This document shows, piece after piece, positions 1 through 64,000 of a DNA stretch of 64,000 nucleotides. The notes beneath the pieces were generated by a model. The model searched no databases. It was not told where the DNA came from and saw nothing but the letters and a program-made list of their open reading frames with translations. Source of the DNA: a candidate division WOR-3 bacterium (lineage in GTDB: Bacteria; Hydrothermota; Hydrothermia; UBA1063); assembly GCA_039803305.1 (NCBI GenBank), contig JBDRYG010000001.1:5-64004 (forward strand), in the 5' to 3' direction. How positions within the stretch are numbered: position 1 is the first letter of the stretch; every line of letters begins with the position of its first letter. The translations under genes were made by a program, and so were the position numbers.

Positions 1-155
1 TCCTTTCTTTTAAAAATATTCAGAAATTACAGACCTCTCTGATATAAACAGAACTATTCAAAAATATATAGACATGCAAATTCTCTTTAGAGATGTAAAA
101 TTCGACAACTCAATACTACGGAGAGAAGACATACAAAAGTAGAACAAAGAAGCTT

Positions 156-190
156 GAGCCCCCTTTAAAAGGGGGCTCAACTTTTATTTT
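156..190 (+). terminator. Rho-independent terminator hairpin (gagccccc-tttaaaa-gggggctc) followed by a T-run (cttttatttt), probably ending an upstream gene outside the window
   Basis: Perfect 8-bp GC-rich inverted repeat with a 7-nt loop and a downstream T tract, read directly in the sequence. Confidence 0.6.
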
Positions 191-1651
191 ATGAGTAGTT
201 TTCCCTTTATTTTTTTATCATTTTTGTTGTACCTCCTTTCTTTCCCTCCATTTAAAATCTTCCCTGCTTCCTTCATTGCACTTGTCCCGTTGTTACTCGC
301 CCTTAAGAAAATGAAAACAAAACAAATCCTTTTGATTGCGCTCTGCTACTTCTACATTTTCTGGCTTTTCCATACCTGGTGGATACTAAACATGGAAGTA
401 GAGCCTTCCACAAAACCCTGGCTTGTGGCAGGCCTTGTAATTCTCCCCCTTTACCTAGCTATTTACAATTCTATCCCATTTTTGCTTATAAAGCATAAAT
501 ACCGAATTTTAGTTATCCCCTCTCTCTGGATCTTATTAGAATTCATTAGAAGTTCTGGTTACACCGGTTTCCCATGGGAAAATATAGCATATTCCCAATT
601 AGAAAACCCTTACTTCAGGATGTTGAATTCGGTGGGTGGTATTTTTTTTACAGGTTTTTTAATAATTTTCCTGAACGTCCTCCTATTTGAATACCTGGAA
701 ACAAGAAGAAACCTTTATTTTCGTATCTTTTTGCTTTTACTATTGACAACTCACGGGCTAGGCGCTTACCTTTACCACAAAAAGGAACCCGTCGGCAAAC
801 CGGTAAAGGCTCTAATTTTCCAGCCCAATATCCTTCCCCGAGAAGAAGATGACTACGAAGAATGGGTTGAAGTTTGTAAATCTTACGGCATGTTTCTTGA
901 TGAAGTCAAAGATACTTACGACTTAGTAATTCTTCCTGAATCTGCCATTCCTGGTTACTTCCGGTATTCTTTAAAGGCTAACATTATTGTAGACTCTATT
1001 TCCAGGAAAGCCAAGGCGCCAGTCCTTCTCGGGAGTGCCGATGTCCAATTTAATGGAAAAAGACGTGTTTATAACACGGCATTCCTCGTATCCGAAGATT
1101 CAATTTTAGGGCAATACAATAAAATTCACCTTGTGCCCTTTGGGGAGTGGCTTCCATACGAAAATAAGATAAAACTTCTTCAAAGGATTGAATTTGGACA
1201 AGGAGATTTTTCACCGGGGGACTCCATCAATGTCCTTCACACCAAAAATGGAGTACCCTTTGGGGCGTTAATTTGTTTTGAGTCCATCTTTCCATATATA
1301 AGCCGAGAGTATTCCAGGAAAGGCGCAGAGTTTCTTGTGAACATAACAAGCGACGGCTGGTATGGAAGATCCCTTGGTCCAGTAGAACACTTTGAACACC
1401 TTCGCTTCAGAGCTATAGAATCTGGAAAATACATTCTGCGTTCTGCTAAAACAGGAATTTCTGCTGTTATTGACCCGAAAGGAAGAGTACTCCAGCGACT
1501 TGGGCTTTTTACTTGGGGCTATATCCCCTGTGAAATTGAAAGTTCTAAAACCAATACAATTTACACGAGGATTGGAGATTGTTTTGTATTTTTCTGTTTT
1601 GTTTTACTCATTTTTTTGTTTATTATTGAGATAAGGAGGAACAAAAAATGA
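191..1651 (+). CDS. lnt: Apolipoprotein N-acyltransferase (Lnt): N-terminal polytopic membrane domain plus C-terminal CN-hydrolase domain
   Basis: Multiple N-terminal TM helices; CN-hydrolase signatures (LVILPESAIPGYF, YNKIHLVPFGEWLPY, catalytic Cys in ALICFESIFP). Confidence 0.8.
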   Translation: MSSFPFIFLSFLLYLLSFPPFKIFPASFIALVPLLLALKKMKTKQILLIALCYFYIFWLFHTWWILNMEVEPSTKPWLVAGLVILPLYLAIYNSIPFLLIKHKYRILVIPSLWILLEFIRSSGYTGFPWENIAYSQLENPYFRMLNSVGGIFFTGFLIIFLNVLLFEYLETRRNLYFRIFLLLLLTTHGLGAYLYHKKEPVGKPVKALIFQPNILPREEDDYEEWVEVCKSYGMFLDEVKDTYDLVILPESAIPGYFRYSLKANIIVDSISRKAKAPVLLGSADVQFNGKRRVYNTAFLVSEDSILGQYNKIHLVPFGEWLPYENKIKLLQRIEFGQGDFSPGDSINVLHTKNGVPFGALICFESIFPYISREYSRKGAEFLVNITSDGWYGRSLGPVEHFEHLRFRAIESGKYILRSAKTGISAVIDPKGRVLQRLGLFTWGYIPCEIESSKTNTIYTRIGDCFVFFCFVLLIFLFIIEIRRNKK

Positions 1652-4600
1652 GATGGTTTTTGACCATTCTGTTGTTTGTAATTCCCACAGCATCAAAGGC
1701 ACAATCAATTTTTCCTATTGACTCGATACAGGGGTACGGCCCATCCTCCCCTTATGTAAACAGAACCGTTACAACCGTGGGTGTAGTCACTGCAACAGTA
1801 CAGGATTGGACAAGGTATATAAGGGGGTTCTTCATTCAAGATGCTGATGCCCCATGGCATGGAATTTATGTTTACACAGGAAATCTTACAGTAAATGTGG
1901 GAAGAGGCGACTCTGTAATGGTTACCGGGCGAGTACAGGAGTACTATGATCTTACGGAAATAGTTCCTTCCTCATCTTCAGATATCATCATTATTAAGAA
2001 AGGAGTTAGGATACCAAAACCTATTAAAGTTACATGTGCAGAAATAAATACTGAGCCCTATGAAGGCGTGCTAGTCAGAGTTGATAGTGTAACTGTCATA
2101 AATAGTAATGTGGGAAATTACCAGTTCCAGATACAAGATCCACAGGGAAATACGGCTCTTGTACAAAACTGCTCTGGTTTTAGCTACAACCCGAGCAATA
2201 ACGACTTTATACCCTCAATAGTAGGAATTGACTATTATTCTTATGGCGCATTTAAAATCGTGCCAAGGGGAAATGAAGATTTAATTTTTAGCGGTGATGG
2301 TACGGGGCATTTTTACTTTATAAATAACATTATTGCCACTGATGAAGAAAAAGAGGTACTTTTACAGGTTTCAGGAGACTCCCCATTCCAGATAAATGCG
2401 GTAAAGTTACTACTACCACAAGGATTCCAACTAACCGGCACTATAATCCTGGAGGGGGATGGATTTCAAAACGCAACATTCTCCATCACACAGGACACAA
2501 TTATAATAACAGGAACTCAAATAACAGAAACAAGGACAGGAATCATTAAATTTACAAAACTTCTTGCACCCTCTATACCAGGAATTTACGCATTTCAGGT
2601 TTTCACTTTATCCCAATCTTCATTCAGGGCTGTGGCTCACCCACCGAAGCTGAATGTTCTGAGTATCGTGGGTGGAGGGAACGTAGCTATAACCCCCCTT
2701 ATAATCCCTAAGAACACTCAAACACAGATAAATATTGCTATTTCAAATATATTTGGAACATTAAGACAGGTGAAGATCGTACTCCCTTCCGTTGCAATAG
2801 GCTGGGATAGAAGGGTTACTTTGATAGGGGAAGGAGTCTCTACAGCTATTGTGCAGTTTGCGGAAGACACTATAATCATAACGAATGCTACTATAGATTC
2901 AATGAGACCAGCTTCCATCGTTTTTGATAATTTTTCATTTTTAAGCGACAGCTCCCCCTTAGCTCAATTTACAATACTTACGGGAACGCAAGACTCAGTT
3001 GGTCCAGTCCAAAATCAACCAAAGGTATTCATTGCATTAGAGGACACAACAGTAAAAATGAAGTATTTCCATATTCCCTTAACCCAGAGCTTCTTACTTG
3101 GGAAGACAGTAATGGTCAAAGGTATAGTTTCGGGTGTCATAGGTGACAGAACTTATGTTCAAGACTCAACGGGCGGAATCATAATATATAGAGGTCCAGC
3201 ATTAACACCAAATACTGTCGTTAAGTTAATAGGACAGTATAATGAATATAGAAATTCTGCACAACTTTATTCCGCAAGCTTAATTGCAAATTTTGGGGTT
3301 AGTTCTATTCAACCTGATTCACTGGAATTTCCACCTCAGGAAATACACGAGGGAAGATTGGTAAAAATTTTTAATGTCTCACCTCCTGATGGTGTTACAT
3401 ATTTTATACCAGACAGCGCACTTATTTTCAAGGATTCACTAAACAGGGAATATAGGGTCTACATCTCCTCCTCTACAGATCTCGCTTACAAACCTATACC
3501 CCAGGGGAAAGTTGACATTTTAGGATGTGTATATCAATTTGATGCAAACTATAACATCCAGCCCCGGGGCACCAAAGACATCATTGCCAAAGGAAATGGT
3601 ACAGGATCCTTTTTACTTCACCCTTCGTACACATACTACGATTCAACAAGGAACATAAACCTTCTTGTCTCCTCACTTTATAGCCCAATAAAAAGCATAG
3701 AATTAAGAGTAACTGGTGCTTATATTGATACAGTAATACCTGTTAGCAGTGGATTCTATAATCCGGTTGTTGATTCCTACTTCAGGGATACAGCTTCTCT
3801 GTACCTTAAAATCTCAGGGGGCATTGAACTAACAGAAGATACAATAACTTTAGTCGGTCTTAGACCACTCTCTAATGTTGAAGCAATTTCCTTTTCCATC
3901 AAAACATCCGTTGACTCAGGGGGATTTCTCTCACCAGTATTGACCGATCCTGTTCTATACGTTGGTACACCAATCGGATATGCACGCAGAAACGGGCCAG
4001 ATGGATCAACCCCAGAATTTTTAAACAAACAGTTTACAGTAATAGGTGTGGTTACCGCTCCTCCTTACATCTTTTCAACTACGAGAACATCCATGTATAT
4101 TCAGGATGAAACCGGTGGAATTAATGTCTATTATGCTGGTAGCCTCATAAACTTTAACGAAGGAGATCTTATCAGAGTAAAAGGAACAATTTTGCAGTAC
4201 AACGGTCTTACAGAAATATCCCCTGCATCTCCTCAGGATTTTGTTCTTCTTGGACAGGGCTTTCCTTTTGATACCCTCAAACTTCGCCCGGGGGAACCAC
4301 TATCGGAAAATCTGGAGGGGCTTCTAATCCAGGTAGAGGGGACCTGTGACAATATCCCTTACTCATCAGGATCGGGAAAGGCATTTACAATATATAATGG
4401 TCTTACACCTATTGATATTTATGTTTACAACACAACATCTATAGACCTTTCCAATGTGACAAATGGTAATGTTTACAGAATTACGGGGGTTGTGGGACAG
4501 TACGATGCCACAATACCTTATACATCCGGATATCAATTATTACCAAGGTATCAGAAAGATATCGAGTTTATCCAGACCACGGTAACTCCTGTTGTATCTA

Positions 4601-4890
4601 TAAAAATCACTCCAAGTGTTTTCTCACCATTTTTAGGAGAGGCATTAAGAATAGAAGTATCCGGACCCGACAATGCAGTTTACAACCTGAAAATTTACAA
4701 TTCTAACGGTAGACTAGTAAAAACAATAGCTAACGGCAAAACATCTCCCTTCGTTACAGAATGGAGAGGAACTAATGAAGAAGGTGCTCAGCTCTCACCA
4801 GGTCTCTACATACTACTTCTTGAATATATAACCTCCGATGGAAAGACAGGAAAATTACAGAAGACTGTAGTCTTATCAAAACCTAAGTAA
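1648..4890 (+). CDS. Large secreted surface protein: signal peptide, three OB-fold-like repeats, Ig-like beta regions and a T9SS C-terminal sorting domain
   Basis: Signal peptide MRWFLTILLFVIPTASKA. Repeat motif GVVTA...FIQD...GGIxVY...GxVxEYxGxTEI occurs three times (about aa 40-110, 490-560, 800-870). C-terminal LKIYNSNGRLVKTI...GLYILLLEY matches the Por secretion tail pattern. Start overlaps the lnt stop (ATGA). Confidence 0.6.
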   Translation: MRWFLTILLFVIPTASKAQSIFPIDSIQGYGPSSPYVNRTVTTVGVVTATVQDWTRYIRGFFIQDADAPWHGIYVYTGNLTVNVGRGDSVMVTGRVQEYYDLTEIVPSSSSDIIIIKKGVRIPKPIKVTCAEINTEPYEGVLVRVDSVTVINSNVGNYQFQIQDPQGNTALVQNCSGFSYNPSNNDFIPSIVGIDYYSYGAFKIVPRGNEDLIFSGDGTGHFYFINNIIATDEEKEVLLQVSGDSPFQINAVKLLLPQGFQLTGTIILEGDGFQNATFSITQDTIIITGTQITETRTGIIKFTKLLAPSIPGIYAFQVFTLSQSSFRAVAHPPKLNVLSIVGGGNVAITPLIIPKNTQTQINIAISNIFGTLRQVKIVLPSVAIGWDRRVTLIGEGVSTAIVQFAEDTIIITNATIDSMRPASIVFDNFSFLSDSSPLAQFTILTGTQDSVGPVQNQPKVFIALEDTTVKMKYFHIPLTQSFLLGKTVMVKGIVSGVIGDRTYVQDSTGGIIIYRGPALTPNTVVKLIGQYNEYRNSAQLYSASLIANFGVSSIQPDSLEFPPQEIHEGRLVKIFNVSPPDGVTYFIPDSALIFKDSLNREYRVYISSSTDLAYKPIPQGKVDILGCVYQFDANYNIQPRGTKDIIAKGNGTGSFLLHPSYTYYDSTRNINLLVSSLYSPIKSIELRVTGAYIDTVIPVSSGFYNPVVDSYFRDTASLYLKISGGIELTEDTITLVGLRPLSNVEAISFSIKTSVDSGGFLSPVLTDPVLYVGTPIGYARRNGPDGSTPEFLNKQFTVIGVVTAPPYIFSTTRTSMYIQDETGGINVYYAGSLINFNEGDLIRVKGTILQYNGLTEISPASPQDFVLLGQGFPFDTLKLRPGEPLSENLEGLLIQVEGTCDNIPYSSGSGKAFTIYNGLTPIDIYVYNTTSIDLSNVTNGNVYRITGVVGQYDATIPYTSGYQLLPRYQKDIEFIQTTVTPVVSIKITPSVFSPFLGEALRIEVSGPDNAVYNLKIYNSNGRLVKTIANGKTSPFVTEWRGTNEEGAQLSPGLYILLLEYITSDGKTGKLQKTVVLSKPK

Positions 4891-6316
4891 CTATCTTTTC
4901 AAAAAAATTCGCAAAGTTAAATAAAAGGCCCTCGCACCAAGCGGGGGCCATAACTTGAAATCCCATAGGAAGTCCTTCTTCAGTAGACTCAAAGGGAATT
5001 GACAGTGCGGGAATCCCTGCAAGATTAGCTGGAATATTGAATATATCAAGATAATAGGCACTTACAGGATCTATCTCCTCATCAACTTTCGGAGGAAGGG
5101 AAGGCGAGACAGGTGATACTATCAAATCGACCTCCGCGAAAGCATTTTCCAAGTCCTCTTTAATAAGTCGCCTAACTTTTAAAGCCCTCAGATAATATGC
5201 ATCATAATAGCCATGAGAAAGGGCAAAGGTACCAACAATTATCCTCCTCTTAACCTCTTCTCCAAAACCTTCACCCCTGGTTTTTACGTAAAGGTCAACT
5301 AAATTCTCCTCCCGTTTTCTCAATCCATAACGGACACCGTCAAATCTTGCAAGATTTGAAGACGCTTCTGACATCGCTATAATCTGATAAACCTCTACTG
5401 AATACTTAATATGGGGCAATCTCAACTTTTTAATCTTTACACCTTCATGTTCGAGCACAGAAAGAACTTTCTCAAAATTCACTTTAATCTTATCATCCAT
5501 TTTTGCTTCCTCAATGATATCAGGATACCCTACCACTAAATCTTCTGGTGACGAAAAATTCATCAGTTTATCTAACGCGGGTACCTCAAAGGGCACTGAG
5601 GTAGAGTCCATTGGATCATATCCGGAGATCACAATAAATAACCTGGCAAGGTCCTCAGGATTTCGTGCCATGGGACCAATCTGATCAAGGGACGATGCGA
5701 AAGCTACAAGCCCAAACCTCGATACTCTACCATATGTTGGTTTTAAACCATAGATACCGCAAAAGGAAGCGGGAAGTCTAATGGAACCCCCTGTATCGGA
5801 ACCAAGAGAAACATGTACCTCACCGGCTGCAACGCTCGCTGCCGAACCACTGGAAGATCCCCCCGCAAGATGTTCTGGATTCTTAGGGTTTCTAACCGGA
5901 CCGTAATAGGAGTAAGTACCCAGCGCCCCCATAGCAAACTCATCCATATTAAGCTTTCCCATTATTATTCCACCGCTGGAAAGAATCCTTTCTACGACCG
6001 TCGCATTATAAAGAGATTTATATCCAGAAAGAATTCGTGACGCGCAAGTTGTGCCAAAACCTTTTACGTTTATGTTGTCTTTTATTCCAACCGGAATACC
6101 ATAAAGAAGGGGATAACTACGAATGGTATCCTTCATCCTCTCTAACTCTCTAGCCCGCTCTATAGCATATTCTTCAAATACCTCAATAAAGCTATTAGTT
6201 ATAGGTTGTGATTTTTTTATTTCTGAGAGATAGTACTCTACTACGTCAATAGGTTTTATGTCGCCTTTGCTGTAAAGCTTATGGATTTCCGATATGCTGA
6301 GCCTTTTCAAATCCAT
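4883..6316 (-). CDS. gatA: Glutamyl-tRNA(Gln)/aspartyl-tRNA(Asn) amidotransferase subunit A
   Basis: Amidase signature GGSSSGSAASVAAGEV and Ser-cisSer-Lys region; 477 aa typical length; N-terminus MDLKRLSISEIHKL typical of GatA. Confidence 0.85.
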   Translation of the reverse strand: MDLKRLSISEIHKLYSKGDIKPIDVVEYYLSEIKKSQPITNSFIEVFEEYAIERARELERMKDTIRSYPLLYGIPVGIKDNINVKGFGTTCASRILSGYKSLYNATVVERILSSGGIIMGKLNMDEFAMGALGTYSYYGPVRNPKNPEHLAGGSSSGSAASVAAGEVHVSLGSDTGGSIRLPASFCGIYGLKPTYGRVSRFGLVAFASSLDQIGPMARNPEDLARLFIVISGYDPMDSTSVPFEVPALDKLMNFSSPEDLVVGYPDIIEEAKMDDKIKVNFEKVLSVLEHEGVKIKKLRLPHIKYSVEVYQIIAMSEASSNLARFDGVRYGLRKREENLVDLYVKTRGEGFGEEVKRRIIVGTFALSHGYYDAYYLRALKVRRLIKEDLENAFAEVDLIVSPVSPSLPPKVDEEIDPVSAYYLDIFNIPANLAGIPALSIPFESTEEGLPMGFQVMAPAWCEGLLFNFANFFEKIVT

Positions 6317-6423
6317 AACTAAATTTTAACGGAATTACTAGGTAGCTCAAAATATATGTCATAAAAAGGCTTGAAGACATCCATTTCATTCTTTATAATA
6401 TTTCATAAGCCAAGGAGGTTAAT

Positions 6424-8316
6424 ATGAAAGGTTACGCCGGTAAAATTCTCAGAATAAATTTAAGCACAGGAGAAATTAAAAAAGAAGAGCTGTGTGAACA
6501 CTTTGCCAGGAAGTACCTCGGGGGTGTGGGTTTTGGCGCCAAGATGGCTTATGATGAAATCCCAGCTAAGGCTGACCCACTCGGTCCCGAGAATAAAATT
6601 ATAATAACGCCTGGGATGCTTGTAAATACAGGTCTTCCTACTATGTCTAAGACTGCTCTAAATTTCAAATCACCCTTGACTGGGGGATACGGAAGGGCAG
6701 TGGTAGGTGCTTACCTTGGCGAAGAATTAAAGAAAGCGGGCTATGATTGTCTTGTCATAGAAGGTAAAAGTAGTAAGCCAGTTTACATTTTGATTGAAGA
6801 TGATAAAGTTGAAATTAGAGATGCCACTCATCTCTGGGGCATGCTTACCTCAGAAACCCATAAGAAACTCCAAGAATTACACGGAAAGGTAAGAACTGGA
6901 ATTATTGGCCCCGCAGGTGAAAAACTGTCCAAAATTTCTGAAGTTGATTTCGAGGAAAGACAGGCAGCAAGAGGCGGTGTAGGAGCTGTGATGGGTTCAA
7001 AAATGCTAAAGGCAATAGCCGTGCGAGGAACAGGAGAGGTTGAATATCATGACAAAGGGATGCTAAGGGAACTAATAATCAAGTGGGGTAAGATTCTTAA
7101 AGACCATCCGGCGACCGAAGCGGATATGAAATATGGGAGTGGAGAATTTTATGAATGGGTTAATAGAGAAAGAGGTACATTTCCGTCGCTCAACTGGCGC
7201 TTCGGTTATATGCCAGTCTATGACGAATTGAAAGAAGGTGAAAAATCCAAGCTTGATCCCTACTATTGGGCGCCTAAGTATACAGTTAAAAACAGGCCTT
7301 GTCCACATTGTACAAAACCTTGCGGTAGGTATATTAAAATTACAGATGGGAAATACGCTGGTACAGAAGTTGAAGGGGTTGAATATGAAGTCCTTTACTC
7401 CCTTGGCGGTGTCCTAGGAATTGATGACATTGGGGCAGTTGCGAAGATGAATAAACTTTGCGACGATTACGGTCTTGATGCAATATCAGCAGGTGTAACC
7501 TTGGCATGGGCTATGGACTGCTACGAAAATGGCTTGCTGACAAAAGAGGATACTGATGGCCTTGACTTAAGATTCGGAAATGATGAAGCCGCCGTTAAGG
7601 CAATCGAGATGATGGGCAAGAAGGAAGGAAAATTGGGTGAACTCTTATTTAATGGTTCAAAAGAAGCTGCAGAGAAGCTTGGAAAAGATTCCTGGAAATA
7701 TGCAGTTCATATTAAGGGCCTTGAATTACCAGCATATGACATCAGGGGTTTAAAGGGTGTTGCCCTCGCCTTTGCGGTTTCGACAAGGGGTGGCTGCCAC
7801 TTAACTGGTGGTGCTTACGGTATCGAACTGACCGGAAAATGGTGGAAAATGGAGGGAGTAGACAGAACAAAGGGTGAGTGGAAGGGTTTTGAAATAAAGA
7901 CCCTTGAAGACCTAATGACCCTCTACGATACAACTGGCGCATGCAAATTTTCAAGACACATGTTCTTTATTGAAGCATTCCCTGAGATGATTAAAGCAGT
8001 TACAGGTTGGGATATGAGCGTTGAAGAGCTATGGGTGATTGGCGAAAGAATATACAACATTACAAAGTTATTCAACGTCAGAGAAGGCTTCTCCAGGAAG
8101 GATGACCATCTCCCATGGAAAGTCATGAATGCTCCTATTCCTAAAGGGCCATCACAGGGTCTTTATGTATCCGAAGAAGAGTTCAACAAAATGCTTGATG
8201 AATACTACATTGCTCGTGGATGGAATAAAGAGGGTATTCCCACAAAGGCCAAACTTTCTCAACTTGGACTTTACGAGTATATAGATGAACCACATGTAGC
8301 CGGTAATGTAAAATAA
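6424..8316 (+). CDS. aor: Aldehyde:ferredoxin oxidoreductase family (tungstopterin enzyme, AOR)
   Basis: N-terminus MKGYAGKILRINLSTGEIKKEE, typical AOR length (630 aa), Cys-containing cluster-ligand region CPHCTKPCG; strong SD AAGGAGGT at -9. Confidence 0.8.
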   Translation: MKGYAGKILRINLSTGEIKKEELCEHFARKYLGGVGFGAKMAYDEIPAKADPLGPENKIIITPGMLVNTGLPTMSKTALNFKSPLTGGYGRAVVGAYLGEELKKAGYDCLVIEGKSSKPVYILIEDDKVEIRDATHLWGMLTSETHKKLQELHGKVRTGIIGPAGEKLSKISEVDFEERQAARGGVGAVMGSKMLKAIAVRGTGEVEYHDKGMLRELIIKWGKILKDHPATEADMKYGSGEFYEWVNRERGTFPSLNWRFGYMPVYDELKEGEKSKLDPYYWAPKYTVKNRPCPHCTKPCGRYIKITDGKYAGTEVEGVEYEVLYSLGGVLGIDDIGAVAKMNKLCDDYGLDAISAGVTLAWAMDCYENGLLTKEDTDGLDLRFGNDEAAVKAIEMMGKKEGKLGELLFNGSKEAAEKLGKDSWKYAVHIKGLELPAYDIRGLKGVALAFAVSTRGGCHLTGGAYGIELTGKWWKMEGVDRTKGEWKGFEIKTLEDLMTLYDTTGACKFSRHMFFIEAFPEMIKAVTGWDMSVEELWVIGERIYNITKLFNVREGFSRKDDHLPWKVMNAPIPKGPSQGLYVSEEEFNKMLDEYYIARGWNKEGIPTKAKLSQLGLYEYIDEPHVAGNVK

Positions 8317-8320
8317 TTCA

Positions 8321-8350
8321 AAAGGGGCCCCGATCGGGGCCCCTTTATAT
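8321..8350 (+). terminator. Rho-independent terminator after aor: aaaggggcccc-gatc-ggggccccttt followed by tatataat
   Basis: Perfect GC-rich palindromic hairpin immediately after the aor stop codon. Confidence 0.6.
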
Positions 8351-8351
8351 A

Positions 8352-8960
8352 ATGAGTTACACTCTCTTCATCGGCAATCTCTCGAGGTTTCCTTCTATGT
8401 TGATTTCGGAGGAGGATACTCCCCTTTTCTTTCTGAAGTCCTTTACACCCTACTCTCATCAGGAAAATCTAATTTTAATACTGGATAAATTACTCAACCT
8501 TGTAAATGCTCACATACAAGAAATTGAGCAAATAGTGCTTTACAGCGGACCTGGACTTTTTACGAGCCTCAGAATTGGCTTTGCATTTGCAAAGGCTTTT
8601 TATCTAAAGAAACCTAATTATAAGCTCTATACAATCAACTCCCTTGATGCTCTTGCAAGTCAAAGTTCTGAATCCCTATTAATACCCTGTCTTCCTGCCC
8701 AAAAAGAAGAGCATTTTTTTGCTTTATACGAGGAGAAAAAACGCATCTCAGATTATTCTATTGGAAAAAAATCAGAAATCCTTGAAAAATTTGGAAACTT
8801 CAAAATTGAATTTTACGATGATTTTCCTGATGCTGAAATATTATTCAAAGCTTACAAAACCCTGAAAAACACGCTACAACCCCAAGACCCTGTCTTATCT
8901 GAACCCTTCTATTTACGGCTCCCCGATGCCTATCTTAAAATTTCAGGGAATAACCGATGA
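8352..8960 (+). CDS. tsaB: TsaB/YeaZ-like protein (inactive Kae1 paralog of the t6A tRNA-modification complex) with a divergent N-terminus
   Basis: Hallmark GPGLFTSLRIGFAFAKAF (compare GPGSFTG[LV]RIG). The annotated start abuts the terminator, so the true start may lie downstream. Confidence 0.5.
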   Translation: MSYTLFIGNLSRFPSMLISEEDTPLFFLKSFTPYSHQENLILILDKLLNLVNAHIQEIEQIVLYSGPGLFTSLRIGFAFAKAFYLKKPNYKLYTINSLDALASQSSESLLIPCLPAQKEEHFFALYEEKKRISDYSIGKKSEILEKFGNFKIEFYDDFPDAEILFKAYKTLKNTLQPQDPVLSEPFYLRLPDAYLKISGNNR

Positions 8961-9595
8961 TATTTGTCCCTATTGGACTATTAATTTTTTTATTACTCAT
9001 ACTGTTTTCCGGAATACTCTTTACTTTTTGGATTCTGGGTGGAATCCCTTTCGCTTTCACAAAGCTGGGAATCTCTCCTCAAACAGCCATATTTCTTTTC
9101 ACAACTACATTAATTGGTAGCCTCATAAACCTCCCTCTTACTAAAAAAAGAGAAGTCTACATAAGAAGATTTTACTGGTTTACACTACCAGATGTAAGGG
9201 AAACCATTATTGCAATCAACCTTGGTGGTGCCATTATCCCACTAATCGTCTCAATTTACATTCTTCTGAAGTGTAACGATCCGTTAAGATGTCTTATCCC
9301 AACATTAGTCTTAGCCTTTATTTCCAAAAGTCTTACGAAAGTTGTTCCTGGTAAAGGATTTGTTATGCCAGCCCTTATCCCACCCTTAATTGCAACCCTG
9401 CTTGGATATACTTTCTACCCTGAAAACCCTGCTGCTTGTGCCTATGTTTCAGGAACTTTAGGCGTACTAATCGGGGCTGATCTTCTAAACCTTCACAGAG
9501 TGAAAGAACTCCATAGCACATTTGTTAGTATCGGTGGTGCTGGTGTGTTCGATGGTATATTTCTTACGGGGATAATTTCGGCATTATTAACATAA
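8957..9595 (+). CDS. Integral membrane protein of unknown function (polytopic, DUF1614-like by appearance)
   Basis: Several hydrophobic helices (LLIFLLLILFSGILFTFWILGGIPFAF, IIPLIVSIYILL, PALIPPLIATLLGY); 4-nt overlap with the tsaB-like stop. Confidence 0.35.
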   Translation: MIFVPIGLLIFLLLILFSGILFTFWILGGIPFAFTKLGISPQTAIFLFTTTLIGSLINLPLTKKREVYIRRFYWFTLPDVRETIIAINLGGAIIPLIVSIYILLKCNDPLRCLIPTLVLAFISKSLTKVVPGKGFVMPALIPPLIATLLGYTFYPENPAACAYVSGTLGVLIGADLLNLHRVKELHSTFVSIGGAGVFDGIFLTGIISALLT

Positions 9596-9695
9596 GCCTT
9601 TTAACTGTTCCTTGGTCAGAGTAAATCAAATATCGCTTTGATAAAATAGAAAACTCGGTGTAACCTTAAATACGAAACTAAATGACTTTTAAACG

Positions 9696-11207
9696 CTAAT
9701 GTTTGAACCGTCTAACTCCGGTAAATACAAGGGTTAGTCCGCTCTCCCTTGCAAATTTTATTATTTCTTCGTCTCTTACAGAACCACCTGGCTCTACCAC
9801 CACCTTAATTCCTGACTTTACTGCAAGCTCAAGGGAATCAGTGAAAGGGAAAAAACCATCAGAAACCATAATAGCCCCTCTCGCCCGATCTCCGGCTTTC
9901 TCAAGGGCAATTTTTGTAGCATCAACCCTGCTAGTTTGACCCCCGCCCATTCCCAACAGCATCCTATCTTTAACAACCACAATTGCATTTGACTTTACAT
10001 GTTTTACGACCTTATCGCCAAAGAATATGTCATTCATTTCCCTCCCGTCCAGCTCGCCTGTTAATACTTTCAGGTCATCCTCGGAAAGCTCCTTCAAGTC
10101 CCTGTCCTGGACTAAAAGGTCATGATCTACAAACCTATAATCTTCTGCAATTCTGGTAAAACATTTTACTTTTAAAACCCTTCTCTTCTTTTTCTTTCTC
10201 AGGACTTCTAAAGCTTCATTAGTATAATCAGCTGCGACAATAACTTCAAAGAAAAAATCGTTCAAGACCTCTGCAAGTTCCTTTCCAACTGTGCGATTTA
10301 AAGCAACTATACCACCATAAGCTGATAACTCGTCTCCAGAAAGGGCCTTCTTATATGCTTCCAAGATGTCATTACCTAAAGCAACTCCACATGGTATGTT
10401 GTGTTTAACAATGGCACAAGCTGGTTCATAAAACTCACTAACGATATTATAGGCAGAATAGGCATCAAGTATATTGTTGTACGAAAGCTCAATACCACTT
10501 AATACTTCTAAATTTTGCAAAAACGAATGTCCCTCTAATAGATTAAAGTAAACACTTCCTTTCTGGTGGGGATTTTCGCCATAACGGAGTTCCTGGTGCT
10601 TACCAAATAAAAACACCTTTAAACTATGTTCGGTCCCGAAACGCGCAGATAGTTCCGAGAGAATTGCAGCATCATACTGGACGGTTTTCATAAAGCCCTT
10701 AATAGCAAGCTGACTTCTCAATTTTTCATCAATAGTATCATTTTCAAGGTGCTTGCTGACATAATCATAATCGCGGGGATCACAGACAAGGGTTACCCAC
10801 CTATAGTTTTTTGCAGCTGCACGGATTAAACTTATACCCCCAATATCAACAAATTCCAGAAGCTCATGGGTAGCCAAATCGCGCTTCTCTGTAAAAGGAT
10901 ACAGATTAACTACAACAAAATCAATAAGCGGAATATGATTTTTTTCCAGATATTCCATGTCTTCCTTGTTATCCCTTCTGGCAAGGATGCCAGCGAAAAT
11001 TCCAGGATGTAAAGTCTTTACCCTTCCTCCAGGAGATTCAGGAAAGTGGGTAACATCCTCAACCCTTGTGACTTCAAACCCATAAGACCTCAGATATTCA
11101 TATGTACCACCAGTAGAAATGAGCTTGAACCCTTTATCGACAAGACTGCGGCTAAGCCTTTCTATACCATCTTTGTAATAAACACTGATAAGAGCAAAAC
11201 GGTCCAC
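9696..11207 (-). CDS. purH: Bifunctional AICAR transformylase / IMP cyclohydrolase
   Basis: N-terminal MGS-like MDRFALISVYYKDGIERLSRSLVDKGFKLISTGGT; 503 aa; C-terminal AICARFT domain. Confidence 0.85.
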   Translation of the reverse strand: MDRFALISVYYKDGIERLSRSLVDKGFKLISTGGTYEYLRSYGFEVTRVEDVTHFPESPGGRVKTLHPGIFAGILARRDNKEDMEYLEKNHIPLIDFVVVNLYPFTEKRDLATHELLEFVDIGGISLIRAAAKNYRWVTLVCDPRDYDYVSKHLENDTIDEKLRSQLAIKGFMKTVQYDAAILSELSARFGTEHSLKVFLFGKHQELRYGENPHQKGSVYFNLLEGHSFLQNLEVLSGIELSYNNILDAYSAYNIVSEFYEPACAIVKHNIPCGVALGNDILEAYKKALSGDELSAYGGIVALNRTVGKELAEVLNDFFFEVIVAADYTNEALEVLRKKKKRRVLKVKCFTRIAEDYRFVDHDLLVQDRDLKELSEDDLKVLTGELDGREMNDIFFGDKVVKHVKSNAIVVVKDRMLLGMGGGQTSRVDATKIALEKAGDRARGAIMVSDGFFPFTDSLELAVKSGIKVVVEPGGSVRDEEIIKFARESGLTLVFTGVRRFKH

Positions 11208-11782
11208 TAACTACCCTCCTCTAATAAAAGTCTCCTTATGACTTCTGGATAATATTTATGTTCTAACCTATGAATCCTTCTTTCGAGCTCCTCAAGGCTT
11301 TCACCTTTTCTTATGCGTAAAGCTGCCTGTTCAATGATGGGTCCAGTGTCTACTCCTTCATCAACATAATGAATGGTTATACCAGTAATTTTGCATCCCG
11401 CCTTATATGCCCTCTCAATGGCATTAAGGCCAGGAAAAGCTGGCAGAAGCGCAGGATGAATATTTATTATTCTGTACCTGAACCTTTCAACAATAAAAGG
11501 TGGAAGAATTCTCATATAGCCTGCAAGCACAACAAGATCTGGCTTCAAATCTACCAGTTTTTCAAGAAGGGTCTTATTGTAATCCTCTTTACTTTTAAAA
11601 GATTTATAGTCGAGAATTATCGTGGGGACCTTTAATCTCCTTGCACGCTGAATCGCGTATGCTAGAGGATTATCTGTTATAAGAGCTTTCACCGTTATGG
11701 GCCAGTTGTTTTTTACAATTTTCCTCACTATAGCCTCAAAATTCGACCCGTTCCCTGAAGCAAGAATCACAATACTTTTCAT
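11207..11782 (-). CDS. purN: Phosphoribosylglycinamide formyltransferase
   Basis: IVILASGNGSNFEAI N-terminal motif, 191 aa, directly downstream of purH on the same strand. Confidence 0.8.
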   Translation of the reverse strand: MKSIVILASGNGSNFEAIVRKIVKNNWPITVKALITDNPLAYAIQRARRLKVPTIILDYKSFKSKEDYNKTLLEKLVDLKPDLVVLAGYMRILPPFIVERFRYRIINIHPALLPAFPGLNAIERAYKAGCKITGITIHYVDEGVDTGPIIEQAALRIRKGESLEELERRIHRLEHKYYPEVIRRLLLEEGS

Positions 11783-11785
11783 ATT

Positions 11786-12970
11786 TTACACTGAAAACTT
11801 TTCAAGTTGTGAAAGCACAAAAGACCTTATCTGAGCAGCATCTGGTAAATCACAAGTTCTCTTCCCATTCTCAAGATACAAATTCATAAAGGGTTCCATC
11901 TCCACGCCACACAAATCACACCTATTTAAAGTCTCATTAGCGCTAGGGGTTACCCTTAAATTCAGGCACTTGGGGCATCTAAAGACCTTTTTCCTTCCAC
12001 TAAATTTTCCCTTTTTGGTAATTGCCTTCCCCTCAATTTCCACTATATCCATGGCATAATCGACTGTAGGCGCATTTGATATAGAAGTTCCTACTCCAAA
12101 CCCGTACGCACCAGCTTCCTTTAGAGCAGGAATATCATCCTCATCTATTCCCCCAGAAACAAAAATTTTCACATGGGAAAACCCTCTTAAATCAAGCTCC
12201 CACCTGACTTCCCTGACTATTTTTGAGAAGTTACCCCTACGAGAAGATGGGGTATCAAGCCTAACACCTATTAAATCTCTAATTGTTTCAGCAGCTTTCA
12301 GAGACTCAAATTTCTCATCGCCAAAGGTATCAATAAGGGCAATTCTGGGTATATCTTCGGGAATTATTTCATCGTATGCTTTCCACGCCTCCTCTTCCCC
12401 CATAACAAGAATAAGAGCATGGGGCATCGTCCCTGTGGGCCTCTTGCCAATAACCTCTGCCCCTAAAACGGATGAAACCCCGTCACAACCGCCAATAAAT
12501 GCATTTCTATCGATGAAAGGTGAGATTGCGGGATGCATCCTTCTTACGCCAAAAGATAGTACTACCGAATCACCTGCCGCCTTCTTTATCCTTGCAGACT
12601 TTGTTGCAATACCAGATGCCTGGCAGATAAAACCGAGCGCAGGGGTTTCCATTTCTGCAAAAACCTGATATTCTCCCTCAATGGCAAGGACGGGCACTGG
12701 TACTCCTTTACTATCAACATTCGTAAAGATTGTACCTTCGGGTATAGAATAAAGATTTACGGGTAAGCCTTCAAGAAGTTTTACCACATACTCAAGACCC
12801 GCATAGACCGCCCAGGGATAGCCAGACGGGAAACTACCCACAGTAAACTCTGCAAGAACTTTTTTCCTGATGCCTTTTTTATTTAAAATCTCAACTGTTC
12901 TCTTAAAATAGATGTCTGTTGTTAATCCCTGTTTAATCTCACTATCAAGCGCCGTATGGAATTCCCTCAT
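11786..12970 (-). CDS. pncB: Nicotinate phosphoribosyltransferase, archaeal-type, with C-terminal zinc-knuckle
   Basis: RMHPAISPFIDRNAFIGGCDGVSSV core; C-terminal CPKC...CDLCG four-Cys ribbon as seen in archaeal-type NAPRTases. Confidence 0.65.
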   Translation of the reverse strand: MREFHTALDSEIKQGLTTDIYFKRTVEILNKKGIRKKVLAEFTVGSFPSGYPWAVYAGLEYVVKLLEGLPVNLYSIPEGTIFTNVDSKGVPVPVLAIEGEYQVFAEMETPALGFICQASGIATKSARIKKAAGDSVVLSFGVRRMHPAISPFIDRNAFIGGCDGVSSVLGAEVIGKRPTGTMPHALILVMGEEEAWKAYDEIIPEDIPRIALIDTFGDEKFESLKAAETIRDLIGVRLDTPSSRRGNFSKIVREVRWELDLRGFSHVKIFVSGGIDEDDIPALKEAGAYGFGVGTSISNAPTVDYAMDIVEIEGKAITKKGKFSGRKKVFRCPKCLNLRVTPSANETLNRCDLCGVEMEPFMNLYLENGKRTCDLPDAAQIRSFVLSQLEKFSV

Positions 12971-13967
12971 TTCTGATATCCCCTTTTAGTCTGGCAAATA
13001 CTATCCTTCCCGTCTCAGTTTGAAGTACAGAGTGAACGACAACCTCAATTTCCTGTCCTATAAAAGGCAGTCCCCCATCCACCACAACCATAGTACCATC
13101 AACGAGATAACCCACGCCCTGTTTTTTGTCCTTCTCCTTTCCTTCTCTCACAAGCTTTATCTTTATCAAATCCCCCGAGTTCAATGGTAACTTAAGCCTC
13201 TCCGTTAGCTCATTCACATTCAATACATGCACGCCTTGATGTTCAGCAATCTTCTTTAAATTGTAGTCAGTGGTAATTAGCTTAGCCCCTGTTCTTCTCG
13301 CAAGCTCAATCAATTTTTCATCAACCTCTCGTTTCCCCGGGACATCATCCTGTACGATTACAAGTTTATCCTTTAAGACCTCTCTTAATTTATCAAGCAT
13401 CTCCATTCCGCGACGACCCTTCTCACGCTTATCCGGATCTTTAGAATCCGCAATTGACTGTAATTCCTTCAAAACAAAAACAGGAACAGCAATATATCCC
13501 TCAAGAAACCCAAGATCCGCCATATCTACAATTCGACCATCAATTATAGCACTGGTATCTACAAGTTTACTATATCGTTTCTGGTCTTTTTTACCTTTAT
13601 CCTTACCTTTTATCAGATCGTCTTTTCTCGAATATATGTAAGCTATAAAAATGTAGATACAAGCCATGTTCGTAATAAGAAAAACCCATCCTCTGAGTTC
13701 TGGTTTCTTAAAGTTAGGAAATTGAGTCAAAATGAAGCCCAAAAATGACCCCAACAACGCACCAGAGACCACCGTAGCAAAAACTATAGCAACCTCTTTA
13801 AGATTTCTCTGGTACAAGGCTCTCTCAATTGCAATGATAGAGTACGATACTAAAATGCCAATAAGAACAGCTGTATGATGTTTAAGCCCCCCCTTAATAC
13901 CAACAATACTAACAAGGGTAGTAAGTATAGCAAATACTATAACTCTCCTGATTTTTAACCAAGACAT
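12945..13967 (-). CDS. yacL: Membrane-anchored PIN-domain plus TRAM-domain protein (YacL-like)
   Basis: Four N-terminal TM helices; PIN domain (VDTSAIIDGRIVDMADLGFLEGYIAVPVFVLKELQ); C-terminal TRAM-like beta domain; overlaps the radA stop. Confidence 0.65.
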   Translation of the reverse strand: MSWLKIRRVIVFAILTTLVSIVGIKGGLKHHTAVLIGILVSYSIIAIERALYQRNLKEVAIVFATVVSGALLGSFLGFILTQFPNFKKPELRGWVFLITNMACIYIFIAYIYSRKDDLIKGKDKGKKDQKRYSKLVDTSAIIDGRIVDMADLGFLEGYIAVPVFVLKELQSIADSKDPDKREKGRRGMEMLDKLREVLKDKLVIVQDDVPGKREVDEKLIELARRTGAKLITTDYNLKKIAEHQGVHVLNVNELTERLKLPLNSGDLIKIKLVREGKEKDKKQGVGYLVDGTMVVVDGGLPFIGQEIEVVVHSVLQTETGRIVFARLKGDIRNEGIPYGA

Positions 13968-15259
13968 ATTTTTACTACCTCCTCCACCGTTTTATATTCT
14001 AAAGGTGAAAATATATTATAAAACCCAAGTCGCCTGGCTTCCTCAATTCTCTTTGTGAGGCCAGGGACTTTCCTTATTTCTCCTCCTAAACCTACTTCTC
14101 CAATAAAAACAGCGTGTTCATCAAGAGGCCTTTTTCGGTAGGATGAAATAATTGACATAACGACAGCAAGATCAGTAGAAGAATCGGAGATTTTGATACC
14201 ACCTGTAACATTTAGAAAAATATCCATACTCCTCATATTTATACCTGCGAACCTTTCCACAACAGCCAGAAGCATGTAGAGCCTTTTTGTATCAAATCCA
14301 GTTGTTATCCGTTGTGGAACTGCAAAAAAAGTTGGAAGAACCAGCGATTGGATTTCAAGAAGTAAAGGCCTCTTACCCTCAAGTAAAACCGTATAACTTA
14401 TACCATCTTTTCGAACGTGCTCCCTCGAGATAAACAAGGTCGAGGCATCACTAACTTCCTTCAGGGCTTCCTGTGTCATCTCAAAAATACCGATTTCCTC
14501 AGAAGAACCAAATCTATTTTTAGTACACCTCAATATTCTCAGATCAGATCCTTTTTCTCCTTCAAGATATAACACCACATCTACCATATGTTCGAGAGTT
14601 TTTGGACCAGCAAGAGTCCCGTCCTTTGTCACATGACCTACCGCAAGGACCGTTATCCCGTCCTCTTTTGCAATTCTAAGTAGTTCCATACCGCACTCCC
14701 TAACCTGACTCACACTCCCTATTACCTGATCCATCTCGGGTTTGAAAACGGTTTGTATGGAATCCACAATAAGCATAAATGGATGTAATTCTCTTGCGGC
14801 TTCCTTAATTCTATCAATATCCTGTTCGTTCATAAAAAATATCCCTTCACAATCTATTTTTAGTCTTTCCGCCCTCATTTTCACCTGTTCCAGAGACTCC
14901 TCTCCAGAGATGTACAGAACCTTAAAACCCTTACTCGCAAGATTCCGAGAAACTTCAAGAAGTAATGTGGATTTACCAATACCTGGGTCTCCACCTAAAA
15001 GAACAAAGCTCGAAGGCACAATACCCCCATCCAGAACCCTGTCAAACTCAAAGATACCTGTCTCAACTTTCCTAAACTCCACTGTTTTGACTTCTTTAAG
15101 GAGTTTATAGGATATACCTCTCTTCTCTCCCCTACTAGTATTGCTCTCTTTATACTCTTTAAAAGTGTCCCACATACCACAAGATGGGCACTTACCGAGC
15201 CACTTAATGCTTGTGTAGCCGCAGTTGGTGCAAACGAAGTATGCTGAACTTTTGGCCAT
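13955..15259 (-). CDS. radA: DNA repair protein RadA/Sms
   Basis: N-terminal zinc ribbon CTNCGYTSIKWLGKCPSCG, Walker A GDPGIGKST, KNRFG motif, C-terminal Lon-like domain. Confidence 0.9.
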   Translation of the reverse strand: MAKSSAYFVCTNCGYTSIKWLGKCPSCGMWDTFKEYKESNTSRGEKRGISYKLLKEVKTVEFRKVETGIFEFDRVLDGGIVPSSFVLLGGDPGIGKSTLLLEVSRNLASKGFKVLYISGEESLEQVKMRAERLKIDCEGIFFMNEQDIDRIKEAARELHPFMLIVDSIQTVFKPEMDQVIGSVSQVRECGMELLRIAKEDGITVLAVGHVTKDGTLAGPKTLEHMVDVVLYLEGEKGSDLRILRCTKNRFGSSEEIGIFEMTQEALKEVSDASTLFISREHVRKDGISYTVLLEGKRPLLLEIQSLVLPTFFAVPQRITTGFDTKRLYMLLAVVERFAGINMRSMDIFLNVTGGIKISDSSTDLAVVMSIISSYRKRPLDEHAVFIGEVGLGGEIRKVPGLTKRIEEARRLGFYNIFSPLEYKTVEEVVKICLG

Positions 15260-15260
15260 G

Positions 15261-16022
15261 TTAATAAATCCTTACCCTCACAGGTACGCCTTTTTCTTTA
15301 AGAGTTCTTGATAATTCAATTAGCTCTTCGGTCAAAACTTCAAGTTTCTTAAACAGAGAATCATTCCTTACAATTGCACTTTCATGGAGACCAACCAAAA
15401 GTGAATCGAGGTTCTTTAGGGTTCCATAAAGGGAATTTACAAATTGCCTTATCTCATCATCACCTGAGGAGATGAGGTGGAAAACTGTGTCCTTTAGAGC
15501 AGTAATTGATGACGAAACTACTTTGAGAGATTTATCTATTTCCTTTCCCATTTCCTTTGCATCATTCACCGTACTACGAATTGTTGAGAAAAACAAATTC
15601 AAGGAATCCATAAGTAATGAGACTTTAGCTAAAAGTTCATCTAAAGTTCTCCCCCTGTCACCCACAAAACGCATTCCTGGCCTTGCAAGCTGTCCACTTC
15701 CCGGAATAACAAGTAGCCTGTACTGACCCAAAATCCCGCTACTTTCTAGTGATATTCTGGAATCCTCTGATATTTTAAATTTTTGTAGGTAAAAGCGTAC
15801 TATAACCTTTCCACTTTCAATATAAATGTTCTCTATCTTCCCGTAAGGTACACCTAAAACCTCGACAGGGTCCCCTTTCCTGAGATATACGGGTCCACTG
15901 AAAACCACCTCATAGTATGTTCTATTTCTTTTTAATGTGAAATCTTTTGTAACAAAAAAAGCAGCCACAAGGAGTATAAGCAGCAAAAAAGCAGTTAACC
16001 CGACCTTCTCTTCTAAGGTCAT
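15261..16022 (-). CDS. MlaD-like MCE-domain protein (outer membrane lipid asymmetry / ABC transporter periplasmic component)
   Basis: Single N-terminal TM helix followed by an MCE fold (YEVVFSGPVYLRKGDPVEVLGVPYGKIENI). Confidence 0.55.
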   Translation of the reverse strand: MTLEEKVGLTAFLLLILLVAAFFVTKDFTLKRNRTYYEVVFSGPVYLRKGDPVEVLGVPYGKIENIYIESGKVIVRFYLQKFKISEDSRISLESSGILGQYRLLVIPGSGQLARPGMRFVGDRGRTLDELLAKVSLLMDSLNLFFSTIRSTVNDAKEMGKEIDKSLKVVSSSITALKDTVFHLISSGDDEIRQFVNSLYGTLKNLDSLLVGLHESAIVRNDSLFKKLEVLTEELIELSRTLKEKGVPVRVRIY

Positions 16023-16025
16023 AAA

Positions 16026-16676
16026 TTATCCGTTTCCTTTTAGTTTCTCCCAGTCTTTAAGAAATCTCTCTATTCCAATATCAGTTAGAGGGTGATTTAC
16101 CAGTTGCCTAATTACTTTTGGTGGTATTGTGGCGATATGAGCACCCATCAAAGCAGCCTCAAGGACATGAAGAGGATGCCTTATTGATGCGACAATAACC
16201 TCCGTCTCAAAACCGTAGTTTTCAAATATTTGAAGAATTTGTTCAACTATGTCGAGGCCATAATTCCCAATGTCATCAAGTCTTCCCACGAAAGGCGATA
16301 CATATGTTGCACCAGCTTTGGCAGCAAGAAGAGCCTGTACCGGTTGGAAGATGAGAGTAACGTTTGTTTTAATTCCCTCTTTGCTTAAAGTCCTGACAGC
16401 CTTTAATCCCTCAACGGTCATAGGGATTTTAATTACCACATGTTCGTCGATTTTTGCAAGCTCTCGAGCCTCCTTAACCATCCCCTCATAATCAGTGGAA
16501 ACTACTTCCGCAGAAACAGGACCTTTTACGATCTCACAGATTCTCTTAATAACTTTAAGGGGATCTCCTCCCTCCTGAGAAAGAAGGGTTGGATTCGTTG
16601 TTGCACCTTCAATTATTCCCCACTGTGCAAGCTCTTCAATCTCTTTAACATTTGCTGAATCAACAAAAATCTTCAT
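16026..16676 (-). CDS. tal: Transaldolase / fructose-6-phosphate aldolase family
   Basis: [15 protein letters not shown]...GATTNPTLL, 216 aa short-type transaldolase. Confidence 0.85.
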
Positions 16677-16687
16677 AGCTCCTCCTC

Positions 16688-17419
16688 CTAATAGTTTACT
16701 GAAACAAGGGTTAAACCTTTTGCTGGTGCAACCAGCACTTTCTCCTCCTTGCCCTCCAGAAAAGATTCAAAAAAACTCGTGCTCTTAAAATTTTTGCATG
16801 AATAAACCATAGAAGCCACAAGGACCCTGACTAACTTATATAAAAAACGGTCCCCTTCTACAACAAATACAGTCTCATCGTTAACGCGATCCCATGACAC
16901 ACTGAAAAACCTGACTTTCTGGTTTTTTTTCTCACCAGTGGTAAGCTTAAGAAAAGAGAAATCCCTTTCGCCTTTTAATAAACCTGAACACTGTCTCAAA
17001 ACCTCCAAATCCAGTCTGAATGGTAACTCCCAGACATAACGGGTTCTCAAGGGTGACTTTGCGCCATCGAGTATCCTATATTTATATATCTTTGATCTGG
17101 CTTTGAACCTTGCATGAAAATCTTCCTGCGCTTCTTCAAGAGACTTAACATAAACATCATTAGGCAACAAACTATTTAACGCTTTCTTCAAACTTTCAAG
17201 GCTCATCCTTACAGGTTCCTTTAAATGCAAACTAAAAACTTGATTTTCAGCATGAACTCCAGCGTCAGTCCTTGATGCGCCGACCAACTTAAAGTTATCA
17301 GAATTAAGAATTCTCTTTAAAACTTCAATTAATGTACCCTGTACGGTCCTTTTATCTTTTTGAACTTGCCATCCGAAAAAATCAGTTCCGTCGTATTCTA
17401 CCACACCCTTTATAATCAT
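16688..17419 (-). CDS. truA: tRNA pseudouridine(38-40) synthase
   Basis: GWQVQ and catalytic RTDAGVHA motifs. Confidence 0.85.
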
Positions 17420-17422
17420 CCA

Positions 17423-17770
17423 CTATTTTTCCTCTGGACCAAATCCCATACGCCTCTGTTCCATTCCGAACAACTTAACTTCACCGAACTTGGATTCGTA
17501 CTGTCTCAAATTATCTTCAAGAGCTTTAAGCAAGAGTTTTGCATGCTGAGGTGTCATAAGAACCCTTGCCTGAACCTTCGCTTTTGCAAGCCCAGGTAAA
17601 ATCTTCGCAAAATCAAGGACAAACTCCGAGGGTGAATAGGCAATCATTACCATATTTGAGTAAACCCCCTGAGCAGTATTCTCATCAATCTCGATTTCAA
17701 AAGGTTTTTGAATCTCCATAAATCCTCCTTGCAGTGTTCTAATTTTACATGAAAATTTCAAGTCTTTCAA
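17423..17770 (-). CDS. DUF3467-like small protein; true start probably the internal Met (MEIQKPFEIEID)
   Basis: Conserved-looking core EIEIDENTAQGVYSNMVMIAYSPSEFVLDF; about 95 aa from the internal Met. Confidence 0.4.
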   Translation of the reverse strand: MKDLKFSCKIRTLQGGFMEIQKPFEIEIDENTAQGVYSNMVMIAYSPSEFVLDFAKILPGLAKAKVQARVLMTPQHAKLLLKALEDNLRQYESKFGEVKLFGMEQRRMGFGPEEK

Positions 17771-17790
17771 AGAACCTGTAAAATTTAATC

Positions 17791-19212
17791 ATGGCAGAAA
17801 AATATTACCCGCGAATAGGTCTGGAAATCCATGTACAACTCAAAACAAAAACGAAACTCTTTTGCGGATGTAAAAACGAATATGGAGCAATACCTAATAC
17901 TAATGTTTGCCCTGTTTGCCTTGGTTACCCCGGCGTCCTTCCTGTTTTAAACAAAGAAGCCGTGCGCCTTGCAATAAAAGTTGCATTAGCTCTTAAAGCA
18001 AAGATAAACACTACATCAAGGTTTTACAGGAAGAACTACTTCTACCCTGACTTGCCAAAGGGTTACCAAATTACCCAATATACCGAATCTATAGCTGAGA
18101 ATGGAATTCTGACAATCGATACTGAAAAAGGTAAGAAGGACATAATTATAGAGAGGATGAACATAGAAGAGGAGGCGGCACGTTCAATCCACACCCAGCA
18201 GGGTGAGGTTCTCCTTGATTTTAACAGGAGCGGAATTCCTCTCCTTGAAATAGTTACAGAACCGTGCATTACCTCACCAGAAGAAGCCAAAGCATTTCTT
18301 GAGAAATTTAGAGAATATCTCAGATTCCTTGAGATTTCTGACTGCGATATGGAAAGAGGAGAATTACGAGTTGACTCAAATGTATCCGTTGCTCTCAGCC
18401 CGGAAAAGCTTGGAACTAAGGTAGAGCTAAAAAATTTAAACTCCTTCAGAAGCGTATATGAGGCCTTAAAGTACGAAATAGAAAGACAAATAAATACACT
18501 GGAAAAAGGCGGCAAGATTCATCAGGAAACCCGTCTATGGGACGAATATTCTGCTGAATCAAGGCCTATGAGGACAAAGGAAGAAAGCATGGACTATCGT
18601 TATTTTCCTGAACCTGACTTACCAACCCTATTTATCTCACAAGAATTTATAAATGAGATTAGAAAAGAGATGCCCGAGTTACCCGACGAAAAGTTCAAAC
18701 GATATACATCCGTTTTCGGTGTCGCACCAGAACAGGCAAAGTTAATTGCGTACAATAGGCAAACTTCGGAAATCTTCGACAAAATATGTGAAAAAGCAAA
18801 GGATAAGAAAACTGTAGCAAATTGGCTCACCGTACTCATACCCGGCTATTTAAAGGAAAACGAATCGATCTCAAAGATAAGTCCTGATGACCTAATCCTT
18901 TTAGAATCCAGCCTTTCTCAGGGTTTGATAAATCAAAATCAAGCAAAGGAAGTCATCATTAAATTTTTAGAGGAAGGTATTCCTATAAAGGATACACTCA
19001 CCAGGCTTGAGGCAACATCAAGAACTATGTCAGATGAAGAGTTAGAGAAAATTATAGAAGAGGTCTTAGCAGAACAAAAAGAATTGGTCGAAAAGTATCT
19101 TTCCGGTAAAACGGGGGTATTCCAGGCAATATTGGGGCAATGTATGAAAAAATTGAAAGGCGCTGGTAACCCTTTAAAGGTCAAAGAAATCCTTGAACAA
19201 AAACTAAAGTAA
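17791..19212 (+). CDS. gatB: Glutamyl-tRNA(Gln)/aspartyl-tRNA(Asn) amidotransferase subunit B
   Basis: YPRIGLEIHVQLKTKTKLFCGC N-terminus, 473 aa, C-terminal YqeY-like tail. Confidence 0.9.
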   Translation: MAEKYYPRIGLEIHVQLKTKTKLFCGCKNEYGAIPNTNVCPVCLGYPGVLPVLNKEAVRLAIKVALALKAKINTTSRFYRKNYFYPDLPKGYQITQYTESIAENGILTIDTEKGKKDIIIERMNIEEEAARSIHTQQGEVLLDFNRSGIPLLEIVTEPCITSPEEAKAFLEKFREYLRFLEISDCDMERGELRVDSNVSVALSPEKLGTKVELKNLNSFRSVYEALKYEIERQINTLEKGGKIHQETRLWDEYSAESRPMRTKEESMDYRYFPEPDLPTLFISQEFINEIRKEMPELPDEKFKRYTSVFGVAPEQAKLIAYNRQTSEIFDKICEKAKDKKTVANWLTVLIPGYLKENESISKISPDDLILLESSLSQGLINQNQAKEVIIKFLEEGIPIKDTLTRLEATSRTMSDEELEKIIEEVLAEQKELVEKYLSGKTGVFQAILGQCMKKLKGAGNPLKVKEILEQKLK

Positions 19213-19215
19213 AAC

Positions 19216-20067
19216 TCAGGGAATTAATACTTCCATGTTATCAATCAACCTGGCTTTCCCTACGAAAACAGCCAGTGCGATGAGTTCATCCCCTCTTATT
19301 TCAGAAACAGGTTCCAATGTGTATTTGTTAACAATCTCAATGTAATCAATTCTGGAGACACTTTTATGAGACAAAATAAACCTTTCCATTTCCTTCTTTA
19401 TGTTGTCTGGATTTCTCTCACCTCGCTCTATAAGTTCCCTCGCTAACATTAAGGATTTATAAAGACACACCGCATCCCTTCTCTCTTCCGCATTCAAATA
19501 AACATTTCTCGAACTCATAGCAAGGCCGTCAGGCTCCCTAACTATCTCGCAAGGAACTACCTCCACCTCCATATTAAGGTCCTTCACCATTCTCTCGATA
19601 ATCCTAAATTGCTGATAATCCTTCTTTCCGAAATATGCCTTGTGCGGTTTTACTATGTTAAAGAGTTTGGTTACAACGGTACATACCCCTCTAAAATGAC
19701 CTGGCCTTTTAGCACCACAGAGGAACTTAGAAAGGGAAGTCTCTTCAACATATGTAGAATATCCTTCAGGATACATATCTTTTACTTCGGGGATGAAAAC
19801 GCAATCCACCGCAAGCTCAGTAAGAAGTTTCAAGTCCCTCTCCTCGTCCCTGGGGTACCTTTCAAAATCTTCACCCGGTCCGAACTGAGTGGGGTTTACA
19901 AATATTGAAACAAAAGTAACATCACACTCTGCTTTTGATCTTCTTACCAACGATAGATGCCCTTCGTGAAGATATCCCATAGTTGGGACGAAACCAATAA
20001 TTTTTCCCTCTTTCCTTAATAAATTTGACAATTTTTGAACTTCTTTAGGGCTTCTTACTACCTCCAT
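19216..20067 (-). CDS. panC: Pantoate--beta-alanine ligase
   Basis: [20 protein letters not shown]-type nucleotidyltransferase motif. Confidence 0.85.
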
Positions 20068-20070
20068 GTC

Positions 20071-20883
20071 CTACTCATCCTTTTTGAGTCGGAAGTAATG
20101 CTTCTCGTCCGGGAACTTCCTCTCTTTAACCTCGCCTATGAATTCCTTAACTCCTTCCATGCCTTCTTTGTAGAGCTCCCTGTATGCTTTCGCAAAGCTT
20201 GGTCTGAAATCAGGATAAAGGCCCAGAAGATCATGTAAAACTAAGACCTGACCATCACAGAATGGGCCTGCACCGATTCCAATGGTTGGTACATGAACAA
20301 TTTCAGTTATCTCTTTTGAAAGTTCCGCAGGAATCATTTCCAATACGATAGCAAAAACCCCAGCTTCTTCAAGCATTTTTGCATCTTCAATAATCCTTCG
20401 CCTTTGCTCCTCCGTTTTGCCCTGAAGTTTATAGCCTCCAAAAGAGTAGACATGCTGGGGAGTCATACCCAAATGTCCCATAACCGGAATACCATAACTC
20501 GTTAGTTTTTCTACGAGGGGAACTACTTCCCTACCTCCCTCCAATTTAACAGCCTCAGCACCAGCTTTAATTAAAAGTCCCGCATTTTTTATACCTTCTT
20601 CTACGCTTATCTGGTAGGATAGAAAAGGCATATCAGCAATGAGAAGGGCGTTTTTAACTCCCCTTTTAACCATCCTTGTATGATATATAACGTCCTCAAT
20701 ATTACAGAAAAGGGTGTTTTCGTTACCCTGAACCACCATGGAAAGGGAGTCTCCAACAAGAATTGCCTCCACTCCTGCTTCATCCACCATTCGAGCAAAT
20801 ACATAGTCATAAGCGGTTACTATTACAATTGGCTCATTATGGGCTTTGAGCCTGAAGAAATCTTTAACTGTAATTTTACTCAT
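20071..20883 (-). CDS. panB: 3-methyl-2-oxobutanoate hydroxymethyltransferase
   Basis: MSKITVKDFFRLKAHNEPIVIVTAYDY N-terminus; immediately upstream of panC on the same strand. Confidence 0.85.
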   Translation of the reverse strand: MSKITVKDFFRLKAHNEPIVIVTAYDYVFARMVDEAGVEAILVGDSLSMVVQGNENTLFCNIEDVIYHTRMVKRGVKNALLIADMPFLSYQISVEEGIKNAGLLIKAGAEAVKLEGGREVVPLVEKLTSYGIPVMGHLGMTPQHVYSFGGYKLQGKTEEQRRRIIEDAKMLEEAGVFAIVLEMIPAELSKEITEIVHVPTIGIGAGPFCDGQVLVLHDLLGLYPDFRPSFAKAYRELYKEGMEGVKEFIGEVKERKFPDEKHYFRLKKDE

Positions 20884-21959
20884 TAAATATTATAAATTAG
20901 AAACTCATCTGCCCTTTTTACTCTCTCACAAAAGCCAGCCAGCAATTTTATAATATTGTCAAGGTCATCCAGATTTACAACCTCACATGGAGTATGCATA
21001 TATCTATTCGGGACTGAAACAAGGCCAGTTGCAACTCCGGCCCTTGTTATCTGGATCGCATTTGCATCGGTTCCGGTGGCGTGCGGAACTCCCTCTATTT
21101 GATAGGGTATATTGAGTTCCTTTGCAGTGTTAACAAGCTTTTCGTAGACCTTTGGACTGATGTTGGGACCACGTGCAATAACAGGTCCACCACCTAACTT
21201 TATATCGCCTAATAATTTTTTCTCGACACCTGGCTGATCAGTGGTATGAGTAACATCAATAGCGATCCCTACATGGGGGTCTATTCCAAAGGCACTGGTG
21301 CGGGCACCCCTCAAACCAATCTCCTCTTGGACCGTTGCCACTGCATAAACAGAAACATTCAAATTTTCCTTAATCTTCGATAGTTCTGCAAGAGCTTCAA
21401 GGGCGATGAAGGCACCGACTCTGTCATCAAACCCCCGTGCAACCACATTAGAACCATAAAGCTTTTCATAATTTAGAGCATTAACTGCACAGGTCCCAAT
21501 TTCAATCCTTTCAAGAACCTCATCTTTGTTTTTCGCCCCAATATCAATCCACATCTCCTTAAACTTAGGAACCCGTTTTCTTTCTTCCTCATCTAATAGA
21601 TGTATTGCCTTTTTCCCTATGACCCCTAAAATCCTTTCGCCATTCTTGCCCCTAATCCAAACCCTCTGTCCCTGGGCTATTTGGGGATCTACACCCCCTA
21701 TGGTACTAAAATAAAGGTAACCCTGCTCATCCACATATGTTATCATGTAACCAATTTCGTCAATGTGCCCAGCAAGCATCACACGCGGTTCTTTCCCTTC
21801 ATTTATAACGGCAATGGCGTTACCATGGTAATCTGTGTAAACCCTATCGGCAAATTTCTTTGCACGATCTACCCATAACTTAACAGCCTCTTCCTCGAAT
21901 CCTGATGGACTCATGGAGTTGACCAGAGATTCCAAAAATTTTTCTCTATCAAGATCCAT
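20883..21959 (-). CDS. M42 family metallo-aminopeptidase (FrvX / glutamyl aminopeptidase-like)
   Basis: MLAGHIDEIGYMITYVDEQGYLYF metal-ligand region, 358 aa. Confidence 0.75.
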   Translation of the reverse strand: MDLDREKFLESLVNSMSPSGFEEEAVKLWVDRAKKFADRVYTDYHGNAIAVINEGKEPRVMLAGHIDEIGYMITYVDEQGYLYFSTIGGVDPQIAQGQRVWIRGKNGERILGVIGKKAIHLLDEEERKRVPKFKEMWIDIGAKNKDEVLERIEIGTCAVNALNYEKLYGSNVVARGFDDRVGAFIALEALAELSKIKENLNVSVYAVATVQEEIGLRGARTSAFGIDPHVGIAIDVTHTTDQPGVEKKLLGDIKLGGGPVIARGPNISPKVYEKLVNTAKELNIPYQIEGVPHATGTDANAIQITRAGVATGLVSVPNRYMHTPCEVVNLDDLDNIIKLLAGFCERVKRADEFLIYNI

Positions 21960-21975
21960 AACAACCTCCCTTTTA

Positions 21976-24171
21976 TCAGAAAACCACTATTTTACCCTTA
22001 GCAAGAATTATATTGTTCGACTTGAGAACAACAAAATATACCCCCTTGGTAATGGAAAGCGGACCAAATGTCCCATCCTTTATTAGGTTTGCAGTCCCTA
22101 ACTTCCTTCCTGAAATGTCGTAAACCTCAATAAAACAGCCAGGGTAGATACCTGTGTCAAAATTCGAAACCTTAATTACCCCTTTCTTGAAAACAAAACT
22201 TACCTCCCTTTCCAGTTGCCTCTCCTGAATCCCAAGGGTAACCCTTACATAGATAGGACCCAGTATAGTACTGTCTTGCCTCTTGATATAAAAACATTCC
22301 TCAAAGTTCTTCCCTTGATTAAGTTCCGGAACCCTGAGAATGAAATCAAAATAAAAAGTTTGATTCGGTAACCCATAATATCCCAAAGGTTTTGCCCTTT
22401 TATGTTCAATCCAGTAATCAGGGTGAAAGTATACCGATGAATCGGAATCAGAAACTAAAAGAGTTAAAGAATCGAATGGAGCAAAAGAAGTATTTTTGAG
22501 TTTTAGCCGAAGGCGGAAAGTATCACCGGGAATAAGATCACTTCCCCGATAATAGGTTTCGATTAATTCGCCAGAAAGCAAATTATAATCCTCAAGATTC
22601 TCCATCACTTCAACATAATTCATGGAAATCCAGCCTTTCGTATAATTACCAAGCTGGGGCAAGTAAATCCTTGCCCAACCAGAGGAAGTTGAGTCAACTA
22701 CAAAAACCTGACCGTAGGAGATCTGAGTAATAATAGAGTAAGATGTCCCTGGACCTTCCCTTACATTTAAAAGACTGGCGTTACATTTTACAACTTTGTC
22801 ACCAAATGAACCTTCAAGATACCTATAATTTATCCCATCTCCACCATACATCCAGCCATAATAGAAACCGCTGGCGGAAGGAAAGTATATTTTGTACCAG
22901 TTTCCATAATAGTCAAAAGCAACGAACTTAGAGCCTAAAGGGGCTATAGCCATGACCGGATAAGCCGTACCAGGACCCTCCCTTATATTTAATCCAGAGG
23001 TTATAACCTTAACCACGAAGTGCCTTTCAGGGGGATTGCAGAGTAAAACATCACGAAGAACATTACTAAATACTCCACCGTCATAACTCAGAGCCCAACA
23101 CCCCGCTCCCCCTATGGAACTATCAACCACCATTCTCAGTTTTATCCTGATACTCGCGGTATCATCGTACCAAACCTGATACCACTGCCCTGATGCACTG
23201 TATCTATACCACGGGGTTAAAGAATAGCTATCCCACAACCTTCCATAATTGGATACCTCGCTCATAGCAGTAGAAGAGAAAACGGCAGAACCTGTACCGG
23301 TCGTAGATGACCCTATATTCCCGGAACTCGTAGGCCATCGATAACCATAATAGGGCATACCAAGAATTAACTTTGACGGATTACACCTGGCTTTGTAACT
23401 GCCTATAGTTTTTGCAACACAGTAATTTCCCCAGAAACTTGAAGGGACATTAGGGGCAACGGGGCCTGCTACACTTGAACCACTATAATGAAAGTCATAG
23501 GCCATAATGAAAAGACCGTCAGAGTTATTAGCAAGGGTAGTGTAATCATAACCCGGATACCACTCTGGAACCGCTGGCATGGCAATAAAAAGATCCTTCC
23601 TCCTGGAAGTCTGAGTTTTCAATGCACTGTTAAGGTCTATAATGAACCTGGTAAAGCTGTCCTTTACAGAAGATGTTACGAATTCAAAATCTATGTTGAC
23701 TCCTTCTATGTTATAGTTCTCAACGAAATTTACAATTTGTGTTATCGCATTCTGCCTTGCTGCGGCATTGTTAAGAAAGCCTGATACCGAGCTGTTACCA
23801 AAGATAGTAAAGGTGATGTGGACCCTTACCCCTCGTAAATGAGCATAGTTTATGAGAAAAATAAACCTTGAAGAATTCGGGATTCCGCTAAGAGAACCAT
23901 CGGAGGATACCCCTATTGAAAAATAAGCCACATGGGTAATAAGCGACCAGTCAAGACTCTTTAAAGCGGTAGTGTCAACCCAATACGGCACATACCCGTA
24001 GAAAGTCTTCAATAGACCCTTCCCTTCTTGAAGTGGCTCAACAACAATGGGGATATCAGAAATTTTTGAAAATTCTGCCTCGGTATAATGTGAGAAATAT
24101 TCAGTTTGATGCACAGAGTAAAACTCACTGGCTTGAAATACAAGTAAAATCAGGTAGATTAAAGGGCGCAA
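21976..24171 (-). CDS. Secreted GH18-family glycosyl hydrolase-like protein with two bacterial SH3-like domains and a T9SS C-terminal sorting domain
   Basis: Signal peptide; GH18-like block GVNIDFEF (DxxDxDxE with catalytic E kept, first two Asp substituted); two SH3b-like segments (NIREGPGTAYPV..., LNVREGPGTSYSI...); tail IEVYDISGRKLGT...GVYFVVLK. Confidence 0.6.
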   Translation of the reverse strand: MRPLIYLILLVFQASEFYSVHQTEYFSHYTEAEFSKISDIPIVVEPLQEGKGLLKTFYGYVPYWVDTTALKSLDWSLITHVAYFSIGVSSDGSLSGIPNSSRFIFLINYAHLRGVRVHITFTIFGNSSVSGFLNNAAARQNAITQIVNFVENYNIEGVNIDFEFVTSSVKDSFTRFIIDLNSALKTQTSRRKDLFIAMPAVPEWYPGYDYTTLANNSDGLFIMAYDFHYSGSSVAGPVAPNVPSSFWGNYCVAKTIGSYKARCNPSKLILGMPYYGYRWPTSSGNIGSSTTGTGSAVFSSTAMSEVSNYGRLWDSYSLTPWYRYSASGQWYQVWYDDTASIRIKLRMVVDSSIGGAGCWALSYDGGVFSNVLRDVLLCNPPERHFVVKVITSGLNIREGPGTAYPVMAIAPLGSKFVAFDYYGNWYKIYFPSASGFYYGWMYGGDGINYRYLEGSFGDKVVKCNASLLNVREGPGTSYSIITQISYGQVFVVDSTSSGWARIYLPQLGNYTKGWISMNYVEVMENLEDYNLLSGELIETYYRGSDLIPGDTFRLRLKLKNTSFAPFDSLTLLVSDSDSSVYFHPDYWIEHKRAKPLGYYGLPNQTFYFDFILRVPELNQGKNFEECFYIKRQDSTILGPIYVRVTLGIQERQLEREVSFVFKKGVIKVSNFDTGIYPGCFIEVYDISGRKLGTANLIKDGTFGPLSITKGVYFVVLKSNNIILAKGKIVVF

Positions 24172-24172
24172 C

Positions 24173-25123
24173 TTAGTAAGCTCCCGCCATCTTTTTCAAA
24201 ATTTCAATTCTCTTCTCAATGGGTGGGTGGGTACTCCACAAGGTTTTCCAGAAAGAGACTTTTTTCTTTACATCTCTCTTTGAGGGTTCAGTAAAAAATA
24301 GATGTGCAACCTGCTCCTTAACCTTCAGCTCGTATGGATAGTTTGCAATTTTTTCCAGTGCCGATGCCAAAGCAAGAGGATTCCTTGTAATCTCAACAGA
24401 ACCTGCATCGGCCAGATACTCCCTCGCACGAGAAACGGCAAGGGATAGGATCATTCCTATAAATTTGGCTATCACAAAGATCACGAACAATGCGATGGAT
24501 GCGAGGAGCCACATAAGAATTAGCTCATTCCCTTTCCTTGATCTTACCGATCTTGCTACTTGGGAAGCAACAAACAAGTTTACCTGTGCGAACACGACGA
24601 AAGCTACAAAGGTACCGAGAAGCACTGCAGTAAGCATAGCATAGAGGATGTCATAGTTTTTTATGTGAGAAATTTCATGGGCAATAACTCCCGAGAGTTC
24701 CTCTCGGCTCATCATATCCAAAAGGCCAGAAGTAACACAAATTTTACCGTTTTGGGGACTCCTGCCAGTTGCAAAAGCATTAGGGACATGAACATCCATA
24801 ACATAAATCTCTGGTTTGGGTATCCCAGCAGCAATGGAGAGTTCCTCAACTAAATTAATGAGCATTCTCTCCTTATAATTACCCGGGTTCACAGGTCTTG
24901 CACCGACTAACTTCAAAATCTTCTTATCGCCTCTTAGATAAGCTGTAATAGTACGGATAACTGCGACTGATAACAGAGATAGGGTAAAAACGGGTATCTC
25001 AGCCTTTATAGCTTTATCTAAAAATATTCCCAAGAACAAGAAAAATATAATGAGCAGTGATACTAAAACAATACTTTTTCTCTTATTCTTATTTGCAAGA
25101 GAAACAAAGTCCAGTGCAGCCAT
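24173..25123 (-). CDS. htpX: HtpX-type M48 zinc metalloprotease (paralog 1)
   Basis: HEISHIKNYD HExxH motif, N-terminal TM helices. Confidence 0.8.
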   Translation of the reverse strand: MAALDFVSLANKNKRKSIVLVSLLIIFFLFLGIFLDKAIKAEIPVFTLSLLSVAVIRTITAYLRGDKKILKLVGARPVNPGNYKERMLINLVEELSIAAGIPKPEIYVMDVHVPNAFATGRSPQNGKICVTSGLLDMMSREELSGVIAHEISHIKNYDILYAMLTAVLLGTFVAFVVFAQVNLFVASQVARSVRSRKGNELILMWLLASIALFVIFVIAKFIGMILSLAVSRAREYLADAGSVEITRNPLALASALEKIANYPYELKVKEQVAHLFFTEPSKRDVKKKVSFWKTLWSTHPPIEKRIEILKKMAGAY

Positions 25124-25138
25124 AACCTGCTCACCTCC

Positions 25139-26092
25139 TCACAAAACCCCTGCCATTTGTTTTAAAATTGCAACCCGCTTTTCTATTGGCGGATGGGTGC
25201 TCCAGAGGTTAGCCCACAGGGAATCCTTTTCGGAAAGGGAACTTTTCTTTGGATCACTGATAAAAAGGTGGGAAACGGCATCACTTACCTGCATCGGTCT
25301 TGTGTAATTGGCTATCTTCTCTAAAGCCGATGCAAGAGCTAAAGGATTCCTTGTGATACTAACAGAACCAGCGTCTGCCATATATTCCCTCGCCCTGGAA
25401 ATGGCAAGGGCCATGAGTCTCCCTATGATCGCAGCAAATATAACCACTACAAGGAGAATCAGCCACAAAAGAATTTCTCCACCTCCGCTGTCTCTATCTC
25501 TCCTTGCCCTTCTACCACCCCAGTAAAGGTTAAACCTGATAAAGTCAGCAAGAATAACAATTGCACCTACGAGAACCGCAACCATCGTCATTGTAAGTAT
25601 GTCCCTGTTTTTCACATGACTGAGCTCATGAGCCATAACCCCTTCTAATTCTTCCCGATTTAACAATTTTAAAAGCCCTGTAGTTGCGCATACCGATGCA
25701 TGCTTTGGATCCCTGCCTGTGGCAAAGGCGTTGGGAGAAGGCTCATCCATAACATAAACCTTCGGCATGGGAAGTCCAGCTGCAATACTTAGCTCCTGCA
25801 CGACATTTACAAGCTGCCTTTCTTCGTAGTCAGAAAGATTTGGTTCTCTTGCCCTGACAGACGCGAGGACAATTTTATCCCCCCAGTAATAGGACACTAA
25901 AGCCTGGAACAGCGCCAGGATTACTGCTAAAAATGTATAAAAGCCCCCGCCCCCAAAGAAATGATCGAGAAGCCTGCCAATAAGGTACAAAATCACAAAA
26001 AGGGTAAGGACTAAAAGAAATGTTCTCCTTTTATTCCTTGAAGTGATCTTTACGAAATCAAGGGCACTCATAAATAACACCTCCTTTCTCAA
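25139..26092 (-). CDS. htpX: HtpX-type M48 zinc metalloprotease (paralog 2)
   Basis: HELSHVKNRD HExxH motif; end-to-end collinear with paralog 1 (e.g. ITRNPLALASALEKIANY shared). Confidence 0.8.
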   Translation of the reverse strand: MRKEVLFMSALDFVKITSRNKRRTFLLVLTLFVILYLIGRLLDHFFGGGGFYTFLAVILALFQALVSYYWGDKIVLASVRAREPNLSDYEERQLVNVVQELSIAAGLPMPKVYVMDEPSPNAFATGRDPKHASVCATTGLLKLLNREELEGVMAHELSHVKNRDILTMTMVAVLVGAIVILADFIRFNLYWGGRRARRDRDSGGGEILLWLILLVVVIFAAIIGRLMALAISRAREYMADAGSVSITRNPLALASALEKIANYTRPMQVSDAVSHLFISDPKKSSLSEKDSLWANLWSTHPPIEKRVAILKQMAGVL

Positions 26093-26733
26093 AACTCAAC
26101 CCTAACCCCACCCCTCTCCTGGGGGAACTCAAGAAAAGACTCCAACTTAAATCCAAACATTTTTGCTACTAAATTAGAAGGAAAAGAAAGGCAAAGGGTA
26201 TTAAGCCGTCTCACACAGTCATTATAGTACTGTCTTGCATAGGCTATTCGGTTTTCAGTGCTTATTATCTCTTCCTGCAAAATCATAAAGTTCTGTGATG
26301 CTTTAAGTTCGGGATAGTTCTCCACAATAACAAGAATCCTCTTTATGATATTCGAAATGCTACCTTCAATGCTCCCCTTCTCCTTCATGTCAGTAACTGA
26401 AATTGCTCTGGTGCGTAATTCAGCGATTTTTTCGAGAAGCTCACGCTCATGTTTCATATAGCCTTTAACCGTTTCCACAAGGTTCGGGATAAGGTCGTAT
26501 CTTCTCTTGAGCTGAACATCAAGTTGAGAAAAAGCTTCCTTCACTCGCACCCTCCATCTTACCAGCGCGTTATAAGTAAGGAAAACATAAAATGTGATAC
26601 AAACTATTATGATTACCAATACATGGGTCCACTGCATAGTTAATATAATAGTCCCGTCTGCTTGATTTTTCAATATCATCTTCCTACAAATCAGTTTTAT
26701 CCCTTTCTGGTTCCAACACGCTCCTTGTAACAC
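26089..26733 (-). CDS. lemA: LemA family membrane protein; true start likely the internal Met near 26637 (MQWTHV...)
   Basis: TM helix followed by YNALVRWRVRVKEAFSQLDVQLKRRYDLIPNLV, characteristic of LemA; 4-nt overlap with the downstream htpX. Confidence 0.7.
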   Translation of the reverse strand: MLQGACWNQKGIKLICRKMILKNQADGTIILTMQWTHVLVIIIVCITFYVFLTYNALVRWRVRVKEAFSQLDVQLKRRYDLIPNLVETVKGYMKHERELLEKIAELRTRAISVTDMKEKGSIEGSISNIIKRILVIVENYPELKASQNFMILQEEIISTENRIAYARQYYNDCVRRLNTLCLSFPSNLVAKMFGFKLESFLEFPQERGGVRVEF

Positions 26734-26764
26734 CCTTACCCCTATCTTGACATTTCATCCCTGT

Positions 26765-26784
26765 AGTTATACAATTGTATAACT
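26765..26784. promoter_or_regulatory. Perfect 20-bp palindrome AGTTATACAATTGTATAACT abutting the ATG of the small-ORF/dinB operon; candidate repressor operator (SOS-type)
   Basis: Exact inverted repeat read from the sequence; lies in the divergent lemA / small-ORF-dinB intergenic region. Confidence 0.5.
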
Positions 26785-27030
26785 ATGGAAAGAGTAGACA
26801 AAAAGGTAAGCGTAGTAGCAAGATTTAACGGTAATAGTTCCGTCTACCCCCTTTATATGGAATACTCTGGATACACCGTAAAACTAAAAAAACCCGACGC
26901 CGTATGGAAGGAAAGAATAGGCAGAAACCTAATAACCCGTTTTTCTGTTTCCGACGGGGCAAATCGTTACATTATTGCCCTAAACCATGAGACGCTGGAG
27001 TGGAAACTGGAGGTCATTATAAATGAATAG
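26785..27030 (+). CDS. Small hypothetical protein (81 aa) translationally coupled to the Y-family polymerase gene
   Basis: ORF ends 8 nt inside the dinB ORF start; beta-rich composition; no recognisable motif. Confidence 0.4.
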   Translation: MERVDKKVSVVARFNGNSSVYPLYMEYSGYTVKLKKPDAVWKERIGRNLITRFSVSDGANRYIIALNHETLEWKLEVIINE

Positions 27031-28312
27031 CGGGAGAATAGAACTCGGCACAGACTCCATGGGTATTTGTGAATATTTAGACAATTTTCAGCAAGAGAGT
27101 TTTTCATCAGATAAAAACCCAAAAAGTAGAACTTTTATGCTTATTGATATGGATGCTTTCTTTGTCTCGTGCGAGGTGGCTGTTCGTCCAGAACTAAAAG
27201 GTAAACCCGTCGGCGTAGTTACCGGTGCCCAGAGACACGGTGTGGTGGCATCGGTTTCCTACGAAGGGAGGAAATATGGAATAAAGGCTGGTACACCCGT
27301 TTATAAAGCAAAAGATTTATGCCCGGAAATAATACTAATCCCGGCAGACATTGCAAAATACGCTTACATTTCAGAATCCATCATGGAGTACCTGAAAGAA
27401 AAATTCAAAAAAGTAGAGGTCTTTTCAATAGATGAAGCTTTCGTAGACATCACCGGTGAAAAAGATCCACTAAAACTTGCAACAGAAGTAAAATCTTATA
27501 TTAAAAGAACCTTCAGGGTTCCCCTCACCATAGGGATAGGTCCGTCAAGGGTAATTGCAAAGATGGCTTGTGAAATCTCTAAACCTGATGGACTTATGCA
27601 GATTAAAGCAGAAGAAATTCTTCAGAAACTCGGTCACTTGGAAGTAGATGAAATACCGGGAATAGGCCAACGGACCGGCGACGCTCTCAGGAATATGGGC
27701 ATAAGAACCATAAGAGATTTATGGGTTATTGACGAGGATACCCTAATAAGGCGCTTCGGTATCCGGGGAAAATGGTACAAAGATATGGCAATGGGGAAGG
27801 ATGCAGGTTTCTTTACCCTTCTGGACCAAGGATTGCCCTTAAAGAGTATAGGACACTCCGAAACCTTTCCGAGGGATATTATGGACCCGGAGGAAATAAA
27901 GACCTATACCCTTTACCTATCGGAAAAAGTGGGAAGAAGGCTAAGAAAGCATGAACTCATGGGATATGGCATATGGGTCTACTTGAGATACGCCGATTTT
28001 ACCGGCGATAGTATTTCAAGAAAGTTTACCAAACCCTTCTTTACCACATCGGAAATATATCGCCGAGCAATTTTCCTTATCCAGAAAATAATTGACGGGA
28101 AACCTATAAGGCTTATAGGAGTAGCGGTATTCGGGCTTAAGCCCTTAAAACCACAACTCTCGTTGTTTGAAGAGGATCTGAGAGATGTAAGACTTGATTT
28201 TGCGCTTGATAAAATCAACGATATCTATGGCGATTTTACCGTCCGCAGGGCTCGGCTTGTGGGCATTCCAGCTGTCCATCATGTAATTCCTCCAAGGGGT
28301 ATACCAAGGTAA
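27023..28312 (+). CDS. dinB: DNA polymerase IV (Y-family translesion polymerase); alternative starts at about 27059 or 27137
   Basis: FMLIDMDAFFVSCE catalytic Asp motif, SIDEAFVD, HhH region IPGIGQRTGDAL, length about 400 aa. Confidence 0.85.
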   Translation: MNSGRIELGTDSMGICEYLDNFQQESFSSDKNPKSRTFMLIDMDAFFVSCEVAVRPELKGKPVGVVTGAQRHGVVASVSYEGRKYGIKAGTPVYKAKDLCPEIILIPADIAKYAYISESIMEYLKEKFKKVEVFSIDEAFVDITGEKDPLKLATEVKSYIKRTFRVPLTIGIGPSRVIAKMACEISKPDGLMQIKAEEILQKLGHLEVDEIPGIGQRTGDALRNMGIRTIRDLWVIDEDTLIRRFGIRGKWYKDMAMGKDAGFFTLLDQGLPLKSIGHSETFPRDIMDPEEIKTYTLYLSEKVGRRLRKHELMGYGIWVYLRYADFTGDSISRKFTKPFFTTSEIYRRAIFLIQKIIDGKPIRLIGVAVFGLKPLKPQLSLFEEDLRDVRLDFALDKINDIYGDFTVRRARLVGIPAVHHVIPPRGIPR

Positions 28313-28407
28313 AGATAAGAACAATAAAATTAGCCTGATTCCTCGCAGGCAAATCCAATTACCAAAAATCAAGCCCAAAAAGGGAAAGGAGATCAAAAAT
28401 CAGGCAA

Positions 28408-29070
28408 TCAAAGGGAGACGGGCACGAACTCTTTGAAATCTATTGAATTTCCAGAGATTTTAACGGTGAAGGCAACTTTATAATCCAGCTCCCCAAAAAT
28501 CTTCTCCATAGTAGATCCAAATTCTTTGTCCATTTCATAGTTTGGCATAACTTTAACAGCGTCTTCTCTTTGCACAACAAAAACAAGGGCTTTTTTCCCG
28601 GGCCATCCCAGAAGGGTTTTAAGATGCTTTGTTCCTCTCATAGTAGGTGCATCAGGGAAAAGTCCAATCCCATCCTTTACAAGGGTACAGGATTTTACCT
28701 CTACAAGAATTTCCCCATCAAGAAGAAAGTCAAATCTGGAATCACGAAAGGTATATTCCCTGCGAATCTCTTTCACTTGGGGAAAAATTTTGTAAATGTT
28801 TTCAAGAAAAAGGTAGTTTGCGAGTGACGCATTCAAGCTTACAGGAGTAATACCATCGGCAAACCCCAAAACGGCTTCAAATTGAGTTTTTCGATGGCTA
28901 TTAATTCCCTTGTTACTTAAAAACACCCTGGCATTGGGATAAATAATCTCCTGGAGCCTACCTGGATTAGCAAGATAAGCAATTTCCACCCTGCCACCTA
29001 AATCAACATATAGCCGGAATCTCCTTTCTCTTTTAACAACTTTCGCTTCAAAAAGTTCAGGTAATTTCAT
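28408..29070 (-). CDS. sfsA: Sugar fermentation stimulation protein A homolog
   Basis: N-terminus KVVKRERRFRLYVDLGGRVEIAYLANPGRLQEII typical of SfsA, 220 aa. Confidence 0.75.
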   Translation of the reverse strand: MKLPELFEAKVVKRERRFRLYVDLGGRVEIAYLANPGRLQEIIYPNARVFLSNKGINSHRKTQFEAVLGFADGITPVSLNASLANYLFLENIYKIFPQVKEIRREYTFRDSRFDFLLDGEILVEVKSCTLVKDGIGLFPDAPTMRGTKHLKTLLGWPGKKALVFVVQREDAVKVMPNYEMDKEFGSTMEKIFGELDYKVAFTVKISGNSIDFKEFVPVSL

Positions 29071-29100
29071 TTCAATCCTATTTTATATTAGAAGCTCCGC

Positions 29101-29132
29101 AAAATAAAAAGGGGTCCCCTTAAGGGGACCCC
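29101..29132 (-). terminator. Rho-independent terminator for the 1546-aa gene (ggggtcccc-ttaa-ggggacccc with a T-run on the minus strand)
   Basis: Perfect 9-bp GC stem; A-tract 29101-29110 on the plus strand equals a T-tract after the hairpin on the minus strand. Confidence 0.6.
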
Positions 29133-29153
29133 GAGAATACCGTTCCCTCCTTC

Positions 29154-32100
29154 TTACTTCGCGAGTATTAGCTTACTTGTGAAAGTCTTCTTAGGAGTAA
29201 TCATCTTCACAATGTAGACTCCAGAACCTACCGCTGAACCTCTTTCGTCTTTACCATTCCATCTTACAGTATGGTAACCAGCCTCTCTGGTGCCCTTCAC
29301 AAGAGTCGCCACTTTCTGACCGGTGACAGAGTAAATGCTTATCTCCACTTCGCTTCTCTCTGGTAATGCATAAGCAAATTCAAAGCCCCTTGAAGCAGAT
29401 GAGAGACTCTTCGCATTAAACGCAAATGCCTTCGGCTTCAGATCAGTAATGGAAGTAACTTCAAAGGAAATATATCCAGTTTCCGGAAATCTTGAAGGAT
29501 TGCGCCACGCTGAATTATCAAGGGCAACGAAGTAAAGGTCTACATTATCCCCGATGTTAAGACCCGGAATCGTGTAATAATAAGTGGAACCAACTATGCT
29601 ATCATTTGTTGCAAAAGCAAAATCTGCACCATTAATGGAATAGTAAAGAGTATCACGATAAATCCCTGAAGGATCAGTAATTATAACACTTATCCAGATA
29701 TTGTTTACACCACCTGTATCATAAGCGAAGGCGGAGAACTGTGGACCAACAAAGTCAGTAGTAATACTTACCTCCGTTGAGTAAGTCATCGTATCTGGAT
29801 TTACATAATCCATCCTCACCACATAGAAGTATTGGGTTTCATGTTGAATCGTGTAGTCTGTAAATGTTATGTCACTGGTAGCACCAAGAACATCATAGGG
29901 TCCGCCAGAGGTAGTCCCCCTTAAAACCGTGTATTTTTCAATGTATTTTGTGGTACCCTCATCTTCCACTTTACCTGTAATGGCATAACGGACTAAGGCA
30001 GGGTTTCTCTTGGCATTGGAAGGTGTATGATTCGCCACATATGCTTTACTGCGTGGGAAGTAGGTAACTACACTCCTTATAATCCAGTCGAAACCAACCC
30101 AATCATACCAGGTGCTGGAAGAGGCTTCAAAATATGTGCTCCTGTTTGTATTAGATCCAGCATCACTTGTGGGATATGGTGCATTCGTAGCTGTCCACTC
30201 TATTCCAACATGATAATCACCATTTACCATTATATTGGCGGAACTTAGATCCAGCCTCAGATAATTAGGATACACGGCTGGTGAGGTTATAAGGGTATCA
30301 AAGAGGACCTCACCGGGTATTCCATTGTTGTCTGCATATATCTTTACATGGATGGGGGAAGCTGTGCCAAAAAGCAGTGCTACTACACTGTCAACCCTTG
30401 CAGGTGTATATTGAGGAGTAAATCTTACAGCAACTACATCGCCAGGATAAAATCCCGTAAAGTAGTACGCAACTCCACCGTAAATCCTCAAGCTCTGTCT
30501 TGGTCTTGCCCAGCCAAGTCTTACTCCGGGATCAGGGTCTCTCACTGCACCTATTGAAGGTGTTCCCGCATCATAAGCAATTAGTTTCCACCAGGCACCG
30601 TGTCCCTGCCACCCATTCCCGTTTACATCCCCTACAGCAAGGTAGCCATCAAAGAGAGTACCCGCAGGACGACCCGGAATTTCAACCAATATCGTATCAA
30701 TTCCCGGTTCAAAATCCTGTGAGAAGGATACTATTACAGTATCATTGACAACTGCAAATGCCTCCACACTGAATGGGGAATCATCACTAACAACAATAAT
30801 TAATGTATCTGGACCTGTATTGTAAGTATATGTGGGTGTTCTCAGAGTCTGGACCATAGGAGGTGTCGTGTCGGGTGCAAAGCTCACACTAAAGTCATCA
30901 ACCCACCAGTAGTACTCATCCCTTGCACCATAATGGAAGGCAATTCTGAAGTACTCTGCCGAGCCAATTCTGGGGATTATGTGAGGTGTTAAGTCCACCG
31001 AGCGGTATCCACTGTCGGACTCATTTGAATATTTCGCAAGTTCAATCCAGGAATTGCCGTCATCGAAGGATATTAAAACGCGGCCTGAATCTAAAGTAGA
31101 CGTTGAGTAGTCTCTATACCAGTGCCAGTAAGAAAGGGTGTATGTACCGTATCCCGGAATCCTTAACCTTGGAGAAATAAGCCAATCATTTTGGTTTTCT
31201 ACGGGTGAAAAATAGACCCTTGCAACGGTTCTCGCAGGTGTTGCTGCAACAAATCTGTGCCAGTCATTATTGTTTACCGTAGGAACTCCCTCATCACCAC
31301 CGTCAATTATTTTCCAGCCTCCAAATGGAGGATTTATGGAGTTCTCCCATGCTTCGTCAAAGTTATGGGCATATGGCAAATCTTGAGCATAGGGCCAGAC
31401 ATACAGGGTAGTTGATACAGTATCATTTTCAGGAATTGCATCTCCTGCTAATTCAACTCCAGCATAAAGAGTAATTAAGCCAGTATCTGGTGGAACAAGA
31501 GGCTCCTGGAAATTATAGGTCATAATCATTCCTGCAGGTAAATTCCCCGTCCAGGTCTCAAAAACCGTGTCCACACCACCAAGGGTGTAAAACAGAGTAA
31601 GGGAAGTAATTGGATTCAATCCGGAGTTTTTGAGAGTTATAGAGACTGAATTATTATCACCCTGAATTACAGGTTTGGGAACATTTACAGAAAGAATCTG
31701 GGCATCAGTATCAGCAGCTGTGGGTTCAGTTACAAATACCCTGACGGAATCAATATACATGTTATTACCATAAGCACTTTTCGCTCTAAAAGCCACATAA
31801 AGCTGTGTTCCACCCAGAAAGTCGCCAATCTCAACCTCCTCCGGTGCCCAACCTGCGGTAGCACTGTATCTCTGATACCCCTGCAGTGTTGTAAAGTTAG
31901 TTCCATCAAGAGAGTATTCAACATATATGGAGTCATAACTTGTTGAGTATCCGGGGTCATGGTACATGTAGAACCTCAACTTAACTTTTCTTGAAACAGG
32001 ACCGACATTTATTACTGAGGTTATGAGGCGGGCTTGGGAACCTGCACTTGCATTGTAAGATGGATATCCAGCCATAGCGGGCGCATCAAGGGGCGTGCAA

Positions 32101-33794
32101 GTGGGGTTAGAACCTGAGGTATATCTCCCCCAGTTGTAGGAACCGCTTATTATCTGCCTTGTCCATCCAAGAGGTGGGAAATCTGGTGGAAAGAATGTGG
32201 ATGCAGCTACGGTAGAATCATCCCATAATTCAACATATAGTTTAGCTGTATTATTGTTATGGTAATCATCAGGATAAACTCCTACCTGTAAGGTATCAAA
32301 GCCAAGATTGGAAAAATAAATGTGTACCGGCATTGAGACCACAGCGTATTCGCCGGGATTTAATGCCACAGGATATGAAAAACCTTGAGATGCACCCACA
32401 TTTACAAATGCATAACCTAAATCAACCGAGGAGACGGGTGTATTTCCCGAGTTAACAACCACAACATAGATCGAATCTGTAACACCGCGTTTTAATACAG
32501 GAGCAATTCTTCTAGCATCTAAAACACATAGGTCAGAGTTAAATATTCTTTGTTCCATTTCCACAATGTGTCCACCGCAGGTAAGCACAAGCTCATTACC
32601 AGGTCTCCAACGGTTTACATCCGCAATCTTGACACCGTAATCGGCAGCTTCAGCAATCTTGGGTAAAATCCCAACAAGTGGCCTTCCAAAAGGAGAGTAG
32701 GCAAACCAGAGGGAAAAGCTAGTATTAGTAGTTCCTGTATTTGTTAGGACAACTTCTTGTCCTGGAATTTCTCTAAGGAAATCCCCTATTTCTATTTCAT
32801 TATTTCCCGCTATTCCCCAGGTGCTGTAAAGTGCATAGGCAACTCCGGAAAATGCACTTCCCGTCCAGTTCCATACCGAAAGCTGATAGGAAGTAGAGCC
32901 GTGCACAATGCAAACCTCAGGCCCAGGCATTGCGGGATTTATGTCGCCAATGGCGATATCATTGACACTCGAAAGCCCCGTATATATAGTTTGAGTCTGC
33001 CACGAAGTTCCATTCCAGTAAGCCATGGCAAAATCTGACCCACCACCAGTATAAACTTCATTTCCAGGTAAATCAGGATTTACATCCCCTATTGCAACTG
33101 CTCTATATCTCTGTGTCCTTCCCGTAAATGTTACCCTGACTGTATCAAAGGATGTCCCATTCCACTTGGCGATCATGAAGGCGGAAGGATTATTATTTGC
33201 CACGTTAAATACAATATCCCTTGCTACACCATCGTTGTCCGCATCGCCTATTACAATATTATTGATATAATCTCCAGAACCTACTCCAATACTATCCCTC
33301 GCCACCCAGTTAACCGCCCCAGGATCCCATTCAAACCAGCGAAGCCATATTTTTCCGGCAACAGCAGCATTATCCGCAGTCAAAATATCGGTATACTCGT
33401 CTCCATCCACATCCCCGATACATACCGCATGCTCTGTAGCGCCCGATGGGAAGGAATATGGAGTTTCTATCCTGAACTTCCTCGTTCCAAAAGCCACACT
33501 TGAGGTGTCAGTAGCAATAATTAAATACCTTGTTCCACCACTTTGAACCGATACAACCCTTATAGTATCGTCACTTAAGCCCTTAAATTGTGTCCCTACA
33601 GCTACCTGTCTCGTTAGGTTTGCTGAAGAACCATAGAATATATAGTTTGTATCAATCAAAGGAGCAGGAACCTTGGACATACTGCCCACCCATATAGGGG
33701 TTTCAACAGGTATGGGGGGCACATCATCAACCTTTGCTTTCTGGGCAGTTGCCATACCCAGAAGCAATATCAACACTATAAACCCTTTAGGCAT
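29154..33794 (-). CDS. Very large secreted protein with FG-GAP/integrin-alpha-like beta-propeller repeats, multiple beta-sandwich domains and a T9SS C-terminal sorting domain
   Basis: Signal peptide MPKGFIVLILLLGMATAQ; repeated xIGDVDGDxxxD / IGDADNDG / IGDVNPDLPGNEV / IGDINPAMPGPEV calcium-binding-like FG-GAP motifs; tail EISIYSVTGQKVATL...GVYIVKM. Confidence 0.6.
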   Translation of the reverse strand: MPKGFIVLILLLGMATAQKAKVDDVPPIPVETPIWVGSMSKVPAPLIDTNYIFYGSSANLTRQVAVGTQFKGLSDDTIRVVSVQSGGTRYLIIATDTSSVAFGTRKFRIETPYSFPSGATEHAVCIGDVDGDEYTDILTADNAAVAGKIWLRWFEWDPGAVNWVARDSIGVGSGDYINNIVIGDADNDGVARDIVFNVANNNPSAFMIAKWNGTSFDTVRVTFTGRTQRYRAVAIGDVNPDLPGNEVYTGGGSDFAMAYWNGTSWQTQTIYTGLSSVNDIAIGDINPAMPGPEVCIVHGSTSYQLSVWNWTGSAFSGVAYALYSTWGIAGNNEIEIGDFLREIPGQEVVLTNTGTTNTSFSLWFAYSPFGRPLVGILPKIAEAADYGVKIADVNRWRPGNELVLTCGGHIVEMEQRIFNSDLCVLDARRIAPVLKRGVTDSIYVVVVNSGNTPVSSVDLGYAFVNVGASQGFSYPVALNPGEYAVVSMPVHIYFSNLGFDTLQVGVYPDDYHNNNTAKLYVELWDDSTVAASTFFPPDFPPLGWTRQIISGSYNWGRYTSGSNPTCTPLDAPAMAGYPSYNASAGSQARLITSVINVGPVSRKVKLRFYMYHDPGYSTSYDSIYVEYSLDGTNFTTLQGYQRYSATAGWAPEEVEIGDFLGGTQLYVAFRAKSAYGNNMYIDSVRVFVTEPTAADTDAQILSVNVPKPVIQGDNNSVSITLKNSGLNPITSLTLFYTLGGVDTVFETWTGNLPAGMIMTYNFQEPLVPPDTGLITLYAGVELAGDAIPENDTVSTTLYVWPYAQDLPYAHNFDEAWENSINPPFGGWKIIDGGDEGVPTVNNNDWHRFVAATPARTVARVYFSPVENQNDWLISPRLRIPGYGTYTLSYWHWYRDYSTSTLDSGRVLISFDDGNSWIELAKYSNESDSGYRSVDLTPHIIPRIGSAEYFRIAFHYGARDEYYWWVDDFSVSFAPDTTPPMVQTLRTPTYTYNTGPDTLIIVVSDDSPFSVEAFAVVNDTVIVSFSQDFEPGIDTILVEIPGRPAGTLFDGYLAVGDVNGNGWQGHGAWWKLIAYDAGTPSIGAVRDPDPGVRLGWARPRQSLRIYGGVAYYFTGFYPGDVVAVRFTPQYTPARVDSVVALLFGTASPIHVKIYADNNGIPGEVLFDTLITSPAVYPNYLRLDLSSANIMVNGDYHVGIEWTATNAPYPTSDAGSNTNRSTYFEASSSTWYDWVGFDWIIRSVVTYFPRSKAYVANHTPSNAKRNPALVRYAITGKVEDEGTTKYIEKYTVLRGTTSGGPYDVLGATSDITFTDYTIQHETQYFYVVRMDYVNPDTMTYSTEVSITTDFVGPQFSAFAYDTGGVNNIWISVIITDPSGIYRDTLYYSINGADFAFATNDSIVGSTYYYTIPGLNIGDNVDLYFVALDNSAWRNPSRFPETGYISFEVTSITDLKPKAFAFNAKSLSSASRGFEFAYALPERSEVEISIYSVTGQKVATLVKGTREAGYHTVRWNGKDERGSAVGSGVYIVKMITPKKTFTSKLILAK

Positions 33795-34020
33795 AAAAAC
33801 CTCCTGTGTGCATTAATTATACAAATTGGGTAAAGACCTGTCAAGGAAGGAAATTTACCTATTATTTCAAGAATTTTTCATTGTGTCCAATGGTCCTTGT
33901 TAAATTCGGAAAAATTTTAGGAAAAGGTGTACTAAAGTTCAAAAGTTATTTGTAACTTGATGACCTTCGAAGGACGCCCGCCTTTGATTTGCCAAATATT
34001 TCCCAATAGAATTCTCTAAT

Positions 34021-35259
34021 ATGCTCAGGAACAGGATTCATATTTTGTTTCTATTATTGATACTGCTATTCAACTTTCCGGCACCGCATTTCGTGCATAA
34101 AGAGAAAGGTAAAAAGAATATAAACCAAATTAAAACACAAAAAACTGCATTCGTAACATACGAAACTGAATATATTTTAGAATTTGAAGAGCCTTTTGAT
34201 TCCATCATATTTTTAGCGCAGGATAAAAGCCGGAACTTTAAAGGGAATAAACTGAGTTTAAGGCTAAATCCAGGGATAAACAGGTTTCAACTGGAAAGAC
34301 ATGCAGGGCACACCGTTGATACTCTCCAATATATCATCTACAAAGGAAGTAAGAAAACAAGGATATCGGTAGTTTCCGGCTATATCACCCCAATTTTTAA
34401 AATTCTGCGTTATGTAGGGCAAGATAATCCAGATCTTGAGATACACTACTTTTTGTATCTAGAAAAAAGCTGGTTACAACTTACAAGGACCGGTTTGAAG
34501 AAAGTCACAAAGCCAGACTTTGAATCATATAACTTAAACATCCTTCTGGATAAGACCATCTTGCCCGAGGTAAAAAGTGAAAAAAAGCCGGTGCTACTTA
34601 TTTCAGAAGATGAAACAAATGCACAAAATTTTCGTGAAGCTTTTATCACAGGGAATTCCCTTAGGTTACGCATAAAAAATATAAAAATCTCGTCCCAACG
34701 AAAAGAATATATGGACACCCTTCTGATTCTTGAGCCGTATTTTCTACCTGTTGCAGGCAGAATTTCGGGGCTGACTTTCGAAATTCCCATCACAAATCTG
34801 TATGAACTTTACATGCAAAATCCTGAGAGTATCTCTATCATCCTGAACGATATCATAAATTTCTGCAAAATCCCTCAAATAAAAGAAGTGGTGCTTGGCG
34901 ATAGTCATTTCCTCATCGCTGAACCGCCGGAATTTTCCCACTATCCCAAAGTAGAGATCTACTCCGACACGGAAAGAATTTTCCCTAAGATTCTCTTCGA
35001 AGGATACCAGCTACTTCCAGGAAAAGAAAGATCTCAAAGATATGTGATAAAGACCCTAGTAAATGGAGAGACGGTAGATAGCATAGAAATAATCACATCA
35101 CCTGTCAAGGGATCTGAACCAATTAAACTACATGGAGAAAAGTGGAAAATCTCCATTACACTTCTGCCAGCCCAGGGAAATCCAACTTTCCTTATTTTAT
35201 TTTTCATTGTTACCGCCTTAACTTATACTTTAAGTAAAAGTGGGAGGCTTCGACCATGA
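34021..35259 (+). CDS. Hypothetical secreted or membrane-anchored protein (signal peptide; C-terminal hydrophobic helix plus basic tail)
   Basis: N-terminal MLRNRIHILFLLLILLFNF; C-terminal ...AQGNPTFLILFFIVTALTYTLSKSGRLRP; 4-nt overlap with the downstream pdp start. Confidence 0.35.
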   Translation: MLRNRIHILFLLLILLFNFPAPHFVHKEKGKKNINQIKTQKTAFVTYETEYILEFEEPFDSIIFLAQDKSRNFKGNKLSLRLNPGINRFQLERHAGHTVDTLQYIIYKGSKKTRISVVSGYITPIFKILRYVGQDNPDLEIHYFLYLEKSWLQLTRTGLKKVTKPDFESYNLNILLDKTILPEVKSEKKPVLLISEDETNAQNFREAFITGNSLRLRIKNIKISSQRKEYMDTLLILEPYFLPVAGRISGLTFEIPITNLYELYMQNPESISIILNDIINFCKIPQIKEVVLGDSHFLIAEPPEFSHYPKVEIYSDTERIFPKILFEGYQLLPGKERSQRYVIKTLVNGETVDSIEIITSPVKGSEPIKLHGEKWKISITLLPAQGNPTFLILFFIVTALTYTLSKSGRLRP

Positions 35260-36557
35260 GGATGGTAGATATAATCAAAAAAAAGAGGGATGGACATCCC
35301 CTCAGCAGGGAAGAAATTGAATTTTTCATAAGTTGCTATACAAAGGGGGAAATTCCAGATTACCAAGCATCCGCTTTACTTATGGCAATTTATTTTCGCG
35401 GGATGGACTTTGAGGAGATAACTATATTAACGGAATGCATGATGAAATCAGGTGAGGTTCTTGATCTTTCAGATATCCCCGGTCCTAAAATAGACAAACA
35501 CTCTACAGGTGGTGTAGGTGACAAAATTTCACTACCACTGACCCCTATTGTTGCGAGCCTCGGTATTAAAGTTCCTATGATTTCCGGCAGAGCATTAGGC
35601 CACACTGGGGGTACCCTGGACAAACTCGAATCCATAAGGGGTCTTAGAACGAACCTGGATATTACGGAGTTTAAAAAGCAATTGGCAGAAATTGGGGCTG
35701 TGATGGCTGGGCAAACGGAGAATCTATGTCCTGCCGATAAAAAGCTTTACGCATTAAGGGATGTTACAGCTACAGTAGAAAGTATTCCCCTCATCTCCGC
35801 CAGCATAATGTCTAAAAAACTTGCAGAAGATATTGATGGGTTAGTACTTGATGTTAAAACAGGAAGCGGTGCTTTCATGAGCAGATTTGAAGATGCATTA
35901 AAACTTGCAGAAACTATGGTTTGGATTGGGAAGGGCCTTGGGAAAAAGGTAAAAGCCCTCATAACTAATATGGATGAACCCCTGGGAAATAAAATCGGAA
36001 ACGCCCTTGAGGTTGAAGAAACCATAGAAATTCTTAAAGGAGAAGGTCCTGACGATGTGAAGGAGCTCACCTACAGGATTGCAGCGGAAATGTTAATACT
36101 TGCAGAATTATGTAGCACATATGAAGAAGCATATAAAAAAATTGAGGGGGTTATAAAATCAGGAAAAGCCCTCGATAAGTGGCATGAGATAGTTAGTTTC
36201 CAAGGTGGCGATGTGGAGCATATGTACTCAAGCGAATTTACCCGCACAAGATTTGTTGAATACCTGAGATCGGATAAAGATGGTATCCTTGAGCGCTTTG
36301 ATACATATAAACTTGGTGTAGGGGTATCAATTCTCGGTGCTGGGAGGAATAAAAAGGATGATACGGTCGACCCTACCGTTGGGCTAGTGTTGTACAAGAA
36401 AGTCGGGAATGAGGTTCAAAAAGGCGAGGCCATAATGGAAATTCGCTACAACGATGAACAAAAATTTCAGGAGGCTCTCCCATTCCTTGTGCAATCATTT
36501 GAAATTAACCACGAGCCCCCTGCAAAATTGCCGGTTGTCCTGGAGGTTATCGAATAA
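35256..36557 (+). CDS. pdp: Pyrimidine-nucleoside (thymidine) phosphorylase
   Basis: MRMVDIIKKKRDGHPLSREEIEFFI..., DKHSTGGVGDKISL phosphate-binding motif, 433 aa. Confidence 0.85.
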   Translation: MRMVDIIKKKRDGHPLSREEIEFFISCYTKGEIPDYQASALLMAIYFRGMDFEEITILTECMMKSGEVLDLSDIPGPKIDKHSTGGVGDKISLPLTPIVASLGIKVPMISGRALGHTGGTLDKLESIRGLRTNLDITEFKKQLAEIGAVMAGQTENLCPADKKLYALRDVTATVESIPLISASIMSKKLAEDIDGLVLDVKTGSGAFMSRFEDALKLAETMVWIGKGLGKKVKALITNMDEPLGNKIGNALEVEETIEILKGEGPDDVKELTYRIAAEMLILAELCSTYEEAYKKIEGVIKSGKALDKWHEIVSFQGGDVEHMYSSEFTRTRFVEYLRSDKDGILERFDTYKLGVGVSILGAGRNKKDDTVDPTVGLVLYKKVGNEVQKGEAIMEIRYNDEQKFQEALPFLVQSFEINHEPPAKLPVVLEVIE

Positions 36558-36604
36558 ACTCTTGATTTTTCAATTCTAAGGAACTATAATTAAGAACGGG
36601 AGGA

Positions 36605-37324
36605 TTGTATATTATGGCAAAGAAAGTTAAAATCGCAAAAAAGCAGGAAATAAAACACGACCCTGTAAGGGAAGCAATATTAAAGTTTATTCAATTTTTT
36701 AAAGACCTATCAAAACAAAAATATTTTTATTACGGCCTTTATGGTCTCGGCGCCATTGCCATCATTGTCCTAATATACAGTCTGTATAAAAACTCCACAA
36801 AACCAAGAGTTTCTTATGAAGCAGATGTCTTTTTACTACAGGCTATATATGCTATTTCCAGCCAGGACACTGTTACTGCCCCAGCGCTGCTTGATACATT
36901 GATAACGAAATTTTCAAGAACGACTTCAGGAATGAGGGCATACTATCATGCGGGAGTTTATTACCTGAAAATGGGGGATCAACAAAGGGCACTCAGATAC
37001 TTTAAAAAGTTCCTCTCAACACCAGTAGACGACAAATTACTGCGAACTTTTGCATACGCTCAGCTGTCAGATATATATGTAGATATGAAAAAGTACGGGA
37101 CAGCCATAAATTATATGAAAAAAGCCTATAACAGCGCACCTGAAGGATCTCTTAAGGCCTATTATTATTACAAAATAGCTAAAATATATTCCCAGAGTGG
37201 CAATCTTCAAAAGACGAAGAAATTACTTTCCTCCTTTGAAAAAAAATTCCCCAAGTCTGCCTTGAAGCAAGCCGTGGCTGAAGAACTAAACTTTATTAAA
37301 GGCATGCTTGGGGAGGTGAATTAG
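36605..37324 (+). CDS. Membrane-anchored TPR-repeat protein
   Basis: One TM helix (YYGLYGLGAIAIIVLIYSL) then TPR-like repeats (YYLKMGDQQRALRYFKKF, AYNSAPEGSLKAYYYYKIAKIY). Confidence 0.45.
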   Translation: MYIMAKKVKIAKKQEIKHDPVREAILKFIQFFKDLSKQKYFYYGLYGLGAIAIIVLIYSLYKNSTKPRVSYEADVFLLQAIYAISSQDTVTAPALLDTLITKFSRTTSGMRAYYHAGVYYLKMGDQQRALRYFKKFLSTPVDDKLLRTFAYAQLSDIYVDMKKYGTAINYMKKAYNSAPEGSLKAYYYYKIAKIYSQSGNLQKTKKLLSSFEKKFPKSALKQAVAEELNFIKGMLGEVN

Positions 37325-37329
37325 AACTC

Positions 37330-39786
37330 ATGAATTTACCATATTTTAATGATTTCACTGCCAGTCTCCGAAAGGTGGTGGAGAGGGCGAAAGAGGAAGC
37401 GTCTAAGGAAGGGTATAGTAGCACTGTTAATTTAGAGCACTTAATTCTTGCAATTTTAACCACTCAGGATGGTAGTGCCTATGCTCTCCTGGAAGAGGAA
37501 GGGGTATCCTATGACCGATTTAAGCGCTCACTGGATAGGCTAAGACCCCCGAGACTTATTCTTGAACATCCCGTAAGTGCCAAGGAGATTAAATTTAGCC
37601 CGAGAGCCATTAAAGCTTTTGAATATGCAAAGGACGAAGCGCTAAAACTTCATAAACAATACATAGGAACAGAGCACCTTTTACTCGGAATCCTTAGAAT
37701 AGAAGAGGACATCACTTATCGAATTCTGGTTATAGATTTTAATATAACCTACGAACTGATACTTGAAAAAATCCTGAGATCTTCGAAAGATCAGGATAGG
37801 CCGGGCTTTAGGAATACTAAATTAAAAAACTTAGAAACCTTCTCCACGGACCTGACAAAACTTGCAAGGGAAGGTAAGCTCGATCCTGTAATAGGAAGAG
37901 AGAGGGAAATAGAAAGGGTCCTGCAGATACTTTCCCGAAGAAAGAAAAACAACCCGGTGCTCATTGGAGAGCCAGGAGTAGGAAAAACTGCCATAGTTGA
38001 AGGTATTGCTCAGAGAATTGCGCAAGACCAGGTTCCCGACTCCCTCCTCGACAAAAGGATCTTGCAATTAGACCTAACAGCAATTGTAGCAGGGACAAAA
38101 TACCGTGGCCAGTTTGAAGAGAGACTAAAAGCAATCCTTGACGAAGCAAAAGATTCTCCAGATGTAATCTTATTCATAGACGAACTACACACCGTAGTTG
38201 GTGCAGGTGCTGCAGAAGGTTCCTTGGATGCCTCTAATATTTTGAAACCATCCTTAGCCCGTGGACAGATTCAGATAATAGGAGCAACTACCCTTGAGGA
38301 TTACAGAAAATACATAGAAAAAGACGGCGCTTTAGAAAGAAGGTTCCAGCCTGTGTTTGTCGATCCTCCAACTGTAGAGGAAACAATTGAGATTCTCTAC
38401 GGTTTAAAAGAAAAATATGAAAGCTTTCACGGCGTTAAATACACTGACGAAGCTATAGAGGCGGCTGCAAAGCTTTCCGACAGGTATATTACTGATAGAT
38501 ATTTACCTGATAAAGCAATAGATGTTCTAGATGAAGCAGGAGCTAAAGTTAAGCTTAAAACCCCTGAAACTGATGAATACTTAGAAGAACTTAAGAAAGA
38601 TCTTGAAAATCTCAAGAAAGCAAAGGAATTAGCAAAGGAAAGACAGGACTTCGAAACGGCGTCACTCTTAAAAGAAAGAGAAGAATATTTAAAAGAGCAG
38701 ATAGCGGAAAGGAAGAGAAAATTAAGGAGTCGTGGACAGCCACTTACGGTAACCAAAGACCATATAGCTGAGATCATTTCCTTATGGACAGGAATTCCTG
38801 TTGCAAGGCTTGCAGAAAGTGAAATGGAGAAACTCCTAAAAATGGAGGAAGAACTAAAAAAACGAATTGTGGGTCAAGACGAAGCTATCTCTGCTCTCGC
38901 AAAAGCAATAAGGCGTTCAAGGGCTGGTATTAAGGACCCAAGACGACCTATTGGTTCCTTCATATTCTTAGGACCAACCGGTGTTGGTAAAACGGAAACG
39001 GCGAAAGTATTGGCAGAATTCCTATTCAACGACAGGGATGCTGTGATCGAGATTAATATGTCCGAATACATGGAGAAATTCAATGTCAGTAAACTTATCG
39101 GTGCTCCACCCGGATATGTTGGATACGAAGAGGGAGGACAGCTTACCGAAAAGGTTAGAAGAAAACCTTATTCTGTTATTCTTTTTGATGAATTTGAAAA
39201 AGCCGATCCTGAGGTGTTTCACATCCTGCTTCAGATAATGGAAGAAGGTGTCTTAACAGATAGTTTTGGCAGAAGGGTGAGCTTCAGAAATTCAATAATT
39301 ATTTTGACTTCTAACATCGGCACGAAAACATTGAGCAAAAATAAGATGCTTGGCTTTAAATCTGAGGAACTTTCAAAAACCTTTGACGAGATGAAAAACT
39401 TTCTCCTGCAAGAACTGAAAAATACCATACCGCCAGAACTTTACAACCGCGTTGACGAAGTAATTATATTCAAACCACTTACAAAAGAGGATCTGCTAAC
39501 GATTGTTGATCTACTTCTCCAGGACTTAGAAACAAGAATAAAAGAGCTAAATATCAAAATTGAGCTCACGTCCGATGCAAAGGAGTTTCTACTTGAAAAA
39601 GGCTATGAGCCGGATTTTGGTGCAAGGCCATTGAGAAGAACCATCAGAAAATACATTGAAGAGCCTCTTTCAGAGCTAATTTTGAGTGGTGTACTACATG
39701 AAAATTCATTTGTAAGAGTTTCAAGAAAAGAAGACTATCTTGACTTTGAAGTGGTTAAACCCGAGCCCGCTAAAAAGGGAGGATAA
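37330..39786 (+). CDS. clpC: ATP-dependent Clp protease ATP-binding subunit ClpC (Hsp100, two AAA+ modules, UVR-like motif)
   Basis: Clp_N repeats, Walker A GEPGVGKT and GPTGVGKT, ClpB/ClpC signature regions, UVR-like [16 protein letters not shown]. Confidence 0.9.
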
Positions 39787-39792
39787 ACCTAA

Positions 39793-42003
39793 ATGTCCCT
39801 GGTTTTGCTTGCTCTTTTAATAGGCCAGTATTCTTTTATCGTTAAAGACGTAAAAGTTGAAGGATTAAAATGGTGGGATACTCCCACGATAATGAGTGCC
39901 ATCGGGGTAAAAAGGGGACAGTCTTTGACTCCTTTGTCCATTCGCCAGACCTTGAAAAAAGCATATCTCACTGAATACTTTGATGATCTTTATATTTTAG
40001 CCCAAATTGACAACCAAAGGGGCGATTTGCTTGTAAGAATCAAAGAGAATCCTAAGCTCGGAACACTCAATTTTGTAGGTATGAAGGCCCTCCGTGGAGG
40101 TTCTATAAAGGACTCCTTGGGATTAAAGGGAAACATGCCAATTTCTTCTGCAACAATTTATAAACTCAAAAATTACATCCTGGAAGAATACAGAAAAAAA
40201 GGGTATTATGGCACAGAAGTAACCGTTGACAAAAAAGTAAGTGACGATGGCAAAATAGACTTAACTGTCAATGTAAGGGAAGGAACAAAAGCAAGAATCA
40301 AACAAATTATTTTCCACGGGAATAATGCTTTTAGCTCTTCAAGACTAAAGAGAGTCATTAAGACCAAGGAAAAGAAATTTTTGATATTTACTGGCAAACT
40401 TGACGAAGAAAAATTCACCGAAGATTTGCAGAGACTTAAAGAATTCTATATGAACAATGGCTATCCTGAGGTAAAGATAGACTCCACAACTACCGAGACA
40501 AAAGAAAAGGAACTCTTTGTTCATATATATCTAAACGAGGGTAAAAAATATTACTTTGGGAACTTCAAACTTGAGGGCAACAACTTCTTCAAACAAGAAC
40601 TCCTGCAAAAGCTTGTTCGTTTCAAAAGTGGAGAACTCTATTCTCAGAAAAAAATAAATAAAACCATTGAAGATATAACAAGCGTCTACGGCGATTCCGG
40701 ATTTCTCTTTGTCAATGTCCTACCCTATTCTGAAGAAGTCCGAGACTCTTTTATAGACCTTAAAATATACATATTCGAAGGGCCCAGAATCAAAATTAGA
40801 AAGATTGACATAGTAGGTAATACAAAGACCTATGACGAGGTCATAAGAAGGGAGCTTGATGTCCTACCGGGAGAGTTCTTTTCACGGCAAAAACTCATAA
40901 AAAGTCAAAGAGATCTCTACTATTTGAACTTTTTTGAAAACGTCGAAGTTAATTTCTCACCTACGGACGATTCAAATTTTGTTGACCTAACTTTTAAAGT
41001 AACAGAAAAATATACTGGAAACATCGGGCTTGGCGCTACATACTCACAACTTGATGGCCTCTCAGCGTACTTTCAAATCCAGCAACCAAACTTCAGGGGA
41101 AAGGGTGAGATTGCTAATCTCCTTATAGAATATGGATTCCGAAAAAGAAACTTTCAGATAGGATTTACAAAACCCTGGCTCTTTGGGAGAAAACAGCAGG
41201 CTGGATTTAACCTCTATTCACTTTCAACATACTACCCTCAATATACTGTGACTAAAACCGGGGGAAACCTTAGTTATGGTCGAAGGGTAATTAACGACTA
41301 CTGGAGAATCTTTACCCAGTACACTCTTGAACGCACAAAGCTTTACGATATAGATTCAAGTTTACTTGCAAGTCCAACATACTCATATTGGGCAAATAGA
41401 GGATGGCAATGGTCTTCAAGTATTTTTTATTCGTTATCCTTTGATAATAGAGACAGAGTGTTCAATGCTACTACAGGAAATATTTTCAAATATGACGGGA
41501 CACTTTCCGGTGGACCTCTTCGAGGGGACATACACTTTTTTAAACAGGAGTTTGAGCTTTCAAAACTTATACCTGAATTTAAAAATGTCATAGGCGCAGT
41601 TTCCTTCAAAACAGGATATATCAGGGGGCTTTATCACCCTGATTCTATTCCTTTTTATGAGAGGTTTTTCCTAGGTGATGTGGGACCCTATGGGCTCAGG
41701 GGTTATGAACTAAGAAGTGTTGGTCCAAGGGAAAACGGAATAAATATTGGCGGCAGGATTTATTTCATACTTACCTTAGAACAAAGATATAGAATCAATG
41801 ATAATATGTATGTCCTTGCTTTCTTCGACGCAGGTAATGCTTTTAAGAATGTGAACACTTTAAGACCATTTATCGTCAAAAAGGGTATAGGAGCAGGTAT
41901 AAGGATGGAGATTCCGTTGATGGGTGTAATAGGATTTGATTTTGCGTATGGAATTGATTCCAAGAAATGGATCCCTCACATACAACTAGGAACCTCTTTT
42001 TAG
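39793..42003 (+). CDS. bamA: Outer membrane protein assembly factor BamA (POTRA repeats plus Omp85 beta-barrel)
   Basis: Signal peptide, POTRA-like repeats, surface-antigen barrel with C-terminal ...IQLGTSF aromatic end. Confidence 0.8.
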   Translation: MSLVLLALLIGQYSFIVKDVKVEGLKWWDTPTIMSAIGVKRGQSLTPLSIRQTLKKAYLTEYFDDLYILAQIDNQRGDLLVRIKENPKLGTLNFVGMKALRGGSIKDSLGLKGNMPISSATIYKLKNYILEEYRKKGYYGTEVTVDKKVSDDGKIDLTVNVREGTKARIKQIIFHGNNAFSSSRLKRVIKTKEKKFLIFTGKLDEEKFTEDLQRLKEFYMNNGYPEVKIDSTTTETKEKELFVHIYLNEGKKYYFGNFKLEGNNFFKQELLQKLVRFKSGELYSQKKINKTIEDITSVYGDSGFLFVNVLPYSEEVRDSFIDLKIYIFEGPRIKIRKIDIVGNTKTYDEVIRRELDVLPGEFFSRQKLIKSQRDLYYLNFFENVEVNFSPTDDSNFVDLTFKVTEKYTGNIGLGATYSQLDGLSAYFQIQQPNFRGKGEIANLLIEYGFRKRNFQIGFTKPWLFGRKQQAGFNLYSLSTYYPQYTVTKTGGNLSYGRRVINDYWRIFTQYTLERTKLYDIDSSLLASPTYSYWANRGWQWSSSIFYSLSFDNRDRVFNATTGNIFKYDGTLSGGPLRGDIHFFKQEFELSKLIPEFKNVIGAVSFKTGYIRGLYHPDSIPFYERFFLGDVGPYGLRGYELRSVGPRENGINIGGRIYFILTLEQRYRINDNMYVLAFFDAGNAFKNVNTLRPFIVKKGIGAGIRMEIPLMGVIGFDFAYGIDSKKWIPHIQLGTSF

Positions 42004-42018
42004 AAAAGGAGGTCAAAA

Positions 42019-43551
42019 ATGAGCAAAAAAATAAAATGGATATTTATTGTACTAACAGTGTTTATTTTAGGAACAATTAGTGGTTTCATACTCACAGCCC
42101 AACTCAGGTTAGCGAATCTGGAAAGTAAGGATGCGAAAGTCTACTTTGTAGAGGGTGAAGGTGGACAGCTGGAAAGCCCATTTGTAAAGGTTGCTGAACA
42201 GGCCACTATGGCAGTGGTCAATATTAGTACTGAACGGGTAATAAAGTTCAAAGAATCCCCCTTCTTTGATGAAAATGATCCCTTCGACCAGCTTTTCAGG
42301 AGGTTCTTTGATTTCCCTATGCCTCAAATTCCAAGAGAATACAAATCAACAAGCTTGGGGTCAGGCTTCATATTTAACAAGGATGGCGACAAGTATTATG
42401 TTTTAACCAATAATCATGTTGTAAAAAATGCAGACAAAATAATTATCAAACTATATGACGGGACAAAGATTACAGGCGATGATGTTAAAATAGTGGGGAC
42501 AGACAGAAATACAGACCTTGCAATACTATCTATAAAAACCAAAAAAGATTTACCAGTATTAAAACTCGGCGATTCTGATAAGATTAAAATAGGAGACTGG
42601 GCCATTGCCGTTGGAAATCCTTTTGGGTTAGAAGGTACGGTAACCGTCGGTGTTATCAGTGCTAAAGGAAGATCCGGAATCCCACTGCCTGACGGACCTG
42701 TTTACGAAAATTTTATACAAACAGATGCAGCTATCAACCCTGGAAACTCAGGTGGACCACTTTTAAATATTCGAGGCGAAGTAATCGGAATCAATACAGC
42801 CATAACATCCCCTTCGGGTGCATTTGCCGGGGTTGGGTTTGCAATTCCAGTGAACACTGCTAAATATGTCATAGAGCAAATCCTCAATAAAGGGAAGGTC
42901 GTAAGAGGGTATATTGGCATATACCCCCAGGCTCTAACTGAGGAATTAGCCAAGACCTATGGCCTTGACTCTCCAAGGGGGGTTCTCGTAGCGAAGGTAC
43001 TTAAGGACAGCCCTGCAGAAAAAGCTGGTATTAAAGAGGAAGATGTAATAGTTAAATTTGACGGGAAAGACATTACTGACGTTGAGCAATTTAGACTCCT
43101 CGTTGCACAGACAAAACCAGGTAAAACAGTAGACGTCGAGATAATAACCCAAAAGGGAGAAAGAAAAATAGTTAAAGTAAAAGTCGGAGAATATCCAGAG
43201 GAAACAGTAACAGCTCAGGACACTGAGAAACCTGAGGAGAGAGAGACCAAACCTTCGGAACAGAAGTGGTTGGGAATGACGGTGATTGACATTGAATCAG
43301 CAAGAAGAATTGGACTCTACTCTGGGAGTGATGAGGATGGTGTAGTCGTAAAAGAGGTTGAGAGGGGATCGGTGGCAGACTTTGCGGGAATTATTAAAGG
43401 CGATTTAATACAAAAAATCGGAGATATTGAAATTAAATCACTAAAGGACTTCTCAAAAGCTTCAAGCACCTATAAAAATTCGCGCGGTCCTATGAGATTT
43501 AAGATCATAAGAAATGGTATGCCCATATTTATAGCAATTACCTTAAGATGA
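42019..43551 (+). CDS. htrA: Do/HtrA family periplasmic serine endopeptidase with two PDZ domains
   Basis: Catalytic triad context (HV, DLAIL, GNSGGPLLN), two PDZ segments, N-terminal TM anchor. Confidence 0.9.
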   Translation: MSKKIKWIFIVLTVFILGTISGFILTAQLRLANLESKDAKVYFVEGEGGQLESPFVKVAEQATMAVVNISTERVIKFKESPFFDENDPFDQLFRRFFDFPMPQIPREYKSTSLGSGFIFNKDGDKYYVLTNNHVVKNADKIIIKLYDGTKITGDDVKIVGTDRNTDLAILSIKTKKDLPVLKLGDSDKIKIGDWAIAVGNPFGLEGTVTVGVISAKGRSGIPLPDGPVYENFIQTDAAINPGNSGGPLLNIRGEVIGINTAITSPSGAFAGVGFAIPVNTAKYVIEQILNKGKVVRGYIGIYPQALTEELAKTYGLDSPRGVLVAKVLKDSPAEKAGIKEEDVIVKFDGKDITDVEQFRLLVAQTKPGKTVDVEIITQKGERKIVKVKVGEYPEETVTAQDTEKPEERETKPSEQKWLGMTVIDIESARRIGLYSGSDEDGVVVKEVERGSVADFAGIIKGDLIQKIGDIEIKSLKDFSKASSTYKNSRGPMRFKIIRNGMPIFIAITLR

Positions 43552-44378
43552 TAAGATATCCACAACACGCAGGAACATTTTACCCTGATACTAAAGAGGG
43601 TATAATAGAGATCTTTTCGAAATTCGAAATACAAGGGAAAAACACAAATGTTGATGTTAAAACGCCCATCGGACTCATTGCACCTCATGCTGGATATATC
43701 TACTCCGGCTTTGTGGCATATATAACCTATAAGAACGCTTTTAAATCAAGTGAATTTAGTAACATTATAATACTCGGTCCGTCCCACTATGTTTATTTTA
43801 AAGGAGTTTCTATTTTTCCTGAGGGTTCCTGGGTTACACCTATCGGTGAAGTCGAAATTAACACTAAAATTACCCTTTCTCTTTCGCAAAAATCGTCCTA
43901 TTTTTCCAATTCTCCGGATCTTCACCGAAGAGAACATTCAATAGAGGTACAGATACCTTTTGTACAGCACTTCAATCCTAATGCAAAAATTGTCCCGCTT
44001 CTTGTGGGGGAAATGAACGACAAGATGGTTGATGAAGTAGGGCAAGCCCTTGCTGAAGTATTATTGGAAAATCAGGATACCCTTATTGTGGCGAGTTCTG
44101 ACCTCTACCATGGCGAATCCTACAGAGCCTGCGTGGAATCCGACAGAAATACCATTGACTTAATTTTAAACGGCGATTGGCGGAAATTTTATGCTGCTTC
44201 GAAAACAGGGGAAATTATGGCATGTGGTGATCTGCCAATATCTATCCTTATGAGTGCCATTGAACGATTAAACCCTGATTATACCCGGTCTCTTGTTTTT
44301 TATACAAACTCAGGAGATGTGACGGGTATTAGAAGTGGGTATGTAGTAGGTTACGCAGGGATACTTTTCGGGATTTGA
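43548..44378 (+). CDS. amrB: AmmeMemoRadiSam system protein B (MEMO1 family)
   Basis: YPQHAGTFYPD ... IAPHAGYIYSG Memo hallmark; 4-nt overlap with the htrA stop. Confidence 0.75.
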   Translation: MIRYPQHAGTFYPDTKEGIIEIFSKFEIQGKNTNVDVKTPIGLIAPHAGYIYSGFVAYITYKNAFKSSEFSNIIILGPSHYVYFKGVSIFPEGSWVTPIGEVEINTKITLSLSQKSSYFSNSPDLHRREHSIEVQIPFVQHFNPNAKIVPLLVGEMNDKMVDEVGQALAEVLLENQDTLIVASSDLYHGESYRACVESDRNTIDLILNGDWRKFYAASKTGEIMACGDLPISILMSAIERLNPDYTRSLVFYTNSGDVTGIRSGYVVGYAGILFGI

Positions 44379-44950
44379 CGATGCAAAATTTACAATTATC
44401 AAAAGATGAGAAAATTACGCTTTTAAAGCTAGCAAGACAAACTTTGGATAATAAGTTTTCGGGTTTGAAAGACCCTGTACTTACAGACCCTACTGAAAAC
44501 TTGAAAGCCTTTTGTGGTGCATTCGTAACACTTAGAAAACACAATCAACTTAGAGGCTGTATCGGTTATATAAAAGGTATTAAACCTCTTTGGGAAGAGA
44601 TTGTAAACTTAGCAAAAGAGGCTGCTTTCCATGACCCAAGGTTTTACCCATTAAGACCAGAGGAACTTAAAGAAGTAGAAATAGAGATATCAGTCTTAAC
44701 ACCCTTACAAAAAATTTCAGACCCCAACCTTATTGAAGTTGGGAAACACGGCATTCTCATAAAGAGAGGTTTTATGCAGGGACTTCTCCTTCCACAAGTT
44801 GCCATTGAAGAAAACTGGGACAGGGAAACTTTCCTGGACCATACTTGCCTTAAAGCTGGACTTTATCCAGGGTGTTGGAAAGATGAAAAGACGGAAATCT
44901 ACATTTTTGAAGCCTTAGTATTCAGTGAAAAAGAATTTGGACTAAAATAG
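44375..44950 (+). CDS. amrA: AmmeMemoRadiSam system protein A (AMMECR1 domain)
   Basis: GAFVTLRKHNQLRGCIGYI AMMECR1 signature; 4-nt overlap with amrB. Confidence 0.75.
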   Translation: MTMQNLQLSKDEKITLLKLARQTLDNKFSGLKDPVLTDPTENLKAFCGAFVTLRKHNQLRGCIGYIKGIKPLWEEIVNLAKEAAFHDPRFYPLRPEELKEVEIEISVLTPLQKISDPNLIEVGKHGILIKRGFMQGLLLPQVAIEENWDRETFLDHTCLKAGLYPGCWKDEKTEIYIFEALVFSEKEFGLK

Positions 44951-47485
44951 AAAATTATATCCAGCACGAATTTTCTTGACAGATTGAACACTTTTTGTAT
45001 AGAGTGTTTCTACGAAAAGTTCCCCCGATTTGTGCTTGTACTTCAAATTCATATTAAATGCATACCTCTCTGAAGTCGGCACAAAGTAAGGTAAATCATT
45101 GTATCTAACGCCAAAAGGAGCATTTATACTCAAATTAAATATACCATGCCAGCTGTCTTTTATGAAATACCATGCCCCCTGCAATGATAGGGCCTTGTAA
45201 GTCTCCCCTTTATACCAGGTATTAACAGGTCCGAACCTGATAGAAAGGCCCCTAAACCTAAAATCGAAACTGCTACTTAGATATGAATATGACAGGTTGT
45301 CCTGTACGTTACGCTCGAACATAGGTGTAATCCAGAGTGACCTACAAACAAAAAATTCCAGGGAATACCTCTCCTCTCTTTTTACGTAGGGTCGGACAAA
45401 AGAACTGTCTACGAAACTCGTAACATATGCAGTGGCTGTATGGGGACCTACCTTTAATTGCCCTATTAAAGACCTAACAAGGTCATATACACCCCTCTTT
45501 TGTGACAACATGATATTTAATCCACGGCTTTCACTCCGGGAATCAAGTTCAAACTCTAAGGTATTACTAAGGGATGTATCCTTGATTCCCAAGGATAAAA
45601 AATGTCTCTCAAAATCACCTAACTGCGAAGGGGTATAAACACCAAAACTTCTATCTAACTCATACGTCCCTGCTGGTGATCTGTAAAACCTTTCTTCTTT
45701 GTAATAAACCAATTCTGGCATTTTGCTTGTTCCAAGACTCATCCTCGTGTGACCCTCTAAATTATAGGTTAATTTCAATCTGTATAGAGGATAACTCCAG
45801 TGTTCACGCAAATAAAATATTTCAGAAAAAAAATTCATCCTGCTTTCGCTTTCTAATATCTTGATCATCAAGTACGGCCAGATTTTCTGTAAATTTTTAC
45901 TGAAAACAAAACCCCCGGAGAAATTTAGATTTCTTAAATTTTTACCAATTTCAACGAGTAATGGTTTATCAGTGTTCTGGAAGATTAAAAATCCATGAGA
46001 TTTGGGCGAGAGCCAGCTTAATATCAGTTTTGCGTCAATTGTATCGGTTTGAGTCAAATTCAATAAAATCCCAAAAGGACCAGGATTTGATGTAAGCCTT
46101 AAAGCACTGCGAGGGTTTTTATTATCTAATCCAATTGTATATTCAACAAAAGTATTTGCCCAATCGAGATGAATATTTCCAAAGTGCTCTAAGAGGCGAC
46201 CCTTGCCCTCTATACCAAAAAACTTACTTAAATATTCCTTAAAATCTGAAAAATTCTCTGTTTTCCACCTAACGCCGGAGGTCAGTTGAATGTTGTTTAT
46301 TTCGACTTTTTTACTCAAAGAGGCCTTAAAACCCAGATTATCACTATCCCCTACTTTACTCAGTTTATTTAAATCGCTATAGGAAGCTTTGAAATCAATA
46401 CTTAATTTACCATCATAAGTTAGGGATATCACATTGTGCTCCCGAGGGGCAGGAATTCTAAAAAGCGGTTCATAATGACCGGCACCGTAACCTACATATT
46501 TGTATGCACTTTGTATATTATCAAATATGTAACTTCCTCTATTTATACCCACAAACTCAAAATAGACGATATACTCGCCTTTCCCATCACCAGCAAAGAC
46601 AAAGAAAGAATCCTGAAGGTTATAGCTACCTTCGCTATTCTTTATTCCGCCCTTGAACTCCACATAGTCCTCGATATCACCAACCTGGCTTAAAAACTTT
46701 TTTAGCGTATCCAGAATCCCTTCGTAGTACTTCATGGTACTCCCCAGATGTTCGAACACTACTTTTAAACCACCTGATGAATAAAAAAATGACCCGTATA
46801 CAGAGGGCAAGTTATTATATGTTGCATATTCTACGAAAAATCTGTCTGCTCCTTTAAGAAGATCGTAATCCTTTATCCATAATATCCCAGACTGGTAATC
46901 AAACTCATACTTCGACTTATCCACAATCATATCACCTTTAATCACCTTTAAAGAGCCAGGCACTATCATATAACCATAGTCTACGAAGTATGGTCCTGAA
47001 TTCGGATATTTAACACTTAACTCTTTCTTAACCGTTGAGGTGTTTGTTGAACCATAAGTAAAGCCAATATTTTGAAAACACCCCGAGAAACCTAAAAGCT
47101 TTACTTCGGGCAGAGCTATCTTACCAAATTTTAAGAAATTATTAGATGAGTCGCTCACTTCGAAGAAGATCTCGTCCATGTCCTTAAGCAAGGTAGTGTA
47201 ATAATCAGTTCCGTAGTCAGCTTTACTATCTAAAAGTCTCCCCTTTATAAAGTACTTTTTTGAAATTGTTCCACTTAAAGTAATATCAAGTCTCTGAGAC
47301 AAGCTATAGGTAAAGCCGTTAAAAGACACAAAGAAGCCTTTTGAACCACTAAAATCAATAGACTCAGTATTTTTCTCCAAATCCAGAGAGTCTAAAGTTG
47401 ATGTATCTTCCGATGTTGAAATCTTAGGATTTGTAAACCTTAAAACATAAGCAAGAACTAAAGCTCCCCAAAAAGGTAAAGCCAC
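44942..47485 (-). CDS. Large hypothetical outer-membrane beta-barrel-like protein (847 aa), function unknown
   Basis: Hydrophobic N-terminus, abundant alternating amphipathic beta-like segments rich in Y/F/G, C-terminal ...GYNFLF aromatic terminus typical of OMPs. Confidence 0.35.
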   Translation of the reverse strand: MALPFWGALVLAYVLRFTNPKISTSEDTSTLDSLDLEKNTESIDFSGSKGFFVSFNGFTYSLSQRLDITLSGTISKKYFIKGRLLDSKADYGTDYYTTLLKDMDEIFFEVSDSSNNFLKFGKIALPEVKLLGFSGCFQNIGFTYGSTNTSTVKKELSVKYPNSGPYFVDYGYMIVPGSLKVIKGDMIVDKSKYEFDYQSGILWIKDYDLLKGADRFFVEYATYNNLPSVYGSFFYSSGGLKVVFEHLGSTMKYYEGILDTLKKFLSQVGDIEDYVEFKGGIKNSEGSYNLQDSFFVFAGDGKGEYIVYFEFVGINRGSYIFDNIQSAYKYVGYGAGHYEPLFRIPAPREHNVISLTYDGKLSIDFKASYSDLNKLSKVGDSDNLGFKASLSKKVEINNIQLTSGVRWKTENFSDFKEYLSKFFGIEGKGRLLEHFGNIHLDWANTFVEYTIGLDNKNPRSALRLTSNPGPFGILLNLTQTDTIDAKLILSWLSPKSHGFLIFQNTDKPLLVEIGKNLRNLNFSGGFVFSKNLQKIWPYLMIKILESESRMNFFSEIFYLREHWSYPLYRLKLTYNLEGHTRMSLGTSKMPELVYYKEERFYRSPAGTYELDRSFGVYTPSQLGDFERHFLSLGIKDTSLSNTLEFELDSRSESRGLNIMLSQKRGVYDLVRSLIGQLKVGPHTATAYVTSFVDSSFVRPYVKREERYSLEFFVCRSLWITPMFERNVQDNLSYSYLSSSFDFRFRGLSIRFGPVNTWYKGETYKALSLQGAWYFIKDSWHGIFNLSINAPFGVRYNDLPYFVPTSERYAFNMNLKYKHKSGELFVETLYTKSVQSVKKIRAGYNFLF

Positions 47486-49273
47486 TTAAGTTATGTTAAG
47501 GACTGCCTTTACAATCTCGTCCCCAACACCGTATTTCCTAAGAAATTCTTCCCGTTCCTTTTTTATTCTTGATACCCACTCTTCATATTCCGCTAATCTA
47601 CCTTGTTTTTCGTATAATATTCTCGGACAGAGAATTTCAACAGGTACTTTTTCAATCAAAGGTTTGTTCTCCGGAGCATTTATGTCTACAACAAAGTAAC
47701 CAAAATCTGGATCAACTGTCCACTTAATCTCGTCTCTAAAAAGTGCTTCCAGCATCGCTGTAGAGTGACTTATCTTGACCTTAAGAGCTATCCCACTCTT
47801 CTCATCCAGCTGGTCACCACCAACATATCCAGTATTCATCATCCATGTTATAATTCCTTTATTCCTCTCCATGAGTTCCTGAAATCTAATCGCCTGCAAT
47901 TTGTGGTTGAGTGGGAAGAAAGGCTGTGTAAAAGGAGAGCGAGTTTTGCCTCTCTCTTTTCCTGCTGCAGAAGTTTTTGATGTTTCTCCAAGCATGAAAT
48001 ACCCAGAGGCCTGCTCAGGAGTTGCGAATTTGACAATCCCGGGTGTCGCAGCATCTTTTCCTTCGTCCCTGTTAAGAATTCCTATATACTTAAGGGGTGG
48101 AAGGTTATTTAAATCAGCTACATTATCAATAGCACTCAAAGGTATTATTGAACGACCATTTTGTGTCCAGACCACAAAATCCCATCCATCTTTTGGAATA
48201 CCATACTCATCAACTATTTCTTCAAGTTTAACTTCACCCTTGATGTATGCGTCCACATGTACAGGATCGCTTCCGGTTAAGATGAAAACTTCCTTGTAGC
48301 GGTTAACTTCTTCCGGAGTAAGAGCTTCCTTTGAGAAATCGTAAGTCCCATCGGGGTTCATATATACATTTTCAACCCAGGCCGAAGGGTCTATGGTACC
48401 CTTATATATAACGGGCTCTGTTTTCTCAGTAAGACCAAAGGTCTTCGCAAAGCACCCATTCTCCGTGATAGTATAAGAGCCATCAGGCCATAAGGTAATC
48501 ATGTCATCCTGGATTGGCATAGAATGTTCCCCGTGTTTTGCAAAAGTCGTCGTTGTCTTTCCGGTTCCGGAAAGACCCAGAATAGCAACTGCATAATCTT
48601 TCCCATTTATCCTCACGGATTTTGCACCTGCGTGAAGTACAAGCCCACCCTTCTGATATAAGTAATGGTTTAGCATGCGGAGTATACCTTTTTTCGATTC
48701 TCCAAAATAATCTGAATTCATTACATAAGTTACATAATTCTCGAGATCTACTATAATTGCCATCTTGCCTGGTAAATCATCAAGAACAAGGTCGGGAGTA
48801 TATACTACTTTAAAAATGGGCTTAAATTCTCTCTTATACCACTCAGGACCCTCTACAAACTCCCTTGAAAACATCATAACTTGCTGCATACCAGCTACAT
48901 TTGCAGCATTTAGGGTATAAAAGGCTTGAACAGGCACAGCAGTCTCACCGATGCCATAATATCCTTGAATCTCAATTAAAAAGCCCTGCTTCTCGATGAA
49001 ATCCTTTTGAAGCTTTATGTATTTTTCCGCATCTTCTGGAGTCATAATTTTGGAAGAGTAACTGGTCTCTTCACCCTTCTCTGCTATTATGTATGTGAAC
49101 TTTTCCATCCGTGCTTTTCTTAAGGTTACCCTGTTTATATTTCCATAAGCTGAAACAAGGCATGTCTTAATGTTTTCAAGGGCAATCTTCCTCAGTTCTT
49201 CTTGAGAAGGATTGACTATATACTTTACATTGAATGGCTTTGACAATCTTGCTATTTCTTCTCTTAGAGACAT
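47486..49273 (-). CDS. pckA: Phosphoenolpyruvate carboxykinase (ATP)
   Basis: Kinase-1a motif LGLSGTGKTTTT and flanking ENGCFAKTFGL...NVYM blocks matching ATP-PEPCK; about 60-aa N-terminal extension relative to typical enzymes. Confidence 0.75.
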   Translation of the reverse strand: MSLREEIARLSKPFNVKYIVNPSQEELRKIALENIKTCLVSAYGNINRVTLRKARMEKFTYIIAEKGEETSYSSKIMTPEDAEKYIKLQKDFIEKQGFLIEIQGYYGIGETAVPVQAFYTLNAANVAGMQQVMMFSREFVEGPEWYKREFKPIFKVVYTPDLVLDDLPGKMAIIVDLENYVTYVMNSDYFGESKKGILRMLNHYLYQKGGLVLHAGAKSVRINGKDYAVAILGLSGTGKTTTTFAKHGEHSMPIQDDMITLWPDGSYTITENGCFAKTFGLTEKTEPVIYKGTIDPSAWVENVYMNPDGTYDFSKEALTPEEVNRYKEVFILTGSDPVHVDAYIKGEVKLEEIVDEYGIPKDGWDFVVWTQNGRSIIPLSAIDNVADLNNLPPLKYIGILNRDEGKDAATPGIVKFATPEQASGYFMLGETSKTSAAGKERGKTRSPFTQPFFPLNHKLQAIRFQELMERNKGIITWMMNTGYVGGDQLDEKSGIALKVKISHSTAMLEALFRDEIKWTVDPDFGYFVVDINAPENKPLIEKVPVEILCPRILYEKQGRLAEYEEWVSRIKKEREEFLRKYGVGDEIVKAVLNIT

Positions 49274-49283
49274 ATCTCCCCCT

Positions 49284-50489
49284 TCATAAAACTAAATCTT
49301 TCGGGACATCAGTAAGGTTAACGGTTTTGCCATTTAAATCAATACAAAGGGTATCTTCTATCCTGATACCAAAACCCTTTGATGGATAATAAAGGCCAGG
49401 CTCAATGGTGAACACATCTCCTTTCTCCAAAACATGATCAGAAAACATGTTGATTACTGGAAGTTCGTGGACATCAAGGCCAACACCATGCCCTAAGCTG
49501 TGAACATACCCCTCCTGAGCCTGCTGATTCTTTCTGAGGGTCTCATGCCCTTTCCCCTCGAAATAATCTAGAACCAGTTCTTCCAATTCTTTGCACGGTT
49601 TCCCTTCTTTTGCATTTTCTAAAGCTTTTTCTTGTATTTCTTTCACCTGCTCAAAAGCTTCAATTACCTCATGAGAAGGTTCTCCAAAGGAGTAAGTTCT
49701 TGTCATGTCAAAAAAGAAACCTCCACCATATTCATGAGGATAAATATCAAAAACAATAGGCACTCCAACTCTTATCGGTTCTTCGTCATTTCCGTGATTG
49801 TGAGGAACCCCACCGTCTCTTCCCTGTGCAATTATCATACCCGCACCATCAATAAGCCCCTGATCGATCAATTCCCTTCTAAGATACTGCCTTGCCATAC
49901 CAATGGTAAATGGGCGCCCATTATCCTCAAGAATCCCATTCTTTCGCGAAAGGGCTTTCAAATATTCTATTAGTCTTAAAAAGGCAGATTGAGTTCTCTT
50001 AGCAACGCTCTTTATTTTTTCAATCTCTTCCTCTGTCTTTCTCCTTCTTGCCATATAAACCAAGTCCTGCTTTAACGGTGGAAAATCGATATTTGAAAAC
50101 TCCTTCTGAAGTCTCTGGAAAACATTAATTACGTTATTATTGAATCTTTCGGATTGAATTGATAATTTTCCACTGACACCGAAGGTCTGAAAAATCTTTT
50201 TATAATAAGCAAGGCCTCTTTCAACTGGATCTTTTATAAAGTTTACTTCTTTCAGATTAAGGGTAGAAAAGGGAATTTTCTCATAATCTACAAGATGAGC
50301 TACATTGTCTCTCTCCATGTCAACATACAAAAGTATCGGCTTCCCGCGCCTTGGTTTGAGGACGATTCCAGAACCTATGTGAGCACCCTTTGTAAGATAA
50401 AAGATTGAGGTAGATGACTTACCACCCTCTACCATCAACCAATCAATTCCATTTTGCTCCATCAATTCATCTAAATAGCTATAGTTCAT
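49284..50489 (-). CDS. M24 family metallopeptidase (Xaa-Pro aminopeptidase/dipeptidase-like)
   Basis: Pita-bread metal-ligand region HSLGHGVGLDVHELP and FTIEPGLY. Confidence 0.7.
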   Translation of the reverse strand: MNYSYLDELMEQNGIDWLMVEGGKSSTSIFYLTKGAHIGSGIVLKPRRGKPILLYVDMERDNVAHLVDYEKIPFSTLNLKEVNFIKDPVERGLAYYKKIFQTFGVSGKLSIQSERFNNNVINVFQRLQKEFSNIDFPPLKQDLVYMARRRKTEEEIEKIKSVAKRTQSAFLRLIEYLKALSRKNGILEDNGRPFTIGMARQYLRRELIDQGLIDGAGMIIAQGRDGGVPHNHGNDEEPIRVGVPIVFDIYPHEYGGGFFFDMTRTYSFGEPSHEVIEAFEQVKEIQEKALENAKEGKPCKELEELVLDYFEGKGHETLRKNQQAQEGYVHSLGHGVGLDVHELPVINMFSDHVLEKGDVFTIEPGLYYPSKGFGIRIEDTLCIDLNGKTVNLTDVPKDLVL

Positions 50490-50528
50490 ATCGAAATTTT
50501 AAATTTTGGATTTCGAATAAGCAAAAAG

Positions 50529-51788
50529 CTAAATCACTGGCCTCAATAGTTCAATTAACCTCTCGATGATACTTTGGTACCCAGCATCTTCAGCATCATA
50601 TGTTGTGATACTGGCGGAAAATCTAATATTTTTACAAGGAGGAAAAGTGCTGGTTTTCAACAAATTCACTACTCTGGTATACACAGTGTCTGTGCCCTCA
50701 GAATTTGTAAAAGGTAAAAGAATAACGAACGAATTCTTACCAAATCTTCCAATAACATCTGTTCTCCTAAGGTTCTGAATTAATGTTTGGGCAATTTTTT
50801 GAACTGAGCTTTCCACAGCATAACTTCCATAGATATTTACCAACTTATCATAGTTCTCAATTCTGAGCATCATTGTCGAGAAGGTGAATCCATATCTTTT
50901 TGCTTGTTCACACTGAAGATTAAGCAACTCTTTTAAAATTGCCTCACTAAAGGTCTGGCTCACGGTATCTTTATAAGCAAGAGCTCCAAATTCCTTTTTG
51001 TATTCCATCTTTTGGTACACAATAGAGTAGAAGTAAGAGAAGAAGACGAGAAGATCATGCTCTTCGGGCGATGGATTTTTAGATTTCTCAAATATCAAAA
51101 GCACTATCGAATCGACAAAATCCTCATCTAAGCCAAAGGGAATAATCCAAGTTGACTCGTAATCCAAAATCTCGAGTAACACTTTGATCACAGGCCACTC
51201 GAAATAGCCTTTGTCGGCTACTATTGGGTACCCTATAGATAGTAAACCTTCCGACTCAATTCCCAGATTAATCTTATCTCGTAGTTCTCTGTGGCTGTCA
51301 TCGGTGCTAAAAACGGGGAAAAATATGGAAGGCTGATTTTTACTTCTTTTAAAAAGCAAAACTGACTTGGAATCAAAGATACTTTGCAGAACCGGGAATG
51401 TGTCGGCAACCACCTGGGGAAAGGAGTTAGCCTTTAAACTCGTGTCAAATACATCTCTCAATTTTGTCAAGATCGCCGAGGTCGGTGCAGCCTCTAACTG
51501 TTCTAACTTTGAAAAGGAAAAAACAAGGAACTCAAATCCTTCAACTTCAAATTTTTGGGAGAATACCTGGAAAAACTCGCCTCTTACCATAGTTTTGTAT
51601 TCTAGGTTATCTCTGATCTCTATGTTAATTATTTCCTTAAGATTAATCCCAATTAGATCATCGCGCTGTACTTCAAAAAGCATTGCAAATCCAATAGAAG
51701 CATCAAGAATGTTCCCATTGAAATCTGTCAAAACAATGGGAAGAGGGCTTGCACCAAAAGCAGACTTATAAAGTTCCCTTTCAAACAT
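50529..51788 (-). CDS. Sensor protein with C-terminal degenerate GGDEF domain (GKNSF in place of GG[DE]EF; RxxD I-site retained) and N-terminal PAS/GAF-like region
   Basis: C-terminal ...NLRRTDVIGRFGKNSFVILLPFT... aligns to the canonical ...RxxDxxxRYGGEEFxxxLP...; also RIENYDKLVNIYG in place of IDIDHFKxIND. Confidence 0.6.
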   Translation of the reverse strand: MFERELYKSAFGASPLPIVLTDFNGNILDASIGFAMLFEVQRDDLIGINLKEIINIEIRDNLEYKTMVRGEFFQVFSQKFEVEGFEFLVFSFSKLEQLEAAPTSAILTKLRDVFDTSLKANSFPQVVADTFPVLQSIFDSKSVLLFKRSKNQPSIFFPVFSTDDSHRELRDKINLGIESEGLLSIGYPIVADKGYFEWPVIKVLLEILDYESTWIIPFGLDEDFVDSIVLLIFEKSKNPSPEEHDLLVFFSYFYSIVYQKMEYKKEFGALAYKDTVSQTFSEAILKELLNLQCEQAKRYGFTFSTMMLRIENYDKLVNIYGSYAVESSVQKIAQTLIQNLRRTDVIGRFGKNSFVILLPFTNSEGTDTVYTRVVNLLKTSTFPPCKNIRFSASITTYDAEDAGYQSIIERLIELLRPVI

Positions 51789-51839
51789 TTTTTTATTATA
51801 CGCACCGCCTTCTGATTTATCAAGTCAAAAAGCATTAAA

Positions 51840-54728
51840 TTGACTGAATATGTTATTAAACCTATAATTTTACATAACTTGGAGGGCATGATGCGCAGTG
51901 AGGATAGGTTAAAGTGGATCATTTTTGCAATAATATCCTTCGGAATGTGGTTACTCTTCTTCCTGACAACAGCACCAACGATTGTCTTCTGGGATGTAGG
52001 TGAGTTTTTAGCATGCTCAGCTATATTTGGCGTTCCTCATCCACCAGGAACACCTCTATATGTACTTTTGGGACGATTTATGACGATCCTTCCGTTACCT
52101 TTAGATCAACTTTATAAACTTATTTATCCCCATTCTTTTCCCGTAAATACTGTGCTCAAAATAACTTTGATTGCAATGGTCACAGGTGCATTAACAGCCG
52201 GTTTTGTATATCTCATACTTTTCGATTTAGTAAGGCTTATATTTAAGGAAACACCACCCATTCTTGCCCATATAGCCGGAATATTTGCAGGACTTATGTC
52301 CATGCTTGCAAAAGTCAACTGGGAGAATTCCATTGAGGCTGAAACTTATACACCATCAAACTTTATTATTGTAGCCTTAACATGGCTTGCTTTAAAGTGG
52401 TATAAAGAAAAGGATGACCCTGCCTCAACGAGGTATTTAATATTCTCTGGATACATACTTACGGCAGGGATAGGATTTCATTTGACCTCTTTTGCATTCT
52501 TTCCTGCCCTTTTACTTTTTACCTTTGTTATTAAAAAAGAACTATACTTAGATAAATTAACTATAGGACTTCTTGGGTTGACTTTCTTCCTACTTTCATC
52601 GCTGCAAATTGCCTATGAACCTAGCACTTTAGGATTCGCTGTACTCATCATAGGCATAGCTTTGCTGACATATTATCTTTTCACCACATCCTTTAAAAGG
52701 CTTAAATCATCGGAAACACCTTATGAAATAGCGTGGGTAATTCTTGCAATTATTTATATCGCAGGTCTTTTTACAAAAAGCCCTTATCTGATTTTGGGAC
52801 CCGCAATTTTAATCTCCATTTTATTCTATGTTGAGACTAAAGCTTACAGAGACTGGAAGGGCCTTGCTGTAATCTTCATGTTTATCGGTTTTTTACTGGA
52901 AATCACAATGGTACTACGAGCAATCCATAATCCATACATAAATGAGGCAGATCCTTCTACTTTCAAAGCGTTCATGGATGTATTGACAAGGAAACAATAT
53001 GGTCCTATGAATATGCTTCCCAGAAAGATTCCTTTGGTTGAACAACTTGGAAACTACTGGGTATACTTCTCATGGCAATATCAGCAACTTCTGATCCCAA
53101 TAACAATACTTGCCATTTTTGGAGTTATAATCCACATTACAAGTGATAGAAAAACCCTGGCACTTGTTGGTTTTACCTTTTTAATTCTGAGTCTTGGATT
53201 CCTCTGGTATCTCAATCTAAAAGATTCTCCTTCACAGCCGGTTAATCCTCTTAACCTGAGAGAAGGCCTTACAGAAGTAAGAGATAGAGACTATTTCTAC
53301 TCAGGAGCCTACATTTTCACTGCACTCTATGCGGGCCTTGGTTTATTCATGCTATTAAAACTTATGTTTGAAAATATGAAGAAAAAGGCACTAATTCCTA
53401 CCACTTTTGGTGCATTTGTCACAGCGGGAGCCACTTTTGGTCAAATTTATGTCTATTATCCTCAGATTGATAGACATGGTAACTATTTAGCTGAGGATTA
53501 TGCGTACAACCTTTTGATTTCGCCAGGATCGGAGGAAAAATGTATTTTATTTACCAATGGTGACAACGACACTTTTCCACTCTGGGCAAATCAAACAGTT
53601 CTTGGAATTGGTAAAAATGTTATCATCGCGAACATGAGTCTTCTCAACACCAACTGGCACATATACCAGATAAAAAAGCAAGGAGCGCCGATAAGTTTCC
53701 CTGATTCTATTATATGGAAGCTTCCGCCGGTTTTCCCCACAATGGATGGCAGTGTAATGTACCTTGTCGACCTAATGATTCGAGATCTGATCGCAACTTC
53801 AGCAGGTTATACTACAAACGACTATATAACAATCAATCCAGCAAAAATTTTCCCAAGGTATGGGTTTGAAAATGTGGACATTAAGATCCCTCGGGTATAT
53901 CTTTTAAGTAAAGAAGAGTTTGCAAGAGAAGTAATTGAAAAGGCTGACAGCTTTAAAATACCGATATTTTTCTCCATGACAGTTTCTTCCCAACATTACG
54001 ACGGGTGGAACAGTTATCTAAGATTGGAAGGAATGGCAATGAGGGTAATGAATAGACCATTAAAGACGTTGAATGAGATTAAGGAAGGGATTGACCTACA
54101 AAGAACTATTTACTTAACAAGAGCAGGAATGCCGTTCCGGGAGTACATTGAAAAATACGGCGAAATAATTCCACCATTCGAAAGCTACAGATACAGAGGG
54201 GTATTTAACAGAAAAGTATACAAAGATGACAACCAAGAGAGAATGATAAGGAACTATGCAAGTGTATGTTTTAGAACTGCCCTTTATTTCGAAAATGAGG
54301 GTAATTTAAAAGAGGCAAGAGATGAATGGGATTTCGCGAGAGAGCTTATTAAACAAGTTCGACTTGATCAGTCTGCAATTCAACGAGAATTACCTTTCAT
54401 TTACTACAAAATTGCGGATCTCTCCTTGAAAACGGGTGATTATAAAAAGGCTATTGAGACCATAGACGAAATTAGTGAATCCTTACAAATCAGTACTTTT
54501 TATGTCATAAAAGCTAAAGCACTTCTCGGCTTGGGAAAACTTGATGAGGCAATCTCCAATCTCGAGGCAGCAGTGCAACTCAATCCACAAGACCTTGAAG
54601 CGTACCAAAATTTAGCAGAACTTTATTTGAAAAAAGGTGAACTAGGAAAAGCAAAAAAGATTATTGATGAAATTTTAAAAATTGACTCCACAAACAGGTG
54701 GGCAAAAGAAATGGCAAAAACTTTTTAA
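51840..54728 (+). CDS. DUF2723/TMEM260-like polytopic membrane protein (predicted GT-C fold glycosyltransferase) with C-terminal TPR repeats; the likely true start is the ATGATG at about 51888
   Basis: N-terminal WDVGEF...HPPGTPLY DUF2723 hallmark, at least 10 TM helices, C-terminal TPR-like repeats (LGLGKLDEAISNLEAAVQLNPQDLEAYQNLAELYLKKG); the ORF track begins at a TTG, and GGAGGG precedes the ATGATG. Confidence 0.65.
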   Translation: MTEYVIKPIILHNLEGMMRSEDRLKWIIFAIISFGMWLLFFLTTAPTIVFWDVGEFLACSAIFGVPHPPGTPLYVLLGRFMTILPLPLDQLYKLIYPHSFPVNTVLKITLIAMVTGALTAGFVYLILFDLVRLIFKETPPILAHIAGIFAGLMSMLAKVNWENSIEAETYTPSNFIIVALTWLALKWYKEKDDPASTRYLIFSGYILTAGIGFHLTSFAFFPALLLFTFVIKKELYLDKLTIGLLGLTFFLLSSLQIAYEPSTLGFAVLIIGIALLTYYLFTTSFKRLKSSETPYEIAWVILAIIYIAGLFTKSPYLILGPAILISILFYVETKAYRDWKGLAVIFMFIGFLLEITMVLRAIHNPYINEADPSTFKAFMDVLTRKQYGPMNMLPRKIPLVEQLGNYWVYFSWQYQQLLIPITILAIFGVIIHITSDRKTLALVGFTFLILSLGFLWYLNLKDSPSQPVNPLNLREGLTEVRDRDYFYSGAYIFTALYAGLGLFMLLKLMFENMKKKALIPTTFGAFVTAGATFGQIYVYYPQIDRHGNYLAEDYAYNLLISPGSEEKCILFTNGDNDTFPLWANQTVLGIGKNVIIANMSLLNTNWHIYQIKKQGAPISFPDSIIWKLPPVFPTMDGSVMYLVDLMIRDLIATSAGYTTNDYITINPAKIFPRYGFENVDIKIPRVYLLSKEEFAREVIEKADSFKIPIFFSMTVSSQHYDGWNSYLRLEGMAMRVMNRPLKTLNEIKEGIDLQRTIYLTRAGMPFREYIEKYGEIIPPFESYRYRGVFNRKVYKDDNQERMIRNYASVCFRTALYFENEGNLKEARDEWDFARELIKQVRLDQSAIQRELPFIYYKIADLSLKTGDYKKAIETIDEISESLQISTFYVIKAKALLGLGKLDEAISNLEAAVQLNPQDLEAYQNLAELYLKKGELGKAKKIIDEILKIDSTNRWAKEMAKTF

Positions 54729-54741
54729 TTAGGAGGTAAAA

Positions 54742-55869
54742 ATGGCTCACGCTTATACACCGGGTTTGAAAGTTACGAGAAAAACAATTTTGAGGAAAGA
54801 AAGAAGGCTTCCATTACCGGGAGAGGTGATAGTAAAAGTCGGCGATAAGGTTAAAGCCGAGGATATTGTCGCCAAAACGGAATTACCCGGTAATGTTCAG
54901 CCAATAAATGTTGCGGGGCTCCTTTCAATTGCACCGCAGGAAATAGAGAGCGTAATGCTGAAAAAAGTTAATGAATTCGTTAAAAAAGGAGAACCAATAG
55001 CTGAATCTAAAAGCTTTTTTGGGCTTTTTAAAAACAGTGTTACATCTCCAGTAGACGGTATTATCGAGAGTATTTCGAATATAACGGGACAGGTAATTTT
55101 AAGAGAACCACCAATACCAATTACAGTAAACGCATATATCGATGGAGAAGTAAAGGAGGTAATACCTAACGAAGGTGTTGTTGTGGAAACGGTTGCTAGT
55201 TTCATCCAAGGAATATTTGGAATAGGAGGCGAGACCATAGGTGAAATTTATGTAGCTGCCTCAACTCCAGATGAAGAGTTAACCGAGGAAAAGATAAAAG
55301 AAGAAATGAAAGGTAAAATTGTTGTAGGTGGCAGTTTTGTGACTGCAGCAGCCCTAAGAAAGGCGGTATCCTATGGTGTAAAGGGTATTGTAGTAGGTGC
55401 AATTGATGACAAAAATCTAAAAGAATTTCTTGGCTATGACATCGGTGTCGCTATTACAGGAAATGAGCAAAAGGGCATTACCCTGATGATAACAGAAGGT
55501 TTTGGAAAACTTGCTATGGCAAAGAGAACTTTTGAACTCTTTAAAGAGCTAAACGGTAAAAAAGCTTCTATGAATGGTGCAACGCAAATAAGAGCAGGGG
55601 TAATAAGGCCTGAAGTTATAGTGGCTCTCGAAGGCGAGACCTACGAAGCGAAGGAAGAAGCAGAAGAACTTAAAGAAGGACTTGTAGTCGGGACCATGGT
55701 AAGGGTCATAAGAGAGCCTTACTTTGGCAGGATAGGTAAAGTTACCGCCCTCCCGCCTGAACTAAGAGTAATTGAAACTGAGGCAAAAGTCAGAGTTTTA
55801 GAGATAGAATTTGATGATGGTAAAAAAGTAATCGTTCCCAGAGCCAATGTGGAGATAATCGAAGAATAA
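54742..55869 (+). CDS. Hypothetical protein with an N-terminal barrel-sandwich-hybrid-like region and a central Rossmann-like segment; function unknown
   Basis: VIVKVGDKVKAEDIVAKTE...TSPVDGIIESISNITGQVILR resembles the biotinyl/lipoyl-like (RnfC_N / NqrA_N-type) fold; GKIVVGGSFVTAAALRKAVSYGVKGIVVGA glycine-rich beta-alpha-beta; 13-nt gap after the DUF2723 gene. Confidence 0.3.
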   Translation: MAHAYTPGLKVTRKTILRKERRLPLPGEVIVKVGDKVKAEDIVAKTELPGNVQPINVAGLLSIAPQEIESVMLKKVNEFVKKGEPIAESKSFFGLFKNSVTSPVDGIIESISNITGQVILREPPIPITVNAYIDGEVKEVIPNEGVVVETVASFIQGIFGIGGETIGEIYVAASTPDEELTEEKIKEEMKGKIVVGGSFVTAAALRKAVSYGVKGIVVGAIDDKNLKEFLGYDIGVAITGNEQKGITLMITEGFGKLAMAKRTFELFKELNGKKASMNGATQIRAGVIRPEVIVALEGETYEAKEEAEELKEGLVVGTMVRVIREPYFGRIGKVTALPPELRVIETEAKVRVLEIEFDDGKKVIVPRANVEIIEE

Positions 55870-55881
55870 TAGGAGTATCAA

Positions 55882-57087
55882 ATGATAAGAGATAATAAAC
55901 TACAGGTTGCAAAAATTGTTAATAGAATTGAGGAATCAGCATCATTCTCAGTACTCGGAAAGGCTAAAGAACTGGAAAAAAGGGGCGAAAGGGTAATCCA
56001 CCTGGAGATAGGTGAACCCGATTTTACTCCACCTAAAGAATCAATAGAATCTTTAATAGAATCCTTGAACCGAGGTGAAACACACTATACGACAGCACAG
56101 GGAATTATCGAATTACGGGAGGAAATAGCAAGATATGAAAAAAGGTTCCGAAACATAGATATTTCACCTTCTCAGGTCGTTATTACCCCGGGAGCTAAGC
56201 CTATGATTCTCTTTGCGCTCCTTTCCGCAATTAATCCCGGTGAAGAGGTCCTCTACCCTGATCCAGGCTATCTTTCTTATAAGAGTCTCATCAGATTTAT
56301 GGGGGCAATTCCTGTACCTTATAGGTTGGATAAAAACCGAAATTTTGCTATTGATTTTGAAGATCTAAGGAGAAAAATCACTAAAAAAACGACTTGCATA
56401 ATCATAAATAGTCCATCCAACCCAACGGGGATGGTCCATACGAGAGAAGAACTTGAGGAGATTTTAAAAATCGCTGAGGATCATAATCTTCTCATAATAT
56501 CTGATGAAGTATACTCACGCATATATTTTGATGGAAACCAGCATATCAGCATTATGAACCTCACCGATAATTACAGCAACATAATCCTTATAGATGCCTT
56601 CTCTAAAACCTATGCAATGACAGGTTTTAGACTTGGCTACGGTATTGTACCCAAAGAGCTTGTCAGCGCAATAGTTAAACTAATTCAGAACTCATTCTCG
56701 TGTGTTCCTGAGTTCGTTCAAAGAGCAGGTATCACTGCGCTGCAAAAAGGAGAATATTTTATAGACAATATGGTTTCAGCCTTCGCTGAAAGAAGAGACA
56801 AAATGTTCGAAATTCTAAGCCAAGTAAAAGGACTCAAAGTTCACAAGCCTCAGGGATCATTTTATTTCTTCCCTGAAATTCTCGTAAATATTTCTTCCGC
56901 AGACTATGCTGATTATGCTTTGTCTAATTACAAAATTGCACTCCTACCCGGGGAAGCTTTTGGCGAAAACGGAGAAGGACACATAAGAATTTCTTTTGCT
57001 AATTCCCTTGAAAACCTTCTGGAGGCTGCCTATAGAATCGCAGAGAGTATAGAAAAATTGGAAAAAGAGCGAGGATTTAAAGCTTAA
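55882..57087 (+). CDS. Class I/II PLP-dependent aminotransferase (aspartate aminotransferase-like)
   Basis: SKTYAMTGFRLGY PLP-lysine motif, SPSNPTG, 401 aa. Confidence 0.75.
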   Translation: MIRDNKLQVAKIVNRIEESASFSVLGKAKELEKRGERVIHLEIGEPDFTPPKESIESLIESLNRGETHYTTAQGIIELREEIARYEKRFRNIDISPSQVVITPGAKPMILFALLSAINPGEEVLYPDPGYLSYKSLIRFMGAIPVPYRLDKNRNFAIDFEDLRRKITKKTTCIIINSPSNPTGMVHTREELEEILKIAEDHNLLIISDEVYSRIYFDGNQHISIMNLTDNYSNIILIDAFSKTYAMTGFRLGYGIVPKELVSAIVKLIQNSFSCVPEFVQRAGITALQKGEYFIDNMVSAFAERRDKMFEILSQVKGLKVHKPQGSFYFFPEILVNISSADYADYALSNYKIALLPGEAFGENGEGHIRISFANSLENLLEAAYRIAESIEKLEKERGFKA

Positions 57088-57340
57088 TTAATAGATAGAT
57101 CACAAACAAAGCAAAAATAACCGAAAAAATACTTATGGAAAAGAAAAAGGAAAAACTAAAACCAAAAATGTACAAGTTTAAGTTTACTTGAGGAATTCCT
57201 ATTCTGATTTCGTTAAAAACAACTTCCCTTGCGTGGCTTGCTGGAAAAACATGATACAGGACTTTTCCAACCACACTACCCATTATAAGCCCTAAAATCG
57301 TGGCGGTAAAAACGTTTTTTGAATCTCTTTTCAGTAACAT
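57077..57340 (-). CDS. Possible small membrane protein (87 aa from the internal Met); the N-terminal part of the track ORF is spurious because it runs through two tRNA genes
   Basis: Two hydrophobic helices (ATILGLIMGSVVGKVLY, IFGFSFSFFFSISIFSVIFALFVIYLL); ATG at 57338-57340 (minus). Confidence 0.25.
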   Translation of the reverse strand: MLLKRDSKNVFTATILGLIMGSVVGKVLYHVFPASHAREVVFNEIRIGIPQVNLNLYIFGFSFSFFFSISIFSVIFALFVIYLLIKL

Positions 57341-57353
57341 TTCGATGGATAAA

Positions 57354-57437
57354 TGCCGGGGGCGGGACTTGAACCCGCACGGGATTTTGTCCCAGGGGAT
57401 TTTAAGTCCCCTGCGTCTGCCTTTCCGCCACCCCGGC
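57354..57437 (-). tRNA. tRNA-Leu (anticodon UAA), type II with long variable arm
   Basis: Reverse complement GCCGGGGTGGCGGAAAGGCAGACGCAGGGGACTTAAAATCCCC...GGTTCAAGTCCCGCCCCCGGCA folds with a 7-bp acceptor stem, anticodon loop CUUAAAA and a GTTCAAGTC T-arm. Confidence 0.85.
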
Positions 57438-57439
57438 AT

Positions 57440-57513
57440 AGGCGACGCCCGGATTCGAACCGGGGAATAGCGGTTTTGCAAACCGCCGCCTTAGACCACT
57501 TGGCTACGTCGCC
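57440..57513 (-). tRNA. tRNA-Cys (anticodon GCA)
   Basis: Reverse complement GGCGACGTAGCCAAGTGGTCTAAGGCGGCGGTTTGCAAAACCGC...GGTTCGAATCCGGGCGTCGCCT: anticodon loop UUGCAAA, GTTCGAATC T-loop, U73 discriminator typical of tRNA-Cys. Confidence 0.85.
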
Positions 57514-57553
57514 ATGTTAGAAAATTATACAAAATGAAATCCGTATATGCAAT

Positions 57554-57904
57554 TTACTCCAAAAGCTCCCTAATTTCCTCTTTACCCTTTTCAAGGTCTC
57601 TAAGTTGTTCTTCATCATTTCTCAGAAGCATTTCCAGAAACTCTCCAACATGCACTTTCTCCTCGTGCGCGACATCCAGCAGAACCTTCTTTATATTTGG
57701 ATTTTCAGTGATACTTGCTAACTGCTCATACAGATTAATAGCATCCAGCTCCGCAATGATGGCCAGCCTTAATATTTCCCTATCCTTTTTGGCTGCATCA
57801 AGATCTTTTATCTCCCCTGGGTTCTTAGACAGCATTATTCCCTCCTTTTTCATGTGTAAATTATAAACTAACGTAAGCCAAATAATTGAAAATAATTTAA
57901 CCAT
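57554..57904 (-). CDS. Small ferritin-like (four-helix-bundle, diiron-type) protein; start probably the internal Met (MLSKNPGE)
   Basis: ELDAINLYEQ ... HEEKVHVGEF paired E/ExxH ligand motifs spaced as in ferritin-like/rubrerythrin-like domains. Confidence 0.45.
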   Translation of the reverse strand: MVKLFSIIWLTLVYNLHMKKEGIMLSKNPGEIKDLDAAKKDREILRLAIIAELDAINLYEQLASITENPNIKKVLLDVAHEEKVHVGEFLEMLLRNDEEQLRDLEKGKEEIRELLE

Positions 57905-57944
57905 TTTCCTTTGAAGTTCCTGTTCCAGACTTCAAAATGTTCAT

Positions 57945-58463
57945 ATGCGAAAACTCTATTTAATTATTATTTTTTTATTATTCTCTGCATCCTGTGCCCC
58001 CAGAAAAGTGATGCATAAAAAGCCGGCAATTGAAGAAATCCAAGAAAATCTCACGTACATTTATAATTTTTTTGCATCGGAACAGAGAACGGCAGAATTC
58101 ACAATATTAATGGGCGAAACACAATTTAAAGGCACAGTATCACTAACAAGGCGCGACTCAGAGTGGATATTTATATTAAAAAGCCCTTTATATCCTGGAA
58201 TCTACAAAATTCTTGAAGATACAATACCTGTTTTGGGGTATATCAAAGATGGTATCCAAAAAATCCCGCACAGATTTGTGGGATCCACGCTTATCTTAGA
58301 TCTCCCAGATGGCCCGATAAATATAGAAGTAGAAAATAATTTGCCAGTGTTGGTAAGATTCAACAGGACCTTAGTTATAATAAATTACACAAAAAATAAA
58401 ATACCGCGTACTATTAAAATCCAGTCGGAGAACACAACTCTACTTATTAGTTTAAAGATTTGA
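57945..58463 (+). CDS. Putative lipoprotein (lipobox LFSASC) of unknown function
   Basis: Signal peptide MRKLYLIIIFLLFSASC with Cys at +1 of the SPase II site; beta-rich mature region. Confidence 0.45.
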   Translation: MRKLYLIIIFLLFSASCAPRKVMHKKPAIEEIQENLTYIYNFFASEQRTAEFTILMGETQFKGTVSLTRRDSEWIFILKSPLYPGIYKILEDTIPVLGYIKDGIQKIPHRFVGSTLILDLPDGPINIEVENNLPVLVRFNRTLVIINYTKNKIPRTIKIQSENTTLLISLKI

Positions 58464-58500
58464 AATTCATAAAACATATTGGATGTGGTAAAATTAAACT

Positions 58501-60798
58501 ATGCCGAAGAAGGATGATTCTCACAAGTCTTCAAAGGACAAAGCACATGGTGATTTAAAGAGAGCATCAGGCAAAGAAAATTCCTCCAAGAAAACACCAA
58601 CATCAACCTGTAAATTACTAATAGTAGAATCCCCCACGAAAGCGAAAACTATTAAGAATTACCTCGGTCAAGGTTTTGAAGTAATTGCTTCTAAGGGACA
58701 TATAAAAGACTTGCCTGAGGATCGCCTTGGGGTTAGTCTTGATAATAATTTTGAACCTGAAATCGTTATATTACCTGGGAAAAAACCTATTGTAAAAGAA
58801 ATTCAGCAAAAAGCTGCGTTATCAGACGAAATTTACATAGGTAGCGATCCAGACAGGGAGGGCGAGGCAATCGCTCAGCACATAAAAGAAGAAATCGAAA
58901 AAAAAGTAAGGGATAAACCTATAAAAAGAGCACTGTTTTATGAAATTACAAGAGACGAAATTTTGAGAGCAATATCAAATGCCGGAGACATAGACCCGAA
59001 CAAAGTTGAGTCACAGAAGGCACGCAGAATCTTAGACAGGTTGGTAGGCTACCTTGTTAGTCCTCTACTCTGGAAAACTATTAAAAAAGGGCTTTCCGCT
59101 GGAAGGGTTCAGACTGTAGCCTTGAGATTAATTTGCGAGAGGGAAAAAGAAAGACAAAACTTCAAGAAAGAGAGATTCTTTATAGTGAAAATCAATTTAA
59201 GCAAGGATGGGCAAGAATTCTGGGCAACCTTAAAAGCCGAAAAAGTAATCACTGACGAAGAACAAGCAAAAGAACTAATTAAGAATCTAAAAGGACAAAA
59301 CGTTCATGTAGCAAAATTTGAAAAAAAAATACTCAAAATTAAACCCCACCCCCCTCTGAAAACCTCAACCTTGCAGCAAGAGGCTTCACGCAGATTTAAA
59401 TTTACTCCAGGAAAAACAATGAAAATTGCACAAAGACTATATGAGGGCGTAGATGTTGATGGAAGAAGTATAGGGCTCATTACCTACATGCGTACCGATT
59501 CTTTGCGCCTATCCGAAAAAGCGATTTCCTTAATAAGGAAAGAAATTGAAAAAAACTTTGGCAAGGACTTTCTCGCACCGTCTCCAATAAACCACGAGAC
59601 GAAAAATAAAATGGTCCAGGGCGCTCATGAGGCCATTAGGCCTACAAAACCTGATTTGCACCCTGATTACCTTAAGGACAAAATAGATAACGAACTTTAC
59701 AAAATCTATAACTTAATTTGGCGCAGGGCATTAGCCTCTCAGTCAAACTACGCAGAAGAGGAGCTAAAAGAGGCAACCATTAACTTTGGTGACCTCAGTT
59801 TTTTAGCACGAGGAAAAAGACTTATCTTTGAAGGTTTTTATAAAATTCTGAATGAAATCCCAGAATATGAAGATATTCCAGACCTAAAACCTGGTGAAAT
59901 GCTGTCTATAAAAAATGCTAAGTATGAGATCAGAGAAACCGAGCCTCCTCCCCAATATACTGAAGCATCTCTTATAAGAACCATGGAACACTTGGGTATC
60001 GGGAGACCATCCACATATGCACCCACTCTTGAAACACTCTACGAAAGGGAATACATTAAAAAGGAAAAAGGATATATTGTTCCCACGGAATTAGGGATGA
60101 AGGTTAACGATCTTCTCATACCGCGTTTTAAAGAAATTTTTGAAATAAAGTTCACAGCAAAAATGGAAGAAATGCTTGATAAGATAGAAAGTGGAGAGAA
60201 GACATCAATAGATGTACTACGGGAGTTTTATGATCAATTTCAGAAAGAGCTAAAGAATTTTCAGGACCAAATTAAAACAATACGAGAAGAGATTCAGAAA
60301 ACGGAGAAAATATGCCCCCTGTGTGGCGCTCCCCTTCTGCGTAAGTGGAGCAAATTCGGCGCATTTTTAGCCTGTTCGAGATATCCTGAATGTAGATACA
60401 CTATACCAGCTGACTCAGAAACTCAGGATAACATTAGATGCCCAATTTGTGATAAACCTATGGTCTTGATAACCGGTAAAAAAGGTAAATACTTTAGGTG
60501 TAGCGATTATCCAAAATGTAAAGGAATACGACCTTATTCAATCGGTATTAAATGCCCGGAATGCAATGGAGAGATTGTGGAGAAAAGATCAACAAACGGC
60601 AAGGTCTTTTATGGTTGTTCGAGATATCCTGAATGCAAGTTGCTCTTACCTTCTTTACCAATTGAAATACAATGTGAGAAGTGTGGATATCCCATAATGA
60701 TCGAAACTAAAAACAAAAGATATCTGAAATGCCCGAAATGTGGGGCCACGCTCAAAGTAAAAAAGGAGGATCCAAATGAAAAAAGTACTGATATTTGA
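58501..60798 (+). CDS. topA: DNA topoisomerase I with C-terminal zinc-ribbon repeats
   Basis: Toprim LLIVESPTKAKTIKNYLG, active-site Tyr region, four CxxC...CxxC ribbons at the C-terminus. Confidence 0.9.
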   Translation: MPKKDDSHKSSKDKAHGDLKRASGKENSSKKTPTSTCKLLIVESPTKAKTIKNYLGQGFEVIASKGHIKDLPEDRLGVSLDNNFEPEIVILPGKKPIVKEIQQKAALSDEIYIGSDPDREGEAIAQHIKEEIEKKVRDKPIKRALFYEITRDEILRAISNAGDIDPNKVESQKARRILDRLVGYLVSPLLWKTIKKGLSAGRVQTVALRLICEREKERQNFKKERFFIVKINLSKDGQEFWATLKAEKVITDEEQAKELIKNLKGQNVHVAKFEKKILKIKPHPPLKTSTLQQEASRRFKFTPGKTMKIAQRLYEGVDVDGRSIGLITYMRTDSLRLSEKAISLIRKEIEKNFGKDFLAPSPINHETKNKMVQGAHEAIRPTKPDLHPDYLKDKIDNELYKIYNLIWRRALASQSNYAEEELKEATINFGDLSFLARGKRLIFEGFYKILNEIPEYEDIPDLKPGEMLSIKNAKYEIRETEPPPQYTEASLIRTMEHLGIGRPSTYAPTLETLYEREYIKKEKGYIVPTELGMKVNDLLIPRFKEIFEIKFTAKMEEMLDKIESGEKTSIDVLREFYDQFQKELKNFQDQIKTIREEIQKTEKICPLCGAPLLRKWSKFGAFLACSRYPECRYTIPADSETQDNIRCPICDKPMVLITGKKGKYFRCSDYPKCKGIRPYSIGIKCPECNGEIVEKRSTNGKVFYGCSRYPECKLLLPSLPIEIQCEKCGYPIMIETKNKRYLKCPKCGATLKVKKEDPNEKSTDI

Positions 60799-61468
60799 TT
60801 TTGGAGGGACAATAGTCACCGATGAGTCAGACGATTTATTGCACAAAGCTTTCTATAAAGAGTTCCTGAATAAATTTAATATCCCGGTCTGCGAAGAGGA
60901 GTTATTTGATTTTCTCAAGAAAAAGATAAGAGAACTCCTTAAAACTTCTCATTTAAAATGGGAGAATTTAAAAAATGCATATACGACCTACCTTGCTGAA
61001 TTTCTTGAATGTAAGGGAATTTCTCCGAAGATGGAACATCTTGAAACTTTCAAAGAACTTTATTTAATTTATCATGAGAAATATACCGAACCATTCCCGG
61101 GCGCTATAGAAACACTCATAAAACTTAAATCAGCAGGATTCAGATTAGCTATAATATCTAATATTGACAACGAAATTATTGAGCCGGTTCTAAAAAAGCT
61201 TGGAATTTATGAAATTTTTGAGCTAATTGTCACTTCAGAAGAACTGGGATATGGAAAGCCGGCAAAAGAGATTTTCCAGTACACCCTTAATAAACTTGGA
61301 ATTTCACCTGATAACGCCATTTTTATTGGAGATTCCCTGACAAATGACGTTGAGGGTGCTAAAAACATGGGAATAGAGGCAATACACTTTGGAAAAGATT
61401 GCAAAAACTGGGATGAGCTTTATTCTATTTTAATTGAAAAGGGGGTAGAACATGGGGATTCTCATTAA
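60776..61468 (+). CDS. HAD-superfamily hydrolase (subfamily IA-like)
   Basis: Motif I LIFDFGGTIV, motif III K near GYGKP, motif IV GDSLTNDVEGA. Confidence 0.7.
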   Translation: MKKVLIFDFGGTIVTDESDDLLHKAFYKEFLNKFNIPVCEEELFDFLKKKIRELLKTSHLKWENLKNAYTTYLAEFLECKGISPKMEHLETFKELYLIYHEKYTEPFPGAIETLIKLKSAGFRLAIISNIDNEIIEPVLKKLGIYEIFELIVTSEELGYGKPAKEIFQYTLNKLGISPDNAIFIGDSLTNDVEGAKNMGIEAIHFGKDCKNWDELYSILIEKGVEHGDSH

Positions 61469-62597
61469 GGAAATAGATCCATATAATAATAAAGAACTAA
61501 AAAATTTCGTACTATTGGAATGGGAAATCTATAAGGGAGATCCTAACTGGGTACCGCCGATTATTGACGAAGATATAAAACGCCTATCACCCAAAACTAA
61601 TCCCGTATTTAGACACATGGAAGCAAAATACTATATGGCTTTTAAGGATGGCAAGCCAGTTGGCAGAATCGATGCCCACATTGACTGGAAGTATAATGAG
61701 ATTCACGACGAAAATGCTGGTTTTTTTGGGTTTTTCGAGTGTATAAATGACCGTGAAGTTGCTCATCTTCTTTTCGAGCACGCCATTGACTGGTTAAAAT
61801 CAAAGGGCGCAGAAACTGTTTATGGGCCAATGAATTTCAACACTAACGATGACGAATGTGGACTTCTCATCCAGGGATTCGATTCTCCCCCTGTTGTAGG
61901 AATGACCTATAACCCACCATACTATATTGATTTGATAGAAAGTTACGGTTTTCAGAAAGCCAAAGATCTGGTTGCCCACATTATAGTACTTGACGACGAT
62001 TTTATGAATTTTGTAACCAGGCTGGAGGCTAGATTACAACCACTTTCGGAAAAAGCACAGTCATATGGATTCACCATAAGAAACGTAAATCTCAAAAAGC
62101 TTGACGAAGAAATTAAAATTATATTTGACATTTATAATGACGCGTGGGAGCAAAACTGGGGATCCCTACCATTTGAGGAAGAAGAAATAAAACATCTAGC
62201 TAACGGTCTTAAACAAATAGTTATACCTGAACTTGCTAAGATAGTTGAATACAATGGAGTTCCTGCCGCCTTTGGGCTTGTACTACCCGATATAAATCAG
62301 ATTTTAAAAGAGCTCAATGGGCGCCTTTTTCCGCTTGGTTTTATTAAATTCCTCACCGGAATTAGAAAAGTGAATGGGTTAAGGCTTCTCGCCCTTGGCA
62401 TAAAGAAAGGTTATAGACGTAAAGGAGCAGACTCTTTACTCTACTATCATTTACTCAAAGACGCTTTAAAAATGAAAAGGTTTAAATACTGTGAAGTCTC
62501 CTGGTTACTTGAGGATAATTACCTTATTATTAGAGCAACTGAATTCATGCGAGGAAAGCATTACAAAACATACAGAGTATACAGAAAGTTTATTTAG
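61452..62597 (+). CDS. Hypothetical protein; resembles an uncharacterised GNAT-fold acyltransferase-like family with a conserved DPNWVPP N-terminal motif
   Basis: LEWEIYKGDPNWVPPIIDED N-terminal motif recalled from a family annotated as GNAT N-acetyltransferase; overlaps the HAD gene stop. Confidence 0.35.
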   Translation: MGILIKEIDPYNNKELKNFVLLEWEIYKGDPNWVPPIIDEDIKRLSPKTNPVFRHMEAKYYMAFKDGKPVGRIDAHIDWKYNEIHDENAGFFGFFECINDREVAHLLFEHAIDWLKSKGAETVYGPMNFNTNDDECGLLIQGFDSPPVVGMTYNPPYYIDLIESYGFQKAKDLVAHIIVLDDDFMNFVTRLEARLQPLSEKAQSYGFTIRNVNLKKLDEEIKIIFDIYNDAWEQNWGSLPFEEEEIKHLANGLKQIVIPELAKIVEYNGVPAAFGLVLPDINQILKELNGRLFPLGFIKFLTGIRKVNGLRLLALGIKKGYRRKGADSLLYYHLLKDALKMKRFKYCEVSWLLEDNYLIIRATEFMRGKHYKTYRVYRKFI

Positions 62598-63471
62598 GTG
62601 GTGGAACAATAATTCTCAAGGCCTTAGGAGCACATTTCACCTCCACCGGTAGTTGACCACCATATTCAGAATCCACATGGAAATGAGTATTTTTACCAAA
62701 AAGCCTAATGCTTTTACCTCTATGAATATCAACGCTTCCAATCCTGTGATGCACACCCATTAGAAAACCGAGCCAGTGCTTAATGTCTTTTACGAATCCC
62801 GATTCTCTAAAAATAACCACATCTAAAATGCCATCTTCGGGGCTCGCTTCCGGTGCCATTTTCATTTTTCCTCCGTAGTTTGGAATATTAGATACAATTA
62901 CCTGGTAGCCAATTCCAAAATCCTCACCATCGATCTCCACATAAATGGGCTCCGGGTCATATTCAGGATATTTGATCAAAGCTAACATTACATGAGCAGG
63001 TGCACCAAACGCTTTCTTAAACTCATGAGGCATTTCTTTAATGGTAAAACCATCAATACCCGCTCCCAGCATCATGTGAAAATACCTTTCGCTATTAACT
63101 AAGCCAAGATCAACTGTCTTTTCATGTCCTTTTATAATCACATCTGCAGCCTTAACCACATTAACTGGAATCTTTTGAGAAAGGGCAAACACATTAGTTA
63201 TACCGAGAGGAAGAATTCCCACCAAAACATTTTTACCTGCACAGGCATTTGCTACCTCGTTTAAGGTCCCATCACCACCTGCACTTATTATGAGACTGGC
63301 CCCGAAATCAATCGCTCTTTCGGCTAATCTCTTTCCATCTCCAGGTTTCACTGTCTCCCAAATGTAAAGATCAAATCTTTCCGAGAGTCTCTTTAATATT
63401 TCTTGCCTGTGTTCTTTGAATTTCCTTGAGTTTCTTGATTCAGGATTGACTATCACTACAGCTCTTTCCAT
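62590..63471 (-). CDS. Diacylglycerol kinase catalytic-domain lipid kinase (YegS/DagK family)
   Basis: IISAGGDGTLNEVAN nucleotide-binding motif, 293 aa. Confidence 0.75.
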   Translation of the reverse strand: MERAVVIVNPESRNSRKFKEHRQEILKRLSERFDLYIWETVKPGDGKRLAERAIDFGASLIISAGGDGTLNEVANACAGKNVLVGILPLGITNVFALSQKIPVNVVKAADVIIKGHEKTVDLGLVNSERYFHMMLGAGIDGFTIKEMPHEFKKAFGAPAHVMLALIKYPEYDPEPIYVEIDGEDFGIGYQVIVSNIPNYGGKMKMAPEASPEDGILDVVIFRESGFVKDIKHWLGFLMGVHHRIGSVDIHRGKSIRLFGKNTHFHVDSEYGGQLPVEVKCAPKALRIIVPPPK

Positions 63472-63472
63472 T

Positions 63473-64000
63473 TCACCTCACTTTAACAAACTTTACCTCA
63501 CCAACTTTTCCTCCGCTCTCTATACGCAAATAGTAGACCCCTTTCGGTAAATAATCTACCGTAATTTTCCAATTATTAAACTCACCCTTTTTCACTAGCC
63601 TTCCGTTCACATTGTAAATCTCGTATTTACCACTCTCGGCGTTAGTCATCACAACCTCGCTACCCACGATGGAATATAATTTTTTGTTTTTGGCAAGCAC
63701 CTCTCTCACTCCTATTCCCCTTGCCTTCACAAAGCTCATAAGCCCTATTACATCCTGAGTGCGCATATAATAAAGTGGAAATCCTAACAATACTACACTG
63801 TCTCCAAATATCACTCCACATGCCCTCCCCTCAAATACCTCACTATTACTGTATGAATCAAAATGCAGTATCACATCTCCACTACTCACCCTGTACGCCT
63901 CTATACCTTGCAACCTCCCTCCCCAAGACGGCAATATCCTACTAGGCTCTACCCTCACCTCTAACCCGTATTCATCACTATAACCCCTCACAAAATCAAT
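63473..64000 (-). CDS. C-terminal fragment of a T9SS-sorted secreted protein (gene continues beyond the window end)
   Basis: Tail YEIYNVNGRLVKKGEFNNWKITVDYLPKGVYYLRIE matches the Por secretion C-terminal domain; no signal peptide at the in-window Met, so the true start is upstream of 64000. Confidence 0.5.
   Translation of the reverse strand: MDFVRGYSDEYGLEVRVEPSRILPSWGGRLQGIEAYRVSSGDVILHFDSYSNSEVFEGRACGVIFGDSVVLLGFPLYYMRTQDVIGLMSFVKARGIGVREVLAKNKKLYSIVGSEVVMTNAESGKYEIYNVNGRLVKKGEFNNWKITVDYLPKGVYYLRIESGGKVGEVKFVKVR

Follow-up and report, generated by a model that had tools for sequence, protein, structure and literature searches.

What governs the gene for a Y-family DNA polymerase in a 64,000-nucleotide stretch of DNA from a candidate division WOR-3 bacterium (hereafter the window), and does the exact inverted repeat at the head of its operon act as the operator? 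An earlier note on this DNA took the repeat for a LexA-type operator on an operon made of a small open reading frame (ORF) and dinB. Based on a comparison of sequences within WOR-3/Hydrothermia and across distant lineages, we consider that the palindrome is probably an SOS operator for a dimeric LexA-type repressor at a leaderless imuB-C/dinB promoter. The features that enter the argument are listed here in window coordinates:

26747–26752, + strand: -35 hexamer TTGACA, from a promoter scan, invariant in 5/5 WOR-3 lineages
26764–26785, no strand: perfect 22-bp palindrome, proposed LexA-type SOS operator, from sequence, shuffles and conservation
26767–26782: 16-bp box TTATAC-AATT-GTATAA within the palindrome
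26768–26781: invariant 14-bp core TATACAATTGTATA within the palindrome
26770–26775, + strand: -10 hexamer TACAAT inside the palindrome, from a promoter scan; the lexA promoters of loci L165, L196 and L212 are arranged alike
26781–26785, + strand: predicted transcription start, giving a 0–4 nt leader, placed according to the -10 hexamer
26785–27030, + strand: 81-aa all-beta protein, putatively a standalone ImuB-C-like protein (DUF6504-related) and partner of the polymerase, from homologs, PF20114 matches in the family and an AF2 model
27023–28312, + strand: Y-family DNA polymerase (DinB/Pol IV-like), 429 aa, from Pfam and NCBIfam

Palindrome, promoter and operon

The 20-mer AGTTATACAATTGTATAACT lies exactly at 26765–26784, where the earlier note had described an exact 20-bp inverted repeat, and the full perfect dyad is longer than that, at 22 bp (TAGTTATACAATTGTATAACTA, 26764–26785). 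The note had the palindrome end one base before the ATG of the 81-aa ORF; instead, it abuts and overlaps the start codon, with which it shares its final A (26785). A site of this kind is hard to obtain by chance, as the 20-mer has zero matches with three or fewer mismatches in 100 shuffles of the window, and gap-free palindromes with arms of at least 10 are expected at 0.11 per shuffled window.

The promoter scan finds TTGACA-N17-TACAAT at this position, which agrees with the sigma-70 consensus at 11 of 12 bases and has a 17-nt spacer. The earlier note had missed that the -10 hexamer falls inside the palindrome, 17 nt after TTGACA. The gap between the -10 hexamer and the ATG is only 9 nt, with no Shine-Dalgarno sequence, and because of it the small-ORF/dinB transcript is predicted to be leaderless or to have a leader no longer than 4 nt. 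LexA operators are dyad-symmetric sites of about 14–20 bp over the core promoter of a DNA-damage gene, and the 22-bp palindrome likewise lies over the -10 hexamer of the imuB-C-like/dinB operon and its predicted start. A role as an RNA hairpin or terminator was considered and rejected: the palindrome would be almost wholly untranscribed from this promoter and has no T-tract.

The second gene of the operon is a DinB/Pol IV-like polymerase with its catalytic core, HhH motif and little-finger domain all present (PF00817, IMS, 4.9e-43; PF11799, IMS_C, 2.1e-23; PF11798, IMS_HHH, 3e-6); among NCBIfam models it matches those for DNA polymerase IV best, with every score under the curated equivalog cut-off. 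The claim that the stop of the 81-aa ORF lies inside the start of a DinB gene is borne out by these IMS domains and by an 8-nt overlap between the polymerase start and the small ORF stop, which suggests that the translation of the two genes may be coupled. The overlapping start, ATGA(A/G)TA(G/A), is kept in three orthologous WOR-3 loci (L003, L005 and L008), and a GTG takes its place in a fourth (L001).

The small protein has close homologs in eight clusters only, at 69–86% identity, and those that carry a name all belong to candidate division WOR-3 or Candidatus Hydrothermia. A profile search extends the family to 73 representatives and ties the window protein to it; 43 of 80 family members match PF20114 (DUF6504), and the window protein itself has no Pfam match at E ≤1, PF20114 included. 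A C-terminal tryptophan (W73) is invariant across the 80 sequences of the family, basic residues are conserved, and the AF2 model of the 81-aa protein is all-beta with a pLDDT of 94.7. Standalone ImuB-C proteins (GSU0042-like) have been described as beta-strand proteins of ~80 aa encoded between lexA and a Y-family polymerase, and in Geobacter the operon made up of lexA-imuB-C-polY is a single transcription unit induced by DNA damage (PMC3765255; PMC6511836). The 81-aa family matches these descriptions and, with its DUF6504 matches, we putatively assign it to the standalone ImuB-C proteins.

Conservation of the box in WOR-3/Hydrothermia

The window matches the NCBI assemblies GCA_039803285.1 and GCA_965648845.1. 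Orthologous loci (L001–L010) represent four WOR-3/Hydrothermia lineages besides that of the window, and the small ORF and polymerase are paired in all of them. Across the five lineages the upstream DNA cannot be aligned save for TTGACA and the core TATACAATTGTATA, and 8 of the 14 invariant core bases fall outside the -10 hexamer, such that the core is conserved among genomes with diverged flanks beyond what the promoter needs. The outer positions of the box read T...A in the window and L001 and G...C in L005 and L008, which leaves the dyad intact; a symmetric outer change of this kind is characteristic of sites that a symmetric dimer reads. From the end of the -10 hexamer to the start codon there are 7–10 nt in WOR-3. 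The -10 hexamer itself accounts for part of the conservation of the core.

The neighborhood upstream of the box differs among these genomes: lemA-htpX is found there in the window and L001 only, and gatB in the other WOR-3 loci. The box is conserved where lemA and htpX are absent and so goes with the small-ORF/dinB promoter rather than with its divergent neighbor. A role in controlling lemA-htpX, whose promoter the earlier note had considered within reach of the site, was rejected on this account, since the box is kept in L002–L010 with neither gene adjacent.

The WOR-3 DNA examined has yielded no lexA. The earlier note saw no lexA in the window, and tblastn agrees, finding none in the window, in 10 kb past each of its ends, or in the 20-kb orthologous loci L001–L010. 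When the DNA-binding domain of LexA from the distant locus L134 served as a query for homologs, two near-identical fragments and no WOR-3 LexA came back. No second strong box occurs in ~200 kb of WOR-3 DNA, which holds no classic SOS genes; five sites with two or fewer mismatches were counted there vs. 4.1 expected, and no regulon is apparent. These WOR-3/Hydrothermia genomes are small, at about 1.05–1.2 Mb.

The cassette and its boxes in other lineages

Outside WOR-3, the small ORF, the polymerase and lexA form a recurrent cassette. We compared 84 distant loci, four of them looked up individually and 80 taken from a metagenome scan. All four individually examined members have lexA (LexA_DNA_bind plus Peptidase_S24) in the cassette, in either gene order, and by tblastn the polymerase lies directly downstream of the small ORF in 71 of the 84 loci, with lexA present in 52 (41 ordered lexA-small-dinB and 11 small-dinB-lexA). 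Among distant loci with enough flanking sequence, lexA is adjacent and on the same strand in 24 of 26. An adjacent lexA is missing in WOR-3, in L213 and in two of these 26 sufficiently flanked loci, which places WOR-3 among the few such groups. Among cassettes that begin with the small ORF, 35 of 40 distinct promoters have the form TTGACA-N16-18-TAnnnT with the start codon 6–12 nt further on (mostly 6–7), so the leaderless design is a trait of the family.

Most cassette promoters carry GAAC-N4-GTTC boxes, in the form TTGACA-(A/G)GTGAACAAATGTTCAC-TATACT, and two loci (L160 and L163) have GGTTGCCACATGACAACC-like sites that fit the Geobacter LexA motif GGTT-N10-AACC, as cited in PMC8565304. As known LexA motifs appear at these positions, the cassette promoter can be taken to report the LexA box of each lineage. 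Read in this manner, the WOR-3 box has direct counterparts. The 16-mer GTATACAATTGTATAC of the WOR-3 loci L005 and L008 occurs exactly in the lexA promoters of L165, L196 and L212, which read TGGTATACAATTGTATACCA or ACGGGTATACAATTGTATACCCGT and place TTGACA 16–17 nt ahead of a TACAAT internal to the box; the lexA genes of these three loci encode LexA_DNA_bind and Peptidase_S24. GGTATAC-TAAT-GTATACC stands upstream of lexA in L134, L135 and L145, with the variant GGTATAC-TAAA-GTATACC in L138, and in L213 a leaderless small ORF follows GTATACAATCGTATAC. The motif is therefore seen before lexA itself in other cassette lineages (L165, L196, L212, L134 and L145). Boxes intermediate between the GAAC and GTATAC types also exist (GTATACATTTGTTTAC, GTAAACAAATGTTTAC and GGGTAACAAATGTTACCC).

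Two broader scans gave matches of a different nature. The 63 matches to GTATACAATTGTATAC in viral contigs were set aside as unrelated, having no lexA, dinB or small ORF nearby; about half of them belong to a single phage-contig family whose members are related, and several others to a few smaller families that are also repeated. A scan of genome contigs with the 14-mer TATACAATTGTATA has unrelated genomes among the matches listed.

The linked repressors differ along with the boxes. The 14 distinct LexAs encoded next to GTATAC-type boxes fall into two clearly different LexA groups, and in all of them the recognition helix opens with S-(G/S)-P-R-A-(A/G/S); S-x-P-R-A is found in none of the ~15 LexAs beside GTGAAC-type boxes, eleven of which have S-T-N and the rest S-P-S or S-T-A. 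The arginine of S-x-P-R-A aligns with N41 in the S39-P40-N41-A42 segment of helix 3 of E. coli LexA, a segment that contacts bases in the LexA–DNA structure. The small protein of the window scores best against the group with GTATAC boxes, by a marginal difference.

Judged from sequence, the half-site (G/T)TATAC with its 4-bp spacer derives from GAAC-N4-GTTC, a LexA box of wide occurrence. The earlier note had found no match to the Gram-positive LexA box, and this holds literally, as the site differs from GAAC-N4-GTTC; the dyad and the 4-bp spacer, however, are the same, and we regard the site as a close derivative. When GTGAAC-N4-GTTCAC, the DinR type, is set against GTATAC-N4-GTATAC, 8 of the 12 half-site positions agree: the flanking GT...AC and the inner AC/GT are common to both, whereas positions 3–4 of the half-site are AT here and GA there. 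In the recognition helix, LexAs associated with GTATAC have P-R-A where GAAC-type LexAs have T-N-G.

Candidate regulators and known operators

The reading of the palindrome as a LexA-type operator on the small-ORF/dinB operon is supported by the invariant core, by the linkage to lexA in 24 of 26 loci and by the presence of GTATACAATTGTATAC at lexA promoters, and comparative evidence likewise backs the expectation that this lineage's SOS operator would be defined by it. We envision the following sequence of events. A LexA-type dimer would sit on (G/T)TATAC-AATT-GTATA(C/A), from about -15 to +1 of a near-consensus sigma-70 promoter, and, as the site includes the -10 hexamer, the bound repressor would exclude RNA polymerase. 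Upon DNA damage, RecA-stimulated self-cleavage of the repressor would free this strong promoter, and a leaderless transcript would be translated into the ImuB-C-like protein and then, via the 8-nt overlap and translational coupling, into the DinB-type translesion polymerase. The existence of a LexA in WOR-3 genomes, its binding to this site, the transcription start and the inducibility of the operon by damage are all elements that we infer; what the comparison shows directly is the sequence, the promoter geometry, the conservation, the linkage to lexA elsewhere, the identical boxes at lexA promoters and the way helix and box type vary together.

That no lexA was found in the WOR-3 DNA examined bears on the identity of the repressor. 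A protein other than LexA, for instance a CI-like S24 protein of the kind seen in Bacteroidetes or a helix-turn-helix dimer of other origin, could control dinB in these reduced genomes, and this would account for a lexA that is adjacent in 24 of 26 informative loci elsewhere, yet is neither adjacent in WOR-3 nor present in the WOR-3 DNA examined; non-canonical SOS repressors are also known in the related FCB group (PMC8565304). We consider such a repressor unlikely, given that the identical 16-mer stands at bona fide lexA promoters (L165, L196 and L212) and that the Bacteroidetes motifs, GGA-N5-TCC and CTAA-N5-TTAG, are different (PMC8565304). It is also quite improbable that canonical lexA has been lost from WOR-3/Hydrothermia and that the conserved box is now read by a recruited repressor or by the ImuB-C-like protein; if true, this would be a LexA box that outlived LexA and, should the ImuB-C-like protein read it, the first function for ImuB-C.

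Two further explanations dispense with a separate repressor altogether. The 81-aa ImuB-C-like protein might bind the palindrome and regulate its own operon, for which one can cite the proposal that ImuB-C is a DNA-binding domain (PMC3765255) and the basic, strongly conserved character of the protein; to us this autoregulation is very improbable. We give equally little credence to a site with no regulator, in which the sequence is conserved for its role as -10 hexamer and start of a leaderless promoter and the dyad is incidental. TACAAT is indeed a -10 hexamer, and the context of the start site or of initiation could constrain downstream bases in leaderless genes, but members of the family with GAAC boxes are leaderless too and have quite different -10/start sequences, and the same box is found at lexA promoters that have long leaders and a Shine-Dalgarno sequence. 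In addition, the outer positions change symmetrically and a perfect 22-bp dyad is not expected by chance. A LexA-type repressor thus remains our preferred occupant of the site.

The closest known arrangement is that of Geobacter sulfurreducens, in which GSU0041–0043 form lexA-imuB-C-polY (PMC3765255; PMC6511836). Both cassettes have an ~80-aa all-beta protein with a C-terminal tryptophan, encoded by a small gene directly upstream of an active Y-family polymerase, and a LexA-type operator, which here is predicted. In contrast to Geobacter, WOR-3 has no lexA in the cassette or its 10-kb surroundings, a small protein below the Pfam threshold for DUF6504, and an operator whose sequence differs from the GGTT-N10-AACC of Geobacter. 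The umuDC and yqjX-yqjW (YolD-PolY2) operons similarly place a small accessory gene ahead of a Y-family polymerase in a LexA-repressed unit; however, the small protein described here is neither UmuD (S24) nor YolD, and the polymerase is DinB/Pol IV-like, not UmuC-like. The Gram-positive LexA (DinR) box, CGAAC-N4-GTTCG, is also a 4-bp-spaced inverted repeat over the core promoter of a translesion-polymerase operon, with the difference that the DinR type fills the spacer between -35 and -10, whereas the WOR-3 box covers the -10 hexamer and the start site. Finally, the Bacteroidetes operators GGA-N5-TCC and CTAA-N5-TTAG are SOS operators of the FCB group that were discovered, like the one proposed here, from dinB/umuC promoters; their sequence and spacing are different, and the repressor is CI-like there, whereas the repressors linked to the box at other cassette loci are canonical LexAs.

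Neither the imuB-C/polY/lexA cassette nor the plasticity of LexA motifs is new: LexA stands out from other regulators of bacteria in that its binding motif has changed many times, and 17 motifs were counted in 2021 (PMC8565304). The GTATAC variant of the box and the leaderless design appear undescribed. Within a literature of partial coverage, we found no report of GTATAC-N4-GTATAC among published LexA motifs and nothing on a WOR-3 LexA or on DUF6504. We lean towards the view that GTATAC-N4-GTATAC, together with S-x-P-R-A, is an undescribed LexA motif of several uncultivated lineages and that imuB-C/polY operons are systematically leaderless. Such a motif from uncultivated phyla would be a data point on the co-evolution of operator and recognition helix, as it departs at two symmetric positions from GAAC-N4-GTTC, presumed to be ancestral, has natural intermediates and is accompanied by a change from T-N-G to P-R-A in the helix. 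The box also offers a usable site model with which to predict SOS regulons in WOR-3/Hydrothermia and similar metagenome-assembled genomes, and the near-universal leaderless promoters of imuB-C/polY operons are a feature of the switching-on of mutagenic polymerases that can be put to the test.

Predicted leaderless promoters and the DinB N-terminus

In the small-ORF-first promoters, where the gene for the ImuB-C-like protein heads the cassette, the start codon lies 6-12 nt (mostly 6-7) 3' of a consensus -10 hexamer in 35 of 40 distinct cases. The set comprises promoters from the distant cassette-bearing loci L131-L214 (for example, L131 2222-2259, L154, and L170), together with that of the window (26747-26787). 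Given this short gap, imuB-C-like/polY operons across phyla appear, as a prediction from sequence, to be systematically leaderless.

Downstream, ~33 extra in-frame residues separate the overlapping ATG of the window DinB from its conserved MLIDMDAFF (27023-27136); this N-terminal insertion is missing in the orthologous loci L003, L005, and L008 and is present in a shorter version in L001. The ATG at 27137 could be the alternative, true start of the protein.

LexA helices and lexA promoters

In Thermotoga maritima LexA (PDB 3k2z), T-P-R-G occupies the helix position that reads S-P-R-A in LexAs encoded beside GTATAC-type boxes, a resemblance that hints at a P-R helix type common to these LexAs and Thermotogae.

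Further lexA promoters contain palindromes unlike the common types, namely TATCATTTGA-N8-TCAAATGATA, TAGGGTAAC-AAAT-GTTACCCTA, and GTGAAC-AGGT-GTACAC, which may represent additional, undescribed LexA box variants. These atypical palindromes are found at the following lexA promoters:

L148, about 60-90, upstream of lexA
L207/L208/L211, about 3340-3364
L146
L151/L153

In the L134 group (L134 5217-5314, L136, L144, and L145), the box precedes lexA by 60-140 nt, and the long leader is made up of CTTATC(T/C)CTTA-like units in repeated copies.

Other palindromes and viral matches

Other palindromes in the window are:

8321-8346, perfect and G+C-rich, AAAGGGGCCCCGATCGGGGCCCCTTT, just beyond the end of ORF 6424-8316
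29111-29132, perfect and G+C-rich, GGGGTCCCCTTAAGGGGACCCC, just beyond the end of ORF 29154-33794
5340-5359, 20 bp, within an ORF

The two G+C-rich palindromes are probably terminator hairpins.

Among IMG/VR viral contigs matching the 16-mer box, some have arrays of TGTATACATTTGTAT-like repeats surrounding the match (L254, about 4510-4590; L256, about 800-870), possibly iterons or phage operators, and most of the remaining viral matches are a single conserved coding sequence.

Neighbouring peptidase genes

After lemA, the window has two M48 (HtpX-like) peptidase genes in tandem (24173-26092) versus one in the orthologous locus L001 (8406-9338). A tandem pair of M28 peptidase genes (~845 aa, with Por_Secre_tail) lies just past the window's right end in a near-identical genome (L216 4738-9999), both copies sharing internal DNA repeats.

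Follow-up and report, generated by a model that had tools for sequence, protein, structure and literature searches.

Standalone ImuB-C proteins were described as a family in 2013, with Geobacter GSU0042 as the type member; they are encoded most often with DinB and often with LexA, and are defined by a conserved C-terminal Trp together with the basic residue of a W..R.G motif (PMC3765255). Studies from 2019 and 2026 placed the standalone ImuB-C within a PolY-ImuB-C-RecA module (PMC6511836, PMC12926913). Timinskas and Venclovas described lexA-imuB-C-polY operons in which an active, 'GeoPolY-like' polymerase bears a RecA-NT motif (PMC6511836), and the Geobacter operon of this kind is, as cited in that paper, co-transcribed and damage-induced. 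Their 2026 survey lists PolY-ImuB-C-RecA as one among 11 predicted mutasome types and describes ImuB-C as a beta-barrel with a fold absent from the PDB (PMC12926913). AlphaFold-Multimer models of the Geobacter and Calditerrivibrio PolY-ImuB-C-RecA complexes reached ipTM values of 0.83-0.84 (PMC12926913, supplementary data file 4).

Here we analyse a gene pair in DNA from a candidate division WOR-3 bacterium of the Hydrothermia; by the window we mean the whole stretch of 64,000 nucleotides that was analysed. A sequence-only reading of the window had pointed to a beta-rich 81-aa ORF overlapping the annotated dinB start by 8 nt, and had proposed it as a translationally coupled partner of the Y-family polymerase. 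The features discussed below are collected in Table 1.

Table 1. Features of the imuB-C-polY locus, in window positions
Feature	Position	Strand	Description
Sigma-70-type promoter	26747..26775	+	TTGACA 26747-26752, 17-nt spacer, TACAAT 26770-26775
22-bp palindrome TAGTTATACAATTGTATAACTA	26764..26785	.	Two 11-nt arms, 100% complementary, no gap; probable operator of a LexA-type repressor
14-bp palindrome core TATACAATTGTATA	26768-26781		TATAC-N4-GTATA; overlaps the -10 element
imuB-C	26785..27030	+	81-aa standalone ImuB-C (GSU0042-like) by sequence; ATG start, TAG stop 27028-27030, no Shine-Dalgarno sequence
GGAGG Shine-Dalgarno of the polymerase gene	27009..27013	+	Within the end of imuB-C (WKLE codons), 9 nt before ATG 27023
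Stop/start overlap ATGAATAG	27023..27030	+	8 nt, imuB-C TAG inside the polymerase ORF; putative translational coupling junction
polY (annotated dinB)	27023..28312	+	429-aa Y-family polymerase, GeoPolY-like
Polymerase N-terminal extension	27026..27136	+	Residues 2-38; lineage-specific, poorly conserved
QLSLF beta-clamp-binding motif	28154..28168	+	Residues 378-382; aligned to QLPLF of Geobacter PolY and QLNLF of E. coli UmuC
RecA-NT-like motif RLDFALDKINDIYGDFTVRRARL	28190..28258	+	Residues 390-412; motif as defined in PMC6511836
Extreme C-terminal tail VIPPRGIPR	28283..28309	+	Identical in five WOR-3 polymerases

Identity of the 81-aa protein

The ORF proved to be as the sequence-only reading had described it in coordinates, sequence and overlap. 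Eight close homologues from WOR-3 / Candidatus Hydrothermia, each exactly 81 aa long and 69-86% identical, came from a word-indexed search that covered 5.8 billion proteins, and phmmer, run exhaustively over 1.84 billion cluster representatives, returned 34 family proteins at E<=0.001. Nearly all of the latter measure 78-110 aa, typically about 82 aa, with 26-38% identity to the window protein. One phmmer match, P0018 (703 aa), is a BTRD1-repeat protein and was discarded as a false positive. Between the window gene and its relatives, third codon positions hold 42-55 of the 62-82 nucleotide differences; dN ranges from 0.12 to 0.20, dS is saturated, and dN/dS, where calculable, is 0.07-0.10. This substitution pattern is that of a gene under strong purifying selection. 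Since homologues of fixed length, third-position bias and low dN/dS are found together, the 81-aa ORF is, on these comparisons, a genuine gene and no chance ORF.

The AlphaFold2 model of the window protein, computed with 34 family members as input, shows an all-beta fold of seven strands, free of helix (mean pLDDT 95.2, pTM 0.82), which agrees with the description of the product as beta-rich. Scans of Pfam and NCBIfam gave no match for the window protein at E<=1, enzyme families included. The family's C-terminal Trp corresponds to W73, invariant in 34/34 family sequences. At the basic position of W..R.G (R44) most family sequences have Arg or Lys, and the protein, which has a further basic cluster at residues 33-36, is mildly basic.

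Using the GSU0042 sequence (AAR33377) given in the supplementary table of PMC12926913, BLASTP aligned the window protein with the type member at E 6e-15 (29% identity over 76 residues, ungapped), and the Calditerrivibrio ImuB-C (ADR18603) was matched at E 2e-9. The homology is collinear, the window protein having 81 aa against 82, and the motifs V.V.A.F, W..R.G, F.V.DG and a C-terminal W.L are common to the window protein and the GSU0042-type ImuB-C. The family profile also matched the lexA-adjacent 84-aa protein of Geobacter anodireducens with 99.4% probability (hhalign, E 1.7e-21). By these sequence matches the 81-aa protein is a standalone ImuB-C and an orthologue-level relative of Geobacter GSU0042.

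The relation to Pfam is less direct. DUF6504 (PF20114; gathering cut-off 24.2 bits) matches 20 of the 34 family members, and two of these, P0017 (27.9 bits) and P0037 (24.4 bits), score above that cut-off. The window protein, unmatched by DUF6504 at E<=1, is a divergent outlier to the model and no formal Pfam member. For comparison we took the genuine ImuB genes, two in all, of imuA-imuB-dnaE2 cassettes carried by plasmids of Rhizobium and Burkholderia. DUF6504 falls on residues 428-500 of the Rhizobium ImuB at 24.1 bits, just below the 24.2 cut-off (E 4.5e-5), and the family profile met the two ImuB C-termini at E 2.3e-4 with a probability of only 44% (hhalign), a statistically weak match. 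The direct link between the family and the ImuB C-terminus is about as weak as that reported in 2013, and rests partly on transitivity. A literature search on DUF6504 / PF20114 found nothing relevant.

Seen against these results, the first interpretation of the ORF was correct in part. It had taken the product for a small accessory factor that works with the Y-family polymerase, and had set UmuD aside on the ground that the protein has no S24 peptidase Ser-Lys dyad. Both points are supported; the 81-aa all-beta protein shows neither a PF00717 match nor such a motif. The further suggestions, that it was YolD-like or novel, are not. An HMM check found no YolD match (PF08863) at E<=1 for the window protein or any of its 34 relatives, and the S24 profile likewise matched no member of this set. 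The family is a known one and not a novel accessory factor; the window protein is a divergent example of it, below the Pfam threshold and from a lineage outside the published surveys.

Conservation of the gene pair

In every locus examined the small gene stands directly upstream of an IMS gene. The pair occurs in five or more WOR-3/Hydrothermia lineages, in Patescibacteria, in unassigned metagenomic contigs and in Geobacter. The close-family loci (L001-L009 and L021-L026) represent at least five species-level lineages, and the related-locus search that used a narrow alignment comprised four species. It had been reasoned that the partnership would be doubtful if relatives lacked the small ORF next to dinB; because the pair is conserved beside a dinB-type gene throughout the loci examined, this is clearly not the case.

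The junction between the two genes is similarly kept. An ATGA[AG]TA[AG] junction is present in L001, L002, L005 and L022-L025, and GTGAATAA in L009/L026. Among the distant loci the genes either overlap by 4 nt (ATGA or GTGA) or have the stop 2-17 nt from the polymerase start; L010, L012 and L014 show the 4-nt ATGA overlap and L013 a 2-nt gap.

Genomic context was recovered for seven more distant members. Five have the order lexA - small gene - IMS (L010/L011, L012, L013, L027 and L028, of which L013 is a named Patescibacteria locus), L014 has the small gene - IMS pair, and L015, on plasmid pSD of Geobacter anodireducens, has lexA - 84-aa gene - polY with the polymerase frameshifted. A lexA gene ahead of the small gene, as in L010, L012, L013, L015, L027 and L028, is the usual arrangement outside Hydrothermia. 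The plasmid polymerase (L015 3749-4977) consists of two ORFs of 288 and 128 aa, is absent from the plasmid's gene table; it is probably either a pseudogene or the product of a sequencing error.

Neighbouring genes vary among the close loci, with gatB upstream in some, and lemA and an M48 peptidase gene in others. In the window, two tandem M48 (HtpX-like) paralogues of 316 and 317 aa (24173-26733, minus strand) lie downstream of a LemA gene and are divergent from the imuB-C promoter; a single M48 gene occupies this place in L009 and L025. At 29154-33794 the minus strand encodes a 1546-aa secreted-type protein, unrelated to imuB-C-polY, whose L009 counterpart has a FlgD_ig Pfam match.

The partner polymerase and its start codon

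The polymerase has the Pfam domains IMS (4.9e-43), IMS_C (2.1e-23) and IMS_HHH (3.1e-06), and its best NCBIfam models are those of DNA polymerase IV. It aligns with Geobacter sulfurreducens PolY (AAR33378) at E 1e-80, with 36% identity over 383 aa, tail included. The catalytic motifs DMDAFF and SIDEAF are present, and from its sequence the enzyme appears catalytically active. A profile of nine polymerase tails matched, in register, the tail of E. coli UmuC at E 0.0025 and the N-terminus of RecA at E 0.0036; the statistics are weak and the motif short. Pfam DUF4113 was undetected in the polymerase by profile scan. At the extreme C-terminus, IPPR is found in the L010/L012 polymerases and a VISPAWRPDGIR-type tail in those of Geobacter and Calditerrivibrio; the VIPPRGIPR tail of the window polymerase may serve as a docking peptide.

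An alternative had been raised in which the polymerase starts downstream, at 27059 or 27137, leaving a short spacer after the small ORF. We favour the overlapping ATG at 27023 as the most likely start, because it has GGAGG at 9 nt, because the Met39-equivalent is Leu in L001 and L005, where the overlapping start is the only option, because ATG 27059 is ATT in the closest relative, L025, and because ..PRQRT of Geobacter PolY aligns with ..PKSRT of the window polymerase just ahead of the core. GGAG(G) is found at the equivalent place in L001, L005, L009, L022, L023, L025 and L026.

The start at 27023 gives the window polymerase an N-terminal extension that has the same length in L025, is 13 aa long in L009/L026 and is absent in L001/L005. 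Between L025 and the window the frame of the extension is open, with 16/38 residues identical and differences of 14/12/14 by codon position; the remainder of the protein is 92% identical. The extension contains neither repeat nor mobile element and has no similarity elsewhere. By its substitutions the 38-residue extension is a segment that evolves almost neutrally, and it is probably a weakly constrained, disordered tail. This near-neutrality leaves a downstream start some likelihood, and a start at 27137 instead of 27023 is disfavoured by the sequence comparison as a whole.

Promoter and palindrome

The promoter upstream of imuB-C agrees with the consensus at 11/12 positions and is the top-scoring site in the region, and its -35 element and spacing are kept in L001-L009, L021-L023, L025 and L026. 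In the window and related operons the first ATG lies 9 nt past the -10 element and is preceded by no Shine-Dalgarno sequence, and for these two reasons the imuB-C mRNA is probably leaderless or near-leaderless.

The core of the palindrome that overlaps this promoter is invariant in every WOR-3 locus except L024, with a single copy per locus and a single copy in the 64-kb window. Boxes of the same type occur in the operons that encode LexA. In the lexA-imuB-C-polY operons L010, L027 and L028, AGTATACAAATGTATACT (TATAC-N4-GTATA) follows the -10 element and spans the lexA start codon, and in L012 a AGTAAACAAATGTTTACC box (TAAAC-N4-GTTTA) is likewise placed on the lexA start. A box of the form TAWAC-N4-GTWTA is found at or just past the -10 of the clade's imuB-C operon promoters (window 26747-26787; L010 60-110; L012 3375-3405; L027 240-290; L028 2040-2090), L024 being without the palindrome. 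Relaxed box searches of the 64-kb window gave matches at chance level, and the sole other ATAC-N4-GTAT site (50325) is inside a coding region. A literature search on the box sequence found nothing relevant.

LexA is typically autoregulated, and LexA boxes of Gram-positive bacteria have the form xxAC-N4-GTxx. Given this form, LexA autoregulation and the presence of the same box type on lexA starts, the palindrome is most simply a LexA box. It seems likely that it is a LexA-type box and that the operon is under SOS-type control, in which case the window operon would be a probable SOS gene pair. Neither lexA nor recA came up in the window or the WOR-3 loci when these were searched by tblastn with E. 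coli RecA and three LexAs. When the L010 LexA was searched against the database, no WOR-3 appeared among the matches with an organism name; most matches had none.

Three further observations concern this region. In L024 (WOR-3 bacterium UBA1063, positions 1-110) the contig begins 106 nt upstream, the imuB-C-polY overlap is kept, and the palindrome is replaced by a GC-rich hairpin together with a TATAAT placed directly against the ATG. In L012 and L027 gene callers place the lexA start elsewhere. Just past the -35 element, the sequence CTTGACAxTTCAyCCC (window 26745-26762) is common to the WOR-3 imuB-C promoters (L009, L026) and the L027 lexA promoter, and may reflect common promoter ancestry or a second conserved element.

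Discussion

Taken together, the sequence evidence and the analogy with described systems make it probable that imuB-C-polY is a two-gene, damage-inducible translesion-synthesis operon, and that ImuB-C is a non-catalytic subunit of a PolY-ImuB-C-RecA mutasome. Under this model a repressor, most likely LexA, would sit on TATAC-N4-GTATA over the -10 element and keep the operon off. Upon DNA damage the repressor would leave, and a leaderless transcript would start at or within ~3 nt of the imuB-C ATG. Ribosomes would finish ImuB-C at its TAG and, aided by GGAGG, start the polymerase at ATG 27023; with termination inside the polymerase gene and restart at 27023, we propose that both proteins are made together. 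The small beta-barrel would then bind the polymerase as a non-catalytic subunit, and the polymerase would hold RecA through its RecA-NT-like tail and the sliding clamp through QLSLF. The outcome would amount to a 'split ImuB' whose polymerase is active, with a function like that of UmuD'2C-RecA. For the putative complex with polymerase and RecA, and for its function, we draw on structure predictions made by others for the orthologues. The contribution of ImuB-C to the polymerase might be regulation, recruitment, bridging to RecA or lesion sensing.

The system closest to the window operon is that of Geobacter. In both, the small gene is upstream of and overlaps the gene of an active-type Y-family polymerase, the two polymerases being 36% identical, and both polymerases have a clamp motif and a RecA-NT or RecA-NT-like tail. 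In contrast to Geobacter, the Hydrothermia operon lacks lexA, its operator is TATAC-N4-GTATA and not a GGTT-type LexA box, its first gene is probably leaderless, its polymerase has the extra, poorly conserved 38-residue extension, and its small protein falls below the Pfam DUF6504 threshold.

The comparison extends to the ImuA-ImuB-DnaE2 mutasome. [quoted passage not shown] ImuB itself has the domain joined to a catalytically dead polymerase, and in models the domain holds DnaE2 (PHP domain) and ImuA, whereas in the window it is a separate protein beside an active-type polymerase, with neither dnaE2 nor imuA near the genes. UmuD'/UmuC (Pol V), and YolD/YqjX with UvrX/YqjW, follow the same operon logic: the gene of a small non-catalytic protein immediately precedes, and overlaps, that of a damage-inducible Y-family polymerase with a RecA-NT motif. 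The role of ImuB-C is probably analogous to that of those partners. Their folds and sequences are unrelated to it: the window protein has neither the S24 peptidase domain and self-cleavage switch of UmuD' nor the SH3-type barrel and N-terminal arm of YolD/YqjX.

Another explanation would make the small protein an analogue of YolD/YqjX or UmuD, an SH3-type barrel whose N-terminal arm inserts into the polymerase. Its all-beta structure, and a position and size class like those of yolD/yqjX and umuD upstream of their polymerases, would suit such a protein; with no PF08863 or S24 match anywhere in the family the idea is largely refuted, and we regard it as very improbable. Still less credible is that the ORF is a mere translated leader which brings ribosomes to the polymerase start and has a functionless product. 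A stop/start overlap and a Shine-Dalgarno sequence within the last codons of the ORF are what a leader would have, but the dN/dS of 0.07-0.10 extends across the whole ORF, the length is fixed at 81 aa, the fold is globular and confidently predicted, homologues at 23-38% identity are spread across phyla, and other bacteria carry the domain as a fused part of ImuB. This conservation pattern refutes the idea that the ORF is a leader and nothing more.

A more serious competitor, which we nevertheless judge unlikely, is that the small protein acts mainly by binding DNA and forms no stable complex with the polymerase, either as a damage sensor guiding repair enzymes or, in an operon without lexA, as an autoregulator that binds the palindrome. 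ImuB-C was proposed in 2013 to be a DNA-binding, damage-recognising domain, and it also neighbours Ku/ligase, SplB and SRAP genes at sites that have no polymerase (PMC3765255). The mildly basic character of the protein and its conserved basic residues fit this proposal, as do the palindrome, which is always at an operon containing imuB-C, and the failure to find LexA for WOR-3 in the window, in the WOR-3 loci or among the named matches. The best match of the family profile to PDB sequences, a Sac7d-derived affitin, is a faint resemblance to a DNA-binding scaffold, but is non-significant (E 0.18). Against an autoregulatory ImuB-C, in four operons that encode LexA, itself a known autoregulator, the box lies over the start codon of lexA, and it has the Gram-positive LexA form. 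The tight stop/start overlap across phyla and the published high-ipTM complex models fit a polymerase subunit better.

The regulation could still hold something new, although we give this only a slim chance. The box, which several uncultured lexA-imuB-C-polY operons share, could be an undescribed LexA-box variant on leaderless transcripts, the Hydrothermia pair having been separated from lexA; or, if these ~1-Mb genomes are truly without LexA, it could be read by another factor, conceivably ImuB-C itself. If ImuB-C does read the box, it would have a sequence-specific DNA-binding, autoregulatory role that has so far been proposed by nobody.

As a polymerase subunit, the favoured reading, the window protein is an ordinary further example of its family in a little-studied bacterial lineage, with some novelty only in the operator and the missing repressor. 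Its identification corrects the 'hypothetical protein' annotation of the 81-aa gene and adds WOR-3/Hydrothermia, a candidate lineage of thermophiles with small genomes, and Patescibacteria-type contigs to the range of the PolY-ImuB-C-RecA type module. With a fold predicted at high confidence, a tight junction and a clean promoter and operator, this compact thermophile operon could conveniently supply stable proteins for a first biochemical or structural study of the putative mutasome subunit. The shared palindrome, in turn, provides a candidate LexA box for lineages without a described SOS regulon.

What the first reader, a model, noticed from the sequence alone, without database searches (positions are those of the whole stretch)
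36605..44950. Co-directional TPR-clpC-bamA-htrA-amrB-amrA string with 4-6 nt junctions; AmmeMemoRadiSam A/B pair lacks its radical-SAM partner
Six genes run head-to-tail with gaps of at most 15 nt or with ATGA overlaps: a TPR protein, ClpC, BamA, an HtrA protease, a Memo-family protein and an AMMECR1-family protein. Two things stand out. A cytoplasmic AAA+ unfoldase is linked to the outer-membrane insertase and a periplasmic protease. The Memo/AMMECR1 pair normally travels with a dedicated radical-SAM enzyme as the three-gene AmmeMemoRadiSam system, whose function is unknown. No CxxxCxxC radical-SAM ORF exists in this window. Either the rSAM gene is elsewhere, or this lineage uses the A/B pair alone, embedded in an envelope quality-control operon.
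Basis: partly seen in the sequence, partly recalled or inferred. Interest (0 to 1): 0.5.

Follow-up and report, generated by a model that had tools for sequence, protein, structure and literature searches.

The report
Conserved envelope/proteostasis operon carrying amrB–amrA
A compact genome from the uncultured phylum WOR-3 carries a real six-gene operon (membrane TPR protein, ClpC, BamA, HtrA, Memo-like AmrB, AMMECR1-like AmrA), but its tight spacing and the missing radical-SAM neighbour are both ordinary, and the only mildly new point is that in WOR-3 the AmrB/AmrA pair repeatedly sits next to protease or unfoldase genes.

Summary
No radical-SAM gene, and no AmrS remnant, exists anywhere in the 64 kb.

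The unit has its own promoter footprint (TTGATT-17-TATAAT), invariant in five lineages, and no internal terminator. It is very probably one operon.

Three points deflate the interpretation:
- Junctions of 15 nt or less are the norm in this 96%-coding genome (22 of 29 same-strand pairs outside the string).
- Full synteny is seen only in close relatives (ClpC 85–94% identical), where unrelated flanking genes are collinear too.
- amrS is usually not next to amrB. Only 7 of 25 well-flanked metagenomic amrB loci have it within 10 kb.

Whether this genome has amrS elsewhere could not be tested with these tools.

One real extra emerged. More distant WOR-3 lineages have bamA–htrA–hslU–amrB–amrA, htrA–M14–hslU–amrB–amrA, or hslU–fused amrBA. 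The pair therefore recurrently neighbours proteases or unfoldases in this phylum, and the window's htrA–amrB overlap looks like loss of hslU. Counter-examples exist (L104, L105).

Verdict: ordinary conserved operon, low to moderate interest.

The parts
36562..36590 (+). Sigma-70-type promoter: -35 TTGATT (36562-36567), 17-nt spacer, -10 TATAAT (36585-36590)
   Evidence: Consensus scan gives 10 of 12 matches. Both hexamers and the spacing are invariant in five lineages whose AmrB is 51-100% identical, while the flanking bases vary. Sequence read.
36598..36604 (+). Shine-Dalgarno-like GGGAGGA, 9 nt upstream of the TPR start codon
   Evidence: Read directly. A GGAGG-like block is present in all relatives.
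36614..37324 (+). Membrane-anchored TPR protein (236 aa): Lys-rich N-terminal tail, one TM segment (about residues 38-59), periplasmic TPR domain. The architecture is YfgM-like.
   Evidence: Pfam TPR families plus TPR_21 (the YfgM family) at 22.9 bits, below the 25.5 cut-off. All five orthologs hit TPR_21, best E 1.3e-07. Sequence and conserved MAKK start.
37330..39786 (+). ClpC-type class I AAA+ unfoldase (818 aa) with an LGF ClpP-docking-type loop
   Evidence: Pfam Clp_N, AAA, AAA_lid_9, AAA_2 and ClpB_D2-small. Best PDB match is B. subtilis ClpC/MecB over residues 6-796, 870 bits. LGF at residues 674-676.
39793..42003 (+). BamA (736 aa): POTRA repeats plus an Omp85 barrel, ending in ...GTSF
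   Evidence: TIGR03303, 523 bits against a cut-off of 297, full length. Pfam POTRA (4 stretches) and Omp85. C-terminus.
42019..43551 (+). HtrA/DegP (Do family) serine protease (510 aa), N-terminal anchor, two PDZ domains
   Evidence: TIGR02037, 478 bits against a cut-off of 416. Triad H133, D166 and S244 (GNSGG), and a hydrophobic N-terminus.
43548..44378 (+). AmrB (Memo family, 276 aa). Its start overlaps the htrA stop (ATGA).
   Evidence: TIGR04336, 251 bits against a cut-off of 26, and Pfam Memo at 6e-57. It keeps all 26 invariant columns of a 37-sequence alignment. The overlap was read and is conserved in all five syntenic lineages.
44381..44950 (+). AmrA (AMMECR1 family, 189 aa)
   Evidence: TIGR04335, 188 bits against a cut-off of 99, and Pfam AMMECR1 at 2e-58. 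Motifs RGChG (LRGCIG) and DxRa (DPRF) are present (motifs defined in PMC2034487).
34021..36557 (+). Context only: two upstream co-directional genes (412-aa hypothetical with a signal-like N-terminus; pyrimidine-nucleoside phosphorylase). They lie outside the six-gene unit.
   Evidence: TIGR02644, 578 bits. They are separated from the unit by the promoter-bearing 56-nt gap.
44942..47485 (-). Context only: convergent 847-aa ORF whose 3' end overlaps the amrA 3' end by 9 nt. No family hit. The C-terminus ...YNFLF resembles an OMP beta-signal.
   Evidence: Conserved in position in all syntenic relatives at 31-39% identity.

Best explanation
This is a six-gene operon in a small, densely packed genome of a Candidatus Hydrothermia / WOR-3 bacterium (MAG GCA_039803285.1).

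**How it works**
- A conserved sigma-70-type promoter just upstream of the TPR gene drives one polycistronic transcript (inferred).
- Very short gaps and one ATGA stop/start overlap allow coupled translation (inferred).
- Three products act in the envelope: a YfgM-like inner-membrane-anchored periplasmic TPR protein, the outer-membrane insertase BamA, and the periplasmic protease/chaperone HtrA. These three have a coherent job in delivery, insertion and quality control of outer-membrane proteins (from established knowledge of the families).
- Three products are cytoplasmic: the ClpC unfoldase and an intact AmrB/AmrA pair.

**How the pair got there**
- The pair sits directly behind htrA because an older WOR-3 arrangement, bamA-htrA-hslU-amrB-amrA, lost hslU (inferred by parsimony).

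**The missing rSAM gene**
- The pair belongs to the families that normally co-occur genome-wide with the radical-SAM enzyme AmrS.
- Its absence from the window most likely means amrS is unlinked, as in most amrB loci, not that it is missing (inferred; about 60-65% likely).

**Chemistry of AmrA/AmrB**
- Not known for any organism.
- The published prediction is a Cys-dependent group transfer by AmrA acting in one pathway with the metal-binding Memo protein and the rSAM enzyme (PMC2034487).
For: - Gene identities.
- Source MAG: L001 is 100% identical to the window. Close homologs are named Candidatus Hydrothermia or WOR-3.
- Promoter footprint invariant in five lineages. No terminator-like site on the + strand inside the string. 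No Rfam element in the string.
- The ATGA overlap at htrA/amrB is conserved in all five syntenic lineages.
- Genome compaction and mixed-function strings.
- AmrB and AmrA keep their catalytic or invariant residues.
- More distant WOR-3 lineages carry BamA-HtrA-HslU-AmrB-AmrA (L014: BamA 63% and HtrA 61% identical to the window's), HtrA-M14-HslU-AmrB-AmrA (L097, L103, L101), and HslU-fused AmrBA (L015, L017, L098).
- amrS is unlinked in most amrB loci (7 of 25 linked), although it is a genuine TIGR04337 member where it is present.
Against: - No transcript data, so single-unit transcription is inferred.
- Presence of amrS elsewhere in the genome was not shown. None of the roughly nine WOR-3 lineages examined has amrS within 8-10 kb of amrB, which is also compatible with loss.
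- The hslU-loss scenario rests on three independent lineages. Two WOR-3 counter-examples exist: L104 has AmrBA without HslU, and L105 has HslU without AmrB.
- The YfgM assignment is below Pfam's cut-off for the window copy.
Confidence: 0.6

Rival explanations
1. In WOR-3 the AmrB/AmrA pair is functionally tied to protein quality control. It is kept next to an unfoldase or protease (HslU without HslV, HtrA, ClpC) because it acts on, or is regulated with, damaged or unfolded proteins. The operon is then a true proteostasis module spanning cytoplasm and envelope.
For: - Adjacency of amrB(-amrA) to hslU and/or htrA survives rearrangement of all other flanking genes in four lineage groups whose AmrB is only 40-45% identical.
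- A genome-wide junction scan found true hslU->amrB junctions only in WOR-3 MAGs.
- Among 80 non-clade amrB loci, HtrA or BamA is never nearby, and HslU is adjacent only in the one WOR-3 contig. The association is therefore specific rather than generic.
- Archaeal AMMECR1 is operonic with NFACT, a family now linked to ribosome quality control (own knowledge).
Against: - Only three or four independent lineages support it, all in one phylum, so it could be slowly decaying ancestral synteny.
- Counter-examples L104 and L105.
- In the window the unfoldase is ClpC, two genes away, not HslU.
- This compact genome routinely strings unrelated genes together.
- There is no biochemical precedent.
Confidence: 0.2
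2. The lineage has lost AmrS altogether and uses the A/B pair alone, as eukaryotes do with MEMO1 and AMMECR1.
For: - No AmrS or remnant in the 64 kb.
- No AmrS within 8-10 kb of amrB in any WOR-3 locus fetched.
- In canonical operons the slot directly upstream of amrB holds amrS (L049, L052, L056, L093). In WOR-3 that slot holds hslU or htrA.
Against: - 0 of about 9 against 7 of 25 is not a significant difference, and unlinked amrS is the common state.
- Both proteins score well above the cut-offs of TIGR04335 and TIGR04336. As I recall, those models were defined by co-occurrence with TIGR04337.
- Whole genomes could not be searched.
Confidence: 0.3
3. The string is a chance juxtaposition of separate transcription units with no shared regulation.
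For: - The functions are heterogeneous: three envelope and three cytoplasmic products.
- Tight spacing is uninformative in this genome.
Against: - Only one conserved promoter footprint, upstream of the first gene.
- Internal gaps of -4 to +15 nt leave no room for promoters outside coding sequence.
- The htrA/amrB overlap is conserved in five lineages.
- There is no + strand terminator.
Confidence: 0.07

Closest known systems
AmmeMemoRadiSam system (TIGR04335 AmrA / TIGR04336 AmrB / TIGR04337 AmrS), canonical amrS-amrB-amrA operon
   Same: AmrB and AmrA are adjacent and co-directional. Both score well above the family cut-offs and keep the conserved residues. Canonical examples fetched here are L049, L052, L056 and L093.
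   Different: No AmrS in 64 kb. The slot upstream of amrB is occupied by htrA here and by hslU in other WOR-3 lineages. The genome-wide status of AmrS is unknown.
WOR-3 hslU-amrB-amrA arrangements (L014, L097/L101/L103, L015/L017/L098)
   Same: Same phylum. The same amrB-amrA pair (AmrB 40-45% identical to the window's; AmrA 46-59%) lies downstream of proteostasis genes. L014 also shares bamA-htrA upstream.
   Different: HslU is absent from the window's unit. ClpC and the TPR gene are present instead, upstream of bamA. In one lineage AmrB and AmrA are fused.
E. coli envelope-biogenesis clusters and sigma-E regulon (yfgM-bamB-der; rseP-bamA-skp-lpxD; degP), from established knowledge
   Same: Co-occurrence of a YfgM-like anchored TPR protein, a Bam component and DegP/HtrA-type quality control.
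   Different: Different gene order. The promoter is sigma-70-like rather than sigma-E-type. No skp, lpx or bamB. It includes cytoplasmic ClpC and AmrB/AmrA, which have no counterpart in the E. coli clusters.
Eukaryotic MEMO1 + AMMECR1 (no radical-SAM partner)
   Same: An A/B pair could act without AmrS.
   Different: Absence of AmrS is not shown here. The bacterial proteins match the prokaryotic sub-family models.

Membership tests
AmmeMemoRadiSam system | Memo-family protein matching TIGR04336 above its cut-off | tested here: met
   250.8 bits against a cut-off of 26, full length. All invariant columns of alignment A1 are retained.
AmmeMemoRadiSam system | AMMECR1-family protein matching TIGR04335 above its cut-off, with the RGChG Cys motif | tested here: met
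   187.7 bits against a cut-off of 99. LRGCIG and DPRF are present (motifs from PMC2034487).
AmmeMemoRadiSam system | TIGR04337 radical-SAM enzyme adjacent to, or near, amrA/amrB | tested here: not met
   No CxxxCxxC ORF. No AmrS-HMM hit in six frames (best E 1.8). None within 10 kb in the syntenic relatives.
AmmeMemoRadiSam system | TIGR04337 radical-SAM enzyme present somewhere in the same genome | not testable with these tools
   Whole genomes cannot be browsed. A homology search with the nearest available AmrS returned only Patescibacteria sequences.
BamA (TIGR03303) | Full-length match above the cut-off: POTRA repeats plus an Omp85 barrel with an aromatic C-terminus | tested here: met
   523.4 bits against 297. 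POTRA in 4 stretches plus Omp85. The protein ends in ...GTSF.
HtrA/DegP Do family (TIGR02037) | Match above the cut-off, His-Asp-Ser triad, PDZ domains, export signal or anchor | tested here: met
   477.6 bits against 416. H133, D166 and S244, and a hydrophobic N-terminus. Two PDZ stretches.
ClpC (class I Clp/Hsp100 with a short M-domain) | Two AAA+ modules, Clp_N domain, short middle domain, ClpP-docking (L/I/V)-G-(F/L) loop | tested here: met
   Single-stretch alignment to B. subtilis ClpC/MecB, 870 bits, whereas ClpB aligns in two stretches. LGF at residues 674-676. No NCBIfam equivalog cut-off is reached (ClpB 956 against 1232; ClpA 763 against 993).
YfgM family (Pfam TPR_21, PF09976) | Match above the gathering score; N-terminal TM anchor with a periplasmic TPR-like domain | tested here: inconclusive
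   The window copy scores 22.9 bits against a cut-off of 25.5. Five of five orthologs hit the family, best E 1.3e-07. The topology is consistent with YfgM. No solved homolog beyond generic TPR proteins.
Single operon | One promoter, no internal terminator, one transcript | tested here: inconclusive
   A conserved promoter footprint and the absence of + strand terminators support it. Transcript data are not available.

The most novel reading that the evidence does not exclude
Across WOR-3, the function-unknown AmrB/AmrA (Memo/AMMECR1) pair has exchanged its usual radical-SAM neighbour for proteostasis partners (an HslV-less HslU, HtrA, ClpC). It works without AmrS in protein quality control. 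That would give the first concrete functional handle on two conserved, disease-linked protein families.
Probability: 0.12. Interest if true: 0.65.

Novelty: new member of a known kind. Interest (0 to 1): 0.25.

Why it matters
Memo and AMMECR1 are conserved from archaea to humans and still have no known reaction, so any reproducible genomic partner is a lead. Here the lead is weak. It is a phylum-restricted, non-universal tendency of amrB-amrA to sit beside htrA or hslU.

The operon itself is an ordinary lineage-specific arrangement of housekeeping genes. Its practical use is as a well-delimited transcription unit, with promoter, RBS and six genes, for annotating WOR-3 genomes. It also shows that 'AmrS missing nearby' should not be read as 'AmrS missing'.

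Tried and rejected
- **Metagenome scan with the single AmrB sequence:** found nothing, because the patterns were too specific.
- **Finding a Hydrothermia AmrS by homology:** I used the AmrS fragment of L018, the closest AmrB relative with a linked AmrS. L018 turned out to be a Patescibacteria lineage, and all 120 listed hits were CPR. The top-120 limit makes this approach unworkable.
- **Supplements of the WOR-3 comparative paper and the sy37 isolate paper:** no per-gene tables are held. sy37 has 60.6% GC and 2.39 Mb, so it is a distant lineage.
- **Burroughs et al. 2019 (JBC, Memo/PCAD superfamily):** not held. From memory, it links Memo contexts to nucleotide-base and isoprenoid modification.
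- **HslU elsewhere in Hydrothermia genomes:** no listed hit carried the contig-length fingerprints of those genomes. The list saturates at 57-60% identity across many phyla, so the result is inconclusive.
- **First version of the hslU->amrB junction pattern:** The accepted version fixes the codons GAC CTN, so it under-counts. Two of its four hits were chance matches in gammaproteobacteria.
- **'Five of five relatives have HslU':** rejected. L015, L017 and L098 are one lineage (74-99.8% identical, same flanking genes), so the count is three independent lineages.
- **BamD-like lipoprotein reading of the TPR protein:** rejected. It has no lipobox and has an internal TM segment instead.


Full report
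**1. What is there**

The window has ORFs at 36605/36614-37324, 37330-39786, 39793-42003, 42019-43551, 43548-44378 and 44375/44381-44950, all on the + strand. Their identities are as follows.

- **TPR protein.** Pfam and NCBIfam identify it as a TPR protein.
- **ClpC.** It is a two-module Clp/Hsp100 ATPase. Its best solved relative is B. subtilis ClpC/MecB, aligned end to end (870 bits, one stretch), whereas ClpB aligns in two pieces. It carries an LGF loop at residues 674-676.
- **BamA.** TIGR03303, 523 bits against a cut-off of 297.
- **HtrA.** A Do-family HtrA (TIGR02037, 478 bits against 416) with triad H133/D166/S244, an N-terminal anchor and two PDZ domains.
- **AmrB.** TIGR04336, 251 bits against 26.
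- **AmrA.** TIGR04335, 188 bits against 99.
- **Conserved residues.** AmrB keeps every invariant column of a 37-sequence alignment. AmrA keeps the RGChG (LRGCIG) and DxRa (DPRF) motifs that Balaji and Aravind proposed as its active site.

The junctions are +5, +6, +15, -4 (ATGA) and +2 nt. The conserved start of the TPR gene is the ATG at 36614, not the TTG at 36605.

**2. No radical-SAM gene**

- A CxxxCxxC-type motif occurs only in two spurious antisense ORFs of 56-58 aa.
- I built an HMM from ten AmrS proteins. Three representatives were confirmed as TIGR04337 at 302-380 bits against a cut-off of 220. Run with filters off, the HMM finds nothing in any of the six frames (best E 1.8).
- Pfam scans of the window's larger ORFs show no Radical_SAM domain.

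**3. Source**

L001, contig JBDRYE010000004.1 of MAG GCA_039803285.1, is 100% identical over the region. Close AmrB homologs are labelled Candidatus Hydrothermia or candidate division WOR-3.

**4. Is it an operon?**

- The only sizeable gap (56 nt) lies upstream of the TPR gene. It contains TTGATT-17-TATAAT.
- Aligned across five lineages whose AmrB is 51-100% identical, both hexamers and their spacing are invariant while the surrounding bases vary. They are followed by a GGAGG-like RBS and a conserved ATGGCAAA start.
- No terminator-like site lies on the + strand inside the string, and there is no Rfam element.
- The ATGA overlap between htrA and amrB is kept in all five lineages.
- At the 3' end, amrA overlaps a convergent 847-aa gene by 9 nt.

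I infer a single transcription unit of six genes. The two co-directional genes upstream (a 412-aa hypothetical and a pyrimidine-nucleoside phosphorylase) lie before the promoter.

**5. How much do the tight junctions and the synteny mean?**

They mean little.

- ORFs of at least 150 aa cover 96% of the window. The median same-strand gap is 3 nt. Of the 29 same-strand pairs outside the string, 22 have gaps of 15 nt or less.
- Other strings join plainly unrelated genes, for example purH-purN-phosphoribosyltransferase-PIN-radA-mlaD-transaldolase-truA at 9696-17419 on the minus strand.
- The relatives that share the full order are close (ClpC 85-94%, PEPCK 80-87%, HtrA 70-85% identical). They also share the unrelated flanking genes: the hypothetical and PyNP upstream, and the 847-aa ORF, PEPCK, M24 peptidase and GGDEF downstream. 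This is general collinearity.

**6. Is a missing AmrS neighbour unusual?**

No. An alignment-based scan gave 80 diverse metagenomic amrB loci.

- AmrS lay within 4 kb in 20 of the 80.
- Among the 25 loci with at least 4 kb on both sides, AmrS lay within 10 kb in only 7.
- Of those 25, 9 had a fused B-A gene, 6 had a separate adjacent amrA, and 10 had no detectable amrA within 4 kb.

The three genes are therefore often dispersed. Whether this genome has amrS elsewhere could not be determined:

- Whole genomes cannot be read with these tools.
- The one homology search I could aim at the question returned only Patescibacteria AmrS.
- Two papers' supplements held no gene tables.

**7. What the wider comparison adds**

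Outside the collinear clade, the nearest AmrB relatives (40-45% identity) show these arrangements:

- L014: BamA(C-terminus)-HtrA-HslU-AmrB-AmrA, with BamA 63% and HtrA 61% identical to the window's.
- L097, L103 and L101: HtrA-M14 peptidase-HslU-AmrB-AmrA-CN hydrolase.
- L015/L016, L017 (the same contig as L102) and L098: HslU followed by a fused AmrBA. These count as one lineage.

The HslU proteins are true TIGR00390 members (about 600 bits against a cut-off of 362). None has hslV nearby.

I wrote a junction pattern consisting of the HslU C-terminus, a short gap and the AmrB N-terminal motif. Scanned over 185,579 species genomes, it gave four hits. The two real ones are WOR-3 MAGs, and the other two are chance matches. 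In the 80 diverse loci, HtrA and BamA are never near amrB, and HslU is adjacent only in the WOR-3 contig.

Counter-examples exist. L104 has S-adenosylhomocysteine hydrolase upstream of a fused AmrBA. L105/L106 have a WOR-3 HslU followed by unrelated genes.

The most economical reading is that hslU-amrB-amrA, sometimes preceded by htrA and bamA, is an old WOR-3 arrangement, and that the window's clade lost hslU, leaving htrA abutting amrB. The clpC-bamA link was not seen outside the clade.

**8. Mechanism**

- **Shown:** gene identities, intact catalytic motifs, a conserved promoter footprint, and conserved overlaps.
- **Inferred:** one sigma-70-driven mRNA co-expresses three envelope proteins (a YfgM-like anchored TPR protein, BamA and HtrA) that together deliver, insert and police outer-membrane proteins, plus the cytoplasmic ClpC and AmrB/AmrA.
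- **YfgM-like label:** it rests on topology and on TPR_21 hits in five of five orthologs. The window copy scores below Pfam's cut-off.
- **AmrA/AmrB chemistry:** the only published proposal I could read is a Cys-mediated transfer in one pathway with the Memo-type protein and the radical-SAM enzyme, possibly an RNA base modification (PMC2034487; PMC4075521).
- **Speculative alternative:** the recurring protease/unfoldase neighbours in WOR-3, together with the archaeal AMMECR1-NFACT operon and NFACT's role in ribosome quality control (own knowledge), allow a link to protein quality control.

**9. Verdict**

The feature is a lineage-specific operon made of known families, and neither the tight spacing nor the absent rSAM neighbour is remarkable. 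The WOR-3 tendency of amrB-amrA to sit beside htrA or hslU is a modest new lead. A genome-wide TIGR04337 search and a phylum-wide neighbourhood survey would settle it. Interest 0.25.

Noticed in passing
window 44942-47485 (-): An 847-aa ORF with no Pfam or NCBIfam hit, convergent with amrA and overlapping it by 9 nt. It ends in ...RAGYNFLF, which resembles an outer-membrane beta-barrel signal. It is conserved in position in all syntenic relatives but only 31-39% identical.
   Followed up: partly
L014:2746-4056, L015:8654-9985, L097:8661-10004, L098:4122-5450, L103:8661-10004, L105:8001-9359: WOR-3 HslU genes (TIGR00390, about 600 bits in the two tested) never have an hslV (proteasome-family) gene within 8-10 kb. 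HslU may be uncoupled from HslV in this phylum.
   Followed up: partly
L104:436-3119: In one near relative (GCA_054039835.1) the fused AmrB-AmrA gene is preceded by S-adenosylhomocysteine hydrolase rather than HslU. This is a SAM-metabolism neighbour in a locus without AmrS.
   Followed up: no
L006:6249-8460: BamA of GCA_017880035.1 is called as two ORFs (565 + 179 aa). This is probably a frameshift or an assembly error in that 1.69-Mb contig. The JGI contig L007 of the same species has it intact (736 aa).
   Followed up: no
window 43548-44950 compared with L006, L008, L009 and L011: Across the syntenic clade AmrB diverges much faster (51-62% identity) than AmrA (68-81%), HtrA (70-85%) or ClpC (85-94%).
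   Followed up: no
window 24173-26733 (-): Two tandem M48 peptidase paralogs (316 and 317 aa) followed by a LemA-family gene, all tightly packed.
   Followed up: no
window 47486-49273 (-): The PEPCK_ATP-like protein (595 aa) matches the family in two stretches and is below every NCBIfam PEPCK cut-off (best 278 bits against 369). It is a divergent PEPCK conserved at 80-87% identity in the clade.
   Followed up: no
window 1648-4890 (+), 29154-33794 (-), 63473-63991 (-): Very large proteins (1080 and 1546 aa) with C-terminal FlgD_ig domains, and a small ORF with a Por_Secre_tail. These look like type-IX-secretion-style cargo. L097 and L103 also have a Por_Secre_tail M14 peptidase between htrA and hslU.
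   Followed up: no
window 57353-57513 (-): tRNA-Leu(taa) and tRNA-Cys(gca) lie in the only long non-coding stretch of the window (57088-57944).
   Followed up: no
L018:3-1466: The metagenomic AmrB second-closest to the window's (40% identity) belongs to a Patescibacteria (CPR) lineage with a canonical amrS-amrB junction. AmrB similarity therefore does not track phylum here.
   Followed up: partly

Follow-up and report, generated by a model that had tools for sequence, protein, structure and literature searches.

The 419 amino acid protein encoded at positions 50529 to 51788 is predicted to be a dead diguanylate cyclase that serves as an I-site c-di-GMP receptor or effector, in the manner of PelD, PopA and PssE, and we place the probability of this reading at roughly 0.6. 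The source is an uncultured hot-spring bacterium (WOR-3 / Hydrothermia), and the stretch of its DNA that was analyzed, 64,000 nucleotides in length, is referred to here as the window. The A-site is lost and the I-site residues are unchanged across the relatives; thus the protein is most likely a c-di-GMP sensor of a known type. The original prediction was of a dead GGDEF protein with an intact I-site, probably a receptor, behind PAS/GAF modules. The loss of the A-site and the invariance of the I-site were both found family-wide, and binding of c-di-GMP is what they lead us to infer.

If correct, the prediction provides a defined c-di-GMP effector for the uncultured WOR-3 / Hydrothermia, with testable residues (R341, D344 and R372) and a candidate target in the conserved divergent TMEM260-like glycosyltransferase operon.

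Gene and domain organization

The gene (hereafter the GGDEF gene) and the domains of its product are as follows.

50529..51788, minus strand: GGDEF gene, from the ORF list, with an ATG start and the stop codon at 50529-50531; encodes a soluble PAS-GAF-GGDEF (degenerate) protein of 419 amino acids
51504..51788, minus strand: PAS domain, residues 1-95, the best-conserved part of the protein
51090..51422, minus strand: GAF-like domain, residues 123-233, the least-conserved part (mean identity 49%)
50982..51068, minus strand: connecting helix from GAF to GGDEF, residues 241-269, of signalling-helix / coiled-coil type (a helix at 241-269 in the AF2 model)
50532..50975, minus strand: GGDEF domain, catalytically degenerate, residues 272-419, from Pfam, NCBIfam and alignments to PDB entries and canonical cyclases

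A GGDEF fold at the C-terminus, part of the original prediction, was recovered by Pfam (PF00990; 60.3 bits versus a cutoff of 23.8, residues 272-394) and by NCBIfam (TIGR00254; 55.4 bits versus a cutoff of 37.4), and the domain aligns to solved cyclases. The profile search matched about 45 solved GGDEF chains. The AF2 model has a mean pLDDT of 83.4 (80-90 across residues 281-410) and retrieved GGDEF proteins in Foldseek with a probability of 1.00, the best being proteins of the sensor-helix-GGDEF type (a phytochrome-linked cyclase, DosP and Dcsbis). No transmembrane segment was identified with a Kyte-Doolittle window of 19 residues (maximum 1.55).

The N-terminal half had been read as PAS/GAF sensory modules, and the domain boundaries above uphold this, with weak PAS matches in the Pfam scan at residues 5-70. 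Identity to the reference averages 82% over residues 1-55 of the PAS domain, and conservation of the connecting helix is 70%. The N-terminus MFE(R/K)ELYK is common to all homologues.

Loss of the catalytic site

Positions equivalent to the catalytic residues were located by phmmer alignments to the solved cyclases 3ign, 6zxm, 6d9m and 4urs, and by aligning the protein with three canonical GGEEF/GGDEF sequences (P0013-P0015) in MAFFT. The two methods place the following residues.

50856..50864, minus strand: R309-I-E311 (RIE), at the position of the metal-binding D-x-D
50727-50741, minus strand: G350-K-N-S-F354, at the position of GG[DE]EF (the A-site)

The two methods are concordant on GKNSF, the pentapeptide first proposed for the catalytic motif. 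For the metal-binding block the proposed degeneracy stands but not the proposed position: the block had been read as ENYD (residues 311-314), and the true match is RIE at 309-311, a shift of two residues. By the PleD profile match (offset 18), R309-I-E311 corresponds to PleD D327-I-D329, and every relative has R, K or T where PleD has D327. The guanine-binding Asn and Asp are N335 and D344 in PleD, and were placed here by the profile offset. The Asn position (the 'IND' Asn) is occupied by V317 and is variable among relatives, and the Asp position by E326, where relatives have E or D. Lacking altogether is the C-terminal YxAKxxGRN block that carries the phosphate-binding Lys/Arg; the C-terminus is shortened, and in the MAFFT alignment its end, ...IIERLIELLRPVI, stands opposite ADKALYKAKEEGKNR of the cyclases.

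Relatives have SRNSF, SKNSF, SNNSF, GKDSF, SKKVL, TKDSF, TEDSF or TENSF at the A-site position, which across the family holds nine different pentapeptides, none of them canonical. No intact catalytic site was found among the relatives, and the metal-binding Asp is likewise absent in every one. A canonical GG(D/E)EF elsewhere in the domain had been named as the case that would count against the prediction; a regular expression search in six frames identified no GG[DE]EF elsewhere in the protein or in the window. The variant forms A/SGDEF are likewise missing, both here and in the relatives. Judged from these alignments, the protein is without the residues needed for c-di-GMP synthesis. Database entries for the family carry the automatic name 'diguanylate cyclase', an annotation that the loss of the catalytic site corrects.

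Conservation of the I-site

Three elements were assigned to the I-site, the last of them as a probable one.

50757..50768, minus strand: R341-R-T-D344, the primary I-site motif (RxxD), separated from the A-site position by five residues
50673..50675, minus strand: R372, the third I-site residue, equivalent to PleD R390 and B. cereus PelD R395; aligned with the Arg of 'AER(I/V)R' in cyclases
50895..50897, minus strand: R298, in an invariant A-K-R-Y block; in P0013 and P0014 it falls on the R of 'RAKRYG'

In both the phmmer and the MAFFT alignments RRTD lies opposite the RQSD, RKSD, RNSD, RDTD or RRTD of cyclases. The proposal of a preserved RRTD five residues ahead of the degenerate motif is borne out by these alignments and by invariance within the family. 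R372 follows D344 by 28 residues. R298 is probably the equivalent of the secondary I-site Arg (R198 in WspR, R313 in PleD). R298, R341, D344 and R372 show no variation in any full-length relative found, down to 24% identity, and belong to the 37 columns, of 419, that are invariant in the family alignment to that depth. Arginines of the R298 and R348 types are common across GGDEF domains; thus only the RxxD motif and R372 are discriminating.

Family, locus and promoters

In a set of 1.84 billion proteins the family makes up about five clusters (50% identity), and all named members belong to WOR-3 / Ca. Hydrothermia. The arrangement of the gene, divergent from a DUF2723 glycosyltransferase, is as first described, and Pfam identifies the neighbour (PF11028, with TPR). 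It leads a unit of three genes.

51891..54728, plus strand: TMEM260-like (DUF2723, PF11028) GT-C membrane protein with C-terminal TPR repeats, 945 amino acids
54742-55869: barrel-sandwich-hybrid protein, 375 amino acids, second gene of the unit
55882-57087: class I/II aminotransferase, third gene of the unit

The neighbour most likely begins at ATG 51891 rather than at TTG 51840, given the conserved promoter, GGAGG and ATG and tblastn matches from 51891 that are full-length and colinear. The divergent GGDEF/GT-C pair, with a spacer of about 102 bp, is present at loci L001-L003, L006-L015 and L019-L020, and is retained at L005 with a spacer of about 170 bp. The pairing persists in three sub-families, to 31-34% identity, while the opposite flank varies. 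At the far edge of the family (P0019 type, 26% identity) the GT-C gene is not adjacent. The only paper on DUF2723 found in the literature concerns the human O-mannosyltransferase TMEM260 (PMC10214176).

Three promoters were predicted around the gene.

51795..51823, minus strand: GGDEF promoter, TTGATA (51823-51818), N17, TATAAT (51800-51795); 11 of 12 consensus positions match
51840..51893, plus strand: TMEM260-like promoter and start, TTGACT (51840-45), N17, TATAAT (51863-68), GGAGG (51881-85), ATG 51891; 11 of 12 consensus positions match
50487..50524, minus strand: promoter of the M24 peptidase gene, leaderless type, TTGCTT-N17-TAAAAT-N6-ATG 50489, from a script scan

TATAAT-N6-ATG is invariant in nine of the ten loci aligned (A2 and A5), including P0017 and P0019, where the context is different; at the P0012 locus N10 separates TATAAT from ATG. 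The TTG of the GGDEF -35 is invariant in the aligned loci. The ATG lies 6 nt past the -10, and thus the GGDEF mRNA is predicted to be leaderless, with its TSS at 51788; for the TMEM260-like gene the predicted TSS is at about 51875. At the TMEM260-like promoter all eight orthologous A2 loci have the AGTCAA, ATTATA and CCTCC blocks unchanged, and CAT is present in nearly all.

Because the M24 gene has a separate promoter in the 39-bp gap between the two genes, the sequence suggests that the GGDEF gene forms a transcription unit by itself, although no terminator was predicted in this gap and read-through is possible. Co-transcription with the M24 peptidase and PEPCK genes was considered as a clue to function, and is weakened by the M24 gene's own promoter and by locus L019, where this flank is replaced and the GT-C flank is kept.

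Proposed function and alternatives

We predict that a sensor diguanylate cyclase was the ancestor of this protein, and that its descendant is a cytoplasmic PAS-GAF-helix-GGDEF protein that would no longer synthesize c-di-GMP. An intercalated c-di-GMP dimer would be bound by R341, D344 and R372 of one GGDEF domain and, as happens in PleD and WspR under product inhibition, may contact R298 of the other subunit as well. Bound c-di-GMP would lock the GGDEF pair and alter the PAS/GAF half via the conserved helix at 241-269. An enzymatic or DNA-binding output domain is absent, and the PAS/GAF half would act on a partner protein. By analogy with PelD and PssE, both of which activate glycosyltransferases, the process most likely to be affected is envelope or protein glycosylation via the divergent TMEM260-like GT-C/TPR operon, although this is the weakest step of the proposal. 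In GT-C proteins the TPR part usually lies outside the cytoplasm, and thus direct contact between it and the GGDEF protein is doubtful.

Potential partners were sought in the window (50 ORFs of at least 80 amino acids, searched with Pfam) and in 10 kb on either side, and no other genes for GGDEF, EAL, HD-GYP or PilZ proteins were found there. A six-frame motif search over 322 kb of sequence also identified no partner cyclase or phosphodiesterase. The nearest active relative, P0013 (GAF-GGDEF, with RFGGEEF), was rejected as a WOR-3 cyclase, as its relatives are named Aquificota / Hydrogenivirga. A literature search on c-di-GMP in WOR-3 or Hydrothermae returned nothing relevant.

The lack of genes for making or degrading c-di-GMP in the approximately 84 kb around the locus speaks for a different possibility, a pseudoenzyme scaffold that makes no use of c-di-GMP and signals through its PAS/GAF modules or protein contacts alone. 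The RxxD/Arg cluster might then bind another anionic ligand (a nucleotide or a phosphorylated partner) or stabilize a dimer interface. The genomes are small (the locus is on contigs of 1.2-1.7 Mb), and it is the PAS N-terminus rather than the GGDEF domain that is most conserved. However, the approximately 84 kb surveyed is just 5-7% of a genome of about 1.2-1.7 Mb. Four conserved residues, including the third Arg, occupy the exact c-di-GMP-binding positions of characterized I-sites, and no other ligand is known for so precise a triad. We consider a scaffold of this type unlikely, though worth keeping in view.

Less likely still is a reading in which the family as a whole is a switch, responsive to c-di-GMP or another dinucleotide, for the TMEM260-like operon, or, if Hydrothermia are free of cyclases, one in which the I-site now serves another ligand. 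An operon switch, if real, would be the first bacterial link between an I-site and GT-C, protein-O-mannosyltransferase-like glycosylation.

The remnant of the A-site could instead be a nucleotide sensor that holds GTP, or some other nucleotide, and does not turn it over, as is reportedly the case in some GGDEF-EAL proteins such as PdeA of Caulobacter. Several positions of the pocket are conserved in the family (R/K309, the invariant N312, E326, which is E or D and stands at the PleD D344 position, and x-[KRNE]-[NDK]-S-F), suggesting some constraint on it. Missing, however, are the metal-binding Asp, the third and fourth residues of the motif, the 'IND' Asn (V317 here) and the C-terminal Lys/Arg block, and there is no linked enzymatic domain to be regulated. 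This makes a nucleotide sensor improbable.

A further element had been pointed out in the 5' region shared by the two genes.

51823..51845: AGTCAA-N11-TTGACT, an inverted repeat whose right arm is the GT -35 and whose left arm overlaps the GGDEF -35 by one base

The repeat is present and exact, and it sits between two divergent promoters, as would suit an operator at which a dimeric regulator controls both genes. Its arms are just 6 bp, however, and such repeats are no more frequent than expected by chance: the window has 7.9 of them per kb, and shuffling the 102-bp spacer yields at least one in 53% of cases. The left arm (AGTCAA) is conserved at no orthologous locus, and the right arm is wholly accounted for by the invariant -35 hexamer. 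We therefore reject the repeat as a regulatory palindrome, a role for it being very improbable.

It is scarcely credible that a non-canonical motif still supports diguanylate cyclase activity here. Database names (assigned automatically) do say 'diguanylate cyclase', and some motif variants are active, such as AGDEF in VCA0965 (PMC3974145). But AGDEF retains the acidic third and fourth residues where GKNSF has N-S, R stands at the metal-binding Asp position, the C-terminal block is deleted, and these features are restored in no member of the family.

Comparison with known systems

Degenerate GGDEF receptors have already been characterized in several phyla, and an I-site c-di-GMP receptor would be a protein of the expected kind. 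In PelD, known from Pseudomonas aeruginosa and with an orthologue in B. cereus, a GAF domain precedes a degenerate GGDEF domain. In the B. cereus protein R363, D366 and R395 are each required for c-di-GMP binding, and their spacing is of one class with that of R341, D344 and R372 (PMC7112168). Both genes lie beside a glycosyltransferase system, and PelD activates its own. PelD differs in being membrane-anchored and part of the pel operon, whereas the protein described here is without a transmembrane segment and has an extra PAS domain at its N-terminus. The neighbour of PelD is PelF, in contrast to the GT-C/TMEM260-like protein, M24 peptidase and PEPCK of this locus. Membership in the PelD family was rejected given the sub-threshold match to Pfam PelD_GGDEF (PF16963; 12.5 bits, cutoff 27), the lack of a PelD match in PDB searches with the protein, and the lack of a membrane anchor and of pel genes.

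PssE of Listeria monocytogenes (Lmo0531) combines a degenerate motif (DKDDA) with an RxxD five residues upstream, as here, and is a proven I-site receptor (Kd for c-di-GMP 0.79 uM) on which exopolysaccharide synthesis by the adjacent genes depends (PMC4125290). Its N-terminal part, operon (pssA-E) and phylum are different, and three active cyclases have been identified in Listeria, against none known so far in the WOR-3 lineage. PopA of Caulobacter crescentus, a paralogue of an active cyclase, likewise has a degenerate A-site, retains the RxxD I-site and is soluble, acting as an adaptor solely via protein-protein interaction (PMC12564702). It has two receiver domains rather than PAS-GAF, and there is no indication here of its role in cell-cycle proteolysis.

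In overall architecture the closest proteins are cyclases of the PAS/GAF-helix-GGDEF type (the Idiomarina phytochrome-linked 5llw/6et7 and Dcsbis 4zmu), which gave the best matches to the whole model (Foldseek E-values of 1e-17 to 1e-12). Among the better profile matches is also 5llw (E-value 1e-11), and all have their sensor domains first, then a long helix, then GGDEF, as here. Unlike the WOR-3 family, in which GG[DE]EF and the full catalytic set are lost, these proteins have both and are active enzymes.

Architecture and loss of the catalytic site

The 419-aa product of the GGDEF gene (50529..51788, minus strand, from the ORF list) has a GGDEF domain at residues 272-394 (60.3 bits versus a Pfam cutoff of 23.8) and weak Pfam PAS matches at residues 5-70. 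The generic GGDEF domain model of NCBIfam is above its cutoff, and no NCBIfam cyclase equivalog comes near its own. An AlphaFold2 model calculated from 13 family sequences is confident (mean pLDDT 83.4) and comprises:

Residues 1-95, PAS-like fold
Residues 97-119, helix
Residues 123-233, GAF-like fold
Residues 241-269, single long helix
Residues 272-419, GGDEF domain

The PAS and GAF sensory modules of the original prediction are thus recovered in the N-terminal half. The top Foldseek matches of the model in the PDB are sensor-helix-GGDEF proteins (an Idiomarina phytochrome-linked cyclase, DosP and Dcsbis). The protein lacks any hydrophobic segment of membrane-helix length. Mean identity in the family alignment is 82% for residues 1-55 (the PAS N-terminus), 70% for the connecting helix and 49% for the GAF domain.

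The catalytic A-site was assigned using phmmer alignments to the solved cyclases 3ign, 6zxm, 6d9m and 4urs, and using MAFFT with three canonical cyclases (P0013, RFGGEEF; P0014, RFGGDEF; P0015, RYGGEEF). The two methods agree, and the core of the MAFFT alignment is gap-free. The motif positions are occupied as follows:

GG[DE]EF position: G350-K-N-S-F354
Metal-binding strand 'D-I/L-D' position: R309-I-E311
'IND' position: V317-N318-I319, with a variable Val at the guanine-binding Asn position
'GD' position: V325-E326
C-terminal 'ADxALYxAKxxGRN': a shorter '...IIERLIELLRPVI' instead

GKNSF is therefore the degenerate A-site, as had been proposed, and there is no canonical motif elsewhere, as [GAS]G[DE]EF is absent from every frame of the window. 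The metal-binding DxD block is also degenerate, but its earlier placement at 'ENYD' was two residues off. The PleD profile match sets the two numberings 18 residues apart. By this offset R309 corresponds to PleD D327, E326 to D344, R341/D344 to R359/D362 and R372 to R390; the residue roles follow the PleD literature. The A-site pentapeptides in the family alignments are GKNSF, SRNSF, GKNAF, SKNAF, SKNSF, SNNSF, GKDSF, SKKVL, TKDSF, TEDSF and TENSF, and the metal-Asp position is R, K or T. The substitutions show that the whole family is catalytically degenerate and that the loss is old. We consider it very probable that the GGDEF protein itself is inactive.

I-site conservation and family distribution

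In both alignments R341-R-T-D344 lies opposite the RxxD of the cyclases, as expected for a preserved c-di-GMP-binding I-site, and R372 lies opposite the Arg of the cyclase 'AER(I/V)R'. R341 and D344 are invariant in the family; when the most distant members (24-34% identity) are aligned, the 37 invariant columns (of 419) include R298, R341, D344 and R372. The I-site residues are thus kept by selection, and residues predicted to contact c-di-GMP are fixed throughout a catalytically degenerate family.

Searching 5.8 billion proteins with a word index identified 12 family members (99-33% identical), each of ~415-424 aa except the partial P0004; their named sources are 'candidate division WOR-3' or 'Candidatus Hydrothermia'. 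When a profile of residues 1-268 was run exhaustively with HMMER against 1.84 billion cluster representatives, only five clusters (P0008, P0016, P0017, P0019 and P0020) matched the whole PAS-GAF half, and the remaining matches were confined to the first PAS half. Pattern matching across GTDB, with each species represented by one genome, places the family in four species, the named ones being WOR-3 / Hydrothermia. The family is a narrowly distributed addition to a well-known class and not a new kind of system.

The divergent GT-C operon and its promoters

The glycosyltransferase module previously noted opposite the GGDEF gene belongs to the 945-aa product of a GT-C gene, with an N-terminal TMEM260-like module (PF11028, formerly DUF2723; Pfam) and C-terminal TPR repeats. 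Close behind it are genes for a 375-aa barrel-sandwich-hybrid protein (weak Pfam matches only) and an aminotransferase of class I/II. For DUF2723 we found a single paper, on human TMEM260, and its role in bacteria appears not to have been described. The promoter region of the unit is almost invariant among relatives. The GGDEF/GT-C pairing across a 102-bp spacer is kept in all orthologous loci (49-76% protein identity) and also in L019/L020 (31% identity), where the opposite flank is different and the first family copy is followed by a tandem paralogue identical to P0016. P0019-type members (26%) are placed after recA, not at a GT-C gene.

Window 51891-57087, plus strand: conserved three-gene unit (GT-C/TPR, barrel-sandwich-hybrid protein, aminotransferase)
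L019:5620-8170 and L020:5603-8153: tandem duplication, P0017 then P0016
L005:503-1747: same lineage as L019/L020, first copy deleted; paralogue P0012 faces the GT-C gene
L004:2696-5404: the same P0012 protein behind a transposase (rve-family)

The extended alignment of the 102-bp spacers contains two back-to-back sigma-70-type promoters, each matching 11/12 consensus positions:

Plus strand, GT-C promoter: TTGACT 51840-45, N17, TATAAT 51863-68, GGAGG, ATG 51891
Minus strand, GGDEF promoter: TTGATA 51823-18, N17, TATAAT 51800-51795, ATG exactly 6 nt downstream

The TTGACT, TATAAT and GGAGG blocks are invariant in the aligned spacers and the ATG is kept in nearly all, so ATG 51891, and not TTG 51840, is most likely the GT-C start. 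From the spacing of its ATG, the GGDEF mRNA is predicted to be leaderless. TATAAT-N6-ATG is kept even in the distant relatives P0017 and P0019; the gap in P0012 is N10. Such a start is not peculiar to the GGDEF gene (51788(-)): at 6316(-), 17791(+), 20883(-), 34021(+), 50489(-) and 58501(+) the ATG likewise follows a -10-like hexamer (TATAAT/TAAAAT/TAGAAT) by 5-8 nt and lacks a Shine-Dalgarno. With six or more other window genes of this type, leaderless mRNAs seem common in this organism; many other genes have strong GGAGG sites. The M24 peptidase gene directly downstream of the GGDEF gene also has a leaderless-type start, which suggests that the GGDEF gene is transcribed as a unit of its own. 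In L001:11295-12501 (GCA_017880035.1) this peptidase gene comes as two fragments (269 and 108 aa), either through a frameshift or as a pseudogene.

The inverted repeat AGTCAA-N11-TTGACT noted in the shared 5' region is present at 51823-51845, but we reject it as an operator. The right arm coincides with the -35 hexamer of the GT-C promoter, which is invariant, and the left arm, which overlaps the GGDEF -35 box by one base, is unrelated sequence in every orthologous locus. Perfect 6-bp inverted repeats (loops 0-20) number 506 in the window and arise in 53% of shuffles of the spacer.

Other genes in the window and in related loci

Pfam gives no match at E <= 0.01 for three ORFs: 44942-47485 (-), 34021-35259 (+) and 57945-58463 (+), of 847, 412 and 172 aa. 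The first keeps its position after PEPCK in every related locus. The genes at 1648-4890 (+), 29154-33794 (-) and 63473-63991 (-) encode large secreted-type proteins (1080, 1546 and 172 aa) that carry FlgD_ig or Por_Secre_tail domains at the C-terminus, and M28 peptidases bearing the same tail are encoded just past the window end; these domains suggest type IX secretion cargo. Two M48 peptidase paralogues of 316 and 317 aa stand in tandem (24173-26733, minus strand) directly downstream of a LemA gene. The genome with the family member P0008 encodes, ~6 kb from the locus (L002:908-3961, L003:908-3961), a 1017-aa protein combining a class III nucleotidyl cyclase domain (Guanylate_cyc) with AAA_16 and TPR, so the lineage does have cyclic-mononucleotide signalling.

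A putative c-di-GMP receptor

Given the family-wide I-site conservation and catalytic loss, reception of c-di-GMP by a dead GGDEF protein remains the best explanation, to which we assign a probability of roughly 0.6; the original observation is confirmed with the DxD register and the start of the neighbouring gene corrected, and the inverted-repeat suggestion falls away. We propose that c-di-GMP, as an intercalated dimer, would bind R341/D344/R372 and possibly bridge to R298 of a second subunit. Binding would hold two GGDEF domains in a set position relative to each other, at the tip of a dimer of parallel helices, and the fixed pair would change the way in which the PAS/GAF half interacts with a partner. 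As the protein has no output domain, it would have to act through contact with another protein, like PopA, PelD and PssE. Judged by synteny alone, the leading candidate for regulation is the process encoded by the conserved divergent GT-C operon. The TPR part of TMEM260-like proteins normally lies outside the cytoplasm; thus, any contact would be made by loops on the cytoplasmic side or by the soluble products of the two downstream genes.

No other GGDEF, EAL, HD-GYP or PilZ protein was identified by Pfam scans of the window, and near-identical assemblies show none in the 10 kb beyond each of its ends. The locus is carried by contigs of 1.2-1.7 Mb. Outside the family, the best match that retains an intact site comes from Aquificota, and our literature search found nothing on c-di-GMP in WOR-3 / Hydrothermae.

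A degenerate A-site with a conserved I-site is the signature of characterised receptors. In PssE the motif reads DKDDA, RxxD lies five residues upstream of it, and each protein binds two c-di-GMP with a Kd of 0.79 uM (PMC4125290). B. cereus PelD combines a GAF domain with a degenerate GGDEF, and R363A, D366A or R395A each abolishes binding (PMC7112168). PopA is likewise a characterised degenerate-GGDEF receptor (PMC12564702), and the GGDEF protein family described here shares the signature of all three.
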